Shown here one piece after another: positions 1-64,000 of a stretch of DNA of 64,000 nt. Source of the DNA: Acidobacteriota bacterium (lineage in GTDB: Bacteria; Acidobacteriota; Polarisedimenticolia; J045); the NCBI GenBank assembly GCA_030949985.1, contig JAUZRX010000027.1, forward strand, positions 19,536-83,535, given 5' to 3'. Every line of letters starts with the position of its first letter. Within the stretch, counting starts at the first letter, position 1. Position numbers and translations under genes: made by a program. The notes under the pieces are model-generated. The model did no database searches. It was not told where the DNA came from and worked only from the letters and a program-made list of their open reading frames with translations.

Positions 1-1922
1 AAGCCCGCAGCCGCAAGGTGCCGATCTTCCTCTCGGTGGGTTACTCCACCTGCCACTGGTGCCATGTGATGGAGCGCGAGTGCTTCGAGGACGAAGAGGT
101 GGCCGACTTCCTCAATCGGCACTTCGTGGCGATCAAGGTCGACCGGGAAGAGCGGCCCGACATCGACGCGATCTACATGTCCGCGGTCCACGCCATGGGT
201 CAGCGGGGCGGCTGGCCCATGTCGGTGTTCCTCACCCCCGAGGGGAAGCCCTTTTTCGGCGGCACGTACTTTCCCAAACCGCGCTTTCTCGCACTGCTCT
301 CGCAAATCCGACAGGCCTGGGATGAGAAACGCGAAGCGATCGTCGCGGACGCCGGGAAACTCACCGATCACATCGAAAAAGCCGAGCGCCGCGAGCGGGC
401 GGGCGACCTGGACGAACGGCTCTTCTGGACCTTCCTCGAGGCGATGAAGAGCGAATTCGATCCGGTCAACGGCGGCAGCCGCGGAGCGCCGAAGTTCCCC
501 GCCTCCGACGACCTGCGTCTCCTGTTGCGGATCCATCGCCGTGCGGGCGACGAGTCCGCGCTCCAGATGGTACGCAAGACCCTCGACGCCATGGCCGCCG
601 GAGGCATCTACGACCACCTGGGCGGAGGCTTCTCGCGTTACAGCACCGACCCCTACTGGCTGATCCCCCACTTCGAGAAAATGCTCTACGACCAGGCCTC
701 GCTGGTGCAGGCCTACCTCGACGCCTGGGAGGTCACCGGCGACCAGGAATACGAACTCGTGGTGCGCGAGACCCTCGATTACGTCCTGCGGGCCCTGCAC
801 CACGACGAAGGCGGATTCTACTCCGCCGAAGACGCGGACTCGGAAGGCGAAGAAGGCAAGTTCTATGTCTGGACCCGTGACGAGTTGCGGCGAATTGTCG
901 GCGACGAGGCCTTCGCCGAACTCGAACAGAACTTCGCCATCTCCGAACATGGTAATTTCGAGCACGGCACCAACGTCCTCAGCCTGAAAGACGGGCACCG
1001 CCGAACCGGTCGCAGCGAGAGCTTGAAGGCCTCGCTGCGCAAGCTCTTCGAGGTGCGGGAGAAGCGCGTCCATCCCCACCTGGACGACAAGATCCTCACC
1101 GACTGGAACGGCCTGATGATCGCCGCCATGGCCCGGGCGGGGCGGGAACTGAACGATGCCCGCTACATCGAGCAGGCGGTGCGGGCGATGAACTTCATCC
1201 TCACCCACAGCCGCGACGCCGAAGGCGGGTTGCTCCACCGCTACCGGGACGGCCAGGCCGATATTCGCGGCTTTCTCGAGGACTATGCCTACATGGTCGA
1301 CGCGCTGATCGAGCTCTACCAGGCCGACTTCGACCCCCGCTGGCTGAAGACCGCCGTCGATCTCAGCACGCGCCAGGAAAAACTCTTCGCCGCCTCTACC
1401 GGGGACTACTTCACCACCGACGGCAAGGACCGCACGGTGCTGATCCGCAAGGGTGAGCAGACTGACAACGTGCGCCCGGCCGGTCGCTCGGTCGCCGCTC
1501 GCAACCTGCTGCGACTGGCGGACCTGATGGTCGATCCCAAGTTCGGCAAGCGCGCGGCCGCGGTCTTCGCCTCGACGCCGCGCTTCATCGGTCGCGCCCC
1601 CCAGGCCTTCTCCCACTTGCTGCTGGCCCTGGACTACGCCACCGACGCTTCCAAGGAGGTTGCGGTGATCGCCCCCCGCGACGCCGCTGCCACGCGAACC
1701 CTCGTTCGACGCCTCGAACAGGGCTTCCAGCCCAACATGGTGCTGGCCGTGGGTCCCGAGGGGAGCCCGGAGGTACCCCTCCTCGCCGGCCGCACGGCCC
1801 ATGACGGCCGGCCGACGATCTACGTCTGCGAAAACCACGTTTGCCAGGCGCCCACCACCGACATCGACCAGGCCGCCAGGACGATCCACACCATGCGCAG
1901 GCTCCGCCGATCCAAGCCGTAA
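1..1922 (+). CDS. Thioredoxin-domain protein of the YyaL/DUF255 (SPATA20-like) family; 5' end outside the window
   Basis: ORF 18..1922 stays open back to base 3 (ARSRKVPIFLSVGYSTCHWCHVMERE...). CHWCHVM thioredoxin-like motif followed by a long C-terminal region typical of the family. TAA stop at 1920-1922. Confidence 0.85.
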   Translation, partial: ARSRKVPIFLSVGYSTCHWCHVMERECFEDEEVADFLNRHFVAIKVDREERPDIDAIYMSAVHAMGQRGGWPMSVFLTPEGKPFFGGTYFPKPRFLALLSQIRQAWDEKREAIVADAGKLTDHIEKAERRERAGDLDERLFWTFLEAMKSEFDPVNGGSRGAPKFPASDDLRLLLRIHRRAGDESALQMVRKTLDAMAAGGIYDHLGGGFSRYSTDPYWLIPHFEKMLYDQASLVQAYLDAWEVTGDQEYELVVRETLDYVLRALHHDEGGFYSAEDADSEGEEGKFYVWTRDELRRIVGDEAFAELEQNFAISEHGNFEHGTNVLSLKDGHRRTGRSESLKASLRKLFEVREKRVHPHLDDKILTDWNGLMIAAMARAGRELNDARYIEQAVRAMNFILTHSRDAEGGLLHRYRDGQADIRGFLEDYAYMVDALIELYQADFDPRWLKTAVDLSTRQEKLFAASTGDYFTTDGKDRTVLIRKGEQTDNVRPAGRSVAARNLLRLADLMVDPKFGKRAAAVFASTPRFIGRAPQAFSHLLLALDYATDASKEVAVIAPRDAAATRTLVRRLEQGFQPNMVLAVGPEGSPEVPLLAGRTAHDGRPTIYVCENHVCQAPTTDIDQAARTIHTMRRLRRSKP

Positions 1923-2103
1923 TCACCCGGGGAGCGATCGCAGAGCACCCGCCCGGCCTGGGCGAAGCCCGCGTGGTGGCCCCGCGGGGGCATTTGAGTA
2001 GAATGGATTTTGCGCCAGCCCGGTCCCGCCGGGCGCTCGGCGATTTCCCAGCCTACGCATCCGGCGCGGGCCCTTGCTGCGCCGCAAATCAGGAGAAACT
2101 AAC

Positions 2104-2718
2104 ATGGAAGCTAACGAGATCCCCGTCCCTTACAACGTCGTCGGCAACCCGGCCCCCGAGTTCGAACTCGAGGGATACTTCAACGGTGAGCTGAAAAAGT
2201 TCTCTCTCGCCGACTACAAGGGCAAGTGGGTCTGCCTGCTCTTCTACCCCCTCGACTTCACCTTCGTCTGCCCCACCGAGGTGCTCAGCTTCTCCGAGCA
2301 CGCCAAGGACTTTGAAGAGCGCAACTGCCAGGTCCTCGGCATCTCCGTCGACTCCCAGTTCGTTCACAAGGCCTGGGTCGAGACCGCCAAGCAGGACGGC
2401 GGCCTCGGCGGCAGCCTCAACTACCCGCTGCTGGCCGACATCAACAAGGAAGCCTCTTTCTCCTACGGTGTGCTCAACGAGGACGCGGGCGTGGCCCTGC
2501 GTGGCCTGTTCCTGATCGATCCGGAAGGCACCGTGATGCATGCCACCATCAACAACCTGCCCGTGGGCCGCAGCGCCAAGGAGGCCCTGCGTACCCTCAA
2601 GGCCTTCCAGTTCGTCGCCACCCACGAAGGCCAGGTTTGCCCCGCCGATTGGGACGAGGGCATGGATGCCATGGAAGCGACCCCCGAAGGCATGCGGAAG
2701 TTCCTCACCAGCCACTGA
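2104..2718 (+). CDS. Typical 2-Cys peroxiredoxin (AhpC/Prx1 subfamily)
   Basis: Peroxidatic motif DFTFVCPTE and resolving-Cys motif GQVCPADW. ATG at 2104 is preceded by AGGAGA at 2091-2096, so the track start 2074 is probably too early. Confidence 0.9.
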   Translation: MEANEIPVPYNVVGNPAPEFELEGYFNGELKKFSLADYKGKWVCLLFYPLDFTFVCPTEVLSFSEHAKDFEERNCQVLGISVDSQFVHKAWVETAKQDGGLGGSLNYPLLADINKEASFSYGVLNEDAGVALRGLFLIDPEGTVMHATINNLPVGRSAKEALRTLKAFQFVATHEGQVCPADWDEGMDAMEATPEGMRKFLTSH

Positions 2719-2737
2719 GATTCGCCAGCGATCGTTT

Positions 2738-3620
2738 TCAGCGACGGGCGTCCTGCGGGGCGCCCGTTTCTTTCGCCCCGCGCTCCTTGCCGTGAAAGTC
2801 ACCCCGGCGGGCCTTCACCCGCAGGCGCCTGTCCCGTACCCGGACCTCGCCCTCCCGCTCGCCGTCGGAGCCAGGCCGTGGCGGAAATCCGAAGTCGTAG
2901 CTGCCGGCCTGGTCGCCGAGAGGCCGGGCATAAATGGCGCTGAAATCCTCCGGGTTGCCTATCTTACGGATCCGCCCTTCCGATTCCTGGGCGAGACCGG
3001 TCATGTCGCGGGAAAGCGGGGTGCGCCCATCGTGGGACTCGACGACCGCCACGTAGATCGGTACGTCGGCTTCCTCGAGGCACTGCTGCACTTCCTCGCC
3101 TGATCGCGGAGAGGAGCCTCCCCGGGCGTCGGTCACCACCAGCACCGTCCGCCGGCCGCGATGCCACGAAACCCGCCCAACACGAAGGCCGGGGCGTCGT
3201 TCAGCCGCGTTCCGCCCCTGGCATCGAGGCCGCTGGCCACCGCCAGCAGGGTCTGTCTGCCGAGGGCCCGTCGGTCCCAGCGCACCAGGGGGTGGCTGAG
3301 GGGGTCGAACTCCGCTGCCAAACCTGAACCGCTCTTCCGGGGGGCATCGACGCCGCCTGGGTTCGCCGCAGCATGAACAGCAGATGCTTCCCGGCGTACT
3401 GACTGGGGATGATGGCGCGCCGAATCCTGGCGGGATCGAGAGAGCCGTTTCCCGGGACAGGAGGGAAGCGAGGGAAGCGTCCGCAAAAAACTGGTAAAAA
3501 AACGAAGGCGCCGATGCCGGGGCGCGCAGCGGTGAACGGCCTTGCAGCGGCGTCCCCGAACAGGTTGGCGTCGGGGCCGCGCCGTCCCCTGCAGAGAGCC
3601 GTCGTCGGCCCTTCCGACAA
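2738..3620 (-). pseudogene. von Willebrand factor A (vWA) domain protein gene, disrupted by at least two frameshifts
   Basis: vWA-like pieces lie in three minus-strand frames. KHLLFML is in ORF 3201..3620. DRRALGRQTLLAVASGLDARGGTRLNDA is in ORF 3133..3813. RTVLVVTDARGG...VPIYVAVV...LAQESEGR...GSYDFGFPPRPGSDGEREGEVRVRDRRLRVKARRGDF is at the end of ORF 2738..5206. No single frame spans the domain. Confidence 0.45.
2743..2775 (+). terminator. Candidate rho-independent terminator downstream of the peroxiredoxin gene
   Basis: GACGGGCG (2743-2750) pairs with CGCCCGT (2761-2767) and is followed by TTCTTTC. It overlaps the 3' end of the convergent vWA pseudogene. Confidence 0.45.
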
Positions 3621-3811
3621 TCCGCAGGCCAGCGCTTATCATGGGCCACCCGGAACCGGGAGGCCCACCCCGACCGTGGCCACAACCACGACCTTCTGGG
3701 ACAATGGCCTCGTGCGGGGGAGGTGGTGAGCACAGCGCATCCCTCCCGCAACGAGTGGAAGGACGGCGCTCCGGTCCACCAGGATCGTCGTTCTGCTGGA
3801 GACGAAAAACC

Positions 3812-5074
3812 ATGCCCTGGATACAGACCGTACTGGTCGAGACTTGGGCCAGCCTGGCGGAGATGGCGCCCTACCTGATGCTGGGCTTCCTGGTGGCGGG
3901 GCTGCTCTCCGTCTTCGTCCCCCCGGAGGTGGTCGAGCGCCATCTCGGCGGCCGGGGTCTTTGGGCGATCATCAAGGCTTCTCTGTTCGGCATTCCCCTG
4001 CCCCTGTGCTCCTGCGGAGTGATTCCTGTGGGTGTCTCTCTTCGGCGCCACGGCGCCAGCCGCGGAGCGACCACATCCTTTCTGATCTCGACACCCCAGA
4101 CCGGCGTGGATTCGATCCTGGTCACCTACAGCCTGCTCGGCCCCCTGCTGGCGGTCGTGCGTCCCATCGCCGCCCTGGTCTCGGGCCTGCTCGGTGGAAC
4201 CGCCGTTTCGCTGCTCGAGAGGGAGGACCGAACCGGAGTTGAGGCGCCCGACGACGAGGCGCCCTCGTGCAGCGACGATTGCTGCTCGGACGAGGCGGCT
4301 TCCCGGGGCCGCCTGTACCGCGCTCTGCGCTACGGCTTCGTCACGCTGCCCGAAGACATCGCCCAAGCCCTGATCATCGGCCTGCTCCTGGCCGGGGTGA
4401 TCGCCGCAGTGGTGCCCAATGACTTCTTCATGAACTACCTCGGTACGGGGCTCGGGGCGATGCTGGCGATGATGGTCATCGGCGTCCCCCTCTACGTCTG
4501 CGCAACGGGCTCGGTACCCATCGCCGCCGCCCTGCTGCTCAAAGGCATCTCCCCGGGCGCAGCGCTGGTCTTCCTGATGACCGGGCCCGCCACCAACGCC
4601 GCCACCATCTCCACGATCTGGAAGGTGCTGGGACGCAAGACGGCCCTGGTTTACCTGGCCAGCGTTTGCCTGACTGCCCTGGGGACCGGCGCGCTGCTCG
4701 ACCTGATGGTCAGCAAGCTGGCCGCCCGGGAGATGCTCGGCCACGGGGCCATGCTGCCGAGCTGGGTCAATCAGCTCTTCGCCGTGGCCCTGGTCGGCGT
4801 GCTGGGCTACGCCCTCTACTCCAGGCGACGCCCGGCGAAACAAGAGACGGAGACGACGATGAACCCCCCAGCAACCCTTACCTTGAAGATCGAGGGAATG
4901 ACCTGCAATCACTGCGCCGGCAGCGTCCAGCGCACCCTCGCTCAGGCGCCGGGAGTGACCCGGGCCGAGGTCGACCTGTCCGCTGCCCAGGCCCGGGTCC
5001 AGGGCGAGGATCTCGACGTGGAAGAACTCTGTGCCCGAGTCCGCTCTCTGGGCTACGAGGCGTCGCCCGCCTGA
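3812..5074 (+). CDS. Multi-pass permease (ArsP/DUF318-like, putative Cu/Zn-type metal transporter) fused to a C-terminal heavy-metal-associated (HMA) domain
   Basis: The start MPWIQTVLVETWASLAEMAPYLMLGFLVAGLL at ATG 3812 is in frame with track ORF 3542..5074. Hydrophobic segments run throughout. There is a Cys-rich loop APSCSDDCCSDE and a C-terminal LTLKIEGMTCNHCAGSVQRTL (GMTCxxC HMA motif). Confidence 0.8.
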   Translation: MPWIQTVLVETWASLAEMAPYLMLGFLVAGLLSVFVPPEVVERHLGGRGLWAIIKASLFGIPLPLCSCGVIPVGVSLRRHGASRGATTSFLISTPQTGVDSILVTYSLLGPLLAVVRPIAALVSGLLGGTAVSLLEREDRTGVEAPDDEAPSCSDDCCSDEAASRGRLYRALRYGFVTLPEDIAQALIIGLLLAGVIAAVVPNDFFMNYLGTGLGAMLAMMVIGVPLYVCATGSVPIAAALLLKGISPGAALVFLMTGPATNAATISTIWKVLGRKTALVYLASVCLTALGTGALLDLMVSKLAAREMLGHGAMLPSWVNQLFAVALVGVLGYALYSRRRPAKQETETTMNPPATLTLKIEGMTCNHCAGSVQRTLAQAPGVTRAEVDLSAAQARVQGEDLDVEELCARVRSLGYEASPA

Positions 5075-5099
5075 CCTGCGCTGGCCGTTACGTCCCCTT

Positions 5100-5456
5100 C
5101 CGAGCGCGGCAAACCCAATCTGACCCACCCGGCAATTGAAGCAGCGCCCTGGCCGGCAGGCCCGCACCAGCAACACGCGCCGCCTGCCCCGCCCCTGCCG
5201 CCTCATCGATCACCTCGATCTCGAAAAAGTCAACCTCGGCGTCCATCCCCAGGGCGCAGGCCAGCGGAAGTCAAGCCCGCTCCAGCGGATCCCGCAACGC
5301 TCGGTGCACCTCGCGGCCCCCTGTCCGCGCCGTCCGCTCCGAGACCTCCAGCCCCTCAGTGCCCAGGATCCGGTGGATGCGCGCTCCCGTCAGACGCCGC
5401 TTGCGAGGCGCACGAAGAAGTCTCTCCGGAGAAGCGCACCAATAGTCATTCAACGC
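5100..5456 (-). mobile_element. IS21-family transposase (IstA-like) internal remnant, frameshifted and truncated at both ends
   Basis: The tail of ORF 5271..5675 reads LNDYWCASPERLLRAPRKRRLTGARIHRILGTEGLEVSERT, which resembles the PRKQRHTAKRI..RL region of IstA. The next frame downstream reads LGMDAEVDFFEIEVIDEAAG, which resembles PGE.QVDFGE at the start of the catalytic core. No HTH N-terminus and no istB. Confidence 0.4.
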
Positions 5457-5469
5457 GGCCCCCAGCTCG

Positions 5470-5729
5470 CCAATCCGATCCTCGGTGATGGCGATGCGCT
5501 GCTTCTCGACGGCGGGAATCGTACTATGGGTCCTGGCGTAGGGGCGGCAGGAGAGAGACTCGACGCCGCCGAGTGATTCGGCCGGGGTGAACGGCTCGAT
5601 GCGCTCGAAGAAACGGTCCACCGCCGCCCGACCGCCCTCGATGACGAAGGAGACCATGCCGGAAAAGCCGCTCATCTGCCGACGGGCGATCTCGTGCCCC
5701 GGGTGGTCGGGTAGACCGGGGAAGTAGAC
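5470..5729 (-). pseudogene. Displaced 3' fragment of a cystathionine gamma-lyase/synthase gene (duplicate of part of the gene at 10320..11465)
   Basis: Translates VYFPGLPDHPGHEIARRQMSGFSGMVSFVIEGGRAAVDRFFERIEPFTPAESLGGVESLSCRPYARTHSTIPAVEKQRIAITED. This is near-identical to the C-terminal region of the intact gene. It lacks the N-terminal ~290 aa and the conserved LSVGIED end. Confidence 0.85.
5547..5729. repeat. Left copy of a 183-bp direct repeat (partner 10461..10643)
   Basis: Base-by-base comparison by eye gives 4 mismatches in 183 bp. Identity stops abruptly at 5729/5730 and decays gradually towards 5470. Confidence 0.9.
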
Positions 5730-5848
5730 GATCTCCCGCCTCTGGAGACGCCTCCACTCGGAACTCGCTACGAGGTCACACCACGGTGCACGGAAACAAG
5801 CCGACGACCGCTAGCGTGCAACCGGGACGGAGCCAGCGCGGATACCGG

Positions 5849-8383
5849 TCAGCGCGCCATCAGCAGCACCCGGATCCTGCCCGTGCCGGTATCCAACCCA
5901 TCGATCGCCTTGCCGACCAGCGTCCCCGGGACGACCTCGATCGCGCGCATCGCGTGTCCCGGCGTCGGAGAACTGGTGAGCAGATCGCCAGGACGGATCG
6001 ATCCGTACCCGGCGTCGATGCGGACCTCTGCAATTCCGTAGGTCAGCACGGGGATCTCTGCCGCACCGTCACCGGCCGAGTTGCCCGCTGCGACACCGAC
6101 CACGCCCGGATCGGCGGCCGAGGCCGCCGTACGCAACGACCCGGAACGCTCCGAATCGAGCGTGAGCAGCACCCCGGGCTCGACCGGCCCCGTGACCGTC
6201 ATCAGCACCGCGCCCGGTGGGAGCGGGGATGCCGGCTCGGCCCGATCCTCCGGAACCGGGACCACGGCCGCAGCGCGGGCCCCACGCTCTACCGGGCCAA
6301 CAGTGCGCTGCTCCGGCGCCTCGGCATCCGGGGGTGTGTCTTGCCCCGCAGGATCGGCCCCTTCTGCGGTCACGGCAAGCTCCTCCGGGTCGGGAGTCGC
6401 ATCGACCGCCGGGTCGAACTCGTGGATCGCCGCGACGAGAGCGCGGGCTCGAGAAAGATCGATTGGGGCGACCTTCTCCGGAAACGCCACCGCCGGCATC
6501 GACCGGAACCGCTCGAGCGGCGTGAACGCGACGAGTTCCGGTTGCCGCTCGACCAGCGCGCGGTACGCAGCCATCGACGGGATCGGCGCCTCCTCGCCGG
6601 CCTCCTTCGGCTGGACGACCGGGATCCCCTCGAAGCCGATCCGCAGCCCCTGGACCAGGTAGTCGAAGGCGGCGCCGGCGCAAGCCGGATCGTCGCTCAA
6701 CACTTCGAGCATCTCCGTGCCGACGGCGGTCACGTACAGGATGCAGGAGCGGCCGCGCGGCGTGAGCTGGACCGTCAGCCCGACGTCCGGGTTCGTCACC
6801 CAGGCGAACGTCTCGTCGAGCGGAATCCGCACCGCGCCATCGACCAGCCGCGCGCTGCCGCGGACGTAGGTCCCCGCCTCGTTCCCCTCGAGGGAGGTGT
6901 AGACGATCTTCCGGGTCGGGTCGTAGGGGTGGTTCTGGACGAAGTTCTTCGCTCCGTTGCCCCTGGTCGATGACGCGCCGACGCTTGCGTCCAGGTACGT
7001 ACCGGAGTTGAGATCCTCGAAATAGCCACCTGCGAAGTTGCCATATGCATGAATCCCGCGATCGCCGATAGCCACATACGCGTACCCGCTGCTGTCGCTG
7101 TCCTTGAAGTAGCCGCCTCGCAAGTTGCCGTACGCTTCTATTCCCACGTCGCGAGCACCCACGTTCGCGTAACCGCTGCTGATCGTATTCTTGAAGTAGC
7201 CGCCGGAGTCACTTCCATACGCTCGAATTCCGAAGTCGCCGTTCCCCACGTACGCGTACCCGGTGTCGTTGCTATCCGAGAAGTGCCCCCCCCTCAAGAT
7301 CCCATACGCCTCGATGCCAACGTCACCGGTTCCCACGTTCGCGTAACCGCTTCCGTTGCTGTCCGCGAAGTACCCTCCCCTCAAGGTCCCATACGCCTCG
7401 ATGCCAACGTCGCCGATTCCCACGTTCGCGTAACCGCTCTGGTTGAGATCCTTGAAGTAACCACCCTGCGCGTTTCCATATGCCCGGATTCCGACGTCGC
7501 CGATTCCCACGTTCGCGTAGCCGCTGCCGTCACGATCCTTGAAGTAGCCGCCCCGCGTGTTTCCATAAGCCTCGATTCCGGTGTCGCCGGTCCCCACATA
7601 CGCGTACCCGCTACTGTCCCGATCGTGAAAGGAACCGCCCCTTATGTTTCCATACGCGACGATCCCGGTGTCGCCGTTTCCCACGTACGCGTACCCGCTG
7701 CTGTCGCTATCCGAAAAAAAACCGCCCCTGAAGGCCCCATGGCCCTCGATTCCGACGTCACCGATGCCCACATACGCATAGCCGCTGCCGTCGGCGTCGC
7801 GAAACCACCCGCCGGCCGTGTCGCCCGCACCCTCGATCCCGTAGCTCGCCTGCCCGGTCGCATCGACAGCCAGCTTGCCCATCTTCGTCTGGGTGGCCGA
7901 CGACGTGTCGAGAAACTCTCCCGCCGGACGACCGGCGAGACGACCCGCGTTCAGCGCCCACCCCGCCGCAGCCACCGGGATCCGCGGCGAGAGGGTCTCC
8001 GAGCCGACCTGCACCTCGAGCCACATGTCCCCATAGTCGCCAAACACCTGCGAGAGCGTCGTGTACGTCCCCGGCCCGGATCCGTCGAGCACCTCTCCCG
8101 TGCCGAGCTGGACACTGAACAGACCGCCCGCCACCGTCACCGCCTGGGTATTCACCGCCACGTGTCGGTCGACCAGAATCTCGTCACCGGCCACATCGGC
8201 ACTCCAGAAGCGGAACACCATGTCGTAGTCGCCGTCGAGCGGAGCGTCGGACGCGTCCCGCAAGACACCCTGGTAATGCATCCGGTCCGGCGGATCCGCC
8301 GCCAGCGCCAAACCGGCAGCGAGCCCCAGCACCAGAGCCAGGACGGCCGGGATCCTCACAACAGGCCTCTCCGATCGAATCAT
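5849..8383 (-). CDS. Secreted 844-aa repeat protein with tail-fibre-like architecture: signal peptide, N-terminal module, about ten 29-aa Gly/Tyr-rich repeats, C-terminal domains
   Basis: ATG at 8383 preceded by GAGGAG. Signal peptide MIRSERPVVRIPAVLALVLGLAAGLALAAD. Repeats follow GGYF.D.D.SGYA(Y/N)VG.GD.GIEAYG..R. The C-terminal part contains KNFVQNHPYDP and GDLLTSSPTPGHAMRA...GTLVGKAIDGL. Confidence 0.8.
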   Translation of the reverse strand: MIRSERPVVRIPAVLALVLGLAAGLALAADPPDRMHYQGVLRDASDAPLDGDYDMVFRFWSADVAGDEILVDRHVAVNTQAVTVAGGLFSVQLGTGEVLDGSGPGTYTTLSQVFGDYGDMWLEVQVGSETLSPRIPVAAAGWALNAGRLAGRPAGEFLDTSSATQTKMGKLAVDATGQASYGIEGAGDTAGGWFRDADGSGYAYVGIGDVGIEGHGAFRGGFFSDSDSSGYAYVGNGDTGIVAYGNIRGGSFHDRDSSGYAYVGTGDTGIEAYGNTRGGYFKDRDGSGYANVGIGDVGIRAYGNAQGGYFKDLNQSGYANVGIGDVGIEAYGTLRGGYFADSNGSGYANVGTGDVGIEAYGILRGGHFSDSNDTGYAYVGNGDFGIRAYGSDSGGYFKNTISSGYANVGARDVGIEAYGNLRGGYFKDSDSSGYAYVAIGDRGIHAYGNFAGGYFEDLNSGTYLDASVGASSTRGNGAKNFVQNHPYDPTRKIVYTSLEGNEAGTYVRGSARLVDGAVRIPLDETFAWVTNPDVGLTVQLTPRGRSCILYVTAVGTEMLEVLSDDPACAGAAFDYLVQGLRIGFEGIPVVQPKEAGEEAPIPSMAAYRALVERQPELVAFTPLERFRSMPAVAFPEKVAPIDLSRARALVAAIHEFDPAVDATPDPEELAVTAEGADPAGQDTPPDAEAPEQRTVGPVERGARAAAVVPVPEDRAEPASPLPPGAVLMTVTGPVEPGVLLTLDSERSGSLRTAASAADPGVVGVAAGNSAGDGAAEIPVLTYGIAEVRIDAGYGSIRPGDLLTSSPTPGHAMRAIEVVPGTLVGKAIDGLDTGTGRIRVLLMAR
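6989..7843. repeat. In-frame tandem repeat, 87-bp period, about 9.8 copies, inside the 844-aa gene
   Basis: Protein residues ~181-465 form consecutive 29-aa units (GGWFRDADGSGYAYVGIGDVGIEGHGAFR, GGFFSDSDSSGYAYVGNGDTGIVAYGNIR, and so on). Copies are diverged, not identical. Confidence 0.85.
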
Positions 8384-8401
8384 CTCGCCATCTCCTCATC
8401 A

Positions 8402-8941
8402 TCACGGGCAGACGGCCCCGTCACGGGGACCCCCACCGCTGTCGCGGCCCTTCGTGCCCTCCTCTCCCAGGCGGTTTTCCGCCGTCACCAGGTAGAAATA
8501 GCCTCCCCCCGCCCCCGGCACGTCCGGATCCGTCGTCGTCGTGCCCACGAGATCCTGCTGCCAGCAGGTCCCGTAGCCACCTCCCGAAAGCGCGGCGAGC
8601 GGGTCCCGGTAGACGTCGTACACGCCCACCGACTTCTCCGGATTCCACGCCAATGTCGTGCTGTCCGTGAACCGCAGGCCCAGCACCTCCTCGGGTGGCG
8701 GGTACGCACTGCCGAACGAACCGTCCATCCGGAACGACGATGACGACAGACCTGTCCGCACCACCGCCTCCCCCAGACTGTCGAGCGAAATCCGGAAGCT
8801 CGCCGAACTCGCCGTCACCCCGTCGTCCGGACGGCCACCCAGGTTGACCACATGCTCGTCGAGCCGGTAGCTCGCGCTCTGCTGGGCGAAAAGGAGCGGC
8901 GCCGACACAAGAACGAGGAAAACCGCAAAGAACACGCGCAT
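8402..8941 (-). CDS. Small secreted protein (179 aa), upstream partner of the 844-aa repeat protein
   Basis: ATG at 8941 gives MRVFFAVFLVLVSAPLLFAQQ (signal peptide). The track start 9049 has no support. The stop at 8402 lies 18 nt before the start of the repeat-protein gene. The C-terminal ~90 aa resemble the C-terminus of the FG-GAP protein at 40074..42080. Confidence 0.7.
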   Translation of the reverse strand: MRVFFAVFLVLVSAPLLFAQQSASYRLDEHVVNLGGRPDDGVTASSASFRISLDSLGEAVVRTGLSSSSFRMDGSFGSAYPPPEEVLGLRFTDSTTLAWNPEKSVGVYDVYRDPLAALSGGGYGTCWQQDLVGTTTTDPDVPGAGGGYFYLVTAENRLGEEGTKGRDSGGGPRDGAVCP

Positions 8942-9006
8942 GGCGCCCCCTTCGGGGAAGAATGAAATGCCGCCCCGGCGGCCCCCCGCCCCCGGGTGCA
9001 TAACTC

Positions 9007-9320
9007 GTAAGCTCGGCGCAGTTATACGCAGATCCAGAAGCCTTGTCAACCCACCGTCAAAAATGCAGGCCGGCGCCCCGCCGCATTCCGGCCTGCCGGG
9101 ACCCTGTCGATATGCGAAAACCCTTCGGTGGACTCGTTGCGCTGGCCATGGGCGTCCTGGAAGAGCACCCTTTGTCCAGCACGCTATTCGTCTTCTTCAA
9201 TCGACGCGGCAACTCTCTCAAGCTTGTGACGCGGAACCGTACCGGCTTCTGCCTGTTCGCCAAACGCCTCGAGCGCGGCCGATGCCTACCCCCCTCGGGT
9301 GCGGCACTGCAGGAGTCGAG
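9007..9320 (+). mobile_element. tnpB: IS66-family remnant: tnpB (Orf2) core only, 3'-truncated, no tnpA or tnpC
   Basis: VDMRKPFGGLVALAMGVLEEHPLSSTLFVFFNRRGNSLKLVTRNRTGFCLFAKRLERGRC matches the conserved IS66 Orf2/TnpB core (DMRKGFDGL...LFVF.N.R...K.L...G..L..KRLE.G.F). The reading frame then runs into AT-rich sequence after ~9320. GTAAGC occurs at 9007-9012. Confidence 0.7.
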
Positions 9321-9468
9321 CGGACAGAAATTAACCTATTTGCAATCTTCGATCAAGAAGTTAAATTGATATACCTGCTATACCCACTTCTCTCATGATG
9401 CATCGCTTGCCAAACAGGAACCAGATGGCCACGCTGTACATCCCCGGTTCGTACCATCTCGAAGGCTT

Positions 9469-10203
9469 TCAGCCATCGTTGCCAGCACCCTCCTCCTCCC
9501 GGGCCTCGGACAGAGCGCTAGCCACGAGCCCGGTAGGCACCGCAGCGACGCCCAGGCCGACCATGAGCACGATGAACGTAAACAGGCGACCGCCGGCCGT
9601 CACGGGGTACACATCGCCATAGCCCACGGCCGTCAAGGTCGCGACAGCCCACCACAAGCCGTCAAAGACTGATGCGAATGCTTCAGGCTGAGCTGCGTTT
9701 TCGAAGTAGTAGATTCCAACAGCCGAGCAGTACAAAAGGAGCAGTGTTACAAAAGCGAAGAGAACCAGCTCCTCCTTCGCGATCACGAACGCGCGCTGGA
9801 AACGCTGAATGGCCTTGCTGTAGCGGAAAAGCTTGAGCGCTCGAAAGAGTCGAAGGAGTCGGAAGGCGCGAAGGAAACGAAAGTCGAGGCTGGAGGCCAA
9901 GTAAAACGGCAGAATGGCCGCGAGGTCGATCAGACCGAAAAAGCTGAAGGCGAAGCGCAGTCCCCGCGTCGCCACTACGATGCGAGGCAGGCACTCCCCG
10001 GTGAAGATCGCGATACAGCCCACTTCAACGACATTGAGGAGCTGCCGAGTGCCGGGCCGGAGTTCTGGTAGCGTCTCAATCGAGAAGGATGCAAGCGATA
10101 GGATGATCAGAGCCTGTATGGAGAGGCCGAAGACGCGACCGGCGGGCGTATCGTTCTGCTCAACGACTTCCTTAAGGCTCCCGGCGACAACCTCCCCCTG
10201 CCT
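9469..10203 (-). CDS. Voltage-gated-type K+ channel (ion transport protein, S1-S6 plus pore); no canonical start codon at the expected N-terminus
   Basis: Selectivity filter TAVGYGD and S4-like RFLRAFRLLRLFRALKLFR. My own translation upstream of the track start (GTG 10023) continues in frame as LKEVVEQNDTPAGRVFGLSIQALIILSLASFSIETLPELRPGTRQLLNVVEV (S1-like). It runs up to a TAA at 10204-10206 without any ATG, GTG or TTG. Confidence 0.7.
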   Translation of the reverse strand, partial: RQGEVVAGSLKEVVEQNDTPAGRVFGLSIQALIILSLASFSIETLPELRPGTRQLLNVVEVGCIAIFTGECLPRIVVATRGLRFAFSFFGLIDLAAILPFYLASSLDFRFLRAFRLLRLFRALKLFRYSKAIQRFQRAFVIAKEELVLFAFVTLLLLYCSAVGIYYFENAAQPEAFASVFDGLWWAVATLTAVGYGDVYPVTAGGRLFTFIVLMVGLGVAAVPTGLVASALSEAREEEGAGNDG

Positions 10204-10319
10204 TTATCCAGCCAACGAATAGCGACCTATACGTCGTGCGCAGCATGGCGGATAGATCGGGTGAACGAAGCCGAAGTCCCAACAGCCGCATGAGATCGCC
10301 CATGCTGAGGCCCGGGGAG

Positions 10320-11465
10320 TCAGCCCAGCGCGGTTTCCAGCTCGGCAATCAGGTCCTCGGCGTCCTCGATACCCACCGACAGGCGCACCAGGTCTTCGCT
10401 GATGCCGATACGCTCTTTCTCGGCAGGGGGGATCGTGCCGTGGGTCATGGTGTAGGGGTGGCAGGAGAGAGACTCGACGCCGCCGAGTGATTCGGCCAGG
10501 GTGAACAGCTCGGTGCGCTCGAAGAAACGGTCCACCGCCGCCCGACCGCCCTCGATGACGAAGGAGACCATGCCGGAAAAGCCGCTCATCTGCCGGCGGG
10601 CGATCTCGTGCCCCGGGTGGTCGGGTAGACCGGGGAAGTAGACCTTCTTCACCGACGAGTGAGCCGCGAGGAAGGCAGCCACGCGGCGGGCGTTCTCCTC
10701 GTGGCGCTGCATGCGTACGGGGAGAGTCTTGAGGCCCCGCTGCAACAGGTAGCAGTCGAAGGGCGAGGGCACGCCTCCGGCGGCGTTCTGATAGAAGGCG
10801 ATCTTCTCGTGGATCTCCGGGTCCGAGGTCACTACCGCGCCCCCCACGACATCGCTGTGACCGCCGAGGTACTTGGTCGTGGAGTGCACGACGATCTGGG
10901 CACCGAGGTCCAGGGGCCGCTGGAAGCAGGGGGTGGCGAAAGTGTTGTCCACCACCAGCAGCACGTCCCCCGGCTTGCCCTGGGCCAGCCTGCGGATGTC
11001 GTGGATGTTGAGCAGCGGGTTGGTCGGCGACTCGACCCAGATCATGCGGGTCTCGTCGCGCACCCTGGCCAGCAGTGCGTCGGCGTCGGCGGTGTCGAGA
11101 AACTCGAACTCGATGCCGTACTTGGCGTAGACGTCCCGAAACAGGCGGAAGGTGCCGCCGTAGACGTCGATGGTGGTCAGCAGGTGGTCACCGGGGCGCA
11201 GCAGGTCGGCCACGGCCGCCGCCGCCGCCGAGCCGGAGGCGAAGCAGCTTCCGAAGGCGCCGCCCTCGAGGCCGGCCAAGGTGGCCTCCAGCGAGCGCCG
11301 GGAAGGATTGCCCGTGCGGGAATACTCGAAGCCATCGCGGAAGTTGCCGATGCCATCCTGTTTGAAGGTGGTGCTCAGCCAGATCGGCACGTTCACCGCG
11401 CCGGTGCGGGGGTCGGGGTGCTGCCCCTCGTGGACCGCCCGCGTTGCAAAGCGCCTGGGCCTCAT
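10320..11465 (-). CDS. PLP-dependent cystathionine gamma-lyase/gamma-synthase family enzyme (Cys/Met metabolism)
   Basis: FATRAVHEGQHPDP...VVHSTTKYLGGHSD (PLP-lysine motif)...LAESLGGVESL...RLSVGIEDAEDL. ATG at 11465 forms an ATGA overlap with the stop of the upstream gene (11462-11465). Confidence 0.9.
   Translation of the reverse strand: MRPRRFATRAVHEGQHPDPRTGAVNVPIWLSTTFKQDGIGNFRDGFEYSRTGNPSRRSLEATLAGLEGGAFGSCFASGSAAAAAVADLLRPGDHLLTTIDVYGGTFRLFRDVYAKYGIEFEFLDTADADALLARVRDETRMIWVESPTNPLLNIHDIRRLAQGKPGDVLLVVDNTFATPCFQRPLDLGAQIVVHSTTKYLGGHSDVVGGAVVTSDPEIHEKIAFYQNAAGGVPSPFDCYLLQRGLKTLPVRMQRHEENARRVAAFLAAHSSVKKVYFPGLPDHPGHEIARRQMSGFSGMVSFVIEGGRAAVDRFFERTELFTLAESLGGVESLSCHPYTMTHGTIPPAEKERIGISEDLVRLSVGIEDAEDLIAELETALG
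10461..10643. repeat. Right copy of the 183-bp direct repeat (partner 5547..5729), inside the intact gamma-lyase gene
   Basis: See the left copy. 4 mismatches in 183 by eye. Confidence 0.9.
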
Positions 11466-12424
11466 GCCTCTTCCTCCAGCCCCTGTTCGTGGATCCACGT
11501 GTCGTTGAAGACCTTCCCCAGGTAATTGCGCCCCGTGTCGGCGAACATCACCACGATCCGCTGGCCTTCGTCCATGTCCCGGGCGATTTCGAGAGCCGCG
11601 CCGAGGGCCGTACCCGCAGAGCCGCCCACCATCAGCCCCTCCTCCCGGGCCAGCCTCCGGGCCAGGTGAAAGGCCCGGGCGTCGGGAACATAGATGAAGT
11701 CGTCCACCAGGTCGGGATCGTAGATCCCGGGGTGGTGATCGTTGCCGATGCCTTCCACAAGGTAGCCGCCGACCTCGCCCCCACCGAACACCGAGCCGGG
11801 GGGGTCGGCCGCCACCACGCGAATGCCGGGGTTGCGCTCCTTGAGATAGCGGGCGACACCCATCATCGTCCCGGTGGTCCCCATGCCGCCGACGAAGGCG
11901 TCCAGCTTGCCCTCCGTGTCCTTCCAGATCTCCGGCGCCGTGCCCCGGTAGTGGGCCTGGACGTTGACCGGGTTTTCGAACTGGTCCGCCAGCCAGGCCC
12001 CCGGAGTTTCCCGGGCGATGCGGGCGGCCACCCGGGAGTAGTGCTCGGGGGAGTCATGGGAAACATCCGAAGGGGTGCGAACGATCTCGGCACCGTAGGC
12101 CTCGAGCAGGCGCACCTTGTCATCACTCATCTTGTCCGGCAGAACGAAGATGCAACGGTAACCCTTGATCGCCGAGACGAGCGCCAGGCCGACTCCCGTG
12201 TTGCCGGCGGTGGCCTCGACCACGGTGCCGCCGGGCTTCAGCGCACCCGACTCCTCCGCCGCCTCGATCATCGCGATGCCGATGCGGTCCTTGATGCTGC
12301 CACCGGGATTGAAGCTCTCCACCTTGGCCAGGATCTCGGGTTTCACCCCTTCGGTGACCCGGTTGAGCCGGACCAGGGGGGTGGTCCCCACCAGCGAGAG
12401 CACATGGTCGTGAATCGGCGCCAT
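11462..12424 (-). CDS. Cysteine synthase / cystathionine beta-synthase-like PLP enzyme (CysK/CBS fold, no CBS regulatory domains)
   Basis: MAPIHDHVLSLVGTTPLVRLNRV...FNPGGSIKDR...GNTG. ATG at 12424 preceded by GGGAGG. The track start 12589 is unsupported. Confidence 0.85.
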   Translation of the reverse strand: MAPIHDHVLSLVGTTPLVRLNRVTEGVKPEILAKVESFNPGGSIKDRIGIAMIEAAEESGALKPGGTVVEATAGNTGVGLALVSAIKGYRCIFVLPDKMSDDKVRLLEAYGAEIVRTPSDVSHDSPEHYSRVAARIARETPGAWLADQFENPVNVQAHYRGTAPEIWKDTEGKLDAFVGGMGTTGTMMGVARYLKERNPGIRVVAADPPGSVFGGGEVGGYLVEGIGNDHHPGIYDPDLVDDFIYVPDARAFHLARRLAREEGLMVGGSAGTALGAALEIARDMDEGQRIVVMFADTGRNYLGKVFNDTWIHEQGLEEEA

Positions 12425-12498
12425 CTCCAGCCTCCCTTCCGGGCCGCAGGTCCCGCAAGACCGCCAGAACTTAGCACAAGCTCCCGGGGGCGCGCTCT

Positions 12499-13998
12499 TC
12501 AGCGGTACTCCAGGTGCAGATCCAGCGCCGCCCAGGCGCGGACCTCCTGCTCCAGGTCGGCCTGCACCAGGGGATGCCCCTCGAGCCAACCCTCGGGGAA
12601 GGCCAGGCGGAGCCCTTTCTTGCGGACCTTGAGGCGGATGGGAGGCAGGGGGCGCGAGGTGCGGGAGCGATTGAGCAGCACCGCCAGGCGCAGCAGCAGG
12701 CAGAGCCTGAGGGCTCGCTGGGCCCTGGAGGGCTGGAGCGGCTCGAAGATCGCCGGCGTGAGCTTACGCCGATGACCCCGAATCAAAGTCGAAAGGGTCT
12801 GCTGCCCCCCGAGGGAAAAGCCCGCCATGTCGGAGTGCGCCACCAGGTAAGCCCCGTGCTTGTGGAAGCCGCTGTGGGAGACGGCCAGGCCGATCTCGTG
12901 CAGGCTCGCCGCCCAGCGCAGGTTGCGGCGGGCGTAGGCCTCGTCGAGCTGCCAGGCCTCGAGCACCTGGCCGAGCAGATCCTGGGCCGTGCGATCGACG
13001 CGTCCGGCCTGCTCGCGATCGACTCGGTAGCGCTCCATGAAACGCTCGATGGTGCGCTCCCGCACGTCCTCGTCGCTCAGCCGACCCACCAGGTCGTAGA
13101 GCAGACCCTCCCGCAGAGCGCCGTGAGAAGTGAGCATTTCTTCGAGGCCCAGGCTCTCGAAGATCGCCAGCAGGATCGCCACGCCCCCGGGGAGCACCGC
13201 CGCCCGGTCCGCCCGCAGTCCGGGCAGACGCACCTGCTCCGCCTGCCCCGCCGCCAGCAGGGCTTCGCGCAGCTTTTCCAGCCCTTCCCGACTGACACCC
13301 CGGTCGGTCCATCCGGCCCGGCGCAACACCTCCTCGATGGCGAGAATCGTTCCCGAAGCCCCGATGGCGCGACTCCAGGGTCGGTCCAGGAAGTCCCGCT
13401 CGATGTTCTGCATTTCCAACCGCGCCGCGATGACAGCCTTCTTCATGCGCTGGGGCCGGATCTTGCCCCCGGGGAAGTAGGCCTCGGTGAAAGAGACACA
13501 GCCCATGTAGAGACTCGCCGTGCGCTCCACGTCGTAGCCCGTGCCCAGGATGCACTCTGTGCTACCGCCGCCGATGTCCACGATCAAGCGGCGATGGGCA
13601 TCGTCGTAGAACGAGTGCGCCACACCGAGGTAGATCAGTCGCGCCTCCTCGCTGCCGGGGATGATCTTGATCGGGTGGCCGAGGGCCTGGCGGGCCCGGT
13701 CCAGGAAGCCCTCCGCGTTGCGCGCCTTGCGCAAAGCGTTGGTGCCCACGGCCCGCACCGCCGAAGCGGGGTGATCCTGCAGGCGCTGGCCGAAGCGCTG
13801 CAGGCAAGCCAGCGCGCGCCTTTCCGCCTCGGGCCGCAGCCGGTTCTTCTCGTCGAGGCCCGCGCCGAGTTGAACCCACTCCCGCAGACGATCGACGGGG
13901 GTGATTTCACCGTCCACCACCCGCGCGATGAGCATGTGAAAGCTGTTGGAGCCCAGGTCGATGGCTGCGAAGGTGCCCTGGGGGGGCCTGTGTTCCAC
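12499..13998 (-). CDS. ppx: Exopolyphosphatase / guanosine pentaphosphate phosphohydrolase (Ppx/GppA family)
   Basis: N-terminal FAAIDLGSNSFHMLIA, GGGSTE, and a C-terminal HD-like region HEIGLAVSHSGFHKHGAYLV. GTG at 13998 preceded by GGAGAGGA. About 500 aa, as expected for the family. Confidence 0.85.
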   Translation of the reverse strand: MEHRPPQGTFAAIDLGSNSFHMLIARVVDGEITPVDRLREWVQLGAGLDEKNRLRPEAERRALACLQRFGQRLQDHPASAVRAVGTNALRKARNAEGFLDRARQALGHPIKIIPGSEEARLIYLGVAHSFYDDAHRRLIVDIGGGSTECILGTGYDVERTASLYMGCVSFTEAYFPGGKIRPQRMKKAVIAARLEMQNIERDFLDRPWSRAIGASGTILAIEEVLRRAGWTDRGVSREGLEKLREALLAAGQAEQVRLPGLRADRAAVLPGGVAILLAIFESLGLEEMLTSHGALREGLLYDLVGRLSDEDVRERTIERFMERYRVDREQAGRVDRTAQDLLGQVLEAWQLDEAYARRNLRWAASLHEIGLAVSHSGFHKHGAYLVAHSDMAGFSLGGQQTLSTLIRGHRRKLTPAIFEPLQPSRAQRALRLCLLLRLAVLLNRSRTSRPLPPIRLKVRKKGLRLAFPEGWLEGHPLVQADLEQEVRAWAALDLHLEYR

Positions 13999-14065
13999 GT
14001 GTCGTTCCTCTCCGGGCGCCGGGAACGGGGGCCGCCGCGCCCGGTGAATGTTAACGTATCGCCCC

Positions 14066-14875
14066 ATGGCAACCTTTGTGATCGGCGATATCCATGGCTG
14101 CGCGGCGAGCCTCGACGCCCTGCTCGGCCGCTTGCCGATGGGCGCCACCGACCGCCTCTGGCAGGTCGGCGACCTGGTCAACCGTGGCCCCAACTCCAGC
14201 GGTGTGCTGCGCTGGGCCATGGACCAGGGCTCGCGACTGGTGACCGTCCTGGGCAACCACGAGTTGGCGATCCTGGCCCGCTACCACCTGCGGGGCAGCA
14301 AGGGGCGGGACGAACTCGCGGCACGTTTCGGCGCCAAACTCCTGCCCGCCGTGATCGAGTGGATCACCGCCCGCCCCCTGCTCTACGTGGAGGGCGACAA
14401 GGTGCTGGTCCACGCCGGGGTTCTGCCCTGCTGGAGTCGCCCGCAAACCGAGGACCTGGCCCGTGACGCCCATGCCGCCCTGGCGGGCGCCTTGCGCGAG
14501 CCGATCCTCGAGCTGCTCTTCGGCGGCACCCTGCCCCGCAAGTGGAAGGACAATCTGCCTCCCGCCGAACGCCACGCCTTCGTGATCCAGACTCTCACAC
14601 GCCTGCGCATGGTCGAGTCCCGACGCCGGCCCGTCTTCCCCTACACCGGCTCCCCCGACCAGGCGCCTTCCCACTATCGCGCCTGGTTCGAACGGCAGCA
14701 CGAGAGCTGGGACTCGACGCGGATCTTCTTCGGCCACTGGGCGGCGCTCGGCCTGCACCTGGGCCGGAGGGCCGTGGGTCTCGACACGGGCTGTGTCTAC
14801 GGTGGTCGCCTCAGCGCCATCGACCGGGACGGCGGCAAGGTCTACCAGGTCGAGCGTCAACCCGGCGACGTCTGA
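14066..14875 (+). CDS. apaH: Symmetrical bis(5'-nucleosyl)-tetraphosphatase (ApaH-type metallophosphoesterase)
   Basis: MATFVIGDIHGC, GDLVNRGP, GNHE and HAG motifs. Confidence 0.85.
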   Translation: MATFVIGDIHGCAASLDALLGRLPMGATDRLWQVGDLVNRGPNSSGVLRWAMDQGSRLVTVLGNHELAILARYHLRGSKGRDELAARFGAKLLPAVIEWITARPLLYVEGDKVLVHAGVLPCWSRPQTEDLARDAHAALAGALREPILELLFGGTLPRKWKDNLPPAERHAFVIQTLTRLRMVESRRRPVFPYTGSPDQAPSHYRAWFERQHESWDSTRIFFGHWAALGLHLGRRAVGLDTGCVYGGRLSAIDRDGGKVYQVERQPGDV

Positions 14876-14910
14876 CCCCCCGTCATGAAACACCCGTCGC
14901 GCGCAACGGG

Positions 14911-15417
14911 TCAGGGCCGGCGGGCGCCCCCCAGGCGGCGCAAGGCCCGGGGCGGCAAGAGCCAGTGCAACTGGGCCCATCCCCGGGGAAACAGCTCGAT
15001 GCACACGGCCCCGGCTTTCTTCATGCTGGTAAAGGGGCGCCGTCCGCTGCCGATGGCCGCCGCGACGATCAGGTCCATGCCGGGCAGGTGCCCGGTGCAG
15101 AGCACGGACTCCACCCCGAGGGCGCGCACTTCCGCCAGGAGCTGCCCCGGATCTCCCGCCGGGGACAGGGCACCGGTGGTGGCGACCTTTCCGGGGTCGA
15201 AGCCCAGTTCCTCGGCGACGATGGTGGCCGTCTCCTGCGCCCGCACCAGCGGGCTCGAGACGATGGCCCCGGGACGAACTCCCATCCAGGCCAGCCCACG
15301 GGCCGCCAGCCGGGTGCGCTCGCGTCCCTGCTCGGTCAGCGGCCGGTGAAAATCGTCGGGACAGTGGGGATCGGCGTGGTCGATGGCGATGCCATGGCGC
15401 ATCAGGACGATCTGCAT
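14911..15417 (-). CDS. sixA: Phosphohistidine phosphatase SixA (histidine phosphatase superfamily)
   Basis: MQIVLMRHGIA (RHG catalytic motif), SSPLVRAQETA, and a GHLPGM-like region. ATG at 15417. Confidence 0.8.
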   Translation of the reverse strand: MQIVLMRHGIAIDHADPHCPDDFHRPLTEQGRERTRLAARGLAWMGVRPGAIVSSPLVRAQETATIVAEELGFDPGKVATTGALSPAGDPGQLLAEVRALGVESVLCTGHLPGMDLIVAAAIGSGRRPFTSMKKAGAVCIELFPRGWAQLHWLLPPRALRRLGGARRP

Positions 15418-15790
15418 CGGGCTCCTCCGCCTCGAACCCGGCTCGCACCGGTCGGATGGGGAGACTACAACATCAGCGTCCATGCCGGGTCATCGGTCCC
15501 CTTCGGGCACACCAGGCGTTTGAAACCCCGCCGTGCCACGCGGATCGCCTCCGCGTCGCTGCCCGCGCCGAAAGGGGTCTCGGCGTCGATGCCCCGCTCT
15601 GCGAGAAACTCCCTGCGCCGCGGCGAGGCCGGCGCGCCCGGGTCGTCGAAGCGGTCGCTCGAGGCGGCCGACCGCCGGGGCAGACGATCGTCGTAGCGCA
15701 AACGCCCGCGGTGGCCTCAGAATAGGGGCTCCCCGCGCCCGGCTTGCCGGCGACCCGCCGCGCCGCCGTGCGCCCAAGGAGTTCCACGTC

Positions 15791-17440
15791 ATGCGCTACC
15801 TGCTGCTCGCGACTCTCTGCCTCTCCCTCCTCTCCTGCTCGTCTCCCGGCGGGACGGGAGAGTCCGCCTCGCATCCCGCGGCGGACAAGCTCTTGTCGAA
15901 GTACACGACCTTCCCCCTGACCACCGATTTCAACCGACTCAGCGAGTCTCAGCGCAAAATGCTGCCCCTGCTGGTGGAAGCGGCCCGGGCCATGGACCAG
16001 GCCTTCTGGATCCAGGCCTGGGGCGAGAAGGACGAGTGGCTGGCCTCCATCGACGACCCCGGCCTCAGGCGCTTCGCCGAGATCAACTACGGCCCCTGGG
16101 ACCGCCTCGACGCCAACCGTCCCTTTCTCGAGGGCATCGGCCCCAAGCCCGCAGGCGCCAATTTCTATCCAGCGGACATGACCCGGGAAGAATTCGAAGA
16201 GGCCGCCGCTCAGGACGAAGAGCAGGGCGCGGCGCTGCGCAGCCTCTACACGATGGTCCGTCGCGGCGACGACGGCAGCCTGCAAGCCATCCCCTACAGC
16301 CGGTTCTTCCACGATCAAGTCTCCGTCGCGGCGGCCAAGCTGCGCGAGGCGGCGGCCCTGGCCGAAAACGAGCAGCTTCGGCGTTATCTCGAGCTGAGGG
16401 CCGACGCCCTCGAGAGCGATCTCTACCAACCGTCGGACATGGCCTGGATGGAGATGAAGACCAACATGCTGGACATCGTCATCGGCCCCATCGAAACCTA
16501 CGAGGACCAGCTCTTCGGCTACAAGGCCGCCTTCGAGGCCTATGTGCTGGTCAAGGACATGGACTGGAGCCGGCGCCTGGAGCGTTACTCCGCTTTCCTG
16601 CCCGAACTCCAGCGGGGCCTGCCGGTGGATGCCGCCTACAAGCAGGAAACGCCCGGCACCGACTCGGAACTCAACGCCTATGACGTTCTCTTCTACGCCG
16701 GGGACTGCAACGCCGGCTCGAAGACCATCGCCATCAACCTTCCCAACGACGAGGAGGTGCAGCTCACTCGCGGCTCGCGGCGACTGCAGCTCAAAAACGC
16801 CATGCGGGCCAAGTTCGACAAGATCCTGGTCCCCATCGCCGAGGAGTTGATCGCCGAAGACCAGCGCAGGCACGTCACTTTCGACGCCTTCTTCGCCAAC
16901 ACCATGTTCCACGAGGTGGCCCACGGGCTGGGCATCAAGAACACGATTGACGGGCGGGGCACGGTTCGACGGGCGATGAAAGAACAGGCCTCGGCCCTCG
17001 AAGAGGGCAAGGCGGACGTGCTCGGCCTGTACATGGTCGGTCGCCTGCACGAGATGGGCGAGCTGGGCGACAGCCCGCTGATGGACAACTACGTCACCTT
17101 CATCGCCAGCATCTTCCGCTCGATCCGTTTCGGCGCGGCCAGCGCCCACGGACGGGCCAACCTGGTGCGATTCAATTTCTTCAAAGAGATGGGGGCCTTC
17201 ACCCGGGATGCGGCCAGCGGCACCTATCGCATCGACGCGGCCAAAATGACCGAGGCGATGCATGCTCTCTCCCGGAAGATCCTCGTCCTGCAGGGCGACG
17301 GCGACTACGAGGGCGCCAAGGCCCTGATCGAACGCTACGGCGTGATGGGCCCCGAACTCGAGGCCGATCTTCAGCGCCTGGGCCGGGCCGGCATCCCGGT
17401 GGACATCGTCTTCGAGCAGCCTGCGGCGGAACTGCGCTGA
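15791..17440 (+). CDS. Zinc metallopeptidase-like lipoprotein, DPP III (M49)-related family
   Basis: Lipoprotein signal MRYLLLATLCLSLLSCSS. FHEVAHGLG (HExxH-type) plus EEGKADVLGLY, which resembles the second zinc-ligand motif of M49-like proteins. The family name is from memory. Confidence 0.55.
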   Translation: MRYLLLATLCLSLLSCSSPGGTGESASHPAADKLLSKYTTFPLTTDFNRLSESQRKMLPLLVEAARAMDQAFWIQAWGEKDEWLASIDDPGLRRFAEINYGPWDRLDANRPFLEGIGPKPAGANFYPADMTREEFEEAAAQDEEQGAALRSLYTMVRRGDDGSLQAIPYSRFFHDQVSVAAAKLREAAALAENEQLRRYLELRADALESDLYQPSDMAWMEMKTNMLDIVIGPIETYEDQLFGYKAAFEAYVLVKDMDWSRRLERYSAFLPELQRGLPVDAAYKQETPGTDSELNAYDVLFYAGDCNAGSKTIAINLPNDEEVQLTRGSRRLQLKNAMRAKFDKILVPIAEELIAEDQRRHVTFDAFFANTMFHEVAHGLGIKNTIDGRGTVRRAMKEQASALEEGKADVLGLYMVGRLHEMGELGDSPLMDNYVTFIASIFRSIRFGAASAHGRANLVRFNFFKEMGAFTRDAASGTYRIDAAKMTEAMHALSRKILVLQGDGDYEGAKALIERYGVMGPELEADLQRLGRAGIPVDIVFEQPAAELR

Positions 17441-17468
17441 GGCGCGGGCAGCCGTGGAGGCCAGGCCG

Positions 17469-19412
<1,944 letters not shown>

Positions 19413-19431
19413 GGCGCACAGGGAGCGATCC

Positions 19432-20298
19432 GTGACCTTCCACCCTGGTGCCTTTCTCGACCTGACCCCCGAGGAGAGCGACCCCGCCGCCGCCCGGGTG
19501 GTCATCGTACCCGTCCCCTACGATGGAACGAGCACCTGGCGCAAGGGCGCCGACCAGGGGCCCGCAGCCCTCCTCGAGGCCTCCGGCGCGATCGAAACGT
19601 GGGACATCGAAACCGGCTGGGAGCCCCACTCGGTGGGCTTCACCACCCGGCCGCCGATCCCCTGTGACACCGATCCCGAGACCCTGGCGGACCGGGTGGA
19701 AGCCGAGGTGAGCGCCATCTTCGAGGAAGATCGCTTCCCGGTGGTCATCGGCGGGGAGCACTCGGTGAGTATCGGCGCGATCCGCGCCGCGGCCCGGCGC
19801 TTCGAGGGCCTGAACGTGCTGCAGATCGATGCGCATGCCGACACCCGCGAAGAGTACGAAGGCTCACGATTCAACCACGCCTGCGTGATGGCCCGGGCCC
19901 GGCAATGGTGCCCCATTTCCCAGGTCGGCCTGCGCTCCGTCGACGTGTCGGAACTGGCCGGGCTGGATCCACGGCGGGTGTGGTACGCCCACGAAATCCT
20001 GGAACGCCCACGGGAAAGCTGGATCCCGGCCGTGGTGGACTCCCTCGGTGAACCGGTCTACCTGACTGTGGACCTCGATGCCTTCGACCCCTCCCTGCTG
20101 CCCGCCACGGGTACCCCCGAGCCCGGCGGCCTGGGCTGGTACGACGTGGTCCGGCTGATCGACGCGGTCGCGCAGGCCCGGCGCATCGTGGCCCTGGACG
20201 TGGTGGAGTTGTGCCCCATGCCGGGCCACAGTGCCAGTGCCTACATCGCCGCGCGCCTGGTCCACCGGGCGCTGGCGGCGATACTGCGCCCCCGCTGA
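19432..20298 (+). CDS. speB: Agmatinase (ureohydrolase family)
   Basis: GGEHSVS, QIDAHADT and DLDAFDP Mn-binding motifs. Sits directly downstream of speA. Confidence 0.9.
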   Translation: MTFHPGAFLDLTPEESDPAAARVVIVPVPYDGTSTWRKGADQGPAALLEASGAIETWDIETGWEPHSVGFTTRPPIPCDTDPETLADRVEAEVSAIFEEDRFPVVIGGEHSVSIGAIRAAARRFEGLNVLQIDAHADTREEYEGSRFNHACVMARARQWCPISQVGLRSVDVSELAGLDPRRVWYAHEILERPRESWIPAVVDSLGEPVYLTVDLDAFDPSLLPATGTPEPGGLGWYDVVRLIDAVAQARRIVALDVVELCPMPGHSASAYIAARLVHRALAAILRPR

Positions 20299-20701
20299 AT
20301 CCGGCGGGCCGCGAGTCGAGCCGGTTGTCGCCGTATCCCCGTGGCGAAGAAACCGCCGAGGTGGCCGCGCCCTCGTCGTCGCCCGCGGGCACGCCTGCCC
20401 GGAAAGCCCCCCCGTCGAAGAGGCGCTGCCTCCTGCCGATACCGGTGGTCCCTGCGAGTGGACCACCGTGCGCCTGCAAACCCGGGCGGAGCCTCTCCCG
20501 GGCCGGGACACGAGTCGAGATCAATCGCCCATTCGCCTTCCAGTATCCTGGCAACGCGCCCTGGCGGCCACGACAAAGCCGGGCACGGTCGCCAGGCCCC
20601 GTTGCTGCGCCGGGAAGATCCCTCTAGGATGGAACCGCCTCGCACCTGCGGGTGCGTGCCCCCCCGCCCTCATCCGGGCTCCGGCCCCGGGATCTTCATC
20701 C

Positions 20702-22891
20702 ATGCTCTCTTGCGTGCCGGGCCGAACCGTCGGAGCCCTCGCCCTGCTGCTGGCGGCCACCGCCTCACCCGCCCGGGCCGGCGATGCGGCGCGGGTGGTG
20801 GCGGGCACGGCGGACGGCAGCGCCATCCGGCTCGACGGCCGCCTCGATGAGCCGGCCTGGGCCGGCGCCGGCGTCATCGCCACGTTGGTTCAGCAGGATC
20901 CCCAACCCGGTCGACCCACCGTCTACGCCACGGAAGTGCGATTGTTGACCGATGAAACCAGTCTCTTCGTCGCCTTCACCTGCCGTGACCCCGATCCCGC
21001 AAAGATCGCCGTCCACACGATGCAAAGGGACGGCGATCTCTACGGCGACGACTCGGTCGCCGTGGTCCTCGAGACCCTCGGCGACCAGCGCCGTGGTTAT
21101 CTCTTCCGCGTCAACGCCGCCGGGGCGCGCCTCGATGGACTGATCTCCGGACCGGAAAGCGTCTCCACCGACTGGGACGGCATCTGGGACGCCCGGGTCC
21201 GGCGGACGGCGGACGGCTGGACCGCGGAGATCCGCATTCCCGCCCAGACCCTACGCTTCACCCCCCACGCGCCCTCCTGGGGATTGAACGTGGAACGCTA
21301 TGTCGCCCGCGACCGGCTCACCTTGCGCTGGACCGCCGCCACCCTCGATGCGCGACTGATCGACCTGCGCCGGGCCGGGCGCCTGGAGGGGGTCGACCGC
21401 CTCCGCCAGGGCCGGGGCGTTTCCATCAGCCCCTACGCCCTGGCGCGTTCCGACCGCGACCTCGCCGCCGACACCAGCCACCTCTCCGGTGATGCAGGGC
21501 TCGACGTGACCTGGAACCTGACCTCCGAGATCTCCGCGGTTCTGACTGTCAATACGGACTTCGCCGAGACCGAGGTGGACACGCGGCAGGTCAACCTGAC
21601 CCGCTTTCCCCTCTTCTTCCCGGAAAAGCGCTCTTTCTTCCTCGAAGGATCGAATCTCTTCTCCTTTGGCAGCGGATTGAGAACCGACTTCATCCCCTTC
21701 TTTTCCCGGCGCATCGGGCTGCACGAAGGACAGCCGGTTCCCATCGACGCGGGAGTCAAGCTGCTCGGCCAGAGCGGACGCTGGGGGGTGGCTCTGCTCG
21801 ACGTCCAGACCGCCTCCACGCCGACCCTTCCCGCCGCCAATCTCTTTGCCGGCCGTGTCACCTTCGACGCCAACGACCACTTGACCCTCGGAACCATCGT
21901 CACCCGGGGAGATCCGGACGGCGCGCGCGATCGTGCCCTCTACGGCGTCGATCTGCTCTGGCAGACCTCGACCTTTCACGGGGACAAGAACTTCTCGGTG
22001 GGTGCCTGGACCGCTCTTTCCCAGGGCGGCGAAGCCCTCGGCAAGCGATCCGGCTGGGGCCTGAAAGTGGACTACCCCAACGACCTTTGGGACGCCTATC
22101 TGCTCTACAAGGAATTCGGTCGGGGTCTCGATCCGGCCCTCGGTTTCTTGCCGCGCCCGGGCACCCGTTGGTACCAAGGCGGCGGCGCCTACCAACCTCG
22201 CCCCACGGGCAAGCGTTTCGGTTGGGTGCGGCAGTTTTTCTTCGAACTCTACGGGGCTCTCGTACTCGACTCCCGGGGTCGTACTGAATCCTGGAAACTG
22301 TTCTCCGCTCCCTTCAACGCCCGTACCGAATCCGGCGAACACATCGAAGCGAACGTCATGCCCCTTTTCGAGCGCCTGGATCAGCCCTTCGAGATCGCTC
22401 CCGGCGTCGTCATCGCCCCCGGCGGCTATTCTTTCACCCGCTACCGTGTCGAGGCCCAGTCATCCCGCCACCGCGCCTGGCAGATCGGCGGGCGGGTCTG
22501 GTTCGGTACTTTCTACGGTGGACGCCTGCGGGAGTACGAGTCCTACTTCCGCTGGACCAGCCCGCGTGGCGCTTTCCAGGTCGAGGCCGAGGCCGAGAAC
22601 AACTTCGGCAGTCTCCCCGCCGGAGACTTCATTCAGCGCCTGTGGCAGCTCAAGCTGGTCTACGCTTTCAACCCGGATCTGCTGCTCTCGAGTTATTTCC
22701 AGTACGACTCCGAATCCCGCAACCTCGGCCTCAACTCCCGCCTGCGCTGGACGCTGCGCCCGGGCAACGAACTCTACGTGGTCTGGAACCACGACTGGGA
22801 GCACCCCGCCGGCCAGGTCGGCACCCTGGCGCTGCGCCCCGTACGCGATCAACTGTCGGTCAAGCTGCGCTGGACCTTCCGGCCCCTCTGA
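20702..22891 (+). CDS. Secreted CBM9-like / DUF5916-like protein
   Basis: ATG at 20702 gives the signal peptide MLSCVPGRTVGALALLLAATASPARA. AIRLDGRLDEPAWAGAG is typical of family-9-like carbohydrate-binding modules. The long beta-rich C-terminus ends WTFRPL. The DUF name is from memory. Confidence 0.55.
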   Translation: MLSCVPGRTVGALALLLAATASPARAGDAARVVAGTADGSAIRLDGRLDEPAWAGAGVIATLVQQDPQPGRPTVYATEVRLLTDETSLFVAFTCRDPDPAKIAVHTMQRDGDLYGDDSVAVVLETLGDQRRGYLFRVNAAGARLDGLISGPESVSTDWDGIWDARVRRTADGWTAEIRIPAQTLRFTPHAPSWGLNVERYVARDRLTLRWTAATLDARLIDLRRAGRLEGVDRLRQGRGVSISPYALARSDRDLAADTSHLSGDAGLDVTWNLTSEISAVLTVNTDFAETEVDTRQVNLTRFPLFFPEKRSFFLEGSNLFSFGSGLRTDFIPFFSRRIGLHEGQPVPIDAGVKLLGQSGRWGVALLDVQTASTPTLPAANLFAGRVTFDANDHLTLGTIVTRGDPDGARDRALYGVDLLWQTSTFHGDKNFSVGAWTALSQGGEALGKRSGWGLKVDYPNDLWDAYLLYKEFGRGLDPALGFLPRPGTRWYQGGGAYQPRPTGKRFGWVRQFFFELYGALVLDSRGRTESWKLFSAPFNARTESGEHIEANVMPLFERLDQPFEIAPGVVIAPGGYSFTRYRVEAQSSRHRAWQIGGRVWFGTFYGGRLREYESYFRWTSPRGAFQVEAEAENNFGSLPAGDFIQRLWQLKLVYAFNPDLLLSSYFQYDSESRNLGLNSRLRWTLRPGNELYVVWNHDWEHPAGQVGTLALRPVRDQLSVKLRWTFRPL

Positions 22892-23008
22892 CCCGCGCAG
22901 ATCGGACCGGGGACCATCGCCGGTCCGCCGCCGTCCGCGCCCGACGCCGACTCCGGTCGGTCGATCGACCGAGTCTCCCCGCACCAAAAAGACCCCGGCA
23001 GCGGGCAG

Positions 23009-23815
23009 CTAGCGATGGCACTGGATGCAGAGCACCCAGCTCGATGCGGCGACAAGCAGTTTCCGGTGGCTCGATCCATGGGGCCGGTGGCAACTCGTAC
23101 AACCGAAGGGACGACCCTCCCGACGGGGGTCATCGCCACCGCCGACCGGGTGCTTGAGTACGGGATGATCGCGGCCCTCGGCGGAGAGCGGCACCCGCGG
23201 CGCCTGCTCGAGAAGCTGCCCGGGCAACTCGTGGCCGGCGAAGACCGCCTCCGGCGCGCTGGTCGCTCCCGCGGTCGGTACATGGCACGCCTCGCACAGG
23301 GCGTTTGCCGGAGCCCTCAGGAGGGCCGGCGCATGGCCTCCGTGGGGCATGTGGCAAGCCGTGCAACCATCGACTGTCAGCGGCGCATGGCCGACCGGCA
23401 GGTTCAGGTCCACGCCCTGATCCTCGTGGCACGCGGTGCACAATGCGTTGACCGGCTCGAGCAGCAGGCGCGGCTGGTTCGACGTGTGCGGGTCGTGGCA
23501 GTCGATGCAACTGCCCATTTCCAGGGCCTCGTGGGGGAAGTCCATGCCATCGGTCGGGTCGTCATGGCAGGCCAGGCAGAGTTCGGTGATTTCATCAGCC
23601 ACCAGGCCGATGTCGTGCTCTTCGGCATCACCCGTGTGGCAGCTGTCACAGCCGAAATCCCTGACGGCGGCATGCACTACCTTGCCCTCGTTCTTGTCGT
23701 CATGACAATCGACGCACTCCTGGCCCACGACCGGAAAGAAGCCCGCGCTCGTCAACGCCACGCCGGCGGCGAGCAACACGAGATTCGAAAAGAACGATTG
23801 TCGTCGACTCGGCAT
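23009..23815 (-). CDS. Multihaem c-type cytochrome, 9 CxxCH motifs, N-terminal signal/anchor
   Basis: CVDCH, CDSCH, CLACH, CIDCH, CTACH x2, CEACH, CTSCH, CIQCH. ATG at 23815 preceded by GAGGAG. Hydrophobic N-terminus FFSNLVLLAAGVALTSAGFF. Confidence 0.85.
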   Translation of the reverse strand: MPSRRQSFFSNLVLLAAGVALTSAGFFPVVGQECVDCHDDKNEGKVVHAAVRDFGCDSCHTGDAEEHDIGLVADEITELCLACHDDPTDGMDFPHEALEMGSCIDCHDPHTSNQPRLLLEPVNALCTACHEDQGVDLNLPVGHAPLTVDGCTACHMPHGGHAPALLRAPANALCEACHVPTAGATSAPEAVFAGHELPGQLLEQAPRVPLSAEGRDHPVLKHPVGGGDDPRREGRPFGCTSCHRPHGSSHRKLLVAASSWVLCIQCHR

Positions 23816-23826
23816 CAGACGACTCC

Positions 23827-25593
23827 TCAGTAGCCCTTGGGGTTGTGGTTCTTGCCGTGACAGGTGAGATAACAACGCCCCTTGAATGTTCCCTGGTCTT
23901 CGAAACGCAGGATTCCGGAGGAAGAAGGCGTCACATAGTCCGTATCGAAATTGATCAGGTGTGAATTGTTCGTCGCGTTGCCCTGGGTGGCGGAAACACC
24001 ATGGGGATCGTGACAGACGAGACACGAAGTGTTTTCACCGTCAATATGCTTGCGGTGCTCCTTGAAGCTGTTGTCGCCCATGATGCTCGCCCGATCGTGG
24101 CACTTGAAGCACATCGCGTACATGGCGTCGAAGTTGGTGCCCGTGTTGTTGATTCCGCGGTCGAGTCGCCGCTCCAGGATCGGGTGGTAGATCGAGCCAT
24201 GGGGCCCATTGGGGCCGCCGCCCCCCGCCCCCGGGCCGCTCTCGTTGTTGTGGCAATCGGTGCAGCGCAAGATGCTGCTGGTTGTCCATCCCGGCAACAG
24301 GCTCGGAACGTCCGCGTTCGCGCCCGCCGCCTCGACCGCATGGTGGGAGGGATTTCCGGGGTCGAATTCCAGCCGCACGTTGAACTGCACGATCTGTCGC
24401 GCCGAGTAGGGCGGGTTGGGAAGGCCCGATTCCTGTGGCTTGTTCGCACTGTCAGCGTGGCACTTGTAGCAGATTTCGTACTCGTATTGGGCCGGATCGA
24501 CCTTGGCCCCGGCGGAATCGATGCCCCAGACGCCGCTCAGGGCGCCGGTCACCCCGCCCGGCGTCGAAGCGGCCTGGTCGAAACTCGCGTGGGGATTGTG
24601 GCAGTCCTGGCATTCCGCGTGCCGGCTGGCGCCCGGGGAAATCTCCGGCAGGGGATAGGAAGGGTCGTTCGGCTCCTCAGAGGCATCGTGCACGGAAGGC
24701 GTCGTGGAAAACGTCGGATGGGAAGCCGCCTTCGAGAACTCCGAGACGATGTCCACCGCCGCCACCGATCCATCGTGGCATGCGGCGCAGGTCTGTTCTT
24801 CGACTTCCTTCAGCAGCCGCTGGGGTTCGTTCCCGGAATGGGGCCGGTGACACGATTCGCAGCCGTTGTCGGCAACCGTCGAGTAGCCGGTGTGAGCGCC
24901 GTCCAGGGACGTATAGCTCGCCGCAGAAGACTGGTGTGCCGATGGGTTTGTCGACCAGTAGTCGGGCTGGTGGCAGGTCAGGCAGAGGGCGGACGCCCGG
25001 TTCTGCTTGACGAGGAATTTGCGGGTCACCGGGTCGTTGTCTTCGCTGTGGGCGTCGTGACAAGCAGTGCACTGGATCTTCCCGGCGGAGTCGAGTTCCA
25101 CCGCGTCGCCTCCGGGAGGATCCGTCACGTCCGTGCTCGCGCCGCTACGCTGGAAGGAGACCGGGTGATCGTCAGTGAGATCGACCCCCAGGTTCGAGTT
25201 CCCTGCCGGCATCTTTCCGCCCGCGCCCGCTCCGCTCAGCGCGATCAATCCGTTGTTCACCGTCTGCCCCAAAGCCACCGTGCCGTCATGACAGCTCAGA
25301 CAGAGCTTGGAACTGCCGTCCGGGTTGCCGATCGGCGTCGACGCATCGAGAGTGGTGCTCGTGTAGGTGCTGTAGCCCGCCGTGGAAGTTTGATGGTTCC
25401 ACAGTGGCACCGCTGGATTGGCGTTGTGCGGAGTATGGCAGAAGATGCAGATGCGGTCCTCGGTATCCGCCGTGATCGATCCCGGGCCGGTGACCGAGAG
25501 ATTGTGCTTGCTCGACGCGATATCGCCGGCCGGCACGAGAGTCGTTGTCAGCAAGACGCAAGCAGCGATGACCGAAGGGCGCCAACCTATCAT
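23827..25593 (-). CDS. Large multihaem c-type cytochrome, 11 CxxCH plus 1 CxxxCH, KHNLS-type (doubled-CXXCH-like) N-terminal module
   Basis: CIFCH, CLSCH, CTACH, CLTCH, CESCH, CAACH, CQDCH, CYKCH, CTDCH, CFKCH, CLVCH, CYLTCH. SSKHNLS...CIFCHTPH...PLWNH. ATG at 25593 overlaps the stop of the upstream NHL gene (ATGA). Confidence 0.85.
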   Translation of the reverse strand: MIGWRPSVIAACVLLTTTLVPAGDIASSKHNLSVTGPGSITADTEDRICIFCHTPHNANPAVPLWNHQTSTAGYSTYTSTTLDASTPIGNPDGSSKLCLSCHDGTVALGQTVNNGLIALSGAGAGGKMPAGNSNLGVDLTDDHPVSFQRSGASTDVTDPPGGDAVELDSAGKIQCTACHDAHSEDNDPVTRKFLVKQNRASALCLTCHQPDYWSTNPSAHQSSAASYTSLDGAHTGYSTVADNGCESCHRPHSGNEPQRLLKEVEEQTCAACHDGSVAAVDIVSEFSKAASHPTFSTTPSVHDASEEPNDPSYPLPEISPGASRHAECQDCHNPHASFDQAASTPGGVTGALSGVWGIDSAGAKVDPAQYEYEICYKCHADSANKPQESGLPNPPYSARQIVQFNVRLEFDPGNPSHHAVEAAGANADVPSLLPGWTTSSILRCTDCHNNESGPGAGGGGPNGPHGSIYHPILERRLDRGINNTGTNFDAMYAMCFKCHDRASIMGDNSFKEHRKHIDGENTSCLVCHDPHGVSATQGNATNNSHLINFDTDYVTPSSSGILRFEDQGTFKGRCYLTCHGKNHNPKGY

Positions 25594-26666
25594 GCCCCAT
25601 CCCCCTCGGAGCCGATGAAACGAAACACTTGCAAACGGTGATTGGCGGAATCCGCGACGTAGATCCGGTCTCCCTGGTCGATGCAGATCCCGGCGGGCAG
25701 CCACACCTCTCCCGCACCGGATCCGCCACGGCTGAAACCAGTCAGCAGCCTTCCATCCTCGTCGAAGACCTGGATCACATCCTGGAGGGCGTCGACCACG
25801 TAGAGGTGCCCGGCGCTGTCAACCGCAAGACCTTTGATCTTGTCGAAGGCGCCCGGCCCCCGGCCGGCGTGACCGATGGCGCGAATGAACGCGCCTTCCG
25901 CCGTGAAGACCTGCACGCGGAAGTTCAACACGTCGGCGACATAGATCCGGCCTCCCGGTCCCACGGTGACCGATGCGGGAAAGTTGAATTCTCCCTCGCC
26001 GGTACCCCGACCTCCCAGGGTCATGACACGGCGCCCCCGCCGGTCGAAGGCCAGCACACGGTGGGCGAGGGTATCGACCACCAGCAATCGCTCTCCATGA
26101 CGATCGAAGGCCAGCCCCGTGGGCCGTTCGAATTCGGCATCCGGGGCCAGGTCCCGCACGAAGCGTCCCGTCCGGGCGTCGAAAACCAGCACTCTCCCCG
26201 CCGCCGAATCGGACGCGAAGAGCCATCCGTCACCGTCGAGGGCCACTGCCACCGGCGAGATCAGCGGAACCTTGCCACCGGCGAGTAGACGTCTATAGCG
26301 GCGCTTGCCCCGATCGAAGATATGAAGGCTGCGGGCGTCGGGATCGGCCACCACCAACCGCTCGCCGTCGATCGCCACGGCCAGCGGCCGGGCCAGTCCA
26401 TGTCGTTGACGACCGTGCAACATCCAACCCAGAAAACGGCGCATCGCGCTGCCGCCCAGGCCGAGATCCCGCGGCGTACGGATTTCCTGCAAGTACTCGA
26501 TCCGCGGCGGAGCGGGGGGCGGAGGCCAGACGATTCGCTCCGGAGTCGCGATGGGAGCGTGGTGGCAGGACGTGGCCGCCAGGGCGACCGTCACCAGCAG
26601 CAAGGCCATTGCGACAGGCCGCGACCCGCGCGTAATCTCGACCCGTCTCCATACCGGACGAAGCAT
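25590..26666 (-). CDS. NHL-repeat six-bladed beta-propeller protein, lipoprotein-like N-terminus (NHL-2)
   Basis: Repeated units of the form G.(I/L)YV.D..N.R(V/I).VF. MLRPVWRRVEITRGSRPVAMALLLVTVALAATSC contains a lipobox-like ATSC. ATG at 26666. Confidence 0.8.
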   Translation of the reverse strand: MLRPVWRRVEITRGSRPVAMALLLVTVALAATSCHHAPIATPERIVWPPPPAPPRIEYLQEIRTPRDLGLGGSAMRRFLGWMLHGRQRHGLARPLAVAIDGERLVVADPDARSLHIFDRGKRRYRRLLAGGKVPLISPVAVALDGDGWLFASDSAAGRVLVFDARTGRFVRDLAPDAEFERPTGLAFDRHGERLLVVDTLAHRVLAFDRRGRRVMTLGGRGTGEGEFNFPASVTVGPGGRIYVADVLNFRVQVFTAEGAFIRAIGHAGRGPGAFDKIKGLAVDSAGHLYVVDALQDVIQVFDEDGRLLTGFSRGGSGAGEVWLPAGICIDQGDRIYVADSANHRLQVFRFIGSEGDGA

Positions 26667-26680
26667 CTCTGTCGTCACCC

Positions 26681-28489
26681 TCAAGAGAAGCGCCGCGAAA
26701 TGCGAATCAGCCACGTGTCGTCCGAGAAGCTCGTGCTGTTGTCCCGGGAGTAGTGGGCATAGCCGGCGGAAAAGCGCCAGACCGCGTAACTCCACTCGAC
26801 CTCCGGGTGCCAGCTTACGATCCGCTCATCACCGATGCTCGAAAAGGTCCGGTCCTCCACCCGTGCCTGCAGCCGCAGACTCAAGCGCGAACGCAGCCTG
26901 CAATGTCCGCCCACGACCAGCACATCCGCCCTGTTGACCAGGTCGTTCCCCGGGAGAAAGGGCGACCCGCCCGCCGGGTCGGGGATGAAATCCGAGACTC
27001 CATCCCGCTGGCTGTAGGTCACCGTCAGTCCCCCTCGATGGCCCGACAGGGAGGCCTCGAGGCCGGTTTCCCGGCTGTTCTGGAGTCCGAAATCGAAGGT
27101 GTCCCGATTACGGTCCACGTAAAATACCGCCGCCCGGCCCCGGAGTCCGCGCCGTATTCCCCCCTCGAGGCCCACAGTGGCCCGGACCTCGTCGAGGGAG
27201 TAGCCCACGCCGGTGACGTCGTTCTCGTCGTTGCTGTAACTCGCCTCGGCGAAGAAGTCCATCGCGGCGCCCAGGGGCAGCCGAAAATCGCCCCCCAGGT
27301 TGAAATGGCTCAAACGGCGCTCTTCCCCGTCGCCAAAGCGGGTCTTGGTCACGCCGATCCCTACCGATCCACTCACCGAGGCGCCTCCCACCCGGCCGTG
27401 GAAGCGCGCCCCCAGGCCACCGCCGAGAAGATCCTCACCCCGCTCACCGTCCCTCGTGCGGGTATCGAGCCGCCCGCCACTGAGCTGGTTGGTAATCTCC
27501 CAGTGCGTTCCCGCACGCACCCTCGTTGCGAAACGAAGGTGGTGACTCGTCGAGTCGACGAAACGGCCGTCGTTACTGCTGTAGTCGTAGCTGACGTTCC
27601 ACCCGAAGCGATCCCGGCGGGGATGGTCATAGACGGTGCTGACGCGTTGAATCGTCAGGCTGTCGGTTTGCCCCGTCGAAAAGCGGGCGTCCGACAGGGT
27701 GTGGAAAACAGTAGTGATGAGGGTGGAGTCGTCCGAGAAGCGCCTGCGTTCACTGAGAGAGAAGTCCTTGCGATCGAAGAGGGATCCCAACAAGAGCTCC
27801 TCCTGCCGGCTTCCGCTGTACCGCACGGTGAAGTCGTTGTTCCTTCCCCGGTTGCGGTACTCGAGCAGGGTGTGGCGCCTGCGTTCGGCCAGGGAAACCG
27901 GGGACGTCAGGTCGTAGGAAGAGCGGTCGTACTGGGCCCGGATGTTCTGATCACCACGCAGGTTGAGCGACCACTCGGCTCCCCAGGAAGCCGTCTGGCG
28001 GTCGCTGCTGGCCAGGGACAGCGCCGCCACGTCGGTAGTGGATTTTCGGGCGTGCAGCCTGAGCGGAAAGGAACGGGCGGGAAAGAAGGTCACCGCCGCA
28101 CGGTAGCCCAGTGTGTCGGAATCCTCGGCGCCGGAGGTCGCGCTGCGGTCCGTGCGAAACATGTCCAGACCGAGATTGTAACGGGCGAAACGATAGTCCC
28201 AGATCGACCCGGCCAAGTCGAGGGAGTATTTCTGACGAAATGCCCTGGAAGAGGCCGAGGTCGCGGCCGAAGTGCTGGCGCTGCGATACAACTCCCAATC
28301 CGCCGAGCCGCTGATGTCGAAGAAGTTGATGTTGTCGGGCTCGTCGTCGACCTGGGCCAGGCAGGGCCCATGCTGCCCCAAGGTAAAAAGAGCAAGGCTG
28401 AATAACAGGAGGACCCCCCCCGGGAGTCCGGGAACAGAGGGAGTTGTTCCCGGACTGCACGGAGATCCCGACTTCACCTCGCCCACCAT
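26681..28489 (-). CDS. Predicted outer-membrane beta-barrel protein (~600 aa), porin-like candidate
   Basis: Hydrophobic signal-like segment GGVLLLFSLALFTLGQHGPCLAQ. Abundant alternating polar/hydrophobic stretches (TVTYSQRDG, LSLRLQARV, WRFSAGYAHY). C-terminus TWLIRISRRFS. The start is ATG 28489 or GTG 28507. No recognisable enzyme motif. Confidence 0.55.
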   Translation of the reverse strand: MVGEVKSGSPCSPGTTPSVPGLPGGVLLLFSLALFTLGQHGPCLAQVDDEPDNINFFDISGSADWELYRSASTSAATSASSRAFRQKYSLDLAGSIWDYRFARYNLGLDMFRTDRSATSGAEDSDTLGYRAAVTFFPARSFPLRLHARKSTTDVAALSLASSDRQTASWGAEWSLNLRGDQNIRAQYDRSSYDLTSPVSLAERRRHTLLEYRNRGRNNDFTVRYSGSRQEELLLGSLFDRKDFSLSERRRFSDDSTLITTVFHTLSDARFSTGQTDSLTIQRVSTVYDHPRRDRFGWNVSYDYSSNDGRFVDSTSHHLRFATRVRAGTHWEITNQLSGGRLDTRTRDGERGEDLLGGGLGARFHGRVGGASVSGSVGIGVTKTRFGDGEERRLSHFNLGGDFRLPLGAAMDFFAEASYSNDENDVTGVGYSLDEVRATVGLEGGIRRGLRGRAAVFYVDRNRDTFDFGLQNSRETGLEASLSGHRGGLTVTYSQRDGVSDFIPDPAGGSPFLPGNDLVNRADVLVVGGHCRLRSRLSLRLQARVEDRTFSSIGDERIVSWHPEVEWSYAVWRFSAGYAHYSRDNSTSFSDDTWLIRISRRFS

Positions 28490-28491
28490 CC

Positions 28492-29193
28492 CTACTTCAC
28501 GTGACACGTCGAGCAGAGTTGGCTGCCCGCGTTGGACTTGGTGAGAAACGGCTCATTGGTGTTGTCATGGGGGTCGTGACAACTGGCGCATTGAACCTTG
28601 CCGCCGAAAAGGGGAACAGTGTGGGCGGCGTCCACGTAGGACGTGGAATCCGGTGTGGCGAGTTCACCGTCCGCGGTGGCCAGGGCGGCGTCATAGGTGA
28701 AATTGACGGGATGGTCGTCGCTCAGGCTCGTACCCATGTTGGTCGGACGGCCGGACTGAATGCGACCGGAGGCGTCGAGTTCCGTTCCCGAACCCATGGT
28801 GGGATTGGCGCCGGTGTCGTTGGCCGGGTTGCCAAGGTCGTTGACCCCCACCGTGCCATCGTGGCAGCTCATGCAAAGATTCGAGACATCCGTGCCGCCG
28901 CCGATATCGGTCACGTCGCTGGCGTCGAGTGTCGACGACGTGTAGACCCCGTAGGACGCCGTGGAAGACTGGGTGTGGTTCCACAGCGGAGCCGCCGGAC
29001 TCGCCTGGTGCGGCGTATGACAGAAGACGCAGATCTGGTCCTCGTTGGTGGACTTGTCGGTGATCTGGTCGGCACCCGCGGTGGACGAAAGGTTGTGCTT
29101 CGTATCCACGACGCTCGACTGGGCCCCGACCCACGTGACACCGGCGACGAGGACGAGAGAGATCAAGGCGAGAGGAAGCATGATGCGTTTCAT
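28492..29193 (-). CDS. Tetrahaem c-type cytochrome, KHNLS-type module, secreted
   Basis: MKRIMLPLALISLVLVAGVTWVGAQ signal peptide. CVFCH, CMSCH, CASCH, CSTCH. ATG at 29193 preceded by GGAAGGAGA. Paralogous to the N-terminal ~230 aa of the cytochrome at 23827..25593. Confidence 0.85.
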   Translation of the reverse strand: MKRIMLPLALISLVLVAGVTWVGAQSSVVDTKHNLSSTAGADQITDKSTNEDQICVFCHTPHQASPAAPLWNHTQSSTASYGVYTSSTLDASDVTDIGGGTDVSNLCMSCHDGTVGVNDLGNPANDTGANPTMGSGTELDASGRIQSGRPTNMGTSLSDDHPVNFTYDAALATADGELATPDSTSYVDAAHTVPLFGGKVQCASCHDPHDNTNEPFLTKSNAGSQLCSTCHVK

Positions 29194-29215
29194 GGATGTG
29201 TCTCCTTCCCTGCTT

Positions 29216-30388
29216 TCATGACGAATCACGGTTGGAATCCGGCTCCTCACCTTCCCTCTCGGAGCCGGAACTTGTCGGCTGGATTTCCACCATGGCTGCT
29301 TGCCGGGGCCGGTCCGCGCCCCTCTGCGGCAAATATTCGAATACCTGCACGCGTCGATTGACCTGATCGACGACGTAGATGCGGCCCTTGGCATCGATGT
29401 GCATGCCTGCCGGTAACCAGAAGCTTCCTGCGCTTCGGCCCAGAGTGCCGACGGCCAGCAGGAGCCGGCCCTGGCCGTTGAAGACCTGGAAGTTGTTGAA
29501 AGCGGCATCGACCACGTAGACGTGTCCTTCGGGGTCGATAGCGATACCCTTGGGACGGGTGAAGCTGCCGGGAGCATCACCGAGGCCCCCGACTGTCTGA
29601 AGATGTCGACCCGCGGGAGAAAACTGCTGGACACGAAAATTGCCGGTATCGACGACCCACAGGTTTCCCAGGGCGTCGAGGGTCAAGTTGGTGGGGAAAT
29701 TGAACGCGCCGTCGCTGTTGCCCCGGTGGCCCCAGGTCTCCAGGTGACGACCGGTTTCCGCGTCGTAGACGAATATCCGGTGCAGGTGAGAGTCGGCGAC
29801 GTAGAGGCGGGAGCGACCGGCATCGAGGGCGATGCCCGTCGGGTTTCTTAATCCCTCCACGGGGCCGATGGCCCATTCCACCGCTCCGCCGGGAGCGATG
29901 CGGAAAACCTGGTCCAGCTTGGCATCCGAAACGTACACTCGCTGTCGGTCGTCGACGGCAATCCCTATCGGAGTGATGAGGCGCACTCGGGGGTCGATTT
30001 TCAGGTGCCGCACCTTCTGAGCGGCTTCGTCGAAGACCACGATCCGGCCGTTGCCCGTGTCGGTGACGTAGATCCGTCCTTGCTTGTCGACGGTCACACC
30101 GTAGGGCTTGCGCAGGCTGACGCCCCGCTTTCTCTGGGGCCCTATCAACAGGCGCCGTAAGCGGGAACGGGGTTTGCGGTAGTCTTCCGAGCCTTGCAGG
30201 GTGCGAACGAAACGAATCCGTGGCTGGGCCGGGGGCAAGGGCCAGACCAGGGCCGGCGATGGGGCTTGGCCGGACTCCGGTTCCGGGCCGGCCAGGCTGG
30301 CACCGCCAGGCGGTATCCAACCCGGTGCTGTCGCAACGATCAGCAGCGCCCACAGGGGAACGTGCCACCGCTTGCCTGGTCTCCTCAC
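29216..30388 (-). CDS. NHL-repeat six-bladed beta-propeller protein (NHL-1), first gene of the operon
   Basis: Six units: GRIYVTDTGNGRIVVFD, QRVYVSDAKLDQVFRI, SRLYVADSHLHRIFVYD, GNLWVVDTGNFRVQQFS, GHVYVVDAAFNNFQVFN, GRIYVVDQVNRRVQVFE. GTG at 30388 preceded by GAGGAGAGG. Hydrophobic N-terminus. Confidence 0.8.
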   Translation of the reverse strand: MRRPGKRWHVPLWALLIVATAPGWIPPGGASLAGPEPESGQAPSPALVWPLPPAQPRIRFVRTLQGSEDYRKPRSRLRRLLIGPQRKRGVSLRKPYGVTVDKQGRIYVTDTGNGRIVVFDEAAQKVRHLKIDPRVRLITPIGIAVDDRQRVYVSDAKLDQVFRIAPGGAVEWAIGPVEGLRNPTGIALDAGRSRLYVADSHLHRIFVYDAETGRHLETWGHRGNSDGAFNFPTNLTLDALGNLWVVDTGNFRVQQFSPAGRHLQTVGGLGDAPGSFTRPKGIAIDPEGHVYVVDAAFNNFQVFNGQGRLLLAVGTLGRSAGSFWLPAGMHIDAKGRIYVVDQVNRRVQVFEYLPQRGADRPRQAAMVEIQPTSSGSEREGEEPDSNRDSS

Positions 30389-30462
30389 GTCGGCCCTCTC
30401 CTCACAGTCTGTTCTTGGCTGTTTAGGACAACGTAGGATCCTGCCGAAGAGCTAATCAACGG

Positions 30463-30478
30463 TTTATTCATGAATAAA
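30463..30478. promoter_or_regulatory. Perfect 16-bp palindrome TTTATTCATGAATAAA upstream of the NHL/cytochrome operon (candidate transcription-factor site)
   Basis: Read directly from the sequence. It lies 75-90 bp upstream of the NHL-1 start, in the most AT-rich part of the 207-bp divergent intergenic region. Confidence 0.5.
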
Positions 30479-30534
30479 TACGGATTTTTCCGGTCCTTTA
30501 TTGGCCATCGAGACGGGGTCTTCGGCGCCCCGCC

Positions 30535-30582
30535 TTGACAGGCGCGAGGCGGGACGCTAAGTTGGTTATCACTAACTAACTT
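30535..30582 (+). promoter_or_regulatory. Candidate promoter (TTGACA-17-TAAGTT) with overlapping TetR-type operator (10-4-10 inverted repeat)
   Basis: TTGACA at 30535-30540, then 17 nt, then TAAGTT at 30558-30563. AAGTTGGTTA-tcac-TAACTAACTT at 30559-30582 has one mismatch between arms. AAGGAG RBS at 30584-30589 and ATG at 30596. Confidence 0.55.
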
Positions 30583-30595
30583 CAAGGAGCACCCC

Positions 30596-31171
30596 ATGGG
30601 GGACCAGCGACGCGCAGAGATCCTGGACCAGGCCATGGCCCTGCTGATCGAGGACGGTATCGCCGCCCTGACCATGAAGAGGGTCGCCGAGCGGATGGGG
30701 TTTACGGAACCCGCCATGTACCGCCATTTTCGCAACAAGCAGGACCTGGTGATTCACCTGGTGCGACGAACGAGAGACCGTTTCAGCTCCTTCTACGAAG
30801 GCTGCGACCCGGCCGACCCTCCCGAGGTCTTTCTCCGGCAATTCCTGTTCAGCCTGCTGGCCTTTCTCGACCAGGTGGATGGGGTGACGATCCTCTTCCT
30901 CTCGGATTCCGCCTACAACCGCGATGACAAGATCCGGGCTGAAATGGAAGCTTTACTCGGTGAGCAGCTCGGCCGTCTCCGCGCCTATCTCACCCTGGCC
31001 CGGGAGCGAGGTGAAGTCCGGGAAGACCTCCATCCGGACGCCGCGGCCCTGGTCTTGATGGGAGCCGTTCAAGCCCTGACCATTCGGCACATCCTCGTCC
31101 AACAGCGGCCCCCGATCGCCTCGCAAGGCGAGGCCGTGCTCGATGTCCTTCTGCGGGGCGTGCTGTCATGA
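30596..31171 (+). CDS. TetR/AcrR-family transcriptional regulator
   Basis: N-terminal HTH ALTMKRVAERMGFTEPAMYRHFRNKQDL. ~190 aa. ATGA overlap with the next gene. Confidence 0.85.
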   Translation: MGDQRRAEILDQAMALLIEDGIAALTMKRVAERMGFTEPAMYRHFRNKQDLVIHLVRRTRDRFSSFYEGCDPADPPEVFLRQFLFSLLAFLDQVDGVTILFLSDSAYNRDDKIRAEMEALLGEQLGRLRAYLTLARERGEVREDLHPDAAALVLMGAVQALTIRHILVQQRPPIASQGEAVLDVLLRGVLS

Positions 31172-32493
31172 GGCGGCTTCTGGCGGCCCTGGCCGGGGCC
31201 ACTCTTGCCATCACGCCGGCCAGCCTTTCGAACGCCGCCGAGGCGGTGTTGACGCTTGATCAGGCCCTGGCCCGCGCGTTGGCGCATCACCCCGCCCTCG
31301 GAGCCCTCGAAGCCACGGCGCGTTCCCGCTCCAGCGGCGAGCAGGCCGAAAAGCGCCGCCGCATGGGCGAAGTCAGTGCGCAGGCCGCCTTCCAGCGTCA
31401 GAGCGACGACATGCTGATCCGGCCGATGACCCGTGACCTGCTCGCTTCCGGGCCGGAGAACATGCCCTTCGACGACGCCTACGGATCCTGGAGTGTGGGA
31501 TACCACCTGCCGCTCTACAGCGGAGGCGCCCTCGCGAGCGCCACCCGGGCCGCGCAACAGGGTGCGGCGGCGGCGCGGGCGGGACTGCTGCGAGCGACCG
31601 CCTCCCTGCGTCACCAGGTGCTGGCGACCTACGCGGGACTACTCTCCCTGGACGGACAGATCGTGGCCTGGGAGCAGGAGAAACAGGCCCTCGCCTCCCT
31701 GCTGGAGCATATCCGGCTGGGCGAACAGGCCGGACGGCTGGCCCACGTGGACTCTCTCAAGGCCCAGGTCAGGATCCAGGAGGCGCAAGCACGCCTGGCA
31801 GACCTGCGGGGACGGCGCGCAAGCCTCGACGCCCGCCTGGCCGCCCTGCTCGGAGAAGAGCGGCCCCCGGCAGGCGGTTACGTGGTCGCGGCGATCCCGG
31901 CGCCGGAACTCGGCTCCCTGGAGAACGAGGAAGCGCTGATCGCCATCGCCCTGACCCGCCGCAGCGACCTCCGACAGGCGCGGCACCTCGAGCAGGAGCG
32001 CCAGGCCGAAGCCCAGGTCGCTCGGGCTGCGCGTCGGCCACAGGTTCAGCTCGACGCCCGACTTCATGGGGTTCATGCCGCCGGATACTCGTTCAACGAC
32101 ACCTACTGGACGGTGGCCGCGACGGCCTCGATTCCGCTGAGCGACATGGGACGCCGGCGACACCTGGCCGAGCGCCGCGAACACCTGGCCCGGGCGGCCG
32201 CCCTGAACACTCGGGACCTCGAGGGGCGCATCCGGGCCGAGGTCCGGTCCGCGTTGGCCGCTCTTCGCACCGCCCGGGCCGCACTGGGAGCCCACCGCGC
32301 AGCCCTCGAGCTGGCCCGCGAAGTCGCGCGTCTCGAACAGCTCAAGTACGACAGCGGTCGAGGGAACATCGACGACCTGCTCGCCGCGCGCGCCCGGCTC
32401 CGAGGTGCCGAATCCAACCTGTTGCAAGCGCGTAACGACCTGATCGTGGCCGCTGACGACCTGCGCACCACCATCGAGGGGGAAATACCGTGA
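31168..32493 (+). CDS. TolC-family outer-membrane efflux protein
   Basis: Signal peptide, LTLDQALARALAHHPAL start, and two long coiled-coil-rich repeats typical of outer membrane factors. Confidence 0.8.
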   Translation: MRRLLAALAGATLAITPASLSNAAEAVLTLDQALARALAHHPALGALEATARSRSSGEQAEKRRRMGEVSAQAAFQRQSDDMLIRPMTRDLLASGPENMPFDDAYGSWSVGYHLPLYSGGALASATRAAQQGAAAARAGLLRATASLRHQVLATYAGLLSLDGQIVAWEQEKQALASLLEHIRLGEQAGRLAHVDSLKAQVRIQEAQARLADLRGRRASLDARLAALLGEERPPAGGYVVAAIPAPELGSLENEEALIAIALTRRSDLRQARHLEQERQAEAQVARAARRPQVQLDARLHGVHAAGYSFNDTYWTVAATASIPLSDMGRRRHLAERREHLARAAALNTRDLEGRIRAEVRSALAALRTARAALGAHRAALELAREVARLEQLKYDSGRGNIDDLLAARARLRGAESNLLQARNDLIVAADDLRTTIEGEIP

Positions 32494-33635
32494 AGACCCG
32501 CTGGCTGCTCCTGTTCCTGCTCGCGGTCGCCGCCGGTGCCGGCGCCTGGCTCGCACGTCATCGCTACCAGCAGCTCCACTCCCAACGACCGGCGATAGTC
32601 TCCGAGATTCCCGTCACCACGGCGCGAGTCCGGCAAGAGCTGTTCATCGCCGAACGCACCGCCTATGGCGTGGTGGCCACCGATCAGCGTGCGATTCTCC
32701 GGGCCCGGACCGCGGGCCAGATCACAGTGATCGCCGCGCGGGAAGGGACCCCGGTGCGTGCCGGCCAGACCCTCGCGGAACTCGACGGGACTCCTGGACT
32801 CCCCACGGGCGACCGGGCCGCGCGAACCACGGCGTTGAGTCAACTCGAGCACTCCATCGCGGCTCTCGAGCAGGCGGTGGCCAATCTCGAGCGCATCTAC
32901 CGCCGCGACAGGATGCTCCTCGAAAACCGGGCGATCGCGGCCCAGGTCGCCGAGCTTTCGGAAAACCGCTGGCAGGAAGCCCGGGCCCAGCTCGCGACAC
33001 GCAAGAGCGAGGTGGCGGGCCTGGTGGCCCAACTCGAACAGTTCACGATCAAGGCGCCCTTCACCGGCACGGTCTCCCGGGTCCACGGGAGCGTGGGCGA
33101 CGTGGTGGCCCCCGGGGCCCCTCTCCTCGAACTGGAGAGCACGACGCCCTGCAAGATCGTCGTGACCGTGGCCGCCGACGATTTGGCCTTCCTCGCCGTG
33201 GGGTCACGCGCCCGGATCCTGCATGGCGGATCGACGATCGAAGCGAAGATCAGCCGGATCCATCCCGCCGCCCGAGGAGGAGCCGGCACGGTCGAGGTAT
33301 CGCTGCCCACGCCGCCCTTCGACCTGCCGACCGGATCCGCGGTGACCGTCCTCCTCGAGACCGCTTGCTTGGCGGACGCCCTGGTCGTGCCCCTCGACGC
33401 GGTGGTCGAGGGCCCCACCACCGCCCGCCTGCACGTGCTCGACCATGGGGTGGTGCGTCTCGTTCCGGTGCGCGTCCTCGCCGCCACCGAACACCGGGCC
33501 GCTGTGGCCGGTGACATCCGCGCCGGTGACGTCGTCGTCCGCGGCAGCGAGTCCCTGCTGCTGCGCCTGACCGACGGGGCGAAGGTCTCCGTTCACAATC
33601 CACCGGTTGCCGGCAAGGTCAAGACCCATGGCTAG
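32490..33635 (+). CDS. Efflux RND periplasmic adaptor subunit (MFP/HlyD family)
   Basis: N-terminal TM/signal, lipoyl-like and coiled-coil segments. IKAPFTGTVSRV motif. GTG at 32490 overlaps the tolC-like stop. Confidence 0.8.
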   Translation: MKTRWLLLFLLAVAAGAGAWLARHRYQQLHSQRPAIVSEIPVTTARVRQELFIAERTAYGVVATDQRAILRARTAGQITVIAAREGTPVRAGQTLAELDGTPGLPTGDRAARTTALSQLEHSIAALEQAVANLERIYRRDRMLLENRAIAAQVAELSENRWQEARAQLATRKSEVAGLVAQLEQFTIKAPFTGTVSRVHGSVGDVVAPGAPLLELESTTPCKIVVTVAADDLAFLAVGSRARILHGGSTIEAKISRIHPAARGGAGTVEVSLPTPPFDLPTGSAVTVLLETACLADALVVPLDAVVEGPTTARLHVLDHGVVRLVPVRVLAATEHRAAVAGDIRAGDVVVRGSESLLLRLTDGAKVSVHNPPVAGKVKTHG

Positions 33636-36600
33636 AGTCGAGCGACCAGGCCTGATCGACCGGGTTTTCCAGCACCCCCACCTGGTCGCCGTGTTTTCTC
33701 TGCTGACCCTGGTGCTGGGGATCTACGGTGCCGGGGCGATCAAGGTCGACCTCTTCCCCCCGGTTCAACGTCCCACGGTCGCCCTGCTGGTCTCCCAGCC
33801 CGGCGCCTCCTCGGTAGACGTGGCCGCCTACGTGGTCCGCCCCCTCGAGCGCGCCTGCCATACGGTCAGCGGCGTGCGACGCGTCACCTCTGTGAGCAAG
33901 GACGAGTTCGGCGCCATCACCGTCGAGTTCGAGTACGACAAGCCCATTCAGGAAGCCGTCACGGACGTGATGGCCGCCGTCGACCAGGTCCGCGCCCAAC
34001 TTCCCGACGATGTCCTCGAACCCCAGCTTTTCAAGATCGGAGATTTCACCGTACCCGTCATGACCCTGGCCGTGGGCCCGGCCACCGATGCGGGTCTCGA
34101 CCTGGCCCTGGTGCGACAGATCGCCGACAACGAGTTGAAAGACGCCCTGCTGAATATCCCGGAAGTATCCGGCGTGGAGGTCTTCGGCGGCTCGAGGCGC
34201 GAGATCTCGATCCAGGTGGACCCCGGCCGCATGGCCGCTCTCGGCCTGCCCTTTTCGGCCCTGCTGGACGCGCTGCGCGAAGGCAATCGCGACGTCCCCG
34301 ATGGATTCCTCATCAACGAGGACACCCAGATCGTGATCAAGACCCGTGGCGCGGTCGAAAACCATCGCCAACTCGAAGAACTTCCCATCACCTTCGGAGG
34401 CCGTGTGGTCCGCTTGCGCGATGTCGCCACGGTCCGCTCCTCGACCTCCGACGCCACGTCGGTCTTTCATTTCAACGGCAAGGCGACGGTGGCAATCCAT
34501 ATTCTGCGCCATGAAAAGGCGAACACGGCCGCCACGATCAAGGCGGTCGACGAAGCCCTTCCGGCCCTGGCCACGCGCTTTCCCCAACTCTCACTGCAAG
34601 TCGCGGATTCCCAATCACGGATCATCGACCAGTCGATCGCGAATCTCAAGGGCTCGCTGCGTGACGCGATCCTCTTTACGATCGTGGTGATCTTCCTGAT
34701 GATCGCCGACGCCCGTTCAGCGCTGATCACGGGAATTTCGATTCCCTTCACCTACTTTCTGACGTTCTCCGCGATGTTGCTGCTGGGCATGGAGTTCAAC
34801 ATCGTCACCATGACCGGCGTGATTCTCGCGGTCGGCATGCTGGTCGACGACGCGATCGTCGTCCTCGAAAACATCGAGCGGCACTACGAGGAGAAGGGGG
34901 GCGATCTGCGCGTGGTGGCCCGGCAGGCGACCAGGGAAATACTCCAGGCCGACTTTTCCGGCACGTTCTCCACGGTCATCGTGCTGGTCCCCATCATGCT
35001 GCTCGGCGGCTACGTCCAGAAAGTGATGCAACCCCTGACGACCGTGCTCGCCATCGCCCTGACCTCGTCCTTCGTAGTCTCCGTGACCATCATTCCCCTG
35101 ATCGCACCCTGGATCATCCGTAACTCCGACCGCCGGGAGAACCCTATACTCGCCTTCATCAACGCCCTGGCCCGCCGCTTCCAGTCGGTGTTCGTCGACC
35201 GGTCCCGCGATTTCTTCTCCGCGGCGTTCGCAACGGTCAACCGGCATCGCATCGTTTTCCTGGGGCTCATCGTCATCCTTCTGCCCCTCTCCCTGGGCTT
35301 GATGAAGATCATCGGTCGCGACCTGATGCCGCCGATGGACACCGGCATCGTCATGCTCCACGTGGAAACAGAAACGGACTACTCCATCGCCCGCAGCGAG
35401 AAGCTGCTGCGAAAAATCGAAGGGATCGTCGCCCGGCAAGAAGGCCTGATTTCCCACCTGGCCTACATCGGTGCCGAGCCGTCCCTGGTTTCCTTCGGCC
35501 GTGGGCGCAGTGCACAGCAAATCGACATCACGATCAACCTGGTCGACCGGTTTCACCGGGCCCGATCGATCTGGGCGGTGGAAGATGAACTGCGAAGAGC
35601 CGTCCTGTCCTTGCCGGGAGTCAAGAGCGTCGAGGTGACCGAATTCGGTGCGACACCGCTTTCGAGCATCGCCTCGACGGTCGACGTACAGATCCGTGGC
35701 GATGACTTCCGCGAGCTGGCCCGGCTGGCCGCAGAGGTCACGCGGCGGCTCCGAGAACGACCGGGATTCACATCGGTCGATCCGACCTGGAGTGTCGATC
35801 GCGCCGAGTATCACCTGATCTTCGATCGCGACGCTTGCGCCCAACAGGGACTGACCCCGGTCGACGTCTCCTACCAGGTCGCGCTGGCCGCCCGGGGCGT
35901 CCCGGCGGGATCGTTGCGCGTGTTCAACCAGGACGGCCTGCGCATTCGGCTGAGAATCGACCCCCTGACCCGGGAGAATATGGCAAGACTCCTCTCTCTG
36001 CCGATCCAGGCTCCCGGCGGCGCGCAAGTTCCCCTGCGCAGCCTGGCGCGCATCGAAAAGAACTTCGTACCCTCGACCATCACCCGGGAGGGTCTGGCTT
36101 ACACCGTCAACATCCATGGCCTCAGGGCGAGAGCGCCCGTCAGCTTTCTCGACAGCCAGCGACGAGCGGCGCTGGAGGGACTCGAACTACCCGCCGGTTT
36201 CTCGCTGAGGGAACAGGGCGAGATGCGGCAAATGAACGAATCCTTCGGCAGGCTCGGTAAGGCGCTCGCCCTTTCCCTGCTCTTCCTCTACCTCACCTTC
36301 GTGGTGATCTTCCGCTCGTTCCTGGATCCGGTGGTGATCATGCTCTCGATTCCCTTTGCCGCCATCGGTGGTATCTGGGCCTTGCTGATCGCCGATCGTC
36401 ACGGCTGCATGCCGGCGTTCATGGGCTTCATTCTCCTCACCGGCGTGATCGTCAACAACGCGATTCTCCTGGTCGACTTCATTCGGCTCTACCGCCGGCA
36501 GGGCCATGGCCTGGAAGAAGCGGTCCACATGGCCATTCGCGTCCGCACCCGCCCGATCCTGATGACCGCGGTGACCACCATCGTCGGCATGGTTCCGATC

Positions 36601-36774
36601 GCCGCGGAGTGGGCGATCGGCCTCGAACGCCTCTCACCCCTGGCCGTGGTCGCGATCGGAGGTCTGCTGGCCGGCACGATCCTCACACTGGTCTACATTC
36701 CCACCCTCTATGTCATCAAGGAGCAGTGGATAGCGGGTTTCACCTCCCGCCGCGGTGACGCATCCTCTTCATAG
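33628..36774 (+). CDS. RND efflux permease (AcrB/CzcA superfamily), ~1048 aa
   Basis: Twelve-TM/two-loop architecture. VDDAIVVLENIERH motif. ATG at 33628 overlaps the end of the MFP gene by 8 nt. Confidence 0.9.
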   Translation: MARVERPGLIDRVFQHPHLVAVFSLLTLVLGIYGAGAIKVDLFPPVQRPTVALLVSQPGASSVDVAAYVVRPLERACHTVSGVRRVTSVSKDEFGAITVEFEYDKPIQEAVTDVMAAVDQVRAQLPDDVLEPQLFKIGDFTVPVMTLAVGPATDAGLDLALVRQIADNELKDALLNIPEVSGVEVFGGSRREISIQVDPGRMAALGLPFSALLDALREGNRDVPDGFLINEDTQIVIKTRGAVENHRQLEELPITFGGRVVRLRDVATVRSSTSDATSVFHFNGKATVAIHILRHEKANTAATIKAVDEALPALATRFPQLSLQVADSQSRIIDQSIANLKGSLRDAILFTIVVIFLMIADARSALITGISIPFTYFLTFSAMLLLGMEFNIVTMTGVILAVGMLVDDAIVVLENIERHYEEKGGDLRVVARQATREILQADFSGTFSTVIVLVPIMLLGGYVQKVMQPLTTVLAIALTSSFVVSVTIIPLIAPWIIRNSDRRENPILAFINALARRFQSVFVDRSRDFFSAAFATVNRHRIVFLGLIVILLPLSLGLMKIIGRDLMPPMDTGIVMLHVETETDYSIARSEKLLRKIEGIVARQEGLISHLAYIGAEPSLVSFGRGRSAQQIDITINLVDRFHRARSIWAVEDELRRAVLSLPGVKSVEVTEFGATPLSSIASTVDVQIRGDDFRELARLAAEVTRRLRERPGFTSVDPTWSVDRAEYHLIFDRDACAQQGLTPVDVSYQVALAARGVPAGSLRVFNQDGLRIRLRIDPLTRENMARLLSLPIQAPGGAQVPLRSLARIEKNFVPSTITREGLAYTVNIHGLRARAPVSFLDSQRRAALEGLELPAGFSLREQGEMRQMNESFGRLGKALALSLLFLYLTFVVIFRSFLDPVVIMLSIPFAAIGGIWALLIADRHGCMPAFMGFILLTGVIVNNAILLVDFIRLYRRQGHGLEEAVHMAIRVRTRPILMTAVTTIVGMVPIAAEWAIGLERLSPLAVVAIGGLLAGTILTLVYIPTLYVIKEQWIAGFTSRRGDASSS

Positions 36775-36793
36775 GGACCACCCAAAGGGCCGC

Positions 36794-37858
36794 ATGACCG
36801 CCGACCGGATCCCGGTCTCGTCTCAAGCCCCGGCCCCGCCGGTCGATAAGCCGGGAGGGGGCAGCATTCCGGGAGGCGTTGTGTCCGAACACCTCGGCCG
36901 CAAGAAAACGGATGCCGACTACGGTCTTGGCGAGCACACGCTGGACATGTCGGATTTGAGCCTGATCAGCGAGGCGGAGCTTACCGCGCGGCTGGCCCGG
37001 ACCTTTGAATCGCCAAACTATTCTCCACCCCGCCTGCCCTCCGTCGCAACGGAACTGCTGGCGCTCTCGCAGAATCCCGACGTGGAGTTCTCGGCCGTCG
37101 AAGCCCTGCTGGAACGCGACGCGATGCTTGCCGGCGAAATCCTCTCGCTGGCCCGGTCGGCTTTCTACAGCCGCTCGCGGCAGGTCGACAGCATGCGGGC
37201 CGCGCTCGTCCTGATCGGACTGAGAAAGCTCCAGCAGGTGGTGCTCCAGGCGGCAATGGACCTGCGAGTCTTCCGTTCCGACACGTACACCGGCGCCATG
37301 GAACGCCTGCGCCACCATGCCCGCGCCACCGCGCACATCTCCCGCATCATCTCGATGTACACCCCCATGGGAGAAGAGCAGGCCTTCCTCTGCGGCCTGC
37401 TCCACGACGTGGGATTTGCCGGGATCCTGCTGGTTCTCGGCGACGCGGGTCGCGACCGGCAGGCTCCGGACCTGACGGCCATCTGGCCGGCCATAGACGG
37501 GGCCCATGCGAAAGCAGGTGCCCGGATGGTGGAGCTGTGGGGGCTTCCCGCGGAGTACGCCATGGTGGTCGGCGCCCACCACCAGGTTCAAATCGAGGGC
37601 TACCCCCATCCCCTCGCCGCCACGGTCTGCCTGGCCGAAGATCTCAGCCGGGATTTGCATTTCGCCCTGGCTCCCCAGCCAGGCAGCGGAGCCAAGGATG
37701 ACTCGGGCCTGCTCGCTCATGCCACCATCGACAGTTCTTCCCCAGCGACCCTGGACACCGCGCGCCAGGCCCTTGGCCTGACCGAACAGGTGTGGGAGTT
37801 GATCCGGAAGGACGCCGAGGCCTGGGCCGCCAGCGATGCCACCGGCGGGGCCGGATAG
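36794..37858 (+). CDS. HDOD domain-containing signalling protein
   Basis: LPSVATELLALSQNPDVEFSAVEALLERDAMLAGEILSLARSAFYSRSRQVDSMRAALVLIGLRKL and LLHDVG. The start is uncertain (ATG 36794 or ATG 36947). Confidence 0.7.
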   Translation: MTADRIPVSSQAPAPPVDKPGGGSIPGGVVSEHLGRKKTDADYGLGEHTLDMSDLSLISEAELTARLARTFESPNYSPPRLPSVATELLALSQNPDVEFSAVEALLERDAMLAGEILSLARSAFYSRSRQVDSMRAALVLIGLRKLQQVVLQAAMDLRVFRSDTYTGAMERLRHHARATAHISRIISMYTPMGEEQAFLCGLLHDVGFAGILLVLGDAGRDRQAPDLTAIWPAIDGAHAKAGARMVELWGLPAEYAMVVGAHHQVQIEGYPHPLAATVCLAEDLSRDLHFALAPQPGSGAKDDSGLLAHATIDSSSPATLDTARQALGLTEQVWELIRKDAEAWAASDATGGAG

Positions 37859-37968
37859 CCTGCCGCTACTACGCTCGTCCCCCCTCTTCCCCGACAGTCC
37901 CGGGCCACGACGGCGGACCCTGACCGACTCCCTGCACCCTGGTGCAACGGGCGCGCAGTTGATGCATA

Positions 37969-39951
37969 ATGTCGCGGAGGAGTTCTCCGAACATGCGGCA
38001 ATCCAGGACCGCTGCGCCTGCACCGGGCATCAGCCGGTGGCTTGAGCGGAGCCGTTTTCATCTCGTTACCATCGCCGTGCTCTTCAATCTCGTCATTTTC
38101 ACACTCACCCGACTCGGTCTGCTCCTTCAGAGTTGGAGCGAGATCCAACCGGCCCCCCTGGACCTGGTGGCTATTTTCGCTGTCGGACTGGTCTATGACC
38201 TGGCACTGAATAGTTACTGCGCCATCCCCTTCGTACTCTACCTGGTTTTCATCCCTCAACGGTTGTTTCGCAGCCCCCTCCATCGCTGGCTGATCTACGC
38301 TTTCTTCCTCGCCTACGCCTATGGCCTGCTCTTCACCCAAGTCGCAGAGTGGCTCTTTTGGGAAGAGTTCGGAGTGCGTTTCAACTTCATTTCCGTCGAC
38401 TACCTGGTCTACCGAAGAGAAGTGACGGACAACATCACCCAGTCCTATCCGGTGGGCCTGTTCCTTGAAGGCATCGCGCTGGCCACCCTGCTTGCAGCCC
38501 TGCTGATCCGCGGAGCTGTCCAACGCGCAGCGCGTGCCGATGAACCCTTTCCGAGGCGCGTGGCCATCGGAGTTGGCATTTTGTGCTTGCCCGCGGTCTC
38601 CTACCTCACCATCGGGCAATCTTTGCATGAAATCTCGGCCAATCGGTACGAAAACGAATTGGCCGTCAACGGGATCTACCAGTTCTTCCACGCTTTCGCC
38701 GCCAACGAACTCGACTACAGAACCTTCTATGTGACGCAGCCGGATGCCGAAACAGCCTCACGACTTCGGCATCTCGTCGAAGAGCCCGACGTTGAATTCA
38801 TAGGAAGCGCACCCCTTGACCTGCGACGTCGATTCCGGGGCCGCCCGGACGGCGGCCGGAGGCTCAACGTCATCCTCGTTGCGGTAGAGAGCCTCAGCGC
38901 CAAGTACCTGGGCTTCTTCGGTAATGAGCAGGGCATCACCCCCTACCTCGACGAGCTGGCGGAGCGATCGCTCGTCTTCACCAATTTCTATGCTACTGGC
39001 ACTCGAACGGCCCGCGGACTCGAGTCGATCACCCTATCCGTGCCACCCACGCCCGGCCGGTCCCTGCTCAAACGTCCGGCGAACGCCGGCCTGTTCTGCC
39101 TGGGCAGCGTCTTCCAGAACATGGGCTACGACACCAAGTTCCTCTACGGCGGACGCGGCTATTTCGACAACATGAACACTTTCTTCTCCCGCAACGGTTA
39201 CGGCGTCGTGGATATTTCGAGCGTACCGTCCGAGGAGATCAGTTTCGAGAATGCCTGGGGTATGGCCGACGAGGATCTCTTCCGCCGTACGATTTTCGAG
39301 GCAGACCGCGATTTCGAGCAGGGAAAGCCCTTCTTCTTTCAGGTCATGACCACGTCGAATCACCGCCCTTACACCTATCCGAAGGGGCGCATCGACATCC
39401 CCCCCGGAACCGGCCGGGCGGGAGCGGTCAAGTACGCCGACTACGCCTTACACCTGCTGCTGGCCGAATCGCGGTCACACCCCTGGTTCGCTGACACGGT
39501 TTTTGTGATCGTGGCGGATCACTGCGCGGGCAGCGCCGGCCGCTCGGCCCTTCCCCTGTTTCGCTACCACATCCCTCTTTTCATTTACGCACCGAGGTAT
39601 ATCGAGCCGCGGAAGATCGATACCCTGGCCTCCCAGATCGACATCGCCCCCACCCTGCTCGGCATCCTCGGCGTGCCCTACGAGAGTCGCTTCTTTGGCA
39701 AGAACATTCTGCGCATGCCGCCCGATCAGGGACGCGCCCTGATCGGCAACTACCAGAGGCTCGGTCTGTACCGCGACGGCAGGCTGGCCTACCTCTCGCC
39801 CAAGCAACGAATCGACGTGGTCGACCATCCGCTCCACGACCCTGTGGACCGCCGAACGGCCCTCCCCGCCGACCGCGCGCTGGTAGGCGACACGATTGCC
39901 TTCTACCAGGGCGCCAGCGACATTTTTCATCACCACCTCTACGACCGCTAG
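37969..39951 (+). CDS. LTA synthase / phosphoglycerol-transferase-like membrane sulfatase-family enzyme
   Basis: Five or so N-terminal TM segments, then an alkaline-phosphatase-superfamily domain (NVILVAVESLSAKY, YATGTRTARG, TTSNHRPY, VIVADHC). Confidence 0.75.
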   Translation: MSRRSSPNMRQSRTAAPAPGISRWLERSRFHLVTIAVLFNLVIFTLTRLGLLLQSWSEIQPAPLDLVAIFAVGLVYDLALNSYCAIPFVLYLVFIPQRLFRSPLHRWLIYAFFLAYAYGLLFTQVAEWLFWEEFGVRFNFISVDYLVYRREVTDNITQSYPVGLFLEGIALATLLAALLIRGAVQRAARADEPFPRRVAIGVGILCLPAVSYLTIGQSLHEISANRYENELAVNGIYQFFHAFAANELDYRTFYVTQPDAETASRLRHLVEEPDVEFIGSAPLDLRRRFRGRPDGGRRLNVILVAVESLSAKYLGFFGNEQGITPYLDELAERSLVFTNFYATGTRTARGLESITLSVPPTPGRSLLKRPANAGLFCLGSVFQNMGYDTKFLYGGRGYFDNMNTFFSRNGYGVVDISSVPSEEISFENAWGMADEDLFRRTIFEADRDFEQGKPFFFQVMTTSNHRPYTYPKGRIDIPPGTGRAGAVKYADYALHLLLAESRSHPWFADTVFVIVADHCAGSAGRSALPLFRYHIPLFIYAPRYIEPRKIDTLASQIDIAPTLLGILGVPYESRFFGKNILRMPPDQGRALIGNYQRLGLYRDGRLAYLSPKQRIDVVDHPLHDPVDRRTALPADRALVGDTIAFYQGASDIFHHHLYDR

Positions 39952-40073
39952 CAACTCTTCGACAGGGTCTTTTGCATGCAGAAGAACTGCCGACCGGCGG
40001 TTTTCGACGTATGAGACAATAGTGGGCGCCCCGAGCTTCGCAGAATCTCTTCACCTGCCCGAGAGGAGATGAG

Positions 40074-42080
40074 ATGCTCTCTTCCTCCGTTCCGTTCCGC
40101 CGTTTTCCCTTGTCCGTACCGCCCTCTCCGCGACCCCGTCTCCGCACGGTCTTTTGCCTGCTGCTGGCGGGAGTCGGCTTCCCACATGCCCAAGCCGGCT
40201 CGGCGTGCCCGGACGGCGATCGCGACTTCTACGCCGACTGCACGGTGGACGGCTGCACACCCACCCTACCCTGCGGCGACTGCCATGACGCCGACCCCGC
40301 GATTCATCCGGGTGTCGAAGAAAGGTGCGACCTCGTCGACAACGACTGCAATGGAGCCACGGACGAGGGGTTCGCCAAGGCTGAATCCCGGATCAAGTGG
40401 CTCGATCCCGGGCGACAGGACGGCGACGGCGCCGGCAGGGCCGTAGCCGGCCTGTCGGACGTGACCGGTGACGGTGTGCCGGATATCGCCATCGGGGCGA
40501 CACGCATCCCGATTACGGGTTCTCGGGACTCCGTGATGGTCGTGTCGGGAGCCGATCGTTCCTTGTGGTGCCGTATCATCGATCCCACCGGTACTTCCGA
40601 CTTCGGTGGCGCCGTGGCCGGGCTCGGCGACATCGATGGTGACGGCACCCCTGACTTGGCGGTCGGCAGGCCGTACGGGTCAGGCACGGTCTTTCTCTAC
40701 TCCGGTTCGGATTGCCGTGAGCTCGCCCGCTGCGAGGATGTCACCGCCGGCCGACTGGGCTTCTCTCTCGCATCCATTCCCGACCTCAACGGCGATGGTT
40801 TCCCCGAGATTCTCGCCGGGGCCATCCAGACCGACGTCGCAGACGTCAATGACGCCGGGCGCATCGACGTATTCAGTTTCGACGGCGGCGGGTGCGTACT
40901 TCACATGCAACTCGAGCTGCCCGAAGGCCAGACCAACGGCAATCTCGGTTCCGCCGTCGCGGCAGCTCCCGACATGACAGGTGATGGCGTCCCCGAGATC
41001 ATTGCCGGCGCGTGGGGCACCGTGGTCTCCAACCGGAACAGCGCCGGCAGCGTAGCGCTTTTTTCGGGGGCCGACGGGGCCTACATCCGGTCGATGACCG
41101 ATCCCCGGCCGGAAAATCAAGCCAATCTCGGACAGTCGGTCGCGGCGGTACCGGACATGGATGGCGACGGCACAGCGGAGATCGCCTCCGGGGCTCCGGG
41201 CTGGAACGGCGGCCGGGGCGCCGTACTTTTCTTCTCAGGCGCGGACGGCAGCCTCCTCTGCCGCGGGGAAGCCACACCCGGGCTGGCGAGCGGCAAGCTG
41301 GGGGAAGCCATCACCATGGTCGGTGACCTGGACGAAGACGGCACCGCGGATCTCGCCGCCGGGGCGCCCCATTCTTACCACAACGGCAAGGCTCGCGTCG
41401 GCATGGTGGCCGTGTTCTCGACCGCTCGATGTTCCATGGTGCGCGCCCTTTTCGACCGCGAAGCGATCGAAGGCGACAAGCTGGGAACGAGCGTCGATTC
41501 CTGCGGAGACATCAATGGGGACGGCGTTGACGACATCGTCGCCGGGGCGCCATACGTGGACCTTCCGGGCGAGATCGATGTCGGCGCCACATTCTTTTTC
41601 GTTCATGAATCGGACTGCGACGGCGACGGCTTCGGCCGCTGGGGCGGCGACTGTAACGACGATAGCGCGGCTGTTTATCCAACTCAAGTGGAGAGTTGCA
41701 TCGACGGCATCGACGACAATTGCGACGGACTGATCGATTGCCAGGACGCCTTCTTCTGCCCCCCCGGTCCCGGGCCCCTTCCCGGCGAGATCGCGAACCT
41801 CGTCCTGGCGGACGACAAACAGACCCTCGCCTGGGAAGCCGACCCGGTGGCCGATGTCTACGATCTTCTCCAGGGCCCTGTGGACGCATTGCTCGCGGCG
41901 GCTTCGTTCGATGACGCAGACTGCCTGGCCTGGCGGGTTCCCGGGACTTCCTATCAAGACCCCACGGTTCCCGACACCGGATTCGGCACCTACTACCTGG
42001 TTCGCGGCAAGGCAGACACCTGCCGAATCGGTAGCTGGGGTTCGACCTTGCGCGACCAAGCGCAGGGTGCGTGCCCCTGA
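40074..42080 (+). CDS. Secreted FG-GAP (integrin-alpha-like, 7-repeat propeller) protein flanked by Cys-rich putative metal-binding motifs
   Basis: Seven D.(D/N)GDG..(D/E)...GA units: GDVTGDGVPDIAIGA, GDIDGDGTPDLAVG, PDLNGDGFPEILAGA, PDMTGDGVPEIIAGA, PDMDGDGTAEIASGA, GDLDEDGTADLAAGA, GDINGDGVDDIVAGA. Cys-rich motifs CGDCHDADPAIHPGVEERCDLVDNDCNG and DCNDDSAAVYPTQVESCIDGIDDNCDG. Confidence 0.8.
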   Translation: MLSSSVPFRRFPLSVPPSPRPRLRTVFCLLLAGVGFPHAQAGSACPDGDRDFYADCTVDGCTPTLPCGDCHDADPAIHPGVEERCDLVDNDCNGATDEGFAKAESRIKWLDPGRQDGDGAGRAVAGLSDVTGDGVPDIAIGATRIPITGSRDSVMVVSGADRSLWCRIIDPTGTSDFGGAVAGLGDIDGDGTPDLAVGRPYGSGTVFLYSGSDCRELARCEDVTAGRLGFSLASIPDLNGDGFPEILAGAIQTDVADVNDAGRIDVFSFDGGGCVLHMQLELPEGQTNGNLGSAVAAAPDMTGDGVPEIIAGAWGTVVSNRNSAGSVALFSGADGAYIRSMTDPRPENQANLGQSVAAVPDMDGDGTAEIASGAPGWNGGRGAVLFFSGADGSLLCRGEATPGLASGKLGEAITMVGDLDEDGTADLAAGAPHSYHNGKARVGMVAVFSTARCSMVRALFDREAIEGDKLGTSVDSCGDINGDGVDDIVAGAPYVDLPGEIDVGATFFFVHESDCDGDGFGRWGGDCNDDSAAVYPTQVESCIDGIDDNCDGLIDCQDAFFCPPGPGPLPGEIANLVLADDKQTLAWEADPVADVYDLLQGPVDALLAAASFDDADCLAWRVPGTSYQDPTVPDTGFGTYYLVRGKADTCRIGSWGSTLRDQAQGACP

Positions 42081-42085
42081 TTTCG

Positions 42086-42542
42086 GCTATGTGCAGCTAG
42101 ACGTTTCACCAGCGCCTGGACATCCACCGCCCGGAATGCGCCGGGAGCGTTCCGCGAGAAACATCCCTCAACCCCGCAACCGTAGACGCCCGCCACAGGC
42201 AGTTCCAGGTCCAATTCCCAGCCGCCAGGATCGGCTACCGGGTTTGGATGCCGCAGCTCGACGCATGCGCCAGTGGAGCCCGGGGCCAGACGCTTACGAC
42301 AGCGGTGCAGGCTGGGCACTCCGATTCGCTCCTGCCGGCAAAAGGCCCTGACACCCAGCTTCGAAGCCTCGAAGTTTCCCGGAATTTCTCGCCACTCGTC
42401 CTCGCTACGGCGGACACACCGGGCACGCTCACTCGCCATCGTTGGCCTCCTCATTTCAACATCCGTAGGCGGATGAAAAGTCAGAGGCTCTTGTAGCCGG
42501 GTCCGAAGCACCTGGGAAGAACGCCGATTTTCGACCGCTTAC
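42086..42542 (-). mobile_element. tnpA: IS66-family left end plus tnpA (Orf1) only; element truncated after tnpA
   Basis: The minus strand reads GTAAGCGGTCGAAAATCGG... from 42542 (an IS66-type terminal GTAAGCG, as I recall the family). GAGGAGG RBS, then ATG at 42439 gives MASERARCVRRSEDEWREIPGNFEASKLGVRAFCRQERIGVPSLHRCRKRL (HTH-like IS66 Orf1 pattern). No tnpB or tnpC follows. Confidence 0.55.
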
Positions 42543-42569
42543 GTAACCCCTTTGAAAACAAGGTGAAAT

Positions 42570-42621
42570 AAAAAACCCGTCGTCCCGGAGAAGACCTGCG
42601 GAGAGACGGGTTGTCTTTTTT
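42570..42621. terminator. Bidirectional rho-independent terminator downstream of ssrA
   Basis: AAAAAACCCGTC...GACGGGTTGTCTTTTTT. AACCCGTC/GACGGGTT stem with A-run and T-run flanks. Confidence 0.75.
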
Positions 42622-42625
42622 CAAA

Positions 42626-42980
42626 TGGTGGAGGCGGCGGGAATCGAACCCGCGTCCGAGGAGGGTCCACGTCGGGCTTCTACACGCTTAGCCGCTTCAT
42701 TTGGGTTCTCGCGGTGGGCGCCGCCGAAGGGCAGGCTGCGCTACCGCCAGCCCGTTGTTCTCACCGAAGGCCGCTGGGCCGGCAACCTTCTGGCCAGCTC
42801 GCGTCAATTGACGCCCCGATTCCCCCCCGCGAGCCGGGAGGAGGGGGCGGGCAGCCTTCTTAGGCAGCCAGAGCGTAGTCGTTGTTGGCGACTATTTTCG
42901 TTTCCCGGGGATTAACGAGGGCCAGGAAACCTCGGCGTGCCACCCGCGCTTTCCACACCCCGTCGAAACCGATCGCCCCC
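42626..42980 (-). ncRNA. ssrA: tmRNA (SsrA), 355 nt, tag peptide ANNDYALAA
   Basis: The minus strand starts GGGGGCGATCGGTTTCGACGGGG and ends GCGGGTTCGATTCCCGCCGCCTCCACCA (tRNA-Ala-like acceptor/T-arm). The internal ORF ATAGTC GCC AAC AAC GAC TAC GCT CTG GCT GCC TAA lies at 42860-42889. Confidence 0.95.
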
Positions 42981-43088
42981 ACGTATGGAGAAAAATAAGC
43001 GAAAGCTGCGGCAGGGCACCAGCGCGGCTTGCTTCATTGATTATGCCCTATCTCGGCCGCAATTCGAGCGGGCGGTCCGGCAGGCCGC

Positions 43089-43361
43089 CTACTTGCGAAC
43101 GAACCTGAGAAAGACCCGGTACTCGCCGCTGTCCAGATTCTCGGGCAGCTTGTAGGCCTCGGGCACCAGTACCACCAGCACCCTGGCGCCGGGCGGATCG
43201 GTGCCCTGGTCCCGGCGCCGCTCCTCGCCCTCGACGGCGTCCCGGTTGCGTCGCCGCGGCTCACGCATGTGGAGCACGCGGGCCTCGATACCCAGGCTTT
43301 GGGTGACGTTCTTCTCGGTGGACGAGTTGGTCCGGGGAATGCGCCCTACGACAAAGTCCAT
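43089..43361 (-). CDS. Hypothetical 90-aa protein behind a sigma-28-like promoter
   Basis: Only the last 90 codons of track ORF 43089..44123 are supported. ATG at 43361 is preceded by GAGAGG. MDFVVGRIPRTNSSTEKNVTQ...GEYRVFLRFVRK. No family recognised. Confidence 0.45.
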   Translation of the reverse strand: MDFVVGRIPRTNSSTEKNVTQSLGIEARVLHMREPRRRNRDAVEGEERRRDQGTDPPGARVLVVLVPEAYKLPENLDSGEYRVFLRFVRK

Positions 43362-43380
43362 CTTGGCCTCTCGCCATTTC

Positions 43381-43407
43381 TTATCGGCCGCGGATGGACG
43401 AACTGAA
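43381..43407 (-). promoter_or_regulatory. Sigma-28 (FliA)-type promoter candidate for the 90-aa ORF
   Basis: The minus strand reads TTCAGTTC-N11-GCCGATAA. The -10 element is 8/8 and the -35 element 5/8 against TAAAGTTT-N11-GCCGATAA. The -10 ends 19 nt before the ATG. Confidence 0.5.
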
Positions 43408-43499
43408 CGCCGCCGACCGGTCCCGATCGGGACCCGCGAGCTTGCCGAACGCGTCCGAACACCTGAGGTACGAACATCACGATTCCCGACCCCTCCGGG

Positions 43500-43526
43500 T
43501 GAAGTTTTCCCGGCCGCGGCCGATAG
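43500..43526 (+). promoter_or_regulatory. Sigma-28 (FliA)-type promoter for motA-motB-fliL
   Basis: TGAAGTTT-N11-GCCGATAG, 14/16 against the enterobacterial consensus TAAAGTTT-N11-GCCGATAA with exact spacing. It lies 40 nt upstream of the motA GTG. Confidence 0.65.
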
Positions 43527-43566
43527 AAGAGATGTAGCGGGGCCTGCGTGCCCGGGAGAGAGTTGC

Positions 43567-44334
43567 GTGGACATCTCGACAGTCATCGGCCTGGTGATCG
43601 GCACTGCCCTGGTCGTGATCGCTATTGTCATCGGCGACGACCCGACGATTTTCATCGATAGCAAATCGGCCCTGATCGTCGTCGGCGGCACCCTCGGGGT
43701 GACCTTCATCAAGAATTCTCTCAATCGCGTTTTCGGCACGATCGGCGTGGTGAAGAACGCTTTCTTCGGCAAGGTGACCCCCATCGACTCGCTGATCGAA
43801 AGCATCGTCGAACTGTCCCGCAAGGCCCGGCGCGAGAGCCTGCTCTCTCTCGAGAAAGTCGAAATCGAAGACCCGTTTCTGGCCAAGGCCGTGCGCCTGG
43901 CGGTGGACGGCATGGAGCCCGCCGCGATCCGGACGGTGCTAGAAACGGAGGTCGCCTTCCTCCAGCAGCGGCACAAGATCGGCGCCGACATTCTCGACGG
44001 CATGGCCTCCTCCGCACCCGCCTTCGGCATGGTCGGCACGCTGATCGGCCTGGTGCAGATGCTCGCCTCCATGGAAGACCCCAGCACTATCGGCCCGTCC
44101 ATGGCCGTCGCGATCCTGACCACGCTCTACGGCGCGTTGATCGCCAACCTCTTCTGCCAGCCCCTGGCCGAGAAGCTCAAGAACCGCAGCCGTGAGGAGG
44201 TCAACACCCGCCTGGTCGTCGTCCAGGGCGTGCTCTCCATCGTCGAGGGCGATCACCCCGCCTCGGTCGAACAAAAGCTCGCCGCCTATCTCGATCCCAA
44301 GATGCGCAAGGACGGCGAGAAGAAAGCCGCCTGA
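43567..44334 (+). CDS. motA: Flagellar stator protein MotA/PomA
   Basis: VDISTVIGLVIGTALVVIAIVIG...APAFGMVGTLIGLV...ILTTLYGALIANL, the MotA/TolQ/ExbB channel signature. GTG at 43567 preceded by GGGAGAG. Confidence 0.85.
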   Translation: MDISTVIGLVIGTALVVIAIVIGDDPTIFIDSKSALIVVGGTLGVTFIKNSLNRVFGTIGVVKNAFFGKVTPIDSLIESIVELSRKARRESLLSLEKVEIEDPFLAKAVRLAVDGMEPAAIRTVLETEVAFLQQRHKIGADILDGMASSAPAFGMVGTLIGLVQMLASMEDPSTIGPSMAVAILTTLYGALIANLFCQPLAEKLKNRSREEVNTRLVVVQGVLSIVEGDHPASVEQKLAAYLDPKMRKDGEKKAA

Positions 44335-44348
44335 ACCGGAGCCCCCGC

Positions 44349-45047
44349 ATGTCGTGCCCCCAGCAACAGGAAGAATGCAAAGAAGGAGCCCCTGAATGGG
44401 TCGTGACCTTCGGCGACATGATGACGCTCCTGCTCTGTTTCTTCGTTCTTCTACTCAGCTTCTCCACCATGGAAACCGAGCGCTTCAAGATCGTCGCCGG
44501 GTACATTCGCGAGGCATTCGGCGTGCAGATGAACAGGCGCTATACCGAGATCCCCTCGGGTGACACCGTCGTCACCGTGGAATTCAACCCGCCGTCGTTG
44601 AGCAACACCACGATTTACGAGCAGATCGTCGATCTGCTCGAGAGCCTACAACTCGACCAAATGGCCAACGCGGAAATGGAAGCCGACGGTGTACGGTTGC
44701 GCCTCGACGGCGAGCTGGTCTTCAAGCCGGGAAGCGCGCAACTGACCGACGAGTCCAAGCTCTTCCTGGACTACGTAGCCGAGACGGTCCTCAACGCCAA
44801 CGCCTCAGTCAGGATCGAGGGGCACACTGACAACGCGCCCATCAAGTCCAAGATATACCCCAGCAACTGGGAACTCAGCGGAGCGCGTGCTTCCGCCGTC
44901 GTGCGATATCTCGAGTCTCGGGGAGTTCCAGGCGCTTACCTCGAAGCGGTCGCCTTTGGCGACACGCGGCCGATTACCGAGAACTACACCGAGGAAGGTC
45001 GGCGCAAGAACCGTCGCGTCGAGTTGTTGATCGAACCGCCGAAATAG
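44349..45047 (+). CDS. motB: Flagellar stator protein MotB (OmpA-like peptidoglycan-binding C-terminus)
   Basis: APEWVVTFGDMMTLLLCFFVLLLSFS (conserved Asp in the TM region). GHTDN...SNWELSGARA...RRKNRRVELLI. Confidence 0.85.
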   Translation: MSCPQQQEECKEGAPEWVVTFGDMMTLLLCFFVLLLSFSTMETERFKIVAGYIREAFGVQMNRRYTEIPSGDTVVTVEFNPPSLSNTTIYEQIVDLLESLQLDQMANAEMEADGVRLRLDGELVFKPGSAQLTDESKLFLDYVAETVLNANASVRIEGHTDNAPIKSKIYPSNWELSGARASAVVRYLESRGVPGAYLEAVAFGDTRPITENYTEEGRRKNRRVELLIEPPK

Positions 45048-45072
45048 GCTTCGGCTCCAGGGAGCATGGATC

Positions 45073-45576
45073 ATGGCAGACGAGAAGAAGGAACAGGAAG
45101 AACAAACGCCGAAAAAAGGCAAGATGGGCCTGATCATCATCATCGCGGTGGCGGCACTGGTCGTCCTCGGAGGCGGTGGTGCAGCAATGATGTTCATGAT
45201 GGGCGGCAGTGAAACCCCGGCGGCGGAGTCTGAAACGGGGGCCGCACCCGCAAAGGCCGAGGAACAGTTCTACCTCGCGACTCTCGACACCTTCGTGGTC
45301 AATCTTGCCGATCCCAAGGGTGACCGGTTCATGAAAGCGACTCTCCGCGTGGTGGTCACCGACCCCTCTCTGGGGGACCGCATCCGGTCCGATGACCTCT
45401 TCCGGGCCCGCCTGCGTGACAAGACGCTTTCCATCCTCTCATCCAAGCAGTTCAAGGATGTCAGCTCTCCCCTCGGCAAGGAATCCCTGCGGCGCGAGCT
45501 GACCCGGGAGTTCTCCCAGATCTTTCCTCCCGGCTCGGTCAAGGAAGTACTCTTCGTCGAATTCATCATCCAGTAG
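45073..45576 (+). CDS. fliL: Flagellar basal-body-associated protein FliL
   Basis: Single N-terminal TM. FYLATLDTFVVNLADPKGDRFMKATLRVVV and EVLFVEFIIQ are typical of FliL. Confidence 0.8.
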   Translation: MADEKKEQEEQTPKKGKMGLIIIIAVAALVVLGGGGAAMMFMMGGSETPAAESETGAAPAKAEEQFYLATLDTFVVNLADPKGDRFMKATLRVVVTDPSLGDRIRSDDLFRARLRDKTLSILSSKQFKDVSSPLGKESLRRELTREFSQIFPPGSVKEVLFVEFIIQ

Positions 45577-45595
45577 CGCCGCATCGACTCAGGCG

Positions 45596-45624
45596 AAAAG
45601 GGGCGCCCCCGGGCGCCCCTTTTC
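45596..45624. terminator. Bidirectional rho-independent terminator between convergent fliL and HDOD genes
   Basis: AAAAGGGGCGCCC-CC-GGGCGCCCCTTTT, a perfect GC-rich stem with A/T runs on both sides. Confidence 0.85.
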
Positions 45625-45645
45625 CTTCTCATCCCCGGGCACAGT

Positions 45646-46482
45646 TCACAGGGTCAGCAGTTCTCCGCGCTCTTCGTGGACCGTCTCCATCGTTTCGTCC
45701 CGCAGCTGCCCGAGTTGAGCCGTGTCGAACCCCAGACGCGTTGCCGCCAGCCCGCAAGCCTCCAGGGCGGTCCCGTGACTCATCATGCGATCCGCCAGCG
45801 CCACGAGCGCCACCAGCGCGCCATGCTCGCTTTCCTCGAACTCATCGCCATGGTGCCCGCCGACCGCGGCGACCAGTTGGGGAGCCAGATTCCAATTCCC
45901 GAGCAGCAAGCGGCCTACCTGCTGATGATCCAGGCCCAGGCGCTCACGCTCCTGCTCGGGCTCGGGCAGTTCTCCCTCGCAGGACTGCAGCATCGCGACG
46001 TAGGCGTCGGGCTCGCAAACCAGCAGGATCATGCTCCCGGTGTCGTGCAGCAGGCCGGCGACAAAGGCCTCCTCGCTCCAGGCCAGGTTGGCCTTGACCG
46101 ACAGGGCCCTCGCCGCCACGGCGACGTTGACCGAATGCTCCCAGACGGCATCCCGCGCCTGGGCCGCGGCGGGAGGGATCAACTCCTTGAGGCCCGCTAC
46201 CACGCTGGCCAGCGTCAGCGAGCGCAGACGCAGGAAGCCGAGGAGCATGATCGCGTGAGAAAGAGTCGTGATGCGTTGTGGGAGGTTGAAAAGCGCGGAG
46301 TTGACCAGACGGAGAACAGAGGTCGTCAAACCCGGATCGGTCTCGATGACCTTGCGCAAATCCTCCCCCGTGGTTTCCTTCTCGTTGAGCAGCCTCAGAA
46401 CTTTCGAGGCCGCCGCCGGCATCGGTGGCAGTTCCCCGATCCTCGAAGCCACCTGGTCGGGGGTCAGGGTGGTCATGGGCAT
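45646..46482 (-). CDS. HDOD domain-containing protein, last gene of the flagellar late operon
   Basis: LPPMPAAASKVLRLLNEKETTGEDLRKVIETDPGLTTSVLRLVNSALFNLPQRITTLSHAIMLLGFLRL and LLHDTGS. ATG at 46482 shares one base with the csrA TGA. Confidence 0.8.
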   Translation of the reverse strand: MPMTTLTPDQVASRIGELPPMPAAASKVLRLLNEKETTGEDLRKVIETDPGLTTSVLRLVNSALFNLPQRITTLSHAIMLLGFLRLRSLTLASVVAGLKELIPPAAAQARDAVWEHSVNVAVAARALSVKANLAWSEEAFVAGLLHDTGSMILLVCEPDAYVAMLQSCEGELPEPEQERERLGLDHQQVGRLLLGNWNLAPQLVAAVGGHHGDEFEESEHGALVALVALADRMMSHGTALEACGLAATRLGFDTAQLGQLRDETMETVHEERGELLTL

Positions 46483-46766
46483 CACAAGTCCTCTTGGCTG
46501 TTCTCGGAAGTTTCTCCGCCATCGACATCTTCCTGCTGCCGGAGCAAGGAGGCGAGTCCCGCGATGGCCTCGGGAACGCCCTGGCCGCGCGCGGACTCGA
46601 TATTGGCCGCAGCCACCTGGCGGTGGATTTCTTCACGGACGATCGAAACACCATCCGGCGCCTCGATGCCGATCCGGACGTGCTGCCCCCGGACATCGAC
46701 GACCTTCACCTGGACCTCCTCTCCTATGATCAGCGACTGGCCGACTTTTCGGCTGAGCACGAGCAT
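46482..46766 (-). CDS. csrA: Carbon storage regulator CsrA with extended acidic C-terminal tail (94 aa)
   Basis: MLVLSRKVGQSLIIGEEVQVKVVDVRGQHVRIGIEAPDGVSIVREEI. AAGGAGG RBS before ATG 46766. The tail is ...LLRQQEDVDGGETSENSQEDL. Confidence 0.9.
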   Translation of the reverse strand: MLVLSRKVGQSLIIGEEVQVKVVDVRGQHVRIGIEAPDGVSIVREEIHRQVAAANIESARGQGVPEAIAGLASLLRQQEDVDGGETSENSQEDL

Positions 46767-47248
46767 GGCTGGGACCTCCTTGTCCCTGGAGCCCCATTCT
46801 GTCGGGGCAGAATGGGCTCGCGAAAAGACCACCGGGCGTCGTCCAAAATCACCTGGGCGCCCAGCATCCGGTCGGGATTGATCACGATCGGCGCCCGCAG
46901 GTTGGCGAACGCATCGTTGTTCTTCGCAAGGGTCACGATCGCCAGGATCAAGGGGCGGCCGCCACCGGCGAGCCCGATTCTGTCCCGGTCCGTGCGTGGA
47001 AGGACAGGGGCATAGCCGGGACAGACGATCCGCGGATCGATCAGGAGCAAGTTGAGCGGCGGGTGGTCCTCGGAGCGCAGCCAGAGAAAGGGCCGGGCAT
47101 CCTCGTGCTCCACCAGCTGCCAGAGCACGGCCCCATCCAGACCGGGCAACGCCTCGGGAAAGCGGATCGTCGCCGGCGCATCCCCGCGGGCAGGGCCCGC
47201 GGCTTGCGAGGGCGTGTTTTCCGGCGTACAGGAAACGGTCGTCATCAC
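46730..47248 (-). CDS. fliW: Flagellar assembly factor FliW (CsrA antagonist)
   Basis: IRFPEALPGL...FLWL.S...NLLLIDP...NLRAPIVINPDRMLGAQVIL. The 3' end overlaps csrA by 37 nt. Confidence 0.85.
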   Translation of the reverse strand: MMTTVSCTPENTPSQAAGPARGDAPATIRFPEALPGLDGAVLWQLVEHEDARPFLWLRSEDHPPLNLLLIDPRIVCPGYAPVLPRTDRDRIGLAGGGRPLILAIVTLAKNNDAFANLRAPIVINPDRMLGAQVILDDARWSFREPILPRQNGAPGTRRSQPCSCSAEKSASR

Positions 47249-47255
47249 AACACCA

Positions 47256-48140
47256 TCAGCTCAGGTAGTCGAAAAAGGAGGGGCCGAAGATCCGGGCGCC
47301 GGCCGCCAGGGTCGCCTGGTAGCCGGTCTGCAGACGCGTCGCGTCGGAGATGGCCTCGGCCATGTCCGCCGACCCCAACTCCGCAGCCCGCTCGGAGATC
47401 TCGAGCTGCTTGTTCTGAATCCTGATGTCCGCCTCTTCCAGAAGCCGTCGACGGGTTCCGATCCGCGCGAGGATAGTGGTGTTCTGCTTGCCTGCATCCC
47501 GGAATTCCTCGACCATGCCCTGGATGGCGTCGGTATCACCGGCCTGGAGGGCCGCCTCGAATCGTTCGAGCAGCTCGAGCGGGCCCGAAACCCCCGAAAC
47601 CCCAAAGAGTTCATCCGCCGTGAAGTTGATCTCGAGGTTCTGACCGTCGAGGGGGATACGGATCGCGGAATCGTTCCCCTGGTAGGCGCCGGTATCGTCG
47701 TAGGGCGGGCGGTCGGTCATCGTTCCCGAGAAGATGTAATTCCCGGAGACCCGGTAGTTCGCCAGGGTACGCACCTGGTTGATCAACCCGGACACCTGCT
47801 CGGCGATCGCGTCGAGGCCGGACTGCTGGTTGGTCTCCGAAGAAGCCTGAAGCGCGTAGGTCAAGCCCCGGTTGAGCACGTCTCCCATCTGGCTGACACC
47901 CTGCTCACTCAGTTCGAGCCATGCACGGCTCTGAGAGATGCCCCGGCGCCGCGCCTCGAGCAACTGGGCATCCTCCTGCAGGCGCATCAACGCCGAGGAG
48001 GCATAGGGATCGTCCGAAGCGTAGCGAATCCGCTTACCCGAGTTCATGCGGTCGAGGGCGTCGAACATGTCCGCCCGCACCCGGCGCAGGTTGCGGAGGA
48101 AATCCTGCTGGGCCTGGCTGTCACTCACACGCAGAGTCAT
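47256..48140 (-). CDS. flgL: Flagellar hook-associated protein 3 (FlgL)
   Basis: Flagellin-like N-terminal (MTLRVSDSQAQQDFLRNLRR) and C-terminal helices (QTGYQATLAAGARI). Position after flgK. Confidence 0.8.
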   Translation of the reverse strand: MTLRVSDSQAQQDFLRNLRRVRADMFDALDRMNSGKRIRYASDDPYASSALMRLQEDAQLLEARRRGISQSRAWLELSEQGVSQMGDVLNRGLTYALQASSETNQQSGLDAIAEQVSGLINQVRTLANYRVSGNYIFSGTMTDRPPYDDTGAYQGNDSAIRIPLDGQNLEINFTADELFGVSGVSGPLELLERFEAALQAGDTDAIQGMVEEFRDAGKQNTTILARIGTRRRLLEEADIRIQNKQLEISERAAELGSADMAEAISDATRLQTGYQATLAAGARIFGPSFFDYLS

Positions 48141-48155
48141 CGTCAGCGCCTCCCT

Positions 48156-49559
48156 CTAGCCGGGTATCAGGTTGAGCGCCGTCTCGGTGACCCGATTGAC
48201 GGTCTGCAGGAAACGGGCGGCAGCCTCGAAGGACTGCTGCCACCGGGCCAGGTTGGCCGCCTCCTCGTCGAGGCTGACGGCGGACACGCTCTGGCGCTTG
48301 AGTTCGAGAGACCCGACGATCACCTCGCTGGCCTCCGTTGCGGCATCCGCCGCGGCCAGGTCACGTCCCACGTTGGCGATCACATCCGCGGCGTAACCGG
48401 TGAAAGTCAGGCCGCTCAGACCCGAGATACCGGCTGTTCGAAGGTCGAGCATCGCCAGCACCGCCACGTTGTTCCCCGGCTCTCCCGCAGCATCCGCCGT
48501 CCCCAACTTGGTGGGATCGTCGAGGATCTCGGCATTGACCCGGATCGCCGCAGCAGCGTTGTCGCCGGGGGGATCCGGCTCGAAGAGGTTGCGACCGGTG
48601 TCGCCCGCCTGGTCATAAGCACCCCGGTGAACGGCGTTGAACTCCTCGATCAGGGTCGCCGCGAGAAGATCGAGTTGCTCGCGGTAGCTCGTCAGGTGCT
48701 CGTCGCGGGCCGCGAGATAGCCCCCGAGGGCCCCTCCCCGGAGCGTATCCGTCAAGTCCACCCGTTCCCCGGAACGGTCGACGAGGATACGCGCCAGGCC
48801 GTCCGCATCACGACCGATCTCGAGAGGGTGGGCCGACGTGCCCGCCAGCAGCGTGTCTCCGCTGCCTTCGAGGAAGACGCTGACCTGGCCGTTGTCCTGC
48901 TCCACGGCGCGCACCGGGATCATCTGCGACAACTCGTCAAGCAGCCGATCGCGCTGGTCCCGAACGTCGGAGGCCTCCTGCCCCCCGGCTTCGAGCCCCG
49001 TCACCTCGAGGTTGAGGCGGGAGAGGCGGCTGAGGACCTCGTTGATCCGATCGACCTGCTCTACGGCCTTGTCATCGGCATTCCGGCGGGACTCACCGAT
49101 GAAACCATCGACCTGCCGAATCGTCGACGCCATGTAAGACGCCGCCGAGACGACGTCTTGTCGAATCGCGGAGTCGTCGGGCTGGATCGCCAGGTTCTCG
49201 AGGGAATCGAAGAACGAGGAGATCGAAGCCCGTAGTGCGGCACTGTCCACCTCGCCCAGGGCGGGCTCCAGGCCACCGAGGACCTCCGCCCGACTGCTGT
49301 CGAATCCGAAGCGCGTGCTCTCCCGCCGCACGGCGAAGTCGAGGAACGGATCCCGGATCCGGTGCAAGGACTCCACGTCGACGCCCATGCCCGCATAGCC
49401 GCCAGGCACGGCAATGGTCGCCATGGTGCCCAGTTCCACCCGTCGCCGGGAAAAGCCGGGTGTGTTGGCGTTCGCCACGTTGTAGCCGGCGATATTCATG
49501 CCCAGGCGGAAAGCCCGCATGGCACTCGTGCCGATGGAGTACTGGTCGAAAACTCCCAT
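48156..49559 (-). CDS. flgK: Flagellar hook-associated protein 1 (FlgK)
   Basis: IGTSAMRAFRLGMNIAGYNVANANTPGFSRRRV N-terminus and EEAANLARWQQSFEAAARFLQTVN C-terminus. Confidence 0.9.
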   Translation of the reverse strand: MGVFDQYSIGTSAMRAFRLGMNIAGYNVANANTPGFSRRRVELGTMATIAVPGGYAGMGVDVESLHRIRDPFLDFAVRRESTRFGFDSSRAEVLGGLEPALGEVDSAALRASISSFFDSLENLAIQPDDSAIRQDVVSAASYMASTIRQVDGFIGESRRNADDKAVEQVDRINEVLSRLSRLNLEVTGLEAGGQEASDVRDQRDRLLDELSQMIPVRAVEQDNGQVSVFLEGSGDTLLAGTSAHPLEIGRDADGLARILVDRSGERVDLTDTLRGGALGGYLAARDEHLTSYREQLDLLAATLIEEFNAVHRGAYDQAGDTGRNLFEPDPPGDNAAAAIRVNAEILDDPTKLGTADAAGEPGNNVAVLAMLDLRTAGISGLSGLTFTGYAADVIANVGRDLAAADAATEASEVIVGSLELKRQSVSAVSLDEEAANLARWQQSFEAAARFLQTVNRVTETALNLIPG

Positions 49560-49561
49560 CT

Positions 49562-50023
49562 TCAGCCCTCCCTCGAGAGTCCGGCACCCTGGATCCTCCA
49601 GGGCGCCGAGCGCCCGTCCGCCAGGTAGGCGCTTCCGAAAAGACCGGCCACGGCGGCCCGGCGAGCCTCCGCCGTGTCAGCGAGACGATCGAGAATCGCG
49701 CCGCCGACAGCACCTTCACGCAACAGACGCTGCAAGGAGAGAGCGAAGGCCTCCCGCGCCCGGCTCACCTCCCGCGTCTCCTCGATACCCTGGACTTCGA
49801 GACGGTTGCGCTCCACCTCGAGCATTTCGAACTGGGTCGCCAGGGTCTGCGCCCGGTCGGCCAGACGGTCGAGGCGCTGGGCGTCGGCATCGGTCAGAGC
49901 CGCGCGGAACGCCTGGGCCAGTTCGGCGAGGCCGTCGAACACCTCTCGCTCACCATCGAGAATGGCGGCGAGGGATTGCGCCGGGTCCTGCCGCCCGACC
50001 GCCGATGTCGCCCCGGATCTCAC
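49562..50023 (-). CDS. flgN: FlgN-like flagellar export chaperone
   Basis: Helical 153-aa protein between flgM and flgK. GTGA overlap with the flgM stop. The assignment rests mainly on position and composition. Confidence 0.5.
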   Translation of the reverse strand: MRSGATSAVGRQDPAQSLAAILDGEREVFDGLAELAQAFRAALTDADAQRLDRLADRAQTLATQFEMLEVERNRLEVQGIEETREVSRAREAFALSLQRLLREGAVGGAILDRLADTAEARRAAVAGLFGSAYLADGRSAPWRIQGAGLSREG

Positions 50024-50349
50024 TGGTCGAGTTCGTCCGTTTCCGCAAGCAGGCCCTCGACGATGCGGGTGCCATCGATGCGGTAACGTCCGCTGGCGAT
50101 CTCCGCCCGAAGTTGCTCGACGAGGTCGCGGCGACTTTCCGGAGAGGACTCCACCGCCTCACGCAGGCTGCGCAATTCCCTGGCCCGGGCGGAGAGATCC
50201 ACCGAATCGCCGGAGGGGGTCACCTCGGAGGGATCGGGGCTTCGCTGGCTCGACCGATCGTCGCTACGCTGGGCGCGATCCGACTCGTCGATCTTCCGCA
50301 GCAGATCTCGAAGCCGGCTGAGGGGATCGGATCCACTGACCTTCATCAC
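50020..50349 (-). CDS. flgM: Anti-sigma-28 factor FlgM
   Basis: C-terminal LRAEIASGRYRIDGTRIVEGLL matches the conserved FlgM sigma-28-binding region. ~109 aa. Confidence 0.7.
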   Translation of the reverse strand: MMKVSGSDPLSRLRDLLRKIDESDRAQRSDDRSSQRSPDPSEVTPSGDSVDLSARARELRSLREAVESSPESRRDLVEQLRAEIASGRYRIDGTRIVEGLLAETDELDQ

Positions 50350-50381
50350 TGTTCCTCCTTGGCCGTATTTTGTCGCACATT

Positions 50382-50411
50382 CGCTACCACGGGCGCTACC
50401 ACGGGGCTACC
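50382..50411. repeat. Tandem 12-mer (CGCTACCACGGG x2 plus partial GCTACC) in the flgJ-flgM spacer
   Basis: Read directly: tCGCTACCACGGGCGCTACCACGGGGCTACCcgcc. The minus strand reads GGTAGCCCCGT GGTAGCGCCCGT GGTAGCGAATGT. Confidence 0.8.
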
Positions 50412-50751
50412 CGCCATACTCATCGGCCGATTCCGGGGTTTCTTGAGCCCCCCACCGAAAAATATCGGACCAACCCGGAGAAGGGTCTCGTAGAGAGCCG
50501 AGGGCCGCAGCCCCCCCCTCCTCGCGCTCGAGTTGCTCGGCGATCTGCTCGGCCAGTCCCAGGGGCTCGCGTTCGGCGAGCATCTCCGAGAGCATCAGCT
50601 CGAAGGCCGCCGCTCGGGTCTTCCCCTCGGCTCCTCCGCCGAAGAGACCGTCCTCGAGTTGGGCCTTTTCCATGGCTCGCAGCATCTGGCGCAGGAGCCC
50701 GGCCTCGAGCCCACGGGCCGCCTTACGGATCGCCTCGTTGCCGCCATCCAT
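50407..50751 (-). CDS. flgJ: Rod-binding protein (FlgJ N-terminal domain only, no muramidase domain)
   Basis: AARGLEAGLLRQMLRAMEKAQ...FELMLSEMLAE pattern of the FlgJ rod-binding domain. 114 aa. Confidence 0.7.
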   Translation of the reverse strand: MDGGNEAIRKAARGLEAGLLRQMLRAMEKAQLEDGLFGGGAEGKTRAAAFELMLSEMLAEREPLGLAEQIAEQLEREEGGAAALGSLRDPSPGWSDIFRWGAQETPESADEYGG

Positions 50752-52022
50752 CAGATCACCACCAGTTCTGCGTGGAGTGCGCCCGCAGCGCGAATCGCCT
50801 GGAAGATGGCGATCATGTCCCGCGGCGTCACCCCCACCTTCTTGAGTGACTTGACCAGCTCTTCCACGCTGGTCCCCGGCCCGAGATCCAGGTGCTGGGC
50901 CGGCTCCTCGTCCACCACCACCTCCCCCTCGGGCACGACGACGGTCTCACCGCCCTGGGAGAAGGGTCCCGGCTGGGAGACGCCGTAGCGCTCAGTCACG
51001 GCGATGGTCAGGTTGCCATGGGTCACCGACACCTGGGAGATCATCACGTTGCCGCCGAGCACCACGGTGCCGGTCCGTTCGTTGAGCACCACCCGGGCGG
51101 GCACATCCGGCCTGACGCCGATCTCGAGGGTATGGGCCAGGAACTCCACCGGCTTGTCCCGCAGGAAATCGGGGATCATCACCTTCACCGTCCCCGCATC
51201 GATGGCGTGGGCGGTCGAGTCGTCGAAGGCCTGGTTGAGAGCCTTCTCGATGCGAAAGGCCGTCTCGAAGTCCGGGGAACGAAGCTGCAACTCGAAGCTG
51301 TCCCGGCCCGCCAGGTCGATGCCCGCCGTGCGCTCCACGAGGGCCCCGGAGGGAATCAGGCCGGTGGTCGGATGGTTCTTCTGAACGCTGCCGCCCCCCC
51401 CGGACGCCGCAAAGGCTCCACCAAGGGAGATCGGACCCTGGGCCAGGGCGTACACCCGCCCGTCCGGCCCCTTGAGGGGGGTCATCAGCAGGGTCCCGCC
51501 GGTGAGCGATTTGGCATCACCGATGGAAGACACCGTGACATCGAGCCGACTGCCCGGACGCGCGAAGGCGGGAAGATCAGCGGTGACCATCACCGCCGCC
51601 GCGTTTCGCACGCGGATCGAGGAAGGGGGGACCACGACCCCCATGCGTTGGAGCGCGTTGGCCAGGCTCTGGATGGTGAACTTGGCCTGGGTCCCGTCTC
51701 CCGTACCCGCCAGGCCGACGACCAGCCCGTAACCGACGAGCTGGTTGTCGCGCACGCCGCGGACGTCCACCACGTCTCTCAAGCGCACCATGCCCCGCTG
51801 AGAGGAGCGGTCCGACGTCGGCGCCACCCGCTCGACCTTCAGTGGAGGGCCGGGCGGCGTGACGGCGGTGCCCGCGGCGAGGGCTGTACCGAGAGCCAGG
51901 ACGAAAGTCACCGGCACCAGGCCCGTACATCGAGAGCCGGAACTGCCATGTCTGGTCTTCACGAGCTGTCGCTCCTTCCCGCAGGTCCCCCCCAGCGGGG
52001 CCCGCTCCGGCCGTCGTATCAC
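50751..52022 (-). CDS. flgI: Flagellar P-ring protein FlgI
   Basis: RLRDVVDVRGVRDNQLVGYGLVVGLAGTGD... ending LHAELVVI. The start is GTG 52022 (GTGA overlap with flgH) or GTG 51962. Confidence 0.9.
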   Translation of the reverse strand: MIRRPERAPLGGTCGKERQLVKTRHGSSGSRCTGLVPVTFVLALGTALAAGTAVTPPGPPLKVERVAPTSDRSSQRGMVRLRDVVDVRGVRDNQLVGYGLVVGLAGTGDGTQAKFTIQSLANALQRMGVVVPPSSIRVRNAAAVMVTADLPAFARPGSRLDVTVSSIGDAKSLTGGTLLMTPLKGPDGRVYALAQGPISLGGAFAASGGGGSVQKNHPTTGLIPSGALVERTAGIDLAGRDSFELQLRSPDFETAFRIEKALNQAFDDSTAHAIDAGTVKVMIPDFLRDKPVEFLAHTLEIGVRPDVPARVVLNERTGTVVLGGNVMISQVSVTHGNLTIAVTERYGVSQPGPFSQGGETVVVPEGEVVVDEEPAQHLDLGPGTSVEELVKSLKKVGVTPRDMIAIFQAIRAAGALHAELVVI

Positions 52023-52738
52023 AGCGGCCAGATCTTCGTCAGCAGCCGATGAAACCAGCCCTGACGGGTGACGTCGGCCAGGTCACCGGTTCCGCCGTAG
52101 TGGATGGTCAGGTCGGCAATGGCCGAAGACTGGATCGTGTTGTCGGAACGCACATCGGCCGGCCGCACGATGCCCGCCAGGGCGATGGTCTGGTTTTCCC
52201 GGTTGACGGTGATCTTCTTCGTGCCGGCGATCAACATCCGCCCCCCGGTCCCCACGGCCATCACCCGCACCGCCAGGTTGGCGGTCAGGGTCTGGGCCCG
52301 GGAGGTCGCCCCTTCGCCCTTGAATTCCTTGGAGGTCCCGGCTTGCAGCGCGAGGGAAGGGTCGAAATCGGGTCCGATCTTGCCCTTGACTTTATTTTCC
52401 CAGCCGAAGAGCACGGGCACCTCGAGCTTGGTCTTCGAGTCCTTCTTGATGTCCGCGTCCGCGCTGCTCCTGCCCAGCGAACTTTCGGTGATTCTCACCG
52501 TGAGGATGTCCCCCACGTGCCGCGCGCGAAAATCCCCGACCAGTTCGGCCGCCGATCCTTCGACGTAGAGTGAACCCTCGGAGAGGCTCCGGGGCTGGAG
52601 CGGAAGCTCCAGCTCCGGCAGATCACCGGCGTAGTTCGTGGGCTCCACCACCTCGCTTCGAGACGCGCAGCCGGAAGCGACCGCAACCAGCAGGAGCAGG
52701 CTCCAAGCCCACGTCCATGCCAACCGATGCACACTCAC
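52019..52738 (-). CDS. flgH: Flagellar L-ring lipoprotein FlgH
   Basis: Lipobox LLLLVAVASGCAS. GDILTVRITE and NTIQSSAIADLTIHYGG motifs. Confidence 0.9.
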   Translation of the reverse strand: MSVHRLAWTWAWSLLLLVAVASGCASRSEVVEPTNYAGDLPELELPLQPRSLSEGSLYVEGSAAELVGDFRARHVGDILTVRITESSLGRSSADADIKKDSKTKLEVPVLFGWENKVKGKIGPDFDPSLALQAGTSKEFKGEGATSRAQTLTANLAVRVMAVGTGGRMLIAGTKKITVNRENQTIALAGIVRPADVRSDNTIQSSAIADLTIHYGGTGDLADVTRQGWFHRLLTKIWPL

Positions 52739-53709
52739 CGCTCTTCCTCCTCCGAACCGAGCAGGGCGACCCTGCCGGGACCGATCACACGCGCGCGAAT
52801 CGTCCGACGCCCATCCTGGGCGATCACGGGAACGATGCTGCCGACCCCCCCCGATCCCCGGGCCCGAGTTTCCATTTCGAGCAACACGCCACCTCGACGA
52901 TAGACGACGGTGACGGTCTGGCCCGACTGGACAGCCCGGGCCTCCTGGACCAGGTTGGCCCGCACCGGCTGGTTCCGGCGCAGGGGGCTGCGGAGCACCT
53001 TGCCCACGATCCTCTCCGGGTCTCGTACCACCGGCGCGCCGCTGACGTATTCCCGCGTTTCGAGGCGCAGGTCCATGGCGCGCAGAGGCTCGCCCCGGGG
53101 AACATCCCGGGCGGCAACCACCATCGGCCCGCGAACCGCGACCCGCGCCTGCAAACCGATGCGCTTGCGCGTTCCGTCGGCGAATACGGCTTCCACCACC
53201 AGGCGCTGGCGACCGCTGTGGGGCTGCCGCGGCAGCGGGCCGGGACGGATCTCGTACTCACCCGGAGGCAGTTGCAGGGACGCCGGGGCCTGGAGGTCGA
53301 GAACTTCCACTTCTCCCCCCGGCAAGCTCGCGCGCAGCGCCTGCTCGAGAACCTGCCGGGCTCGCTCCACATCGAGGCGCTGACCGATGCCCATCAGCCG
53401 TAGCTGAGCGGCGCCTTCCACCACGACGGCCTCGCCGTCCAATCCAGCGGCACCGAGCATCCGGCTGATCGCCGCCCGGGAAACCACGCGCCGCCGACCG
53501 GGTCCCGGCGCGCGCCCCAGGGACAGGTCCGCCACCGACTCCGCCGACGGGCCCTGCAGATCCGCCACCTGCCCGAGCCGCACTTCCTGGTAGGCAGGAA
53601 CCTTCTCGAAGGGACGCACGCGCACGCGAAGCCGGGGCTCTCCATGCTGCGCCGTGGCAGCACCCAGACCCATCAACGCCAGCAGCAGAGGCACGCAGTA
53701 TCGCATCAC
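52735..53709 (-). CDS. flgA: Flagellar P-ring assembly chaperone FlgA
   Basis: Signal peptide. C-terminal SAF-like region LRRNQPVRANLVQEARAVQSGQTVTVVY...GSIVPVIAQDGRRTIRARVIGPGRV. Confidence 0.8.
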   Translation of the reverse strand: MMRYCVPLLLALMGLGAATAQHGEPRLRVRVRPFEKVPAYQEVRLGQVADLQGPSAESVADLSLGRAPGPGRRRVVSRAAISRMLGAAGLDGEAVVVEGAAQLRLMGIGQRLDVERARQVLEQALRASLPGGEVEVLDLQAPASLQLPPGEYEIRPGPLPRQPHSGRQRLVVEAVFADGTRKRIGLQARVAVRGPMVVAARDVPRGEPLRAMDLRLETREYVSGAPVVRDPERIVGKVLRSPLRRNQPVRANLVQEARAVQSGQTVTVVYRRGGVLLEMETRARGSGGVGSIVPVIAQDGRRTIRARVIGPGRVALLGSEEEER

Positions 53710-53713
53710 GGCC

Positions 53714-54499
53714 TCACCGGACGAGTTGCGCGAGCTGCTTGAGCATGTCGTCGGCGGCCCGGATCGAGCGGGAGTTGAGCTCGTAGGCCCGCTGGGCCGA
53801 GATCATGTCCACCAACTCGGTGACGATGTTCACGTTGGAGGTCTCGAGGAACCCCTGGCTGACCTCCCCCAAACCATCCTGACCGGGGGTTCCCAGCACC
53901 GGATCGCCGCTCGCCACGGTGCTGACGAAAAGGTTGTTCCCCACGCTCTGCAGCCCGGCGGGGTTGACGAAGTTCGCCAGTTCGATGTTGCCGACCTGGC
54001 TGACCGTCTCGTCGGCCAGGCGCACACTCACCGTTCCATCGCGACCGATGGTGATGCTCTTGGCATCCTGCGGAATGGTCACGGGAGGATCGAGCTGATA
54101 GCCGAGGGAGTTGACCACATTGCCGTTCTCGTCGACCGAGAAGGAGCCGTCCCGGGTGTAGGACTGGGTCCCATCGGGCCGAATGACCTTGAAGAACCCG
54201 GCCCCCTCGATGACCAGGTCGAGAGGATTGTCCGTGGGCTTGAAGGTACCCTGCTCGAAGATCCGCTTGATCGCCGCGGTACGGGTACCCAGTCCGACCT
54301 GGATCCCGGTGGGCAGATTCGTCGACGCACTCGAGGCGGTGCCGGGGGCATTGAGCGTCTGATAGAGCAGATCCTGGAATTCCGCCCGGGATCTCTTGAA
54401 GCCGGTGGTGTTGACGTTGGCCAGGTTGTTGGCCACCACGTCCATATTGGTCTGCTGGGCGGCCATGCCGGCGGCGGCGGTCCAGAGCGATCTTTCCAT
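53714..54499 (-). CDS. flgG: Flagellar distal rod protein FlgG
   Basis: MERSLWTAAAGMAAQQTNMDVVANNLANVNTTGFKRSRAEFQDLLYQ and C-terminal ISAQRAYELNSRSIRAADDML. Confidence 0.9.
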   Translation of the reverse strand: MERSLWTAAAGMAAQQTNMDVVANNLANVNTTGFKRSRAEFQDLLYQTLNAPGTASSASTNLPTGIQVGLGTRTAAIKRIFEQGTFKPTDNPLDLVIEGAGFFKVIRPDGTQSYTRDGSFSVDENGNVVNSLGYQLDPPVTIPQDAKSITIGRDGTVSVRLADETVSQVGNIELANFVNPAGLQSVGNNLFVSTVASGDPVLGTPGQDGLGEVSQGFLETSNVNIVTELVDMISAQRAYELNSRSIRAADDMLKQLAQLVR

Positions 54500-54530
54500 G
54501 CGCGTACCTCCTGGAGCGTGTGCGGCGGGG

Positions 54531-55268
54531 CTACTTCACCCCACCGAGTTCGAGGGCCTTGCGGGCCACGGTATTGGCGGTGGCCTGAACCACCCGCTGC
54601 TGCATTTCGAACATCCGCTGGGCGGCGACCATCGAGATCAGCTCGGTGGCGGGCTGGACCCCGGAATCCTCGATGAACCCCTGGACCACGCGCACGGACT
54701 CCGGCTCGAGGGGACGGACGGGCCCGAGGGGCCGCCACAAGGTGTCGCCGTCCCGTTCGAGGGTCGACATGGGCGCCGAGGCGATGCCCAGGCGCGCCAC
54801 CACCTCGTCGTTCACCGTCAAGGTCCCGTCAGCCCCGATCTGCAACTCGCCTTCGGGCAGCGTGATCGGCCGGCCCTGATCGTCCAGGACTCTCATGCCG
54901 TGCATGGTGGCCAGGGCTCCATCGGCTGTGCGGGTCAGGCTGCCCGCCCGGGTCAGCCGCTCACCGCCGGGAGTCATCACCCGGAACCACCCCGGCCCTT
55001 CCAATGCCAGATCGAGGGGGTTGCCCGTCGACCGCATCGGGCCCGGTCGCTCGATGCGCCAGTTCCCGCCCAGGGCCACCGAACGGGCCGCCGGCAGGGG
55101 GCCTCCCGCGGAGGCGTCACCCAGCCGTTGGTCCAGGTAGGCCGCGAATAGGGCCCTTTCGGGGGTGTAGGCCGGCGTCTTGGCGTTGGCCAGGTTGTGG
55201 GTCACCACCTCGAGGTTCTTCTCGGCGGCAACCATCCCTGAAGCCCCTGTGTAGAGCTGTGGGAACAT
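54531..55268 (-). CDS. flgF: Flagellar proximal rod protein FlgF
   Basis: LYTGASGMVAAEKNLEVVTHNLANAKTPAY N-terminus and MVAAQRMFEMQQRVV C-terminus. 245 aa. Confidence 0.75.
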   Translation of the reverse strand: MFPQLYTGASGMVAAEKNLEVVTHNLANAKTPAYTPERALFAAYLDQRLGDASAGGPLPAARSVALGGNWRIERPGPMRSTGNPLDLALEGPGWFRVMTPGGERLTRAGSLTRTADGALATMHGMRVLDDQGRPITLPEGELQIGADGTLTVNDEVVARLGIASAPMSTLERDGDTLWRPLGPVRPLEPESVRVVQGFIEDSGVQPATELISMVAAQRMFEMQQRVVQATANTVARKALELGGVK

Positions 55269-55346
55269 CCTCTCCTCGCTTCCCGTTCCGCGCGGCCGGT
55301 CACCGGCCGGAACGGCGTCTCCAACTCGTCAATCCTCTTGTTCTCG

Positions 55347-55652
55347 TCAATCCGCTTGTTGCAAGTTTCGTTCCGTTTCACCGCCGGCCGCCGTGCCGTC
55401 TCCAGAACGGAGGGCGCCACCGACCGCGGCACTTTTTTCCGCCCCGGCGGGAACTTCTTTCCGCCGGATTCTCAGCACGACCTCCGGCACCAGGTGTTCG
55501 ACCTCCACCGTGACCACCTCGCCTTCGCGCACGGGGGCTGCGACCCGGGCGGAGATCCGTTCGCCCCCGAGCCGGAGCAGGATCCGGCGACTGGAGACGA
55601 TGCGCTCCACCACGGCCCTGTACCGGCCGCCCACCTTGAGCGCGGGCAGCAC
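55347..55652 (-). CDS. Hypothetical 101-aa protein embedded in the flagellar operon
   Basis: GTG at 55652, 3 nt after the stop of the previous ORF. LKVGGRYRAVVERIVSSRRILLRLGGERISARVAAPVREGEVVTVEV. No firm family assignment. Confidence 0.5.
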   Translation of the reverse strand: MLPALKVGGRYRAVVERIVSSRRILLRLGGERISARVAAPVREGEVVTVEVEHLVPEVVLRIRRKEVPAGAEKSAAVGGALRSGDGTAAGGETERNLQQAD

Positions 55653-55655
55653 GGC

Positions 55656-55934
55656 CTACCCCGCCACCCGGGTTCGGAAGCGCGAAAGGCGTTCGCGCAG
55701 CGCGGCTTCGGCCACCAGTTCCTCGCGCTCGGTCCGCTCGATCAGTTTCGAGAGATGATCCGCCGGAGACGGCACCGGGGCCGGGGGGGCCGGCGCGGCC
55801 GCCGGCGGACGGTCCGCCGCATCGGACGCCGGGCGACGACGACGGCGCGCGGGCGCCGCACCCCGTGCGAGAACCATCAGCGAAACCAGGATCAGGACGT
55901 TGAAAATCAACTGCAGCAGCAGGAAATCACGCAT
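55656..55934 (-). CDS. Hypothetical 92-aa single-pass membrane protein embedded in the flagellar operon
   Basis: ATG at 55934, 2 nt after the fliN stop. N-terminal TM MRDFLLLQLIFNVLILVSLMVLA, a Pro/Ala-rich linker and a charged helical tail. Confidence 0.5.
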   Translation of the reverse strand: MRDFLLLQLIFNVLILVSLMVLARGAAPARRRRRPASDAADRPPAAAPAPPAPVPSPADHLSKLIERTEREELVAEAALRERLSRFRTRVAG

Positions 55935-55936
55935 GG

Positions 55937-56308
55937 TCAGACCACCTCCAACATCGAGTCGGAAACCAGCTCCCTGACGCGGAAGGCGAACCTGCCGTCG
56001 ACCACCACCAGGTCACCCACCGCGTAAGGACGGTCCTGCACGTAGAGCGTGACCACGTCGTCTCCGTCGGGTCCGATCGGAACGGCGTCGCCGACCCGCA
56101 CCTGCAGGACCTTCTCCAGTTCCCAGTTCAGGCGCCCGAGTCGGACCTCGATGGGCAGTTCCAGCCGGTCGAGCATGCTGATCTTGGCGATCTCACCCAG
56201 GCGGTAGGCTTCGCCCTCCAGGGAGGCCGTCTCGGATCCGGGGTTCGGGTCGACCACGCGGGTCGAGCCTTCCTCGCTGGTGGCGTCATGCTTGGTTTCG
56301 TCGTTCAT
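55937..56308 (-). CDS. fliN: Flagellar motor switch protein FliN (SpoA domain)
   Basis: LELPIEVRLGRLNWELEKVLQVRVGDAVPIG...VVTLYVQDRPYAVGDLVVVDGRFAFRV. Confidence 0.85.
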   Translation of the reverse strand: MNDETKHDATSEEGSTRVVDPNPGSETASLEGEAYRLGEIAKISMLDRLELPIEVRLGRLNWELEKVLQVRVGDAVPIGPDGDDVVTLYVQDRPYAVGDLVVVDGRFAFRVRELVSDSMLEVV

Positions 56309-57264
56309 CAGCTCGCCTTCTCCCGGGGCGGCGCCGCCGGCGCGCCCGTCAATGCACTCACTTCGAAGATCCGCTCCCGTCCCTGCCGCTTGAGGGTTCC
56401 CTCAGCCAGCAGTTCGCCGTTGAAGCGCAGGGCCAGGCCCTCGTGCTCGAGGACATCCAGTTGCAGCACCTGGCCCGGACCGAGTCGCTGGAGATCCGCC
56501 AGCGTCGCCCGGGCCCCGTGGATCACCGGCTCGACGCGAACCGGCACCCGGACCAGCGCGGCTTGCAGTTCCTCGGGCGGAGGACCGGGGTCCCCCCGCC
56601 GGCGGTCCGCCACCAGGCGGTGAATCAGCACCGGGGTCAGCAGCAGCCGACAGGCCGCGTCACCGTGGGGCGTGCTCATCAGGAATTCCGCGGCCGCCAA
56701 GGTGCCACCGCGGGTGGCCAAACGACCGAAGATCGGGTCGCGGTCCAGGCCGCCGCCATGTATCGGCGACAGGGCGGTCTGGGTATCGAGGTGCCGCGCC
56801 ATCCGGCGCATGGACTCTTCGAGCAACCGCTTTTCCACGTTGGACAGCGAACGGGCCCCCTGGGGCACCGCTCCATCACCACCCTGCACGCGATCGAGGA
56901 TCGAAAGCGCCAACTCCGGCTGGAGGGTGATCCCGCCCACCGGCTCCTCGTGGGTGTCGAGCAAGACCCCCAGCGGCTCACCGGGAGCGAGGGTTCCGAG
57001 CACCGTCGTCGCCGGCTGCTGAGAAATACCGGTGAATCTTCCCTTGACCGGTTTGTCCGCGATCAGCAAGAGGCTCAGGACGTCCGCCAGGCAATGGGCC
57101 AGCTTCTCACACGCCGCCTGCACGAGGGCCAGCCGGTCGCCGGCCAGCACCAGCGGGGCCCGCAAGTCGTAGAGGGTCTCTCCCTCCAGCGCCGGTTGCT
57201 CGACATCCGAGTCGAAAGAGGACAGGAGGGCATCCACCTCATCCTGGCTGAGCAGACGACTCAT
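56308..57264 (-). CDS. fliM: Flagellar motor switch protein FliM
   Basis: MSRLLSQDEVDALLSS (the LSQxEIDALL CheY-P-binding type N-terminus). Middle and C-terminal SpoA-like domains. 318 aa. Confidence 0.85.
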   Translation of the reverse strand: MSRLLSQDEVDALLSSFDSDVEQPALEGETLYDLRAPLVLAGDRLALVQAACEKLAHCLADVLSLLLIADKPVKGRFTGISQQPATTVLGTLAPGEPLGVLLDTHEEPVGGITLQPELALSILDRVQGGDGAVPQGARSLSNVEKRLLEESMRRMARHLDTQTALSPIHGGGLDRDPIFGRLATRGGTLAAAEFLMSTPHGDAACRLLLTPVLIHRLVADRRRGDPGPPPEELQAALVRVPVRVEPVIHGARATLADLQRLGPGQVLQLDVLEHEGLALRFNGELLAEGTLKRQGRERIFEVSALTGAPAAPPREKAS

Positions 57265-57427
57265 GTTTCACACTCCAACGCAGACTGCCGCAGCTTCTCC
57301 GACAGGCAACGGGGCGGGCTCGGAACTTTCTTCGCTTCCTCTTCCCTGCGGCGCACACAGCGGGCCAGCGCCAGGAGCTTGCGACTGCGCCGGGACGCAC
57401 GCAGGATTCTTGTTCGAAGACTCGCGT

Positions 57428-58192
57428 TCATGGGGCACACTCCGGCAGGGTCAGCCGATCACCGACGCGGGCACGAAGCCGGGAGACCGCCCGGGTGTGG
57501 ATCTGACACACCCGTGACTCGGTCACCGAGAGCACCTCGCCGATTTCCTTGAGGGTCAGTCCCTTTTCGTAGTAGAGGCTGAGTACCAGCCGCTCCCTCT
57601 CGGGCAGGTTCTCCACCTCCTCGACGAGCAGGGCCTTTTTCTCCTTTTCTTCCACGCAGCCGAGGGGGTCGAGCCCCGGATCGGCAGGATCGCGGCCCTC
57701 CTCTTCGGCCCCGGGCAGGGCACTGAGACGCACGCCACGGGCCTGCATGTAGAGGTCTTGCAGCTCCTCGATGCTGATTTGCAGCTCCGCGGCGATCTCC
57801 TCGTCGGTGGCCGGTCTTCGCTGCCGCCGCTCCACCGCGGTGATCGCCTGCTCGAGCTTGCGGGCCGCCCGCCGCAGTGACCTCGGAGCCCAGTCTCGTC
57901 CGCGCACTCCATCGAGAATCGCTCCTCGAATGCGGGATTCCGCATAAGTCTTGAACCGTACGTTGTGCGCGGGGTCGAAACGGTCGACCGCTTCCATCAA
58001 CCCCAGCAGCCCATCTCCCACCAGGTCGTCGAAATCCACCGGACCGGCCAATCGCGACCCGATGCGGTGAGCCAGGTACTTGACCAGTGGGGCATGGGCC
58101 AGCAGCAGCTTCTCCCGCTCGGGAGATCCCGCCACGCGGGCCTGGGGGGTCCACTCGGCGTTGGGATCGACAAGGGGGGATTCGTGGTTCAC
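57428..58192 (-). CDS. fliA: Flagellar sigma factor FliA (sigma-28, FliA/WhiG family)
   Basis: Region 2 (LVGDGLLGLMEAVDRFDP...FKTYAESRIRGAILD) and region 4 HTH (LTLKEIGEVLSVTESRVCQIHTRAV). GTG at 58192 preceded by GGAAGGAAAGG, 13 nt after the flhG stop. Confidence 0.85.
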   Translation of the reverse strand: MNHESPLVDPNAEWTPQARVAGSPEREKLLLAHAPLVKYLAHRIGSRLAGPVDFDDLVGDGLLGLMEAVDRFDPAHNVRFKTYAESRIRGAILDGVRGRDWAPRSLRRAARKLEQAITAVERRQRRPATDEEIAAELQISIEELQDLYMQARGVRLSALPGAEEEGRDPADPGLDPLGCVEEKEKKALLVEEVENLPERERLVLSLYYEKGLTLKEIGEVLSVTESRVCQIHTRAVSRLRARVGDRLTLPECAP

Positions 58193-58205
58193 TGCCTTTC
58201 CTTCC

Positions 58206-59096
58206 TCAGTGCATGAGCTGCGCAGGCCTTTCATCGCTCCTCCAGCCATCGTCGACGGCTCCTCTCATGCGTCCTTCCACTCGTGTCGTGATCGTCGCGG
58301 CCAGGCGCTCGAAACAGCGGCTGGCCGGAGCGAAAGGATTCGAAAGCACCACCGCGCGCTGCCGCCGCGCCGCCTCGGCCACGGCCTCGTCCAGGGCGAT
58401 CCATCCATCGAAATCCACGACCCGGCCGAGAAACTTTTGCGCCGCCGTGGCAAGACGATGATGTACCCGCCGGGCTTCTTCCTCGCTGCGCGCGCCGTTG
58501 ACCACCAGGCCGACTTCCCGGGTCAGGCGATGTCGCAGTGCGACCTTGAGCGAGGCATAGGCGTCGACCAGGGCCGTGGGCTCGGGCCATGTGACCAACA
58601 GCACTCGATCGGCCAGCAGCAACATCCGCGTCACCTGGTCGCTGATTCCCGCCGCCGTGTCGATCAACAACACGTCGCAGTCCTCGCGCAGACCTCGAAG
58701 CTGGTCGACGAAGCGGTAGAGATCACCCGGCGACAAGGCCGTCAACTCCGGCAGACCCGATCCGGCGGGAATGATCCGCACACCCAGGGGTCCCTGCTGG
58801 ACGATCTCGGTGAGAGGCAGCCCCTCGGCGAAAAAGTGCTCGATGGTCTTCTTCGGTACCATGCCCAGCAGAACGTCCAGGTTGGCCAGGCCGAGATCGG
58901 CGTCGAGCAGAGTGACCCGCAGCCCCTTGCGAGCCAGCGCAAAGGCCAGATTCGCCACTACGGAAGTCTTCCCCACGCCACCTTTTCCCGAGGTGATCGC
59001 CAGCGTCAGGGTGCGAGCCGCGCGGTCGGTGAGTCTTCGGCGTGCGTCCTTCCCGGCCTGTTGAGCAGGATTCTGAGGTTGCTTTTCTTGGGTCAT
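58206..59096 (-). CDS. flhG: MinD/ParA-type ATPase FlhG (FleN/YlxH)
   Basis: Deviant Walker A LAITSGKGGVGKTS and LLDADLGLANLDVLLG. Position between flhF and fliA. Confidence 0.85.
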   Translation of the reverse strand: MTQEKQPQNPAQQAGKDARRRLTDRAARTLTLAITSGKGGVGKTSVVANLAFALARKGLRVTLLDADLGLANLDVLLGMVPKKTIEHFFAEGLPLTEIVQQGPLGVRIIPAGSGLPELTALSPGDLYRFVDQLRGLREDCDVLLIDTAAGISDQVTRMLLLADRVLLVTWPEPTALVDAYASLKVALRHRLTREVGLVVNGARSEEEARRVHHRLATAAQKFLGRVVDFDGWIALDEAVAEAARRQRAVVLSNPFAPASRCFERLAATITTRVEGRMRGAVDDGWRSDERPAQLMH

Positions 59097-60082
59097 GCTC
59101 GTTGTCTCTCCTCGGGCATCGGCAACGCCCAGGCTGCCAGTCGCTTCACGTCGGCGTGTTCGAGGTCGTCGGGAATACGCGGCCCGCAGCCCAGGTGGGC
59201 GAGGGGCATGCGGGCCCGTGCGAGGGCACTGACCAGCGGACCGCGCCGGACGGCTTCGTCGGTTCGGGTGGCGCCCACGGTCCCCGGGGCCAGGGGGCGA
59301 AAGCGCTGCAAGGTGTCGGCCATGCTGGCCAGGTCGTGATCCGCCGCCAGCAGGAGTTCGATTTCCTCCCTGGCGACACTTTTGAAGAGGCCCACCAGGT
59401 GATCCAGCAACTCGCCGTCACCCCGGCTGACGCCCGGCGTGTCGACGATCACCGCGCCCTCGGAGCCGGCCCGGCGCCTGATGGCTTCGAGATCGTCGGC
59501 GCTGCGAGCGAGGTGAAACGGCACACCGAAGACGCGGGCGTAGCCCTCGAGCTGCTCGGCGCCCCCAAGGCGCCGATCGTCGGCGGATACCAGCACCACG
59601 TTCCGTCGAGCCGCCAGGTGCCGCGCCGCCAGCTTCGCGCAGGTGCTGGTCTTGCCCACGCCCGGGGGACCGACGAAAACCCGCAGGCTGGTACCGGACG
59701 GAGTCTCCTCCCGTGGCGTACTCAGCCAGAGGGCGAGCAGATCCCGGGCGTAGCCCAGCACCCGGCGACGGTCCTCGAGCACCTGCTCGTCCAGGTTGGC
59801 CTGGGCCGCGGCAGCAATACGTTCGGCCAGGAAATCCGAGTAGCCTTCGTTTTCGAGGGACTCCGCGAGCCATCCGACACGCCCGCCGACAGCGGCCGGA
59901 ACCGAAGGTGCGGCGGCGCCGGGGGACACCCGACTCGCCCCGGGGCGCTCGGCGGCGGCCAGGACTTCGACGCCGTCGGCGGTGCGCCGGGTCTCGAGTA
60001 TCGCAGCGTCCTCTCCCAGGGCCTGCTTGACCTGGTCCAGGGCCAGGGCGCAAGAACGGGCACGAAATCTCTTCACCAGCAT
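59093..60082 (-). CDS. flhF: SRP-type GTPase FlhF (short form, 329 aa)
   Basis: VFVGPPGVGKTSTCAKLAA (G1), DTPG (G3) and a TRTDE-like G4 region. ATGA overlap with flhG. Confidence 0.8.
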   Translation of the reverse strand: MLVKRFRARSCALALDQVKQALGEDAAILETRRTADGVEVLAAAERPGASRVSPGAAAPSVPAAVGGRVGWLAESLENEGYSDFLAERIAAAAQANLDEQVLEDRRRVLGYARDLLALWLSTPREETPSGTSLRVFVGPPGVGKTSTCAKLAARHLAARRNVVLVSADDRRLGGAEQLEGYARVFGVPFHLARSADDLEAIRRRAGSEGAVIVDTPGVSRGDGELLDHLVGLFKSVAREEIELLLAADHDLASMADTLQRFRPLAPGTVGATRTDEAVRRGPLVSALARARMPLAHLGCGPRIPDDLEHADVKRLAAWALPMPEERQRA

Positions 60083-60083
60083 C

Positions 60084-62132
60084 TCAGGCCACCGTTGCCG
60101 CCGCGCGCAGGGTCACGTCGGCGGGAATCTCGAGGGTCGAAAGAACGGGGGTGTGGGGCATGTGGGGTCGCAACAGCGTCGCCAGGTAGGGGCGCAGGGT
60201 CGGGGAGGTGACGACTGCGGCCTGGCCGCCGGTTCCCGCCACGGCCGTGGTCACCCGCTGCACCAGCTCGCGGGCGCGGGACGGCGAGAGCGTCGTTCCG
60301 TCCTCACCGGCCAACGCCTCGGTCAGCTCGGCCTCCAACTCCGGGGCCAGGGCCACGGCCTGGAGTACGCCCTGGGGTGTTTTCAGGCTGTCGGCGAGAG
60401 TCCGCCCCAGGGCGCGCCGGGCGTGTTCGACCAGGGCCTGGGTATCGCGCACGGAAGGCGCGTGGTCGGCCAGGGTCTCGATGATCAGCGGCAGATCGCG
60501 GATCGACACCCGTTCACGCAGCAAGCCCTGGAGCACGCGCTGCAGTTCGCCGATGGTCATCCGCTCGGGGATCAGCTCCGCCACCGCCTTGGGATGGGTC
60601 TTCTGCAGGGTCTCCACCAGGTGCGCCACATCCTCCCGACCCAAAAGGTCCGGTGCGTGGCGCTGGATGACTTCCATCAGGTGGGTTGAAAGTACCGACG
60701 GCGGATCCACCACGGTGTACCCGGCACCCCGCGCCTCGTCCGCCTTCTCGGGCGAGATCCACACCGCCGGCAGGCCGAAGGCGGGGTCGGTGGTCTTCTC
60801 GCCCTCGATCTGCCGGGTGGCGCCGGCATCGAGAGCCAGGAGCTTGCCCCGGGGAATCCGGCCCTCGGCGATCTTCACCCCCCGCAGCAGGATCTGGTAG
60901 CGGTCGGGGGGAAGCTGCAAGTTGTCCCGCACACGCACCGCGGGCAAGACGAAACCCATTTCCGTGGCGACCTGCCGACGCAGTCCCTTGATCTTGTCCA
61001 GAATGCCACCGGAACGGTCCGCACCGACGGCGGCAATCAGGTCGTAACCCACCTCGACACAGAGCGGGTCGATGGTCAACAAGGGCTCGACCTCTTCCTC
61101 CGTCTCGGGGGCGGGTTCGGCCGCCGCCGCTTCCTCGGCGATCTCCTCCGCCTGGCGCCTGCGGTCACCGACCCGGGCGGCGGCAAAGGCCACGAAGCCC
61201 AGCACGATGAAAGCCATCTTGGGCATGCCGGGAATCAGGGCCAGGGCGAGGAGGGTCCCGCCGGCGATGCGCAGCGGCCGGGTCGACATCAGGATCTGGG
61301 AGATCACGGCCTCGCCCAGCGACTGCTCCTGGGCGGCGCGGGTGGTGATCACGCCACCGGCCACCGCCACCAGCAGCGCGGGAATCGCCGAGACCAGCCC
61401 GTCGCCGATGGTCAGCACCGAGTAGGTTTTCACCGCCTCGCCGAGGGGCAGACCTTTCTGCAGCACGCCGATCAGCAGTCCCGCACCGACGTTGATCAGG
61501 GTGATGATCAGCGAGGCGATGGCGTCACGCTGGGTGAAGCGCACCGCACCATCCATGGCTCCGAAGAACTCGGATTCCTTCTGAATCGCCTCACGCCGAC
61601 TGACGGCCTCCTTCTCGGTGATCAGGCCGGCGCTCAGGTCGGCGTCGATGGCCATCTGCTTGCCCGGCATGGCATCGAGGGTGAAGCGGGCGATGACTTC
61701 CGAGATGCGGGTCGAACCGTGGGCGATGACCACGAACTGTACGACCAGCAGCACCAGGAAGACCACCAGGCCGACGACGAAAGAGCCGCCCACCACGAAC
61801 TGCCCGAATGCCTGGATCACGGCGCCCGCCGCACTGGTGCCCACATCACCCCGCAGCAGGATCAGCCGCGTCGAGGCGATGTTCAGCGCCAGGCGGTAGA
61901 GGGTCAGGAGAAGCAAGATCGAGGGGAAGGCCGAGAACTGCGTCGGACCGGGCACGTACATCGCGGTGAGCAGCACCACTATCGCGCCGGCGAAATTGAC
62001 GGTGACCAGCAAGTCGAGCAGGGGCGTGGGAAGCGGCACCACGATCAGGGCGAGAGTCGCCAACACCGCCAGCGGCAGCACGAGATGGGCTTGGGAAGAG
62101 CCGCCCATGGTTTGACTCGTCGCGCCGGTCAC
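60084..62132 (-). CDS. flhA: Flagellar export apparatus protein FlhA
   Basis: N-terminal polytopic domain with the FPSILLLLTLYRLALNIASTRLIL signature and a large cytoplasmic C-terminal domain. The start is GTG 62132 or ATG 62108. Confidence 0.95.
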   Translation of the reverse strand: MTGATSQTMGGSSQAHLVLPLAVLATLALIVVPLPTPLLDLLVTVNFAGAIVVLLTAMYVPGPTQFSAFPSILLLLTLYRLALNIASTRLILLRGDVGTSAAGAVIQAFGQFVVGGSFVVGLVVFLVLLVVQFVVIAHGSTRISEVIARFTLDAMPGKQMAIDADLSAGLITEKEAVSRREAIQKESEFFGAMDGAVRFTQRDAIASLIITLINVGAGLLIGVLQKGLPLGEAVKTYSVLTIGDGLVSAIPALLVAVAGGVITTRAAQEQSLGEAVISQILMSTRPLRIAGGTLLALALIPGMPKMAFIVLGFVAFAAARVGDRRRQAEEIAEEAAAAEPAPETEEEVEPLLTIDPLCVEVGYDLIAAVGADRSGGILDKIKGLRRQVATEMGFVLPAVRVRDNLQLPPDRYQILLRGVKIAEGRIPRGKLLALDAGATRQIEGEKTTDPAFGLPAVWISPEKADEARGAGYTVVDPPSVLSTHLMEVIQRHAPDLLGREDVAHLVETLQKTHPKAVAELIPERMTIGELQRVLQGLLRERVSIRDLPLIIETLADHAPSVRDTQALVEHARRALGRTLADSLKTPQGVLQAVALAPELEAELTEALAGEDGTTLSPSRARELVQRVTTAVAGTGGQAAVVTSPTLRPYLATLLRPHMPHTPVLSTLEIPADVTLRAAATVA

Positions 62133-63247
62133 CGCCTATCTCCCTTGTCCGATGTTTCGAGTTCTTTCTCGGTATGGGGCCGATACACGCCGGAATGGCG
62201 GCCGAGAACGTAGGCGAAGACCTCCGCCACGGCCCGGTAGAGCTCCTCGGGAATGGCGGCGCCCAGCGGACAGAGCCGTTCGAGAGCCCGGGCCAGGGGC
62301 GGATCCTCGACGATCGGCACGCCGTGGCGCCGCGCTTCTTCCTTGATCCGCCGGGCGAGCTCATTGATACCCTTGGCCACCACCACCGGCGCCGCGAAAT
62401 CGCCCTTGTCGTACTTCAGGGCTACCGCCACGTGGGTCGGATTGGTAACCACCACGTCGGCCGTCTTCACCGCCGACATCATCCGCTTGCGGGAAGCCTC
62501 ACGCTGCATACCGCGAATGCGGCCACGAATCTGCGGATCTCCCTCGTTCTCCTTGTGCTCGTCCTTGACCTCCTGCTTGGTCATGTAGAGATCCTGGTAC
62601 CAGCGATAGCGGGTGAAGGCGTAGTCGATGACAGAGATCGCGGCGCCCAGCAGGAACGCGCGCGTCAGGATTCGACCGACGATGGTCGCCGCCTGGTCGA
62701 AGATCCCCGAAGGCGCGGAAAAGGCCAGGGCGGAGATCTTCGTCCACTCCGGTATGACGACCATCGCGGCAAGCAGGCCGTAGAGCAACAGCTTGACCAG
62801 AGCCTTACCCGCCGCGAAGAGCTTCTTGACGTCGACCAGTTTCTTCATCCCCTCGACCAGGTTGATCTTCTTCAGGTCGAACTCGATGGGATTCTTCTTC
62901 GGGTGGAATCCGGACTGGGCGATCTGGCCCAGGATCGCGAAAACCACCAGGGCGCCGAGCAGCGGCGCGAGCAGGGAGAGAGCCACGACCATGCTGTTCA
63001 GGCACCGGTCGAGCAGTACCGCGGGCCCGTGGGCCCGACCCACCTCGATCAGCGCCGAGCGGGTGTTGGCCAGCAGGCCGGTGAGGAAGATACCGCCGCC
63101 GAAACTGGCCCAGAGCAGGAAGACCGCCAGGCTCACGGTCTGGCCCACGTCCTCGCTGCGGGCCACGTTGCCCTTCTCGAGCGCCTTGCGCAGCTTGCGA
63201 CCGGTCGGTTTTTCGGTCTTCTGGCTCTTGCTCTCCTGGCCCGCCAT
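62129..63247 (-). CDS. flhB: Flagellar export switch protein FlhB
   Basis: EKPTGRKLRKALEKGNVARSED N-terminus and the NPTH autocleavage motif (VVVTNPTHVAVAL). Confidence 0.95.
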   Translation of the reverse strand: MAGQESKSQKTEKPTGRKLRKALEKGNVARSEDVGQTVSLAVFLLWASFGGGIFLTGLLANTRSALIEVGRAHGPAVLLDRCLNSMVVALSLLAPLLGALVVFAILGQIAQSGFHPKKNPIEFDLKKINLVEGMKKLVDVKKLFAAGKALVKLLLYGLLAAMVVIPEWTKISALAFSAPSGIFDQAATIVGRILTRAFLLGAAISVIDYAFTRYRWYQDLYMTKQEVKDEHKENEGDPQIRGRIRGMQREASRKRMMSAVKTADVVVTNPTHVAVALKYDKGDFAAPVVVAKGINELARRIKEEARRHGVPIVEDPPLARALERLCPLGAAIPEELYRAVAEVFAYVLGRHSGVYRPHTEKELETSDKGDRR

Positions 63248-63258
63248 ATCCCCTCCCC

Positions 63259-64000
63259 TTACCCGCCCAGGGCGCGCAGCAGCGCGCCGGCGTCAGTCAT
63301 CGAGCCATCGATCGACTCGACGATGAGAGGCAGGAGAATCTGCAACGACAGGCCCACGGCGAGCAGACCGAAACCCAGCCGAATCGGCGCTCCAACGACG
63401 AGGATGTGCATCTGCGGCACGGCCCGGGCGACGAGCATCAGGGCCGTGTCGACCAGTAGACCGGAGACGATCACCGGGGCGGCCAGGCGCACCCCCAGCA
63501 CGATCATCCTCCCGGTCAGCGAAATGGCGCTGGCGACCCAGGGACCCTCCAGGCTGGCGGTTCCGACGGGCAGAAGGGTGTAGGAACGGGCCAGCACGGC
63601 GACGAACTGGCGGTGACCGCCGATGGCCAGGAAGGTCAGAATGCCGAGCAGTCGGTAAAGCACGCCGAGCATGGGCAGGTTGAGCTGAGTGATCGGATCG
63701 AGCTGGTTGGCGATGGCCAGCCCCGAGGAGTAGCTCGCCACGCCGCCGGCGTAGAGCGCGGCATCGATCACCATCCTGCCGGCGAATCCCAGCAGGAAAC
63801 CCACCAGCGACTCCGTCAGCACCAGCCGTAGCAGGCCCACGTCGGGATCGGGGGCCGGCACCACGGGTGCCAGGAGCAGCACGAGCATCACGGCGAAGGC
63901 CACCCGCAGCCGCACGGGAACGCCGCTGCCTCCCACCAGGGGAGCGATGGAGACGAAGGCCAGGGCCCTGATGGACAGGGCCGCACCGGCGATGGCGGTC
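63259..64000 (-). CDS. fliR: Flagellar export apparatus protein FliR; 5' end outside the window
   Basis: Polytopic membrane protein upstream of flhB. My translation of 63937-64000 stays open in frame (TAIAGAALSIRALAFVSIAPLVGG...), so the true start lies beyond base 64000. Confidence 0.8.
   Translation of the reverse strand, partial: TAIAGAALSIRALAFVSIAPLVGGSGVPVRLRVAFAVMLVLLLAPVVPAPDPDVGLLRLVLTESLVGFLLGFAGRMVIDAALYAGGVASYSSGLAIANQLDPITQLNLPMLGVLYRLLGILTFLAIGGHRQFVAVLARSYTLLPVGTASLEGPWVASAISLTGRMIVLGVRLAAPVIVSGLLVDTALMLVARAVPQMHILVVGAPIRLGFGLLAVGLSLQILLPLIVESIDGSMTDAGALLRALGG

Follow-up and report, generated by a model that had tools for sequence, protein, structure and literature searches.

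Gene content and layout of the locus

The window analysed here, a 64-kb stretch of Acidobacteriota DNA, holds a cluster of six ORFs that all lie on the minus strand between positions 23009 and 30388 (Table 1). In the order of transcription, these genes are separated by 22, 2, 14, −4 and 11 nt, the −4 being an ATGA overlap, and a Shine-Dalgarno-like purine run was seen ahead of every one of them when the upstream sequences were read by eye. Three encode multihaem cytochromes, here called cyt4, cyt12 and cyt9, whose 4, 12 and 9 haem motifs add up to 25 and which are the only multihaem ORFs of the 64-kb window; the other three code for two NHL propellers (NHL1 and NHL2) and a predicted barrel. 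The ORF and motif check thus reproduced what an initial annotation of the same DNA had listed, i.e. six tightly spaced minus-strand genes with one overlap and 25 haem motifs. The cluster is flanked by arginine decarboxylase, agmatinase and DUF5916 genes on one side and by TetR–RND genes on the other.

Table 1. The six genes of the cluster in order of transcription (positions are those of the window).
Gene	Position	Strand	Product
NHL1	29216..30388	-	390 aa, GTG start; secreted six-bladed NHL beta-propeller
cyt4	28492..29193	-	233 aa; OmcE-family tetrahaem c-type cytochrome, predicted filament (nanowire) subunit
barrel	26681..28489	-	602 aa including signal peptide; predicted large outer-membrane beta-barrel, ~28 strands
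NHL2	25590..26666	-	358 aa; six-bladed NHL beta-propeller lipoprotein; stop overlaps cyt12 start (ATGA)
cyt12	23827..25593	-	588 aa; dodecahaem cytochrome, OmcE-like N-module plus 8-haem C-terminal extension
cyt9	23009..23815	-	268 aa; MtrA/DmsE-like nonahaem cytochrome

Two cytochromes with homology to the nanowire subunit OmcE

OmcE is a cytochrome with four haems per subunit, and in Geobacter sulfurreducens and Desulfuromonas soudanensis its polymers form an insulated haem wire outside the cell. With its four CxxCH motifs and a KHNLS sequence after the signal peptide, cyt4 matches the solved OmcE filaments over its full length, both that in PDB entry 7tfs_A (E 8.5e-40, 40.8% identity) and that of D. 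soudanensis (9yuq_N; E 5.3e-30, 39.6% identity). These two experimentally verified nanowire subunits are 41% identical to each other (bioRxiv 10.1101/2025.10.22.684050), and cyt4 is as near to both as they are to one another. Eight histidines (H33, H59, H62, H111, H161, H206, H209 and H231) are shared without exception by cyt4 and its relatives, the two OmcE proteins of known structure and the N-terminal module of cyt12. Four of them belong to the CxxCH motifs and four are distal axial histidines, which agrees with the criterion that Petersen et al. give, ‘four CxxCH plus four other histidines’ (bioRxiv 10.1101/2025.10.22.684050). At the sequence level, cyt4 is therefore an orthologue-grade OmcE homologue with all eight axial His ligands, and its filament formation is predicted from homology alone. 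OmcE-like tetrahaems are widespread, and polymerisation is presumed only where companion genes are present (Petersen et al., bioRxiv 10.1101/2025.10.22.684050). The other five genes of the cluster code for the same set of partners that omcE has at other loci.

KHNLS also follows the signal peptide of cyt12, which has 11 CxxCH motifs and one CxxxCH. The OmcE-family HMM matches this protein with 159.6 bits over aa 8–209 only, that is, exactly one complete OmcE-like module, which is 43% identical to cyt4 and matches OmcE 7tfs_A at E 8.5e-26. The CxxxCH motif (C574/C578/H579) is invariant in 54 family members, as are 28 histidines, 16 of which lie outside the motifs, more than the 12 haems need. 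The family is very large, with 7280 matches, the best 120 of which are at least 51% identical. With the 11-haem proteins of Uet-type loci, cyt12 shares 28–31% identity over ~500 aa, OmcE-like N-module included; by sequence, it is a homologue of the UetJ-type undecahaem cytochromes. A Sec signal is the only export feature of cyt12: the IAAC of the window protein is not kept in orthologues, and cyt12 is therefore counted as having no lipoprotein anchor. Its AlphaFold2 model was too poor for use (pLDDT 58).

Conservation of the cluster

The same genes occur in the same order in other Acidobacteriota MAGs, with protein identities of 43–79%. Among these relatives (loci are given by L numbers), all six genes are found in L002/L010 and L003 and the first five in L004, while L006 is truncated. 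Further afield, omcE-type clusters were located in more than a dozen bacterial phyla, and the components were found in Desulfobacterota, including Geobacteraceae (L089, L081), Planctomycetota, Verrucomicrobiota, Bacteroidota, Nitrospirota, Proteobacteria and others. Of the 80 species-representative loci compared, which come from many phyla, 35 have the full set together, and the figure is 29 of 45 when only loci of at least 15 kb are considered. The commonest order across loci is E4-NHL-M5-barrel-NHL-X12, with a small cytochrome of 5 haems, whereas the window has N-E4-B-N-X12-M9 and the 9 haems of cyt9. Conservation of gene set and order in other Acidobacteriota MAGs, and of the components in other phyla, places the six-gene arrangement beyond chance.

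The predicted barrel and the MtrA-like cytochrome

The 602-aa protein has no match in Pfam, NCBIfam or the PDB sequences. Its AlphaFold2 model (mean pLDDT 83.4) is all-beta with 29 strand elements, read as 28 strands, and Foldseek searches with this model returned outer-membrane barrels only, the top TM-score (0.54) being that of MtrB (6r2q_B). The protein that had been put forward as a putative barrel is thus predicted to be a large transmembrane beta-barrel, and the operon as a whole, with its barrel prediction and cytochromes, holds up as an outer-membrane multihaem operon of the extracellular-electron-transfer type. Sequence kinship to MtrB or PioB was not found with Pfam, NCBIfam or further sequence comparison. 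A profile search with the barrel retrieved 16 clusters below 1e-30 and 242 below 1e-3, all of ~550–750 aa, and with a broad profile, 61 of 89 loci have a barrel homologue next to their OmcE-like gene. The C-terminus of the window protein reads ...WLIRISRRFS with Ser as the last residue, a position taken by Phe or Tyr in 13 of 17 family members. The barrel is a candidate for a nanowire anchor, a secretion pore or a conduit sheath.

The nine CxxCH motifs of cyt9 come with four Paired_CXXCH stretches (Pfam, 7e-42). The protein matches the MtrA chain 6r2q_A at E 7.1e-16 and scores 106.8 bits against the DmsE family TIGR03508, under the cut-off of 192.2. Most complete loci (25 of 35) include an MtrA-like cytochrome, and in most loci its gene lies directly upstream of the barrel gene, like mtrA before mtrB. 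These features make cyt9 a candidate periplasm-to-barrel electron carrier. A cyt9 counterpart exists in L002 and L003 and is missing from the otherwise syntenic Acidobacteriota loci L004 and L006 (the latter truncated), so cyt9 may be non-essential.

The initial annotation had proposed an electron conduit, and the part of this proposal that pairs a barrel with multihaem cytochromes stands; what it overlooked is that the KHNLS tetrahaem is a homologue of the OmcE nanowire subunit. The likeness of cyt9 to MtrA, the top TM-score of MtrB among the barrel matches and the MtrA-like gene immediately before the barrel gene in most related loci would all suit a plain Mtr/Pcc-like porin–cytochrome conduit, in which the barrel encloses cyt9, monomeric cyt12 and/or cyt4 serve as surface cytochromes, the propellers are structural accessories and no polymer forms; moreover, polymerisation has been shown for two OmcE homologues only. 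Yet cyt4 is a full-length OmcE homologue, no further from the two proven filament subunits than they are from each other, and for this reason the cluster is better read as a nanowire cluster. The cyt4 protein also keeps every axial His, including whichever one forms the inter-subunit bond, and the gene set is that of verified nanowire producers. Neither cyt4 nor cyt12 carries a lipoprotein anchor, which surface cytochromes of the MtrC/OmcA type typically have, and the barrel does not belong to the MtrB/PioB family by sequence. We therefore regard the plain conduit as improbable.

Two paralogous propeller–cytochrome pairs

Pfam confirms the NHL repeats in NHL1 (5e-38) and in NHL2 (2.5e-29; DUF5128, 7e-24), just as it does the Paired_CXXCH domains. 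NHL1 shares 54–59% identity with its counterparts at the head of the syntenic Acidobacteriota clusters. It has a Sec-type signal peptide and a VWPLPPAQPRIRF motif ahead of the propeller; a lipobox-like Cys was not found in it. NHL2 carries a lipobox-like ATSC at residues 31–34, with a lipobox also present in its L001, L002 and L004 orthologues, and among PDB sequences it matches NHL propellers best, TRIM71 and Thin for example (1e-58). The 36% identity between NHL1 and NHL2, taken with that between cyt4 and the N-module of cyt12, indicates that the two pairs of an NHL protein and a KHNLS cytochrome noticed earlier are real paralogous pairs. In L007, L018, L031, L063, L070 and L072, the slot beside the OmcE-like gene is filled by a SurA-like PPIase, and a chaperone-like role fits this slot since such proteins are of a periplasmic chaperone type.

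Both NHL proteins have sub-threshold matches to ScyF/ScyE-type and lactonase-like propellers, and the cluster has RND efflux genes as neighbours both here and in L001. Together, these observations could suggest a periplasmic redox enzyme or detoxification system with catalytic propellers, possibly tied to the RND genes. However, every match to a named-enzyme propeller falls far under the family cut-off, the RND neighbours are not conserved in L002, L003, L004 or other phyla, and OmcE homology and barrel partnership are kept across phyla, so that we consider this reading most improbable.

A probable minimal OmcE-type nanowire cluster and how it may work

Quite probably, then, the operon is a minimal OmcE-type cytochrome-nanowire cluster in Acidobacteriota. 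In the mechanism that we propose, all six proteins would be Sec-exported, and haem would be attached to the cytochromes in the periplasm. The MtrA-like cyt9 would receive electrons from periplasmic carriers and, like MtrA within MtrB, extend into the barrel or pass through it, and the barrel itself would be the filament's exit pore and anchor. The OmcE-like N-module of cyt12 would join on to the end of the cyt4 polymer via OmcE-type inter-subunit His–haem ligation, while the 8-haem extension would connect the base of the filament with both the barrel and cyt9 as a wire. Each NHL propeller would partner one OmcE-like protein; by analogy with chaperone-usher pili, the propellers might be periplasmic or outer-membrane-tethered chaperones or scaffolds that keep polymerisation-prone modules until these reach the barrel. 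Each of these roles, for barrel, propellers, cyt12 and cyt9 alike, is tentative, with chances clearly below even. According to Petersen et al., omcE operons show no evident candidate for a tip or stopper (bioRxiv 10.1101/2025.10.22.684050), which clashes with the adaptor reading of cyt12 unless such a candidate was overlooked.

The barrel might also be a secretion usher for cyt4 that carries no current, with cyt9 and cyt12 as periplasmic carriers that charge the filament base in some other way. A porin-like mounting or secretion route has been proposed for OmcS and OmcE on the analogy of chaperone-usher pili, and the absence of cyt9 from some syntenic loci as well as the Sec signal of cyt12, with no lipid anchor, would be in keeping with it. 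We find this unlikely, given the strongly conserved placement of the MtrA-like gene next to the barrel gene and the OmcE-like docking module of cyt12, which is hard to square with a freely diffusing periplasmic carrier.

Electrons could flow outward to minerals or organic matter or, as proposed for Uet, inward.

Comparison with known systems

According to the initial annotation, NHL propellers were not known to be paired with such cytochromes in any characterised conduit. This did not hold, as the set has been described in the minimal omcE, Uet and D. ferrophilus clusters. That the same gene set is already characterised is true, structurally, of the filament subunit in Geobacter and Desulfuromonas, and not true of the barrel, the propellers and the two large cytochromes.

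MtrCAB of Shewanella (PDB 6R2Q) and the Geobacter Pcc and Ext systems resemble the window in that a large barrel in the outer membrane goes together with a periplasmic multihaem cytochrome of the MtrA kind and with additional outer cytochromes. The window differs from them in having ~28 barrel strands as against 26 in MtrB, in lacking an MtrC/OmcA-type lipoprotein decahaem, and in its OmcE-type subunit and two NHL propellers.

Likeness to some other systems rests on description rather than sequence. The osc (omcS companion) cluster of G. sulfurreducens (Shen et al. 2025, as cited in PMC13194489) and Gmet_0556-0558/GSU2494-2495 reportedly equip a nanowire cytochrome with dedicated folding and secretion proteins, and large barrels are said to occur in most OmcS and OmcE genomic regions; OmcS itself is hexahaem and unrelated in sequence to OmcE. 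The Desulfovibrio ferrophilus IS5 clusters DFE_448-451 and DFE_461-465 are likened to the window in the same manner, and no barrel gene is mentioned for them in the searched passages of Deng et al. (PMC5815863). For Acidobacteriota, conserved porin–multihaem clusters with OmcE-like cytochromes have been described as ‘EET1 porin-scaffold-cytochrome’ (bioRxiv 10.64898/2026.05.27.727921).

Uet, the undecahaem electron transfer cluster of Ca. Tenderia electrophaga/Tenderiales and some Gallionella (bioRxiv 10.1101/2022.05.06.490989; PMC10734462), shares with the window a UetA-type tetrahaem, a 28-strand barrel (UetC), propellers (UetH/I) and a UetJ-type cytochrome beside an NHL gene, a comparison made through loci of the same architecture rather than the Tenderia sequences themselves. 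In such Uet-order loci (L031 from Ideonella, L063, L070 and L072), the cyt4 homologues are 32–36% identical and the broad profile finds a barrel homologue at 1.7e-9 to 1.4e-25, with none detected in L072. The large cytochrome has 12 haem motifs in the window and 11 in Uet, and the MtrA-like nonahaem is present in the window and not in Uet. The proposed role of Uet is electron uptake (bioRxiv 10.1101/2022.05.06.490989), and the same architecture might serve uptake here, from Fe(II), minerals, cathodes or partner cells to the periplasm. Apart from the homology of cyt4, the barrel, the NHL proteins and cyt12 to their counterparts in Uet-like loci, this would agree with the expression of Uet in cathodic growth (bioRxiv 10.1101/2022.05.06.490989) and with the reported induction of the D. 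ferrophilus NHL multihaem clusters in electron-donor starvation, alongside electrode electron uptake (PMC5815863). However, the window lacks the Uet-specific c7 trihaems (UetDEG), cupredoxin (UetF) and PPIase (UetB), cyt4 groups by sequence with the Geobacter-type OmcE of metal reducers, and multihaem wires are reversible, their direction not being decidable from sequence. Uptake is thus a possibility, albeit a doubtful one.

The nanowire reading finds its nearest counterpart in the omcE cluster of Desulfuromonadia (G. sulfurreducens OmcE/GSU0618, PDB 7TFS; D. soudanensis WTL OmcE), with which the window has the six-component inventory in common: in the ‘smallest omcE cluster’, OmcE and a large barrel are accompanied by two propellers and two multihaem cytochromes (Petersen et al. 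2025, bioRxiv 10.1101/2025.10.22.684050). In the Geobacteraceae locus L089 (Oryzomonas), homologues of the barrel and both NHL proteins, along with MtrA-like cytochromes, accompany a cyt12 homologue with 35.5% identity over its full length. Relative to the omcE cluster, the window has its own gene order, nine rather than five haems in the small cytochrome, different genomic flanks and no glycosylation island; the propellers of the published minimal cluster are both lipoproteins, whereas NHL1 has no lipobox. Acidobacteriota are not among the five phyla listed in the omcE preprint (bioRxiv 10.1101/2025.10.22.684050), and the closest relatives of the window are Acidobacteriota MAGs. The cluster thus belongs to a recently recognised kind that has already been described, and is likely an Acidobacteriota copy of the OmcE nanowire cluster.

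Cluster architecture and genomic context

Cytochrome nanowires are the best-supported structural basis of long-range microbial electron transfer, and the locus described here bears on how such wires are exported and held in place, and how they make electrical contact with the cell. By homology and synteny, its six minus-strand genes can be shown to form a predicted OmcE-type nanowire cluster, a new, compact example of a recently described kind with a gene order of its own. All six ORFs lie exactly where the initial annotation had placed them, with the same intergenic gaps (22, 2, 14, -4 and 11 nt) and the same 25 haem motifs (4 + (11+1) + 9). What was observed there is thus confirmed, and its interpretation of the genes as an uncharacterised outer-membrane electron conduit finds partial support. 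The start codons chosen there also fit the family alignments better than do the public gene calls of a sister contig (L009, one of the related loci from other genomes; GCA_030949355.1 JAUZSO010000001.1). These public calls are apparently mis-started: the barrel is given as 566 aa with its signal peptide lost, cyt12 as 525 aa with the KHNLS motif and the first haem motif lost, and NHL2 is over-extended to 441 aa.

Features of the predicted nanowire cluster (NHL, propeller; cyt4, cyt12 and cyt9, cytochromes named by their haem motifs)
Feature	Position	Strand	Description
NHL1	29216-30388	minus	Pfam NHL repeats
(I/L)VWPxPPxxPRIx(Y/F) in NHL1	30205-30246		aa 48-61
cyt4	28492-29193	minus	4 CxxCH
barrel (putative)	26681-28489	minus	602 aa, predicted all-beta
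NHL2	25590-26666	minus	Pfam NHL repeats, lipobox-like ATSC
(I/L)VWPxPPxxPRIx(Y/F) in NHL2	26490-26531		aa 46-59
cyt12	23827-25593	minus	11 CxxCH + 1 CxxxCH
cyt9	23009-23815	minus	9 CxxCH

The three cytochromes are the only multihaem ORFs of the 64-kb window, and all of them contain Paired_CXXCH/c7/c3-type domains (Pfam). A promoter and terminator scan of 22600-30800 returned nothing above shuffled expectation. On one side, the cluster is flanked by genes for an arginine decarboxylase, an arginase-family protein (probably an agmatinase, which would give a polyamine pathway) and then a DUF5916 protein, the last of which converges on the cluster end; these genes (17454-20298 and 20231-22891, plus strand) are unrelated to the nanowire-type genes. 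On the other side, transcribed away from the cluster, lie genes for a TetR regulator, a TolC-like OEP, a membrane-fusion protein and an AcrB-type RND pump (30596-36774, plus strand). A functional tie between the cluster and these efflux genes is unlikely and was rejected because the RND neighbourhood is not conserved among related loci: an RND pump adjoins the barrel gene in L001, and not in L002, L003 or L004. About 10 kb from the cluster, 40074-42080 (plus strand) encodes a secreted-looking FG-GAP repeat protein with MopE-type putative metal-binding motifs; L004 also has a MopE-motif protein a few kb off its cluster (13045-14526), possibly by coincidence.

Cyt4 as an OmcE homologue

Judged by its sequence, cyt4 is a full-length homologue of OmcE. 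The 233-aa protein has a signal peptide and CxxCH motifs at residues 55, 107, 202 and 227, as expected of the OmcE family (secreted, ~220-235 aa, four CxxCH). A PDB sequence search aligned its residues 6-233 with residues 7-232 of the G. sulfurreducens OmcE nanowire 7tfs_A (E 8.5e-40, 40.8% identity) and also retrieved 9yuq_N (E 5.3e-30, 39.6% identity), which, from its 218 aa and 16 chains, we take to represent the OmcE bundle from D. soudanensis (Petersen et al.). The two experimentally verified OmcE subunits are 41% identical to each other (Petersen et al. 2025, bioRxiv 10.1101/2025.10.22.684050). In an alignment of nine sequences (cyt4, five relatives, both solved OmcE proteins and the N-terminus of cyt12), exactly eight histidines are invariant. 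In cyt4, these are the four of the CxxCH motifs together with H33 (the His of KHNLS), H62, H161 and H209, a set that fits the published pattern, in which four additional histidines serve as haem ligands alongside four CxxCH motifs (Petersen et al. 2025). In OmcE and OmcS wires, a haem ligated by histidines of two adjacent subunits links them (PMC12954529); all four distal histidines of cyt4 are conserved, among them whichever one bridges subunits. The main rival explanation, a non-polymerising Mtr-like conduit in place of a nanowire, has this conserved ligand set against it, as well as a gene set that is the same as that of verified filament producers.

Like Geobacter OmcE, cyt4 is closer to the N-terminal modules of 12-haem cytochromes from other phyla (39-45% identity) than to the stand-alone tetrahaem proteins of those same clusters (30-38%; L049, L053, L074, L083 and others), a pattern that suggests either two tetrahaem subfamilies or repeated module exchange.

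The large cytochromes and the propellers

The second OmcE-like sequence of the cluster lies within cyt12, whose residues 8-209 score 159.6 bits against the OmcE-family HMM and are 43% identical to cyt4. Beyond residue 209 follows an extension with eight further haems, which matches only at motif level. A construction from three joined OmcE modules, as 12 = 3 x 4 haems might imply, was ruled out, the module at aa 8-209 being the only one. Cyt12 belongs to a very large family with tight conservation: there were 7280 matches among the scored candidates, and each of the best 120 reaches at least 51% identity at a length of ~590-600 aa; 28 histidines are invariant in the family, as is the CxxxCH motif. 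An AlphaFold2 model of cyt12 (54 sequences) reached a pLDDT of 58, too poor for a fold search. The IAAC in its signal peptide was not counted as a lipobox because the Cys is missing from orthologues, and no conserved lipobox was found on cyt4 or cyt12.

Cyt9 appears related to the MtrA/DmsE family, below the curated threshold: the DmsE/MtrA decahaem model TIGR03508 gave 106.8 bits (cut-off 192.2), with 9 haems versus 10, and MtrA itself (6r2q_A, for which the depositor's molecule name is wrong) was matched at 7.1e-16 over part of the length.

NHL1 and NHL2 are predicted NHL-repeat six-bladed beta-propellers, with 127.7 and 100.2 bits for PF01436 (cut-off 20) and, for NHL2, matches of about 1e-58 to the solved NHL propellers TRIM71 and Thin. 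Orthologues of NHL2 keep its lipobox; NHL1 has a plain signal peptide without one. The two pairs of NHL and OmcE-like genes are paralogous, NHL1 and NHL2 sharing 36% and cyt4 and the cyt12 module 43% identity. Between the signal peptide and the propeller, the cluster NHL proteins carry a proline-rich motif (see the table), which a strict regular expression recovered from 42 of 130 cluster NHL ORFs across phyla (among them those of L003, L004, L007, L012, L020, L024, L060, L080 and others) and from 0 of 5031 other ORFs of the same loci. This segment could serve in docking to the barrel or to the OmcE-like partner.

The barrel

The barrel protein matched no model in Pfam or NCBIfam (E up to 0.1), and its family profile retrieved no PDB sequence, MtrB included. 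Word-based searching retrieved only 17 relatives, most of which end in ...RFF; the three with a named source are Acidobacteriota MAGs. The AlphaFold2 model built from this 17-relative alignment (mean pLDDT 83.4) is uninterrupted all-beta with 29 strand elements and, since one strand is broken, reads as a barrel of ~28 strands. Foldseek searches of the PDB with this model returned only outer-membrane barrels (TonB-dependent transporters, LptD, MtrB), the highest TM-score being that to MtrB (6r2q_B, 0.54/0.48). By sequence, the protein is not a member of the MtrB/PioB family (PF11854, TIGR03509), and the likeness is at fold level alone. In an exhaustive profile search, 16 representative clusters scored below 1e-30 and 242 scored below 1e-3; almost all have 550-750 aa, and Thiohalomonas, Nitrospirota and Polarisedimenticolaceae are among their sources; word-based searching from the Thiohalomonas homologue P0151 found only two proteins. 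With an all-beta model, Foldseek matches to outer-membrane barrels and profile matches across the family, the 602-aa product is predicted to be a large barrel, just as the initial annotation had proposed.

Its C-terminus (26681-26692) ends in ...RRFS. Among the 17 family members, the terminal residue is Phe or Tyr in 13/17 and Leu in 3/17. A terminal Ser is unusual for a BAM beta-signal and could stem from natural variation or from a difference in sequencing or assembly.

Conservation and spread

Acidobacteriota MAGs share the order NHL-cyt4-barrel-NHL-cyt12, their proteins being 43-79% identical to those of the window. The cyt9 gene is present in L002/L010 and L003 and absent in L004; L006 is truncated. 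A locus from Eisenbacteria (L008) reads cyt-NHL-cyt4-barrel-NHL-cyt12, and L007 reads cyt4-PPIase-barrel-NHL-cyt12. Beside its cluster, L007 also carries a divergent operon (1115-4828, minus strand) for a third NHL protein, a ~23-haem cytochrome and a cytochrome b of the Ni_hydr_CYTB type, which might be the way into the pathway at the inner membrane; an operon of this type is absent from the window. The complete Acidobacteriota genome CP070706.1 has a decayed copy (L001, 9719-15040), which lies immediately downstream of a CusB/CusA-type RND pump and retains intact barrel and NHL genes. In this copy, the homologue of cyt12 is broken into two pieces (319 and 96 aa), and cyt4 and the first NHL gene were not found.

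A scan of a single genome for each GTDB species, with the alignment of the OmcE family as query, listed at least 600 stretches, of which at least 576 were confirmed. Taken as a lead, the module has at least 576 occurrences in species-representative genomes, with a spread that takes in Planctomycetota, Verrucomicrobiota, Bacteroidota, Nitrospirota, Calditrichota, Zixibacteria and others. The 80 best-scoring stretches belong to Acidobacteriota, Planctomycetota, Verrucomicrobiota, Bacteroidota, Ignavibacteria/Melioribacteraceae, Calditrichota, Chlorobiota, Nitrospirota, Alpha-, Beta- and Gammaproteobacteria, Desulfobacterota (including a Geobacteraceae member), Zixibacteria, Eisenbacteria, Poribacteria, Kiritimatiellia and Ca. 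Frackibacter. Their loci were classified heuristically from stop-to-stop ORFs by phmmer and a barrel profile. For the barrel, an HMM of the 17 close relatives alone reached just 13 loci; a broad profile that adds distant representatives from the exhaustive search (61 loci) was used instead.

By this classification, an OmcE-like tetrahaem cytochrome, a cyt12-type cytochrome, a barrel homologue and at least two NHL genes occur together in 35 of the 80 best-scoring loci; among loci of at least 15 kb, the full set is found in 29/45. An MtrA-like cytochrome accompanies 25 of the 35 complete sets. The commonest order is E4-NHL-M5-barrel-NHL-X12, where E4 denotes the OmcE-like tetrahaem, X12 the cyt12-type and M5 (or M9) an MtrA-like cytochrome with five (or nine) haems, and where the MtrA-like gene directly precedes the barrel gene. 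The order of the window, NHL-E4-barrel-NHL-X12-M9, is confined to close Acidobacteriota relatives. In several loci, a SurA-like PPIase fills the slot beside the OmcE-like gene, which fits a chaperone role for that slot, although in L011 and L023 an NHL gene is present alongside the PPIase.

Five-haem OmcE-like proteins of normal length were also observed, in L012 (9948-10781), L065 (4595-5314), L073 (9080-10708; from Ca. Frackibacter, with a barrel homologue present as well), L077 (4707-5441) and L086 (15788-16462). These fit the '5-heme OmcE-like' group, proposed as a possible separate and leakier nanowire family (Petersen et al. 2025).

Proposed mechanism

In the arrangement that we propose, cyt4 would polymerise outside the cell, with the ~28-strand barrel acting as exit pore and anchor. 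Cyt9 would pass electrons through the barrel in the manner of MtrA within MtrB, and the OmcE-like module of cyt12 would dock on the end of the filament, such that cyt12 wires the filament to the barrel. NHL1 and NHL2 would be chaperones or scaffolds, each paired with one OmcE-like protein. Sequence alone does not reveal which way the electrons flow.

That the large cytochrome always carries one OmcE-like module is a lead that makes it a testable candidate for the filament base. A more elaborate and still doubtful version casts cyt12 as a base or adaptor, whose single module caps or nucleates the cyt4 polymer through the inter-subunit His-haem bond and whose 8-haem tail plugs into the barrel together with the MtrA-like cytochrome, the propellers being dedicated chaperones, one per OmcE-like protein. 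Such a role for cyt12 would be new, since Petersen et al. (2025) see no candidate for an initiator, a tip or a stopper in the omcE operon. If true, porin-cytochrome conduit and cytochrome nanowire would be two halves of one ancient chaperone-usher-like machine that includes the undecahaem electron transfer (Uet) cluster of Tenderiales and spans well over a dozen phyla versus the five reported. A further lead, from sequence comparison, is the homology of the OmcE/barrel/NHL/12-haem module to the Uet module. Should these leads hold, extracellular wiring would be far commoner in environmental bacteria than the Geobacter-centred picture has it, and the conserved accessory genes would become targets for heterologous nanowire production. 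The remaining novelty concerns phylum breadth, unification with Uet and the cyt12 adaptor hypothesis, none of which is specific to the window.

Comparison with known systems

The MtrAB, PioAB and Pcc conduits have a barrel of the MtrB/PioB family (PF11854, TIGR03509), unlike the window. A surface lipoprotein cytochrome of the MtrC/OmcA or OmcB type is likewise not in the window, where PF22113 gave only weak, sub-threshold matches. NHL propellers beside multihaem cytochromes have also been noted in D. ferrophilus (PMC5815863), and in G. metallireducens the NHL protein Gmet_0556 is reported to play an important part in extracellular iron reduction (cited in bioRxiv 10.1101/2022.05.06.490989).

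The minimal omcE cluster consists of OmcE, a large beta-barrel, two beta-propeller lipoproteins and two multihaem cytochromes, and all six components are in the window, although only NHL2 of its two propellers has a lipobox. Petersen et al. (2025) take a barrel together with a propeller lipoprotein as the sign that an OmcE homologue is nanowire-competent. The omcE cluster of Desulfuromonadia lies between purHDE/resB-ccsB and ffh; the flanks in the window differ, this position being a lineage-specific, non-defining feature. The window cluster is compact, with six genes and without a glycosylation island, and probably comes from Acidobacteriota, which are not among the five phyla named for omcE clusters (Petersen et al. 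2025). This phylum assignment follows from the nearest relatives of the cluster and from the sister contig in GCA_030949355.1. 'Porin-scaffold-cytochrome' clusters with OmcE-like cytochromes have been described in peat Acidobacteriota (bioRxiv 10.64898/2026.05.27.727921).

The Uet cluster, found in Gallionella too (PMC10734462), comprises a tetrahaem cytochrome (UetA), a PPIase (UetB), a 28-strand barrel (UetC), trihaem cytochromes (UetDEG), a cupredoxin (UetF), NHL proteins (UetH/I) and an undecahaem cytochrome (UetJ; bioRxiv 10.1101/2022.05.06.490989). The window has homologues of the UetA, UetC, UetH/I and UetJ types, its barrel having ~28 predicted strands as in UetC and cyt12 having 12 haem motifs versus the 11 of UetJ. 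Because the PPIase, the c7-type trihaems and the cupredoxin are not encoded at 23009-30388, the window cluster is a relative of Uet rather than a Uet cluster. The comparison was made via four loci with the Uet gene order (L031, L063, L070 and L072). Cyt12 is 28-31% identical to their 11-haem proteins over ~500 aa, OmcE-like module included, and the tetrahaem proteins of these loci share 32-36% identity with cyt4; the broad profile detected a barrel homologue in L031, L063 and L070 and did not detect one in L072. This tetrahaem, 11-haem and barrel homology argues that the Uet and omcE clusters are variants of one module.
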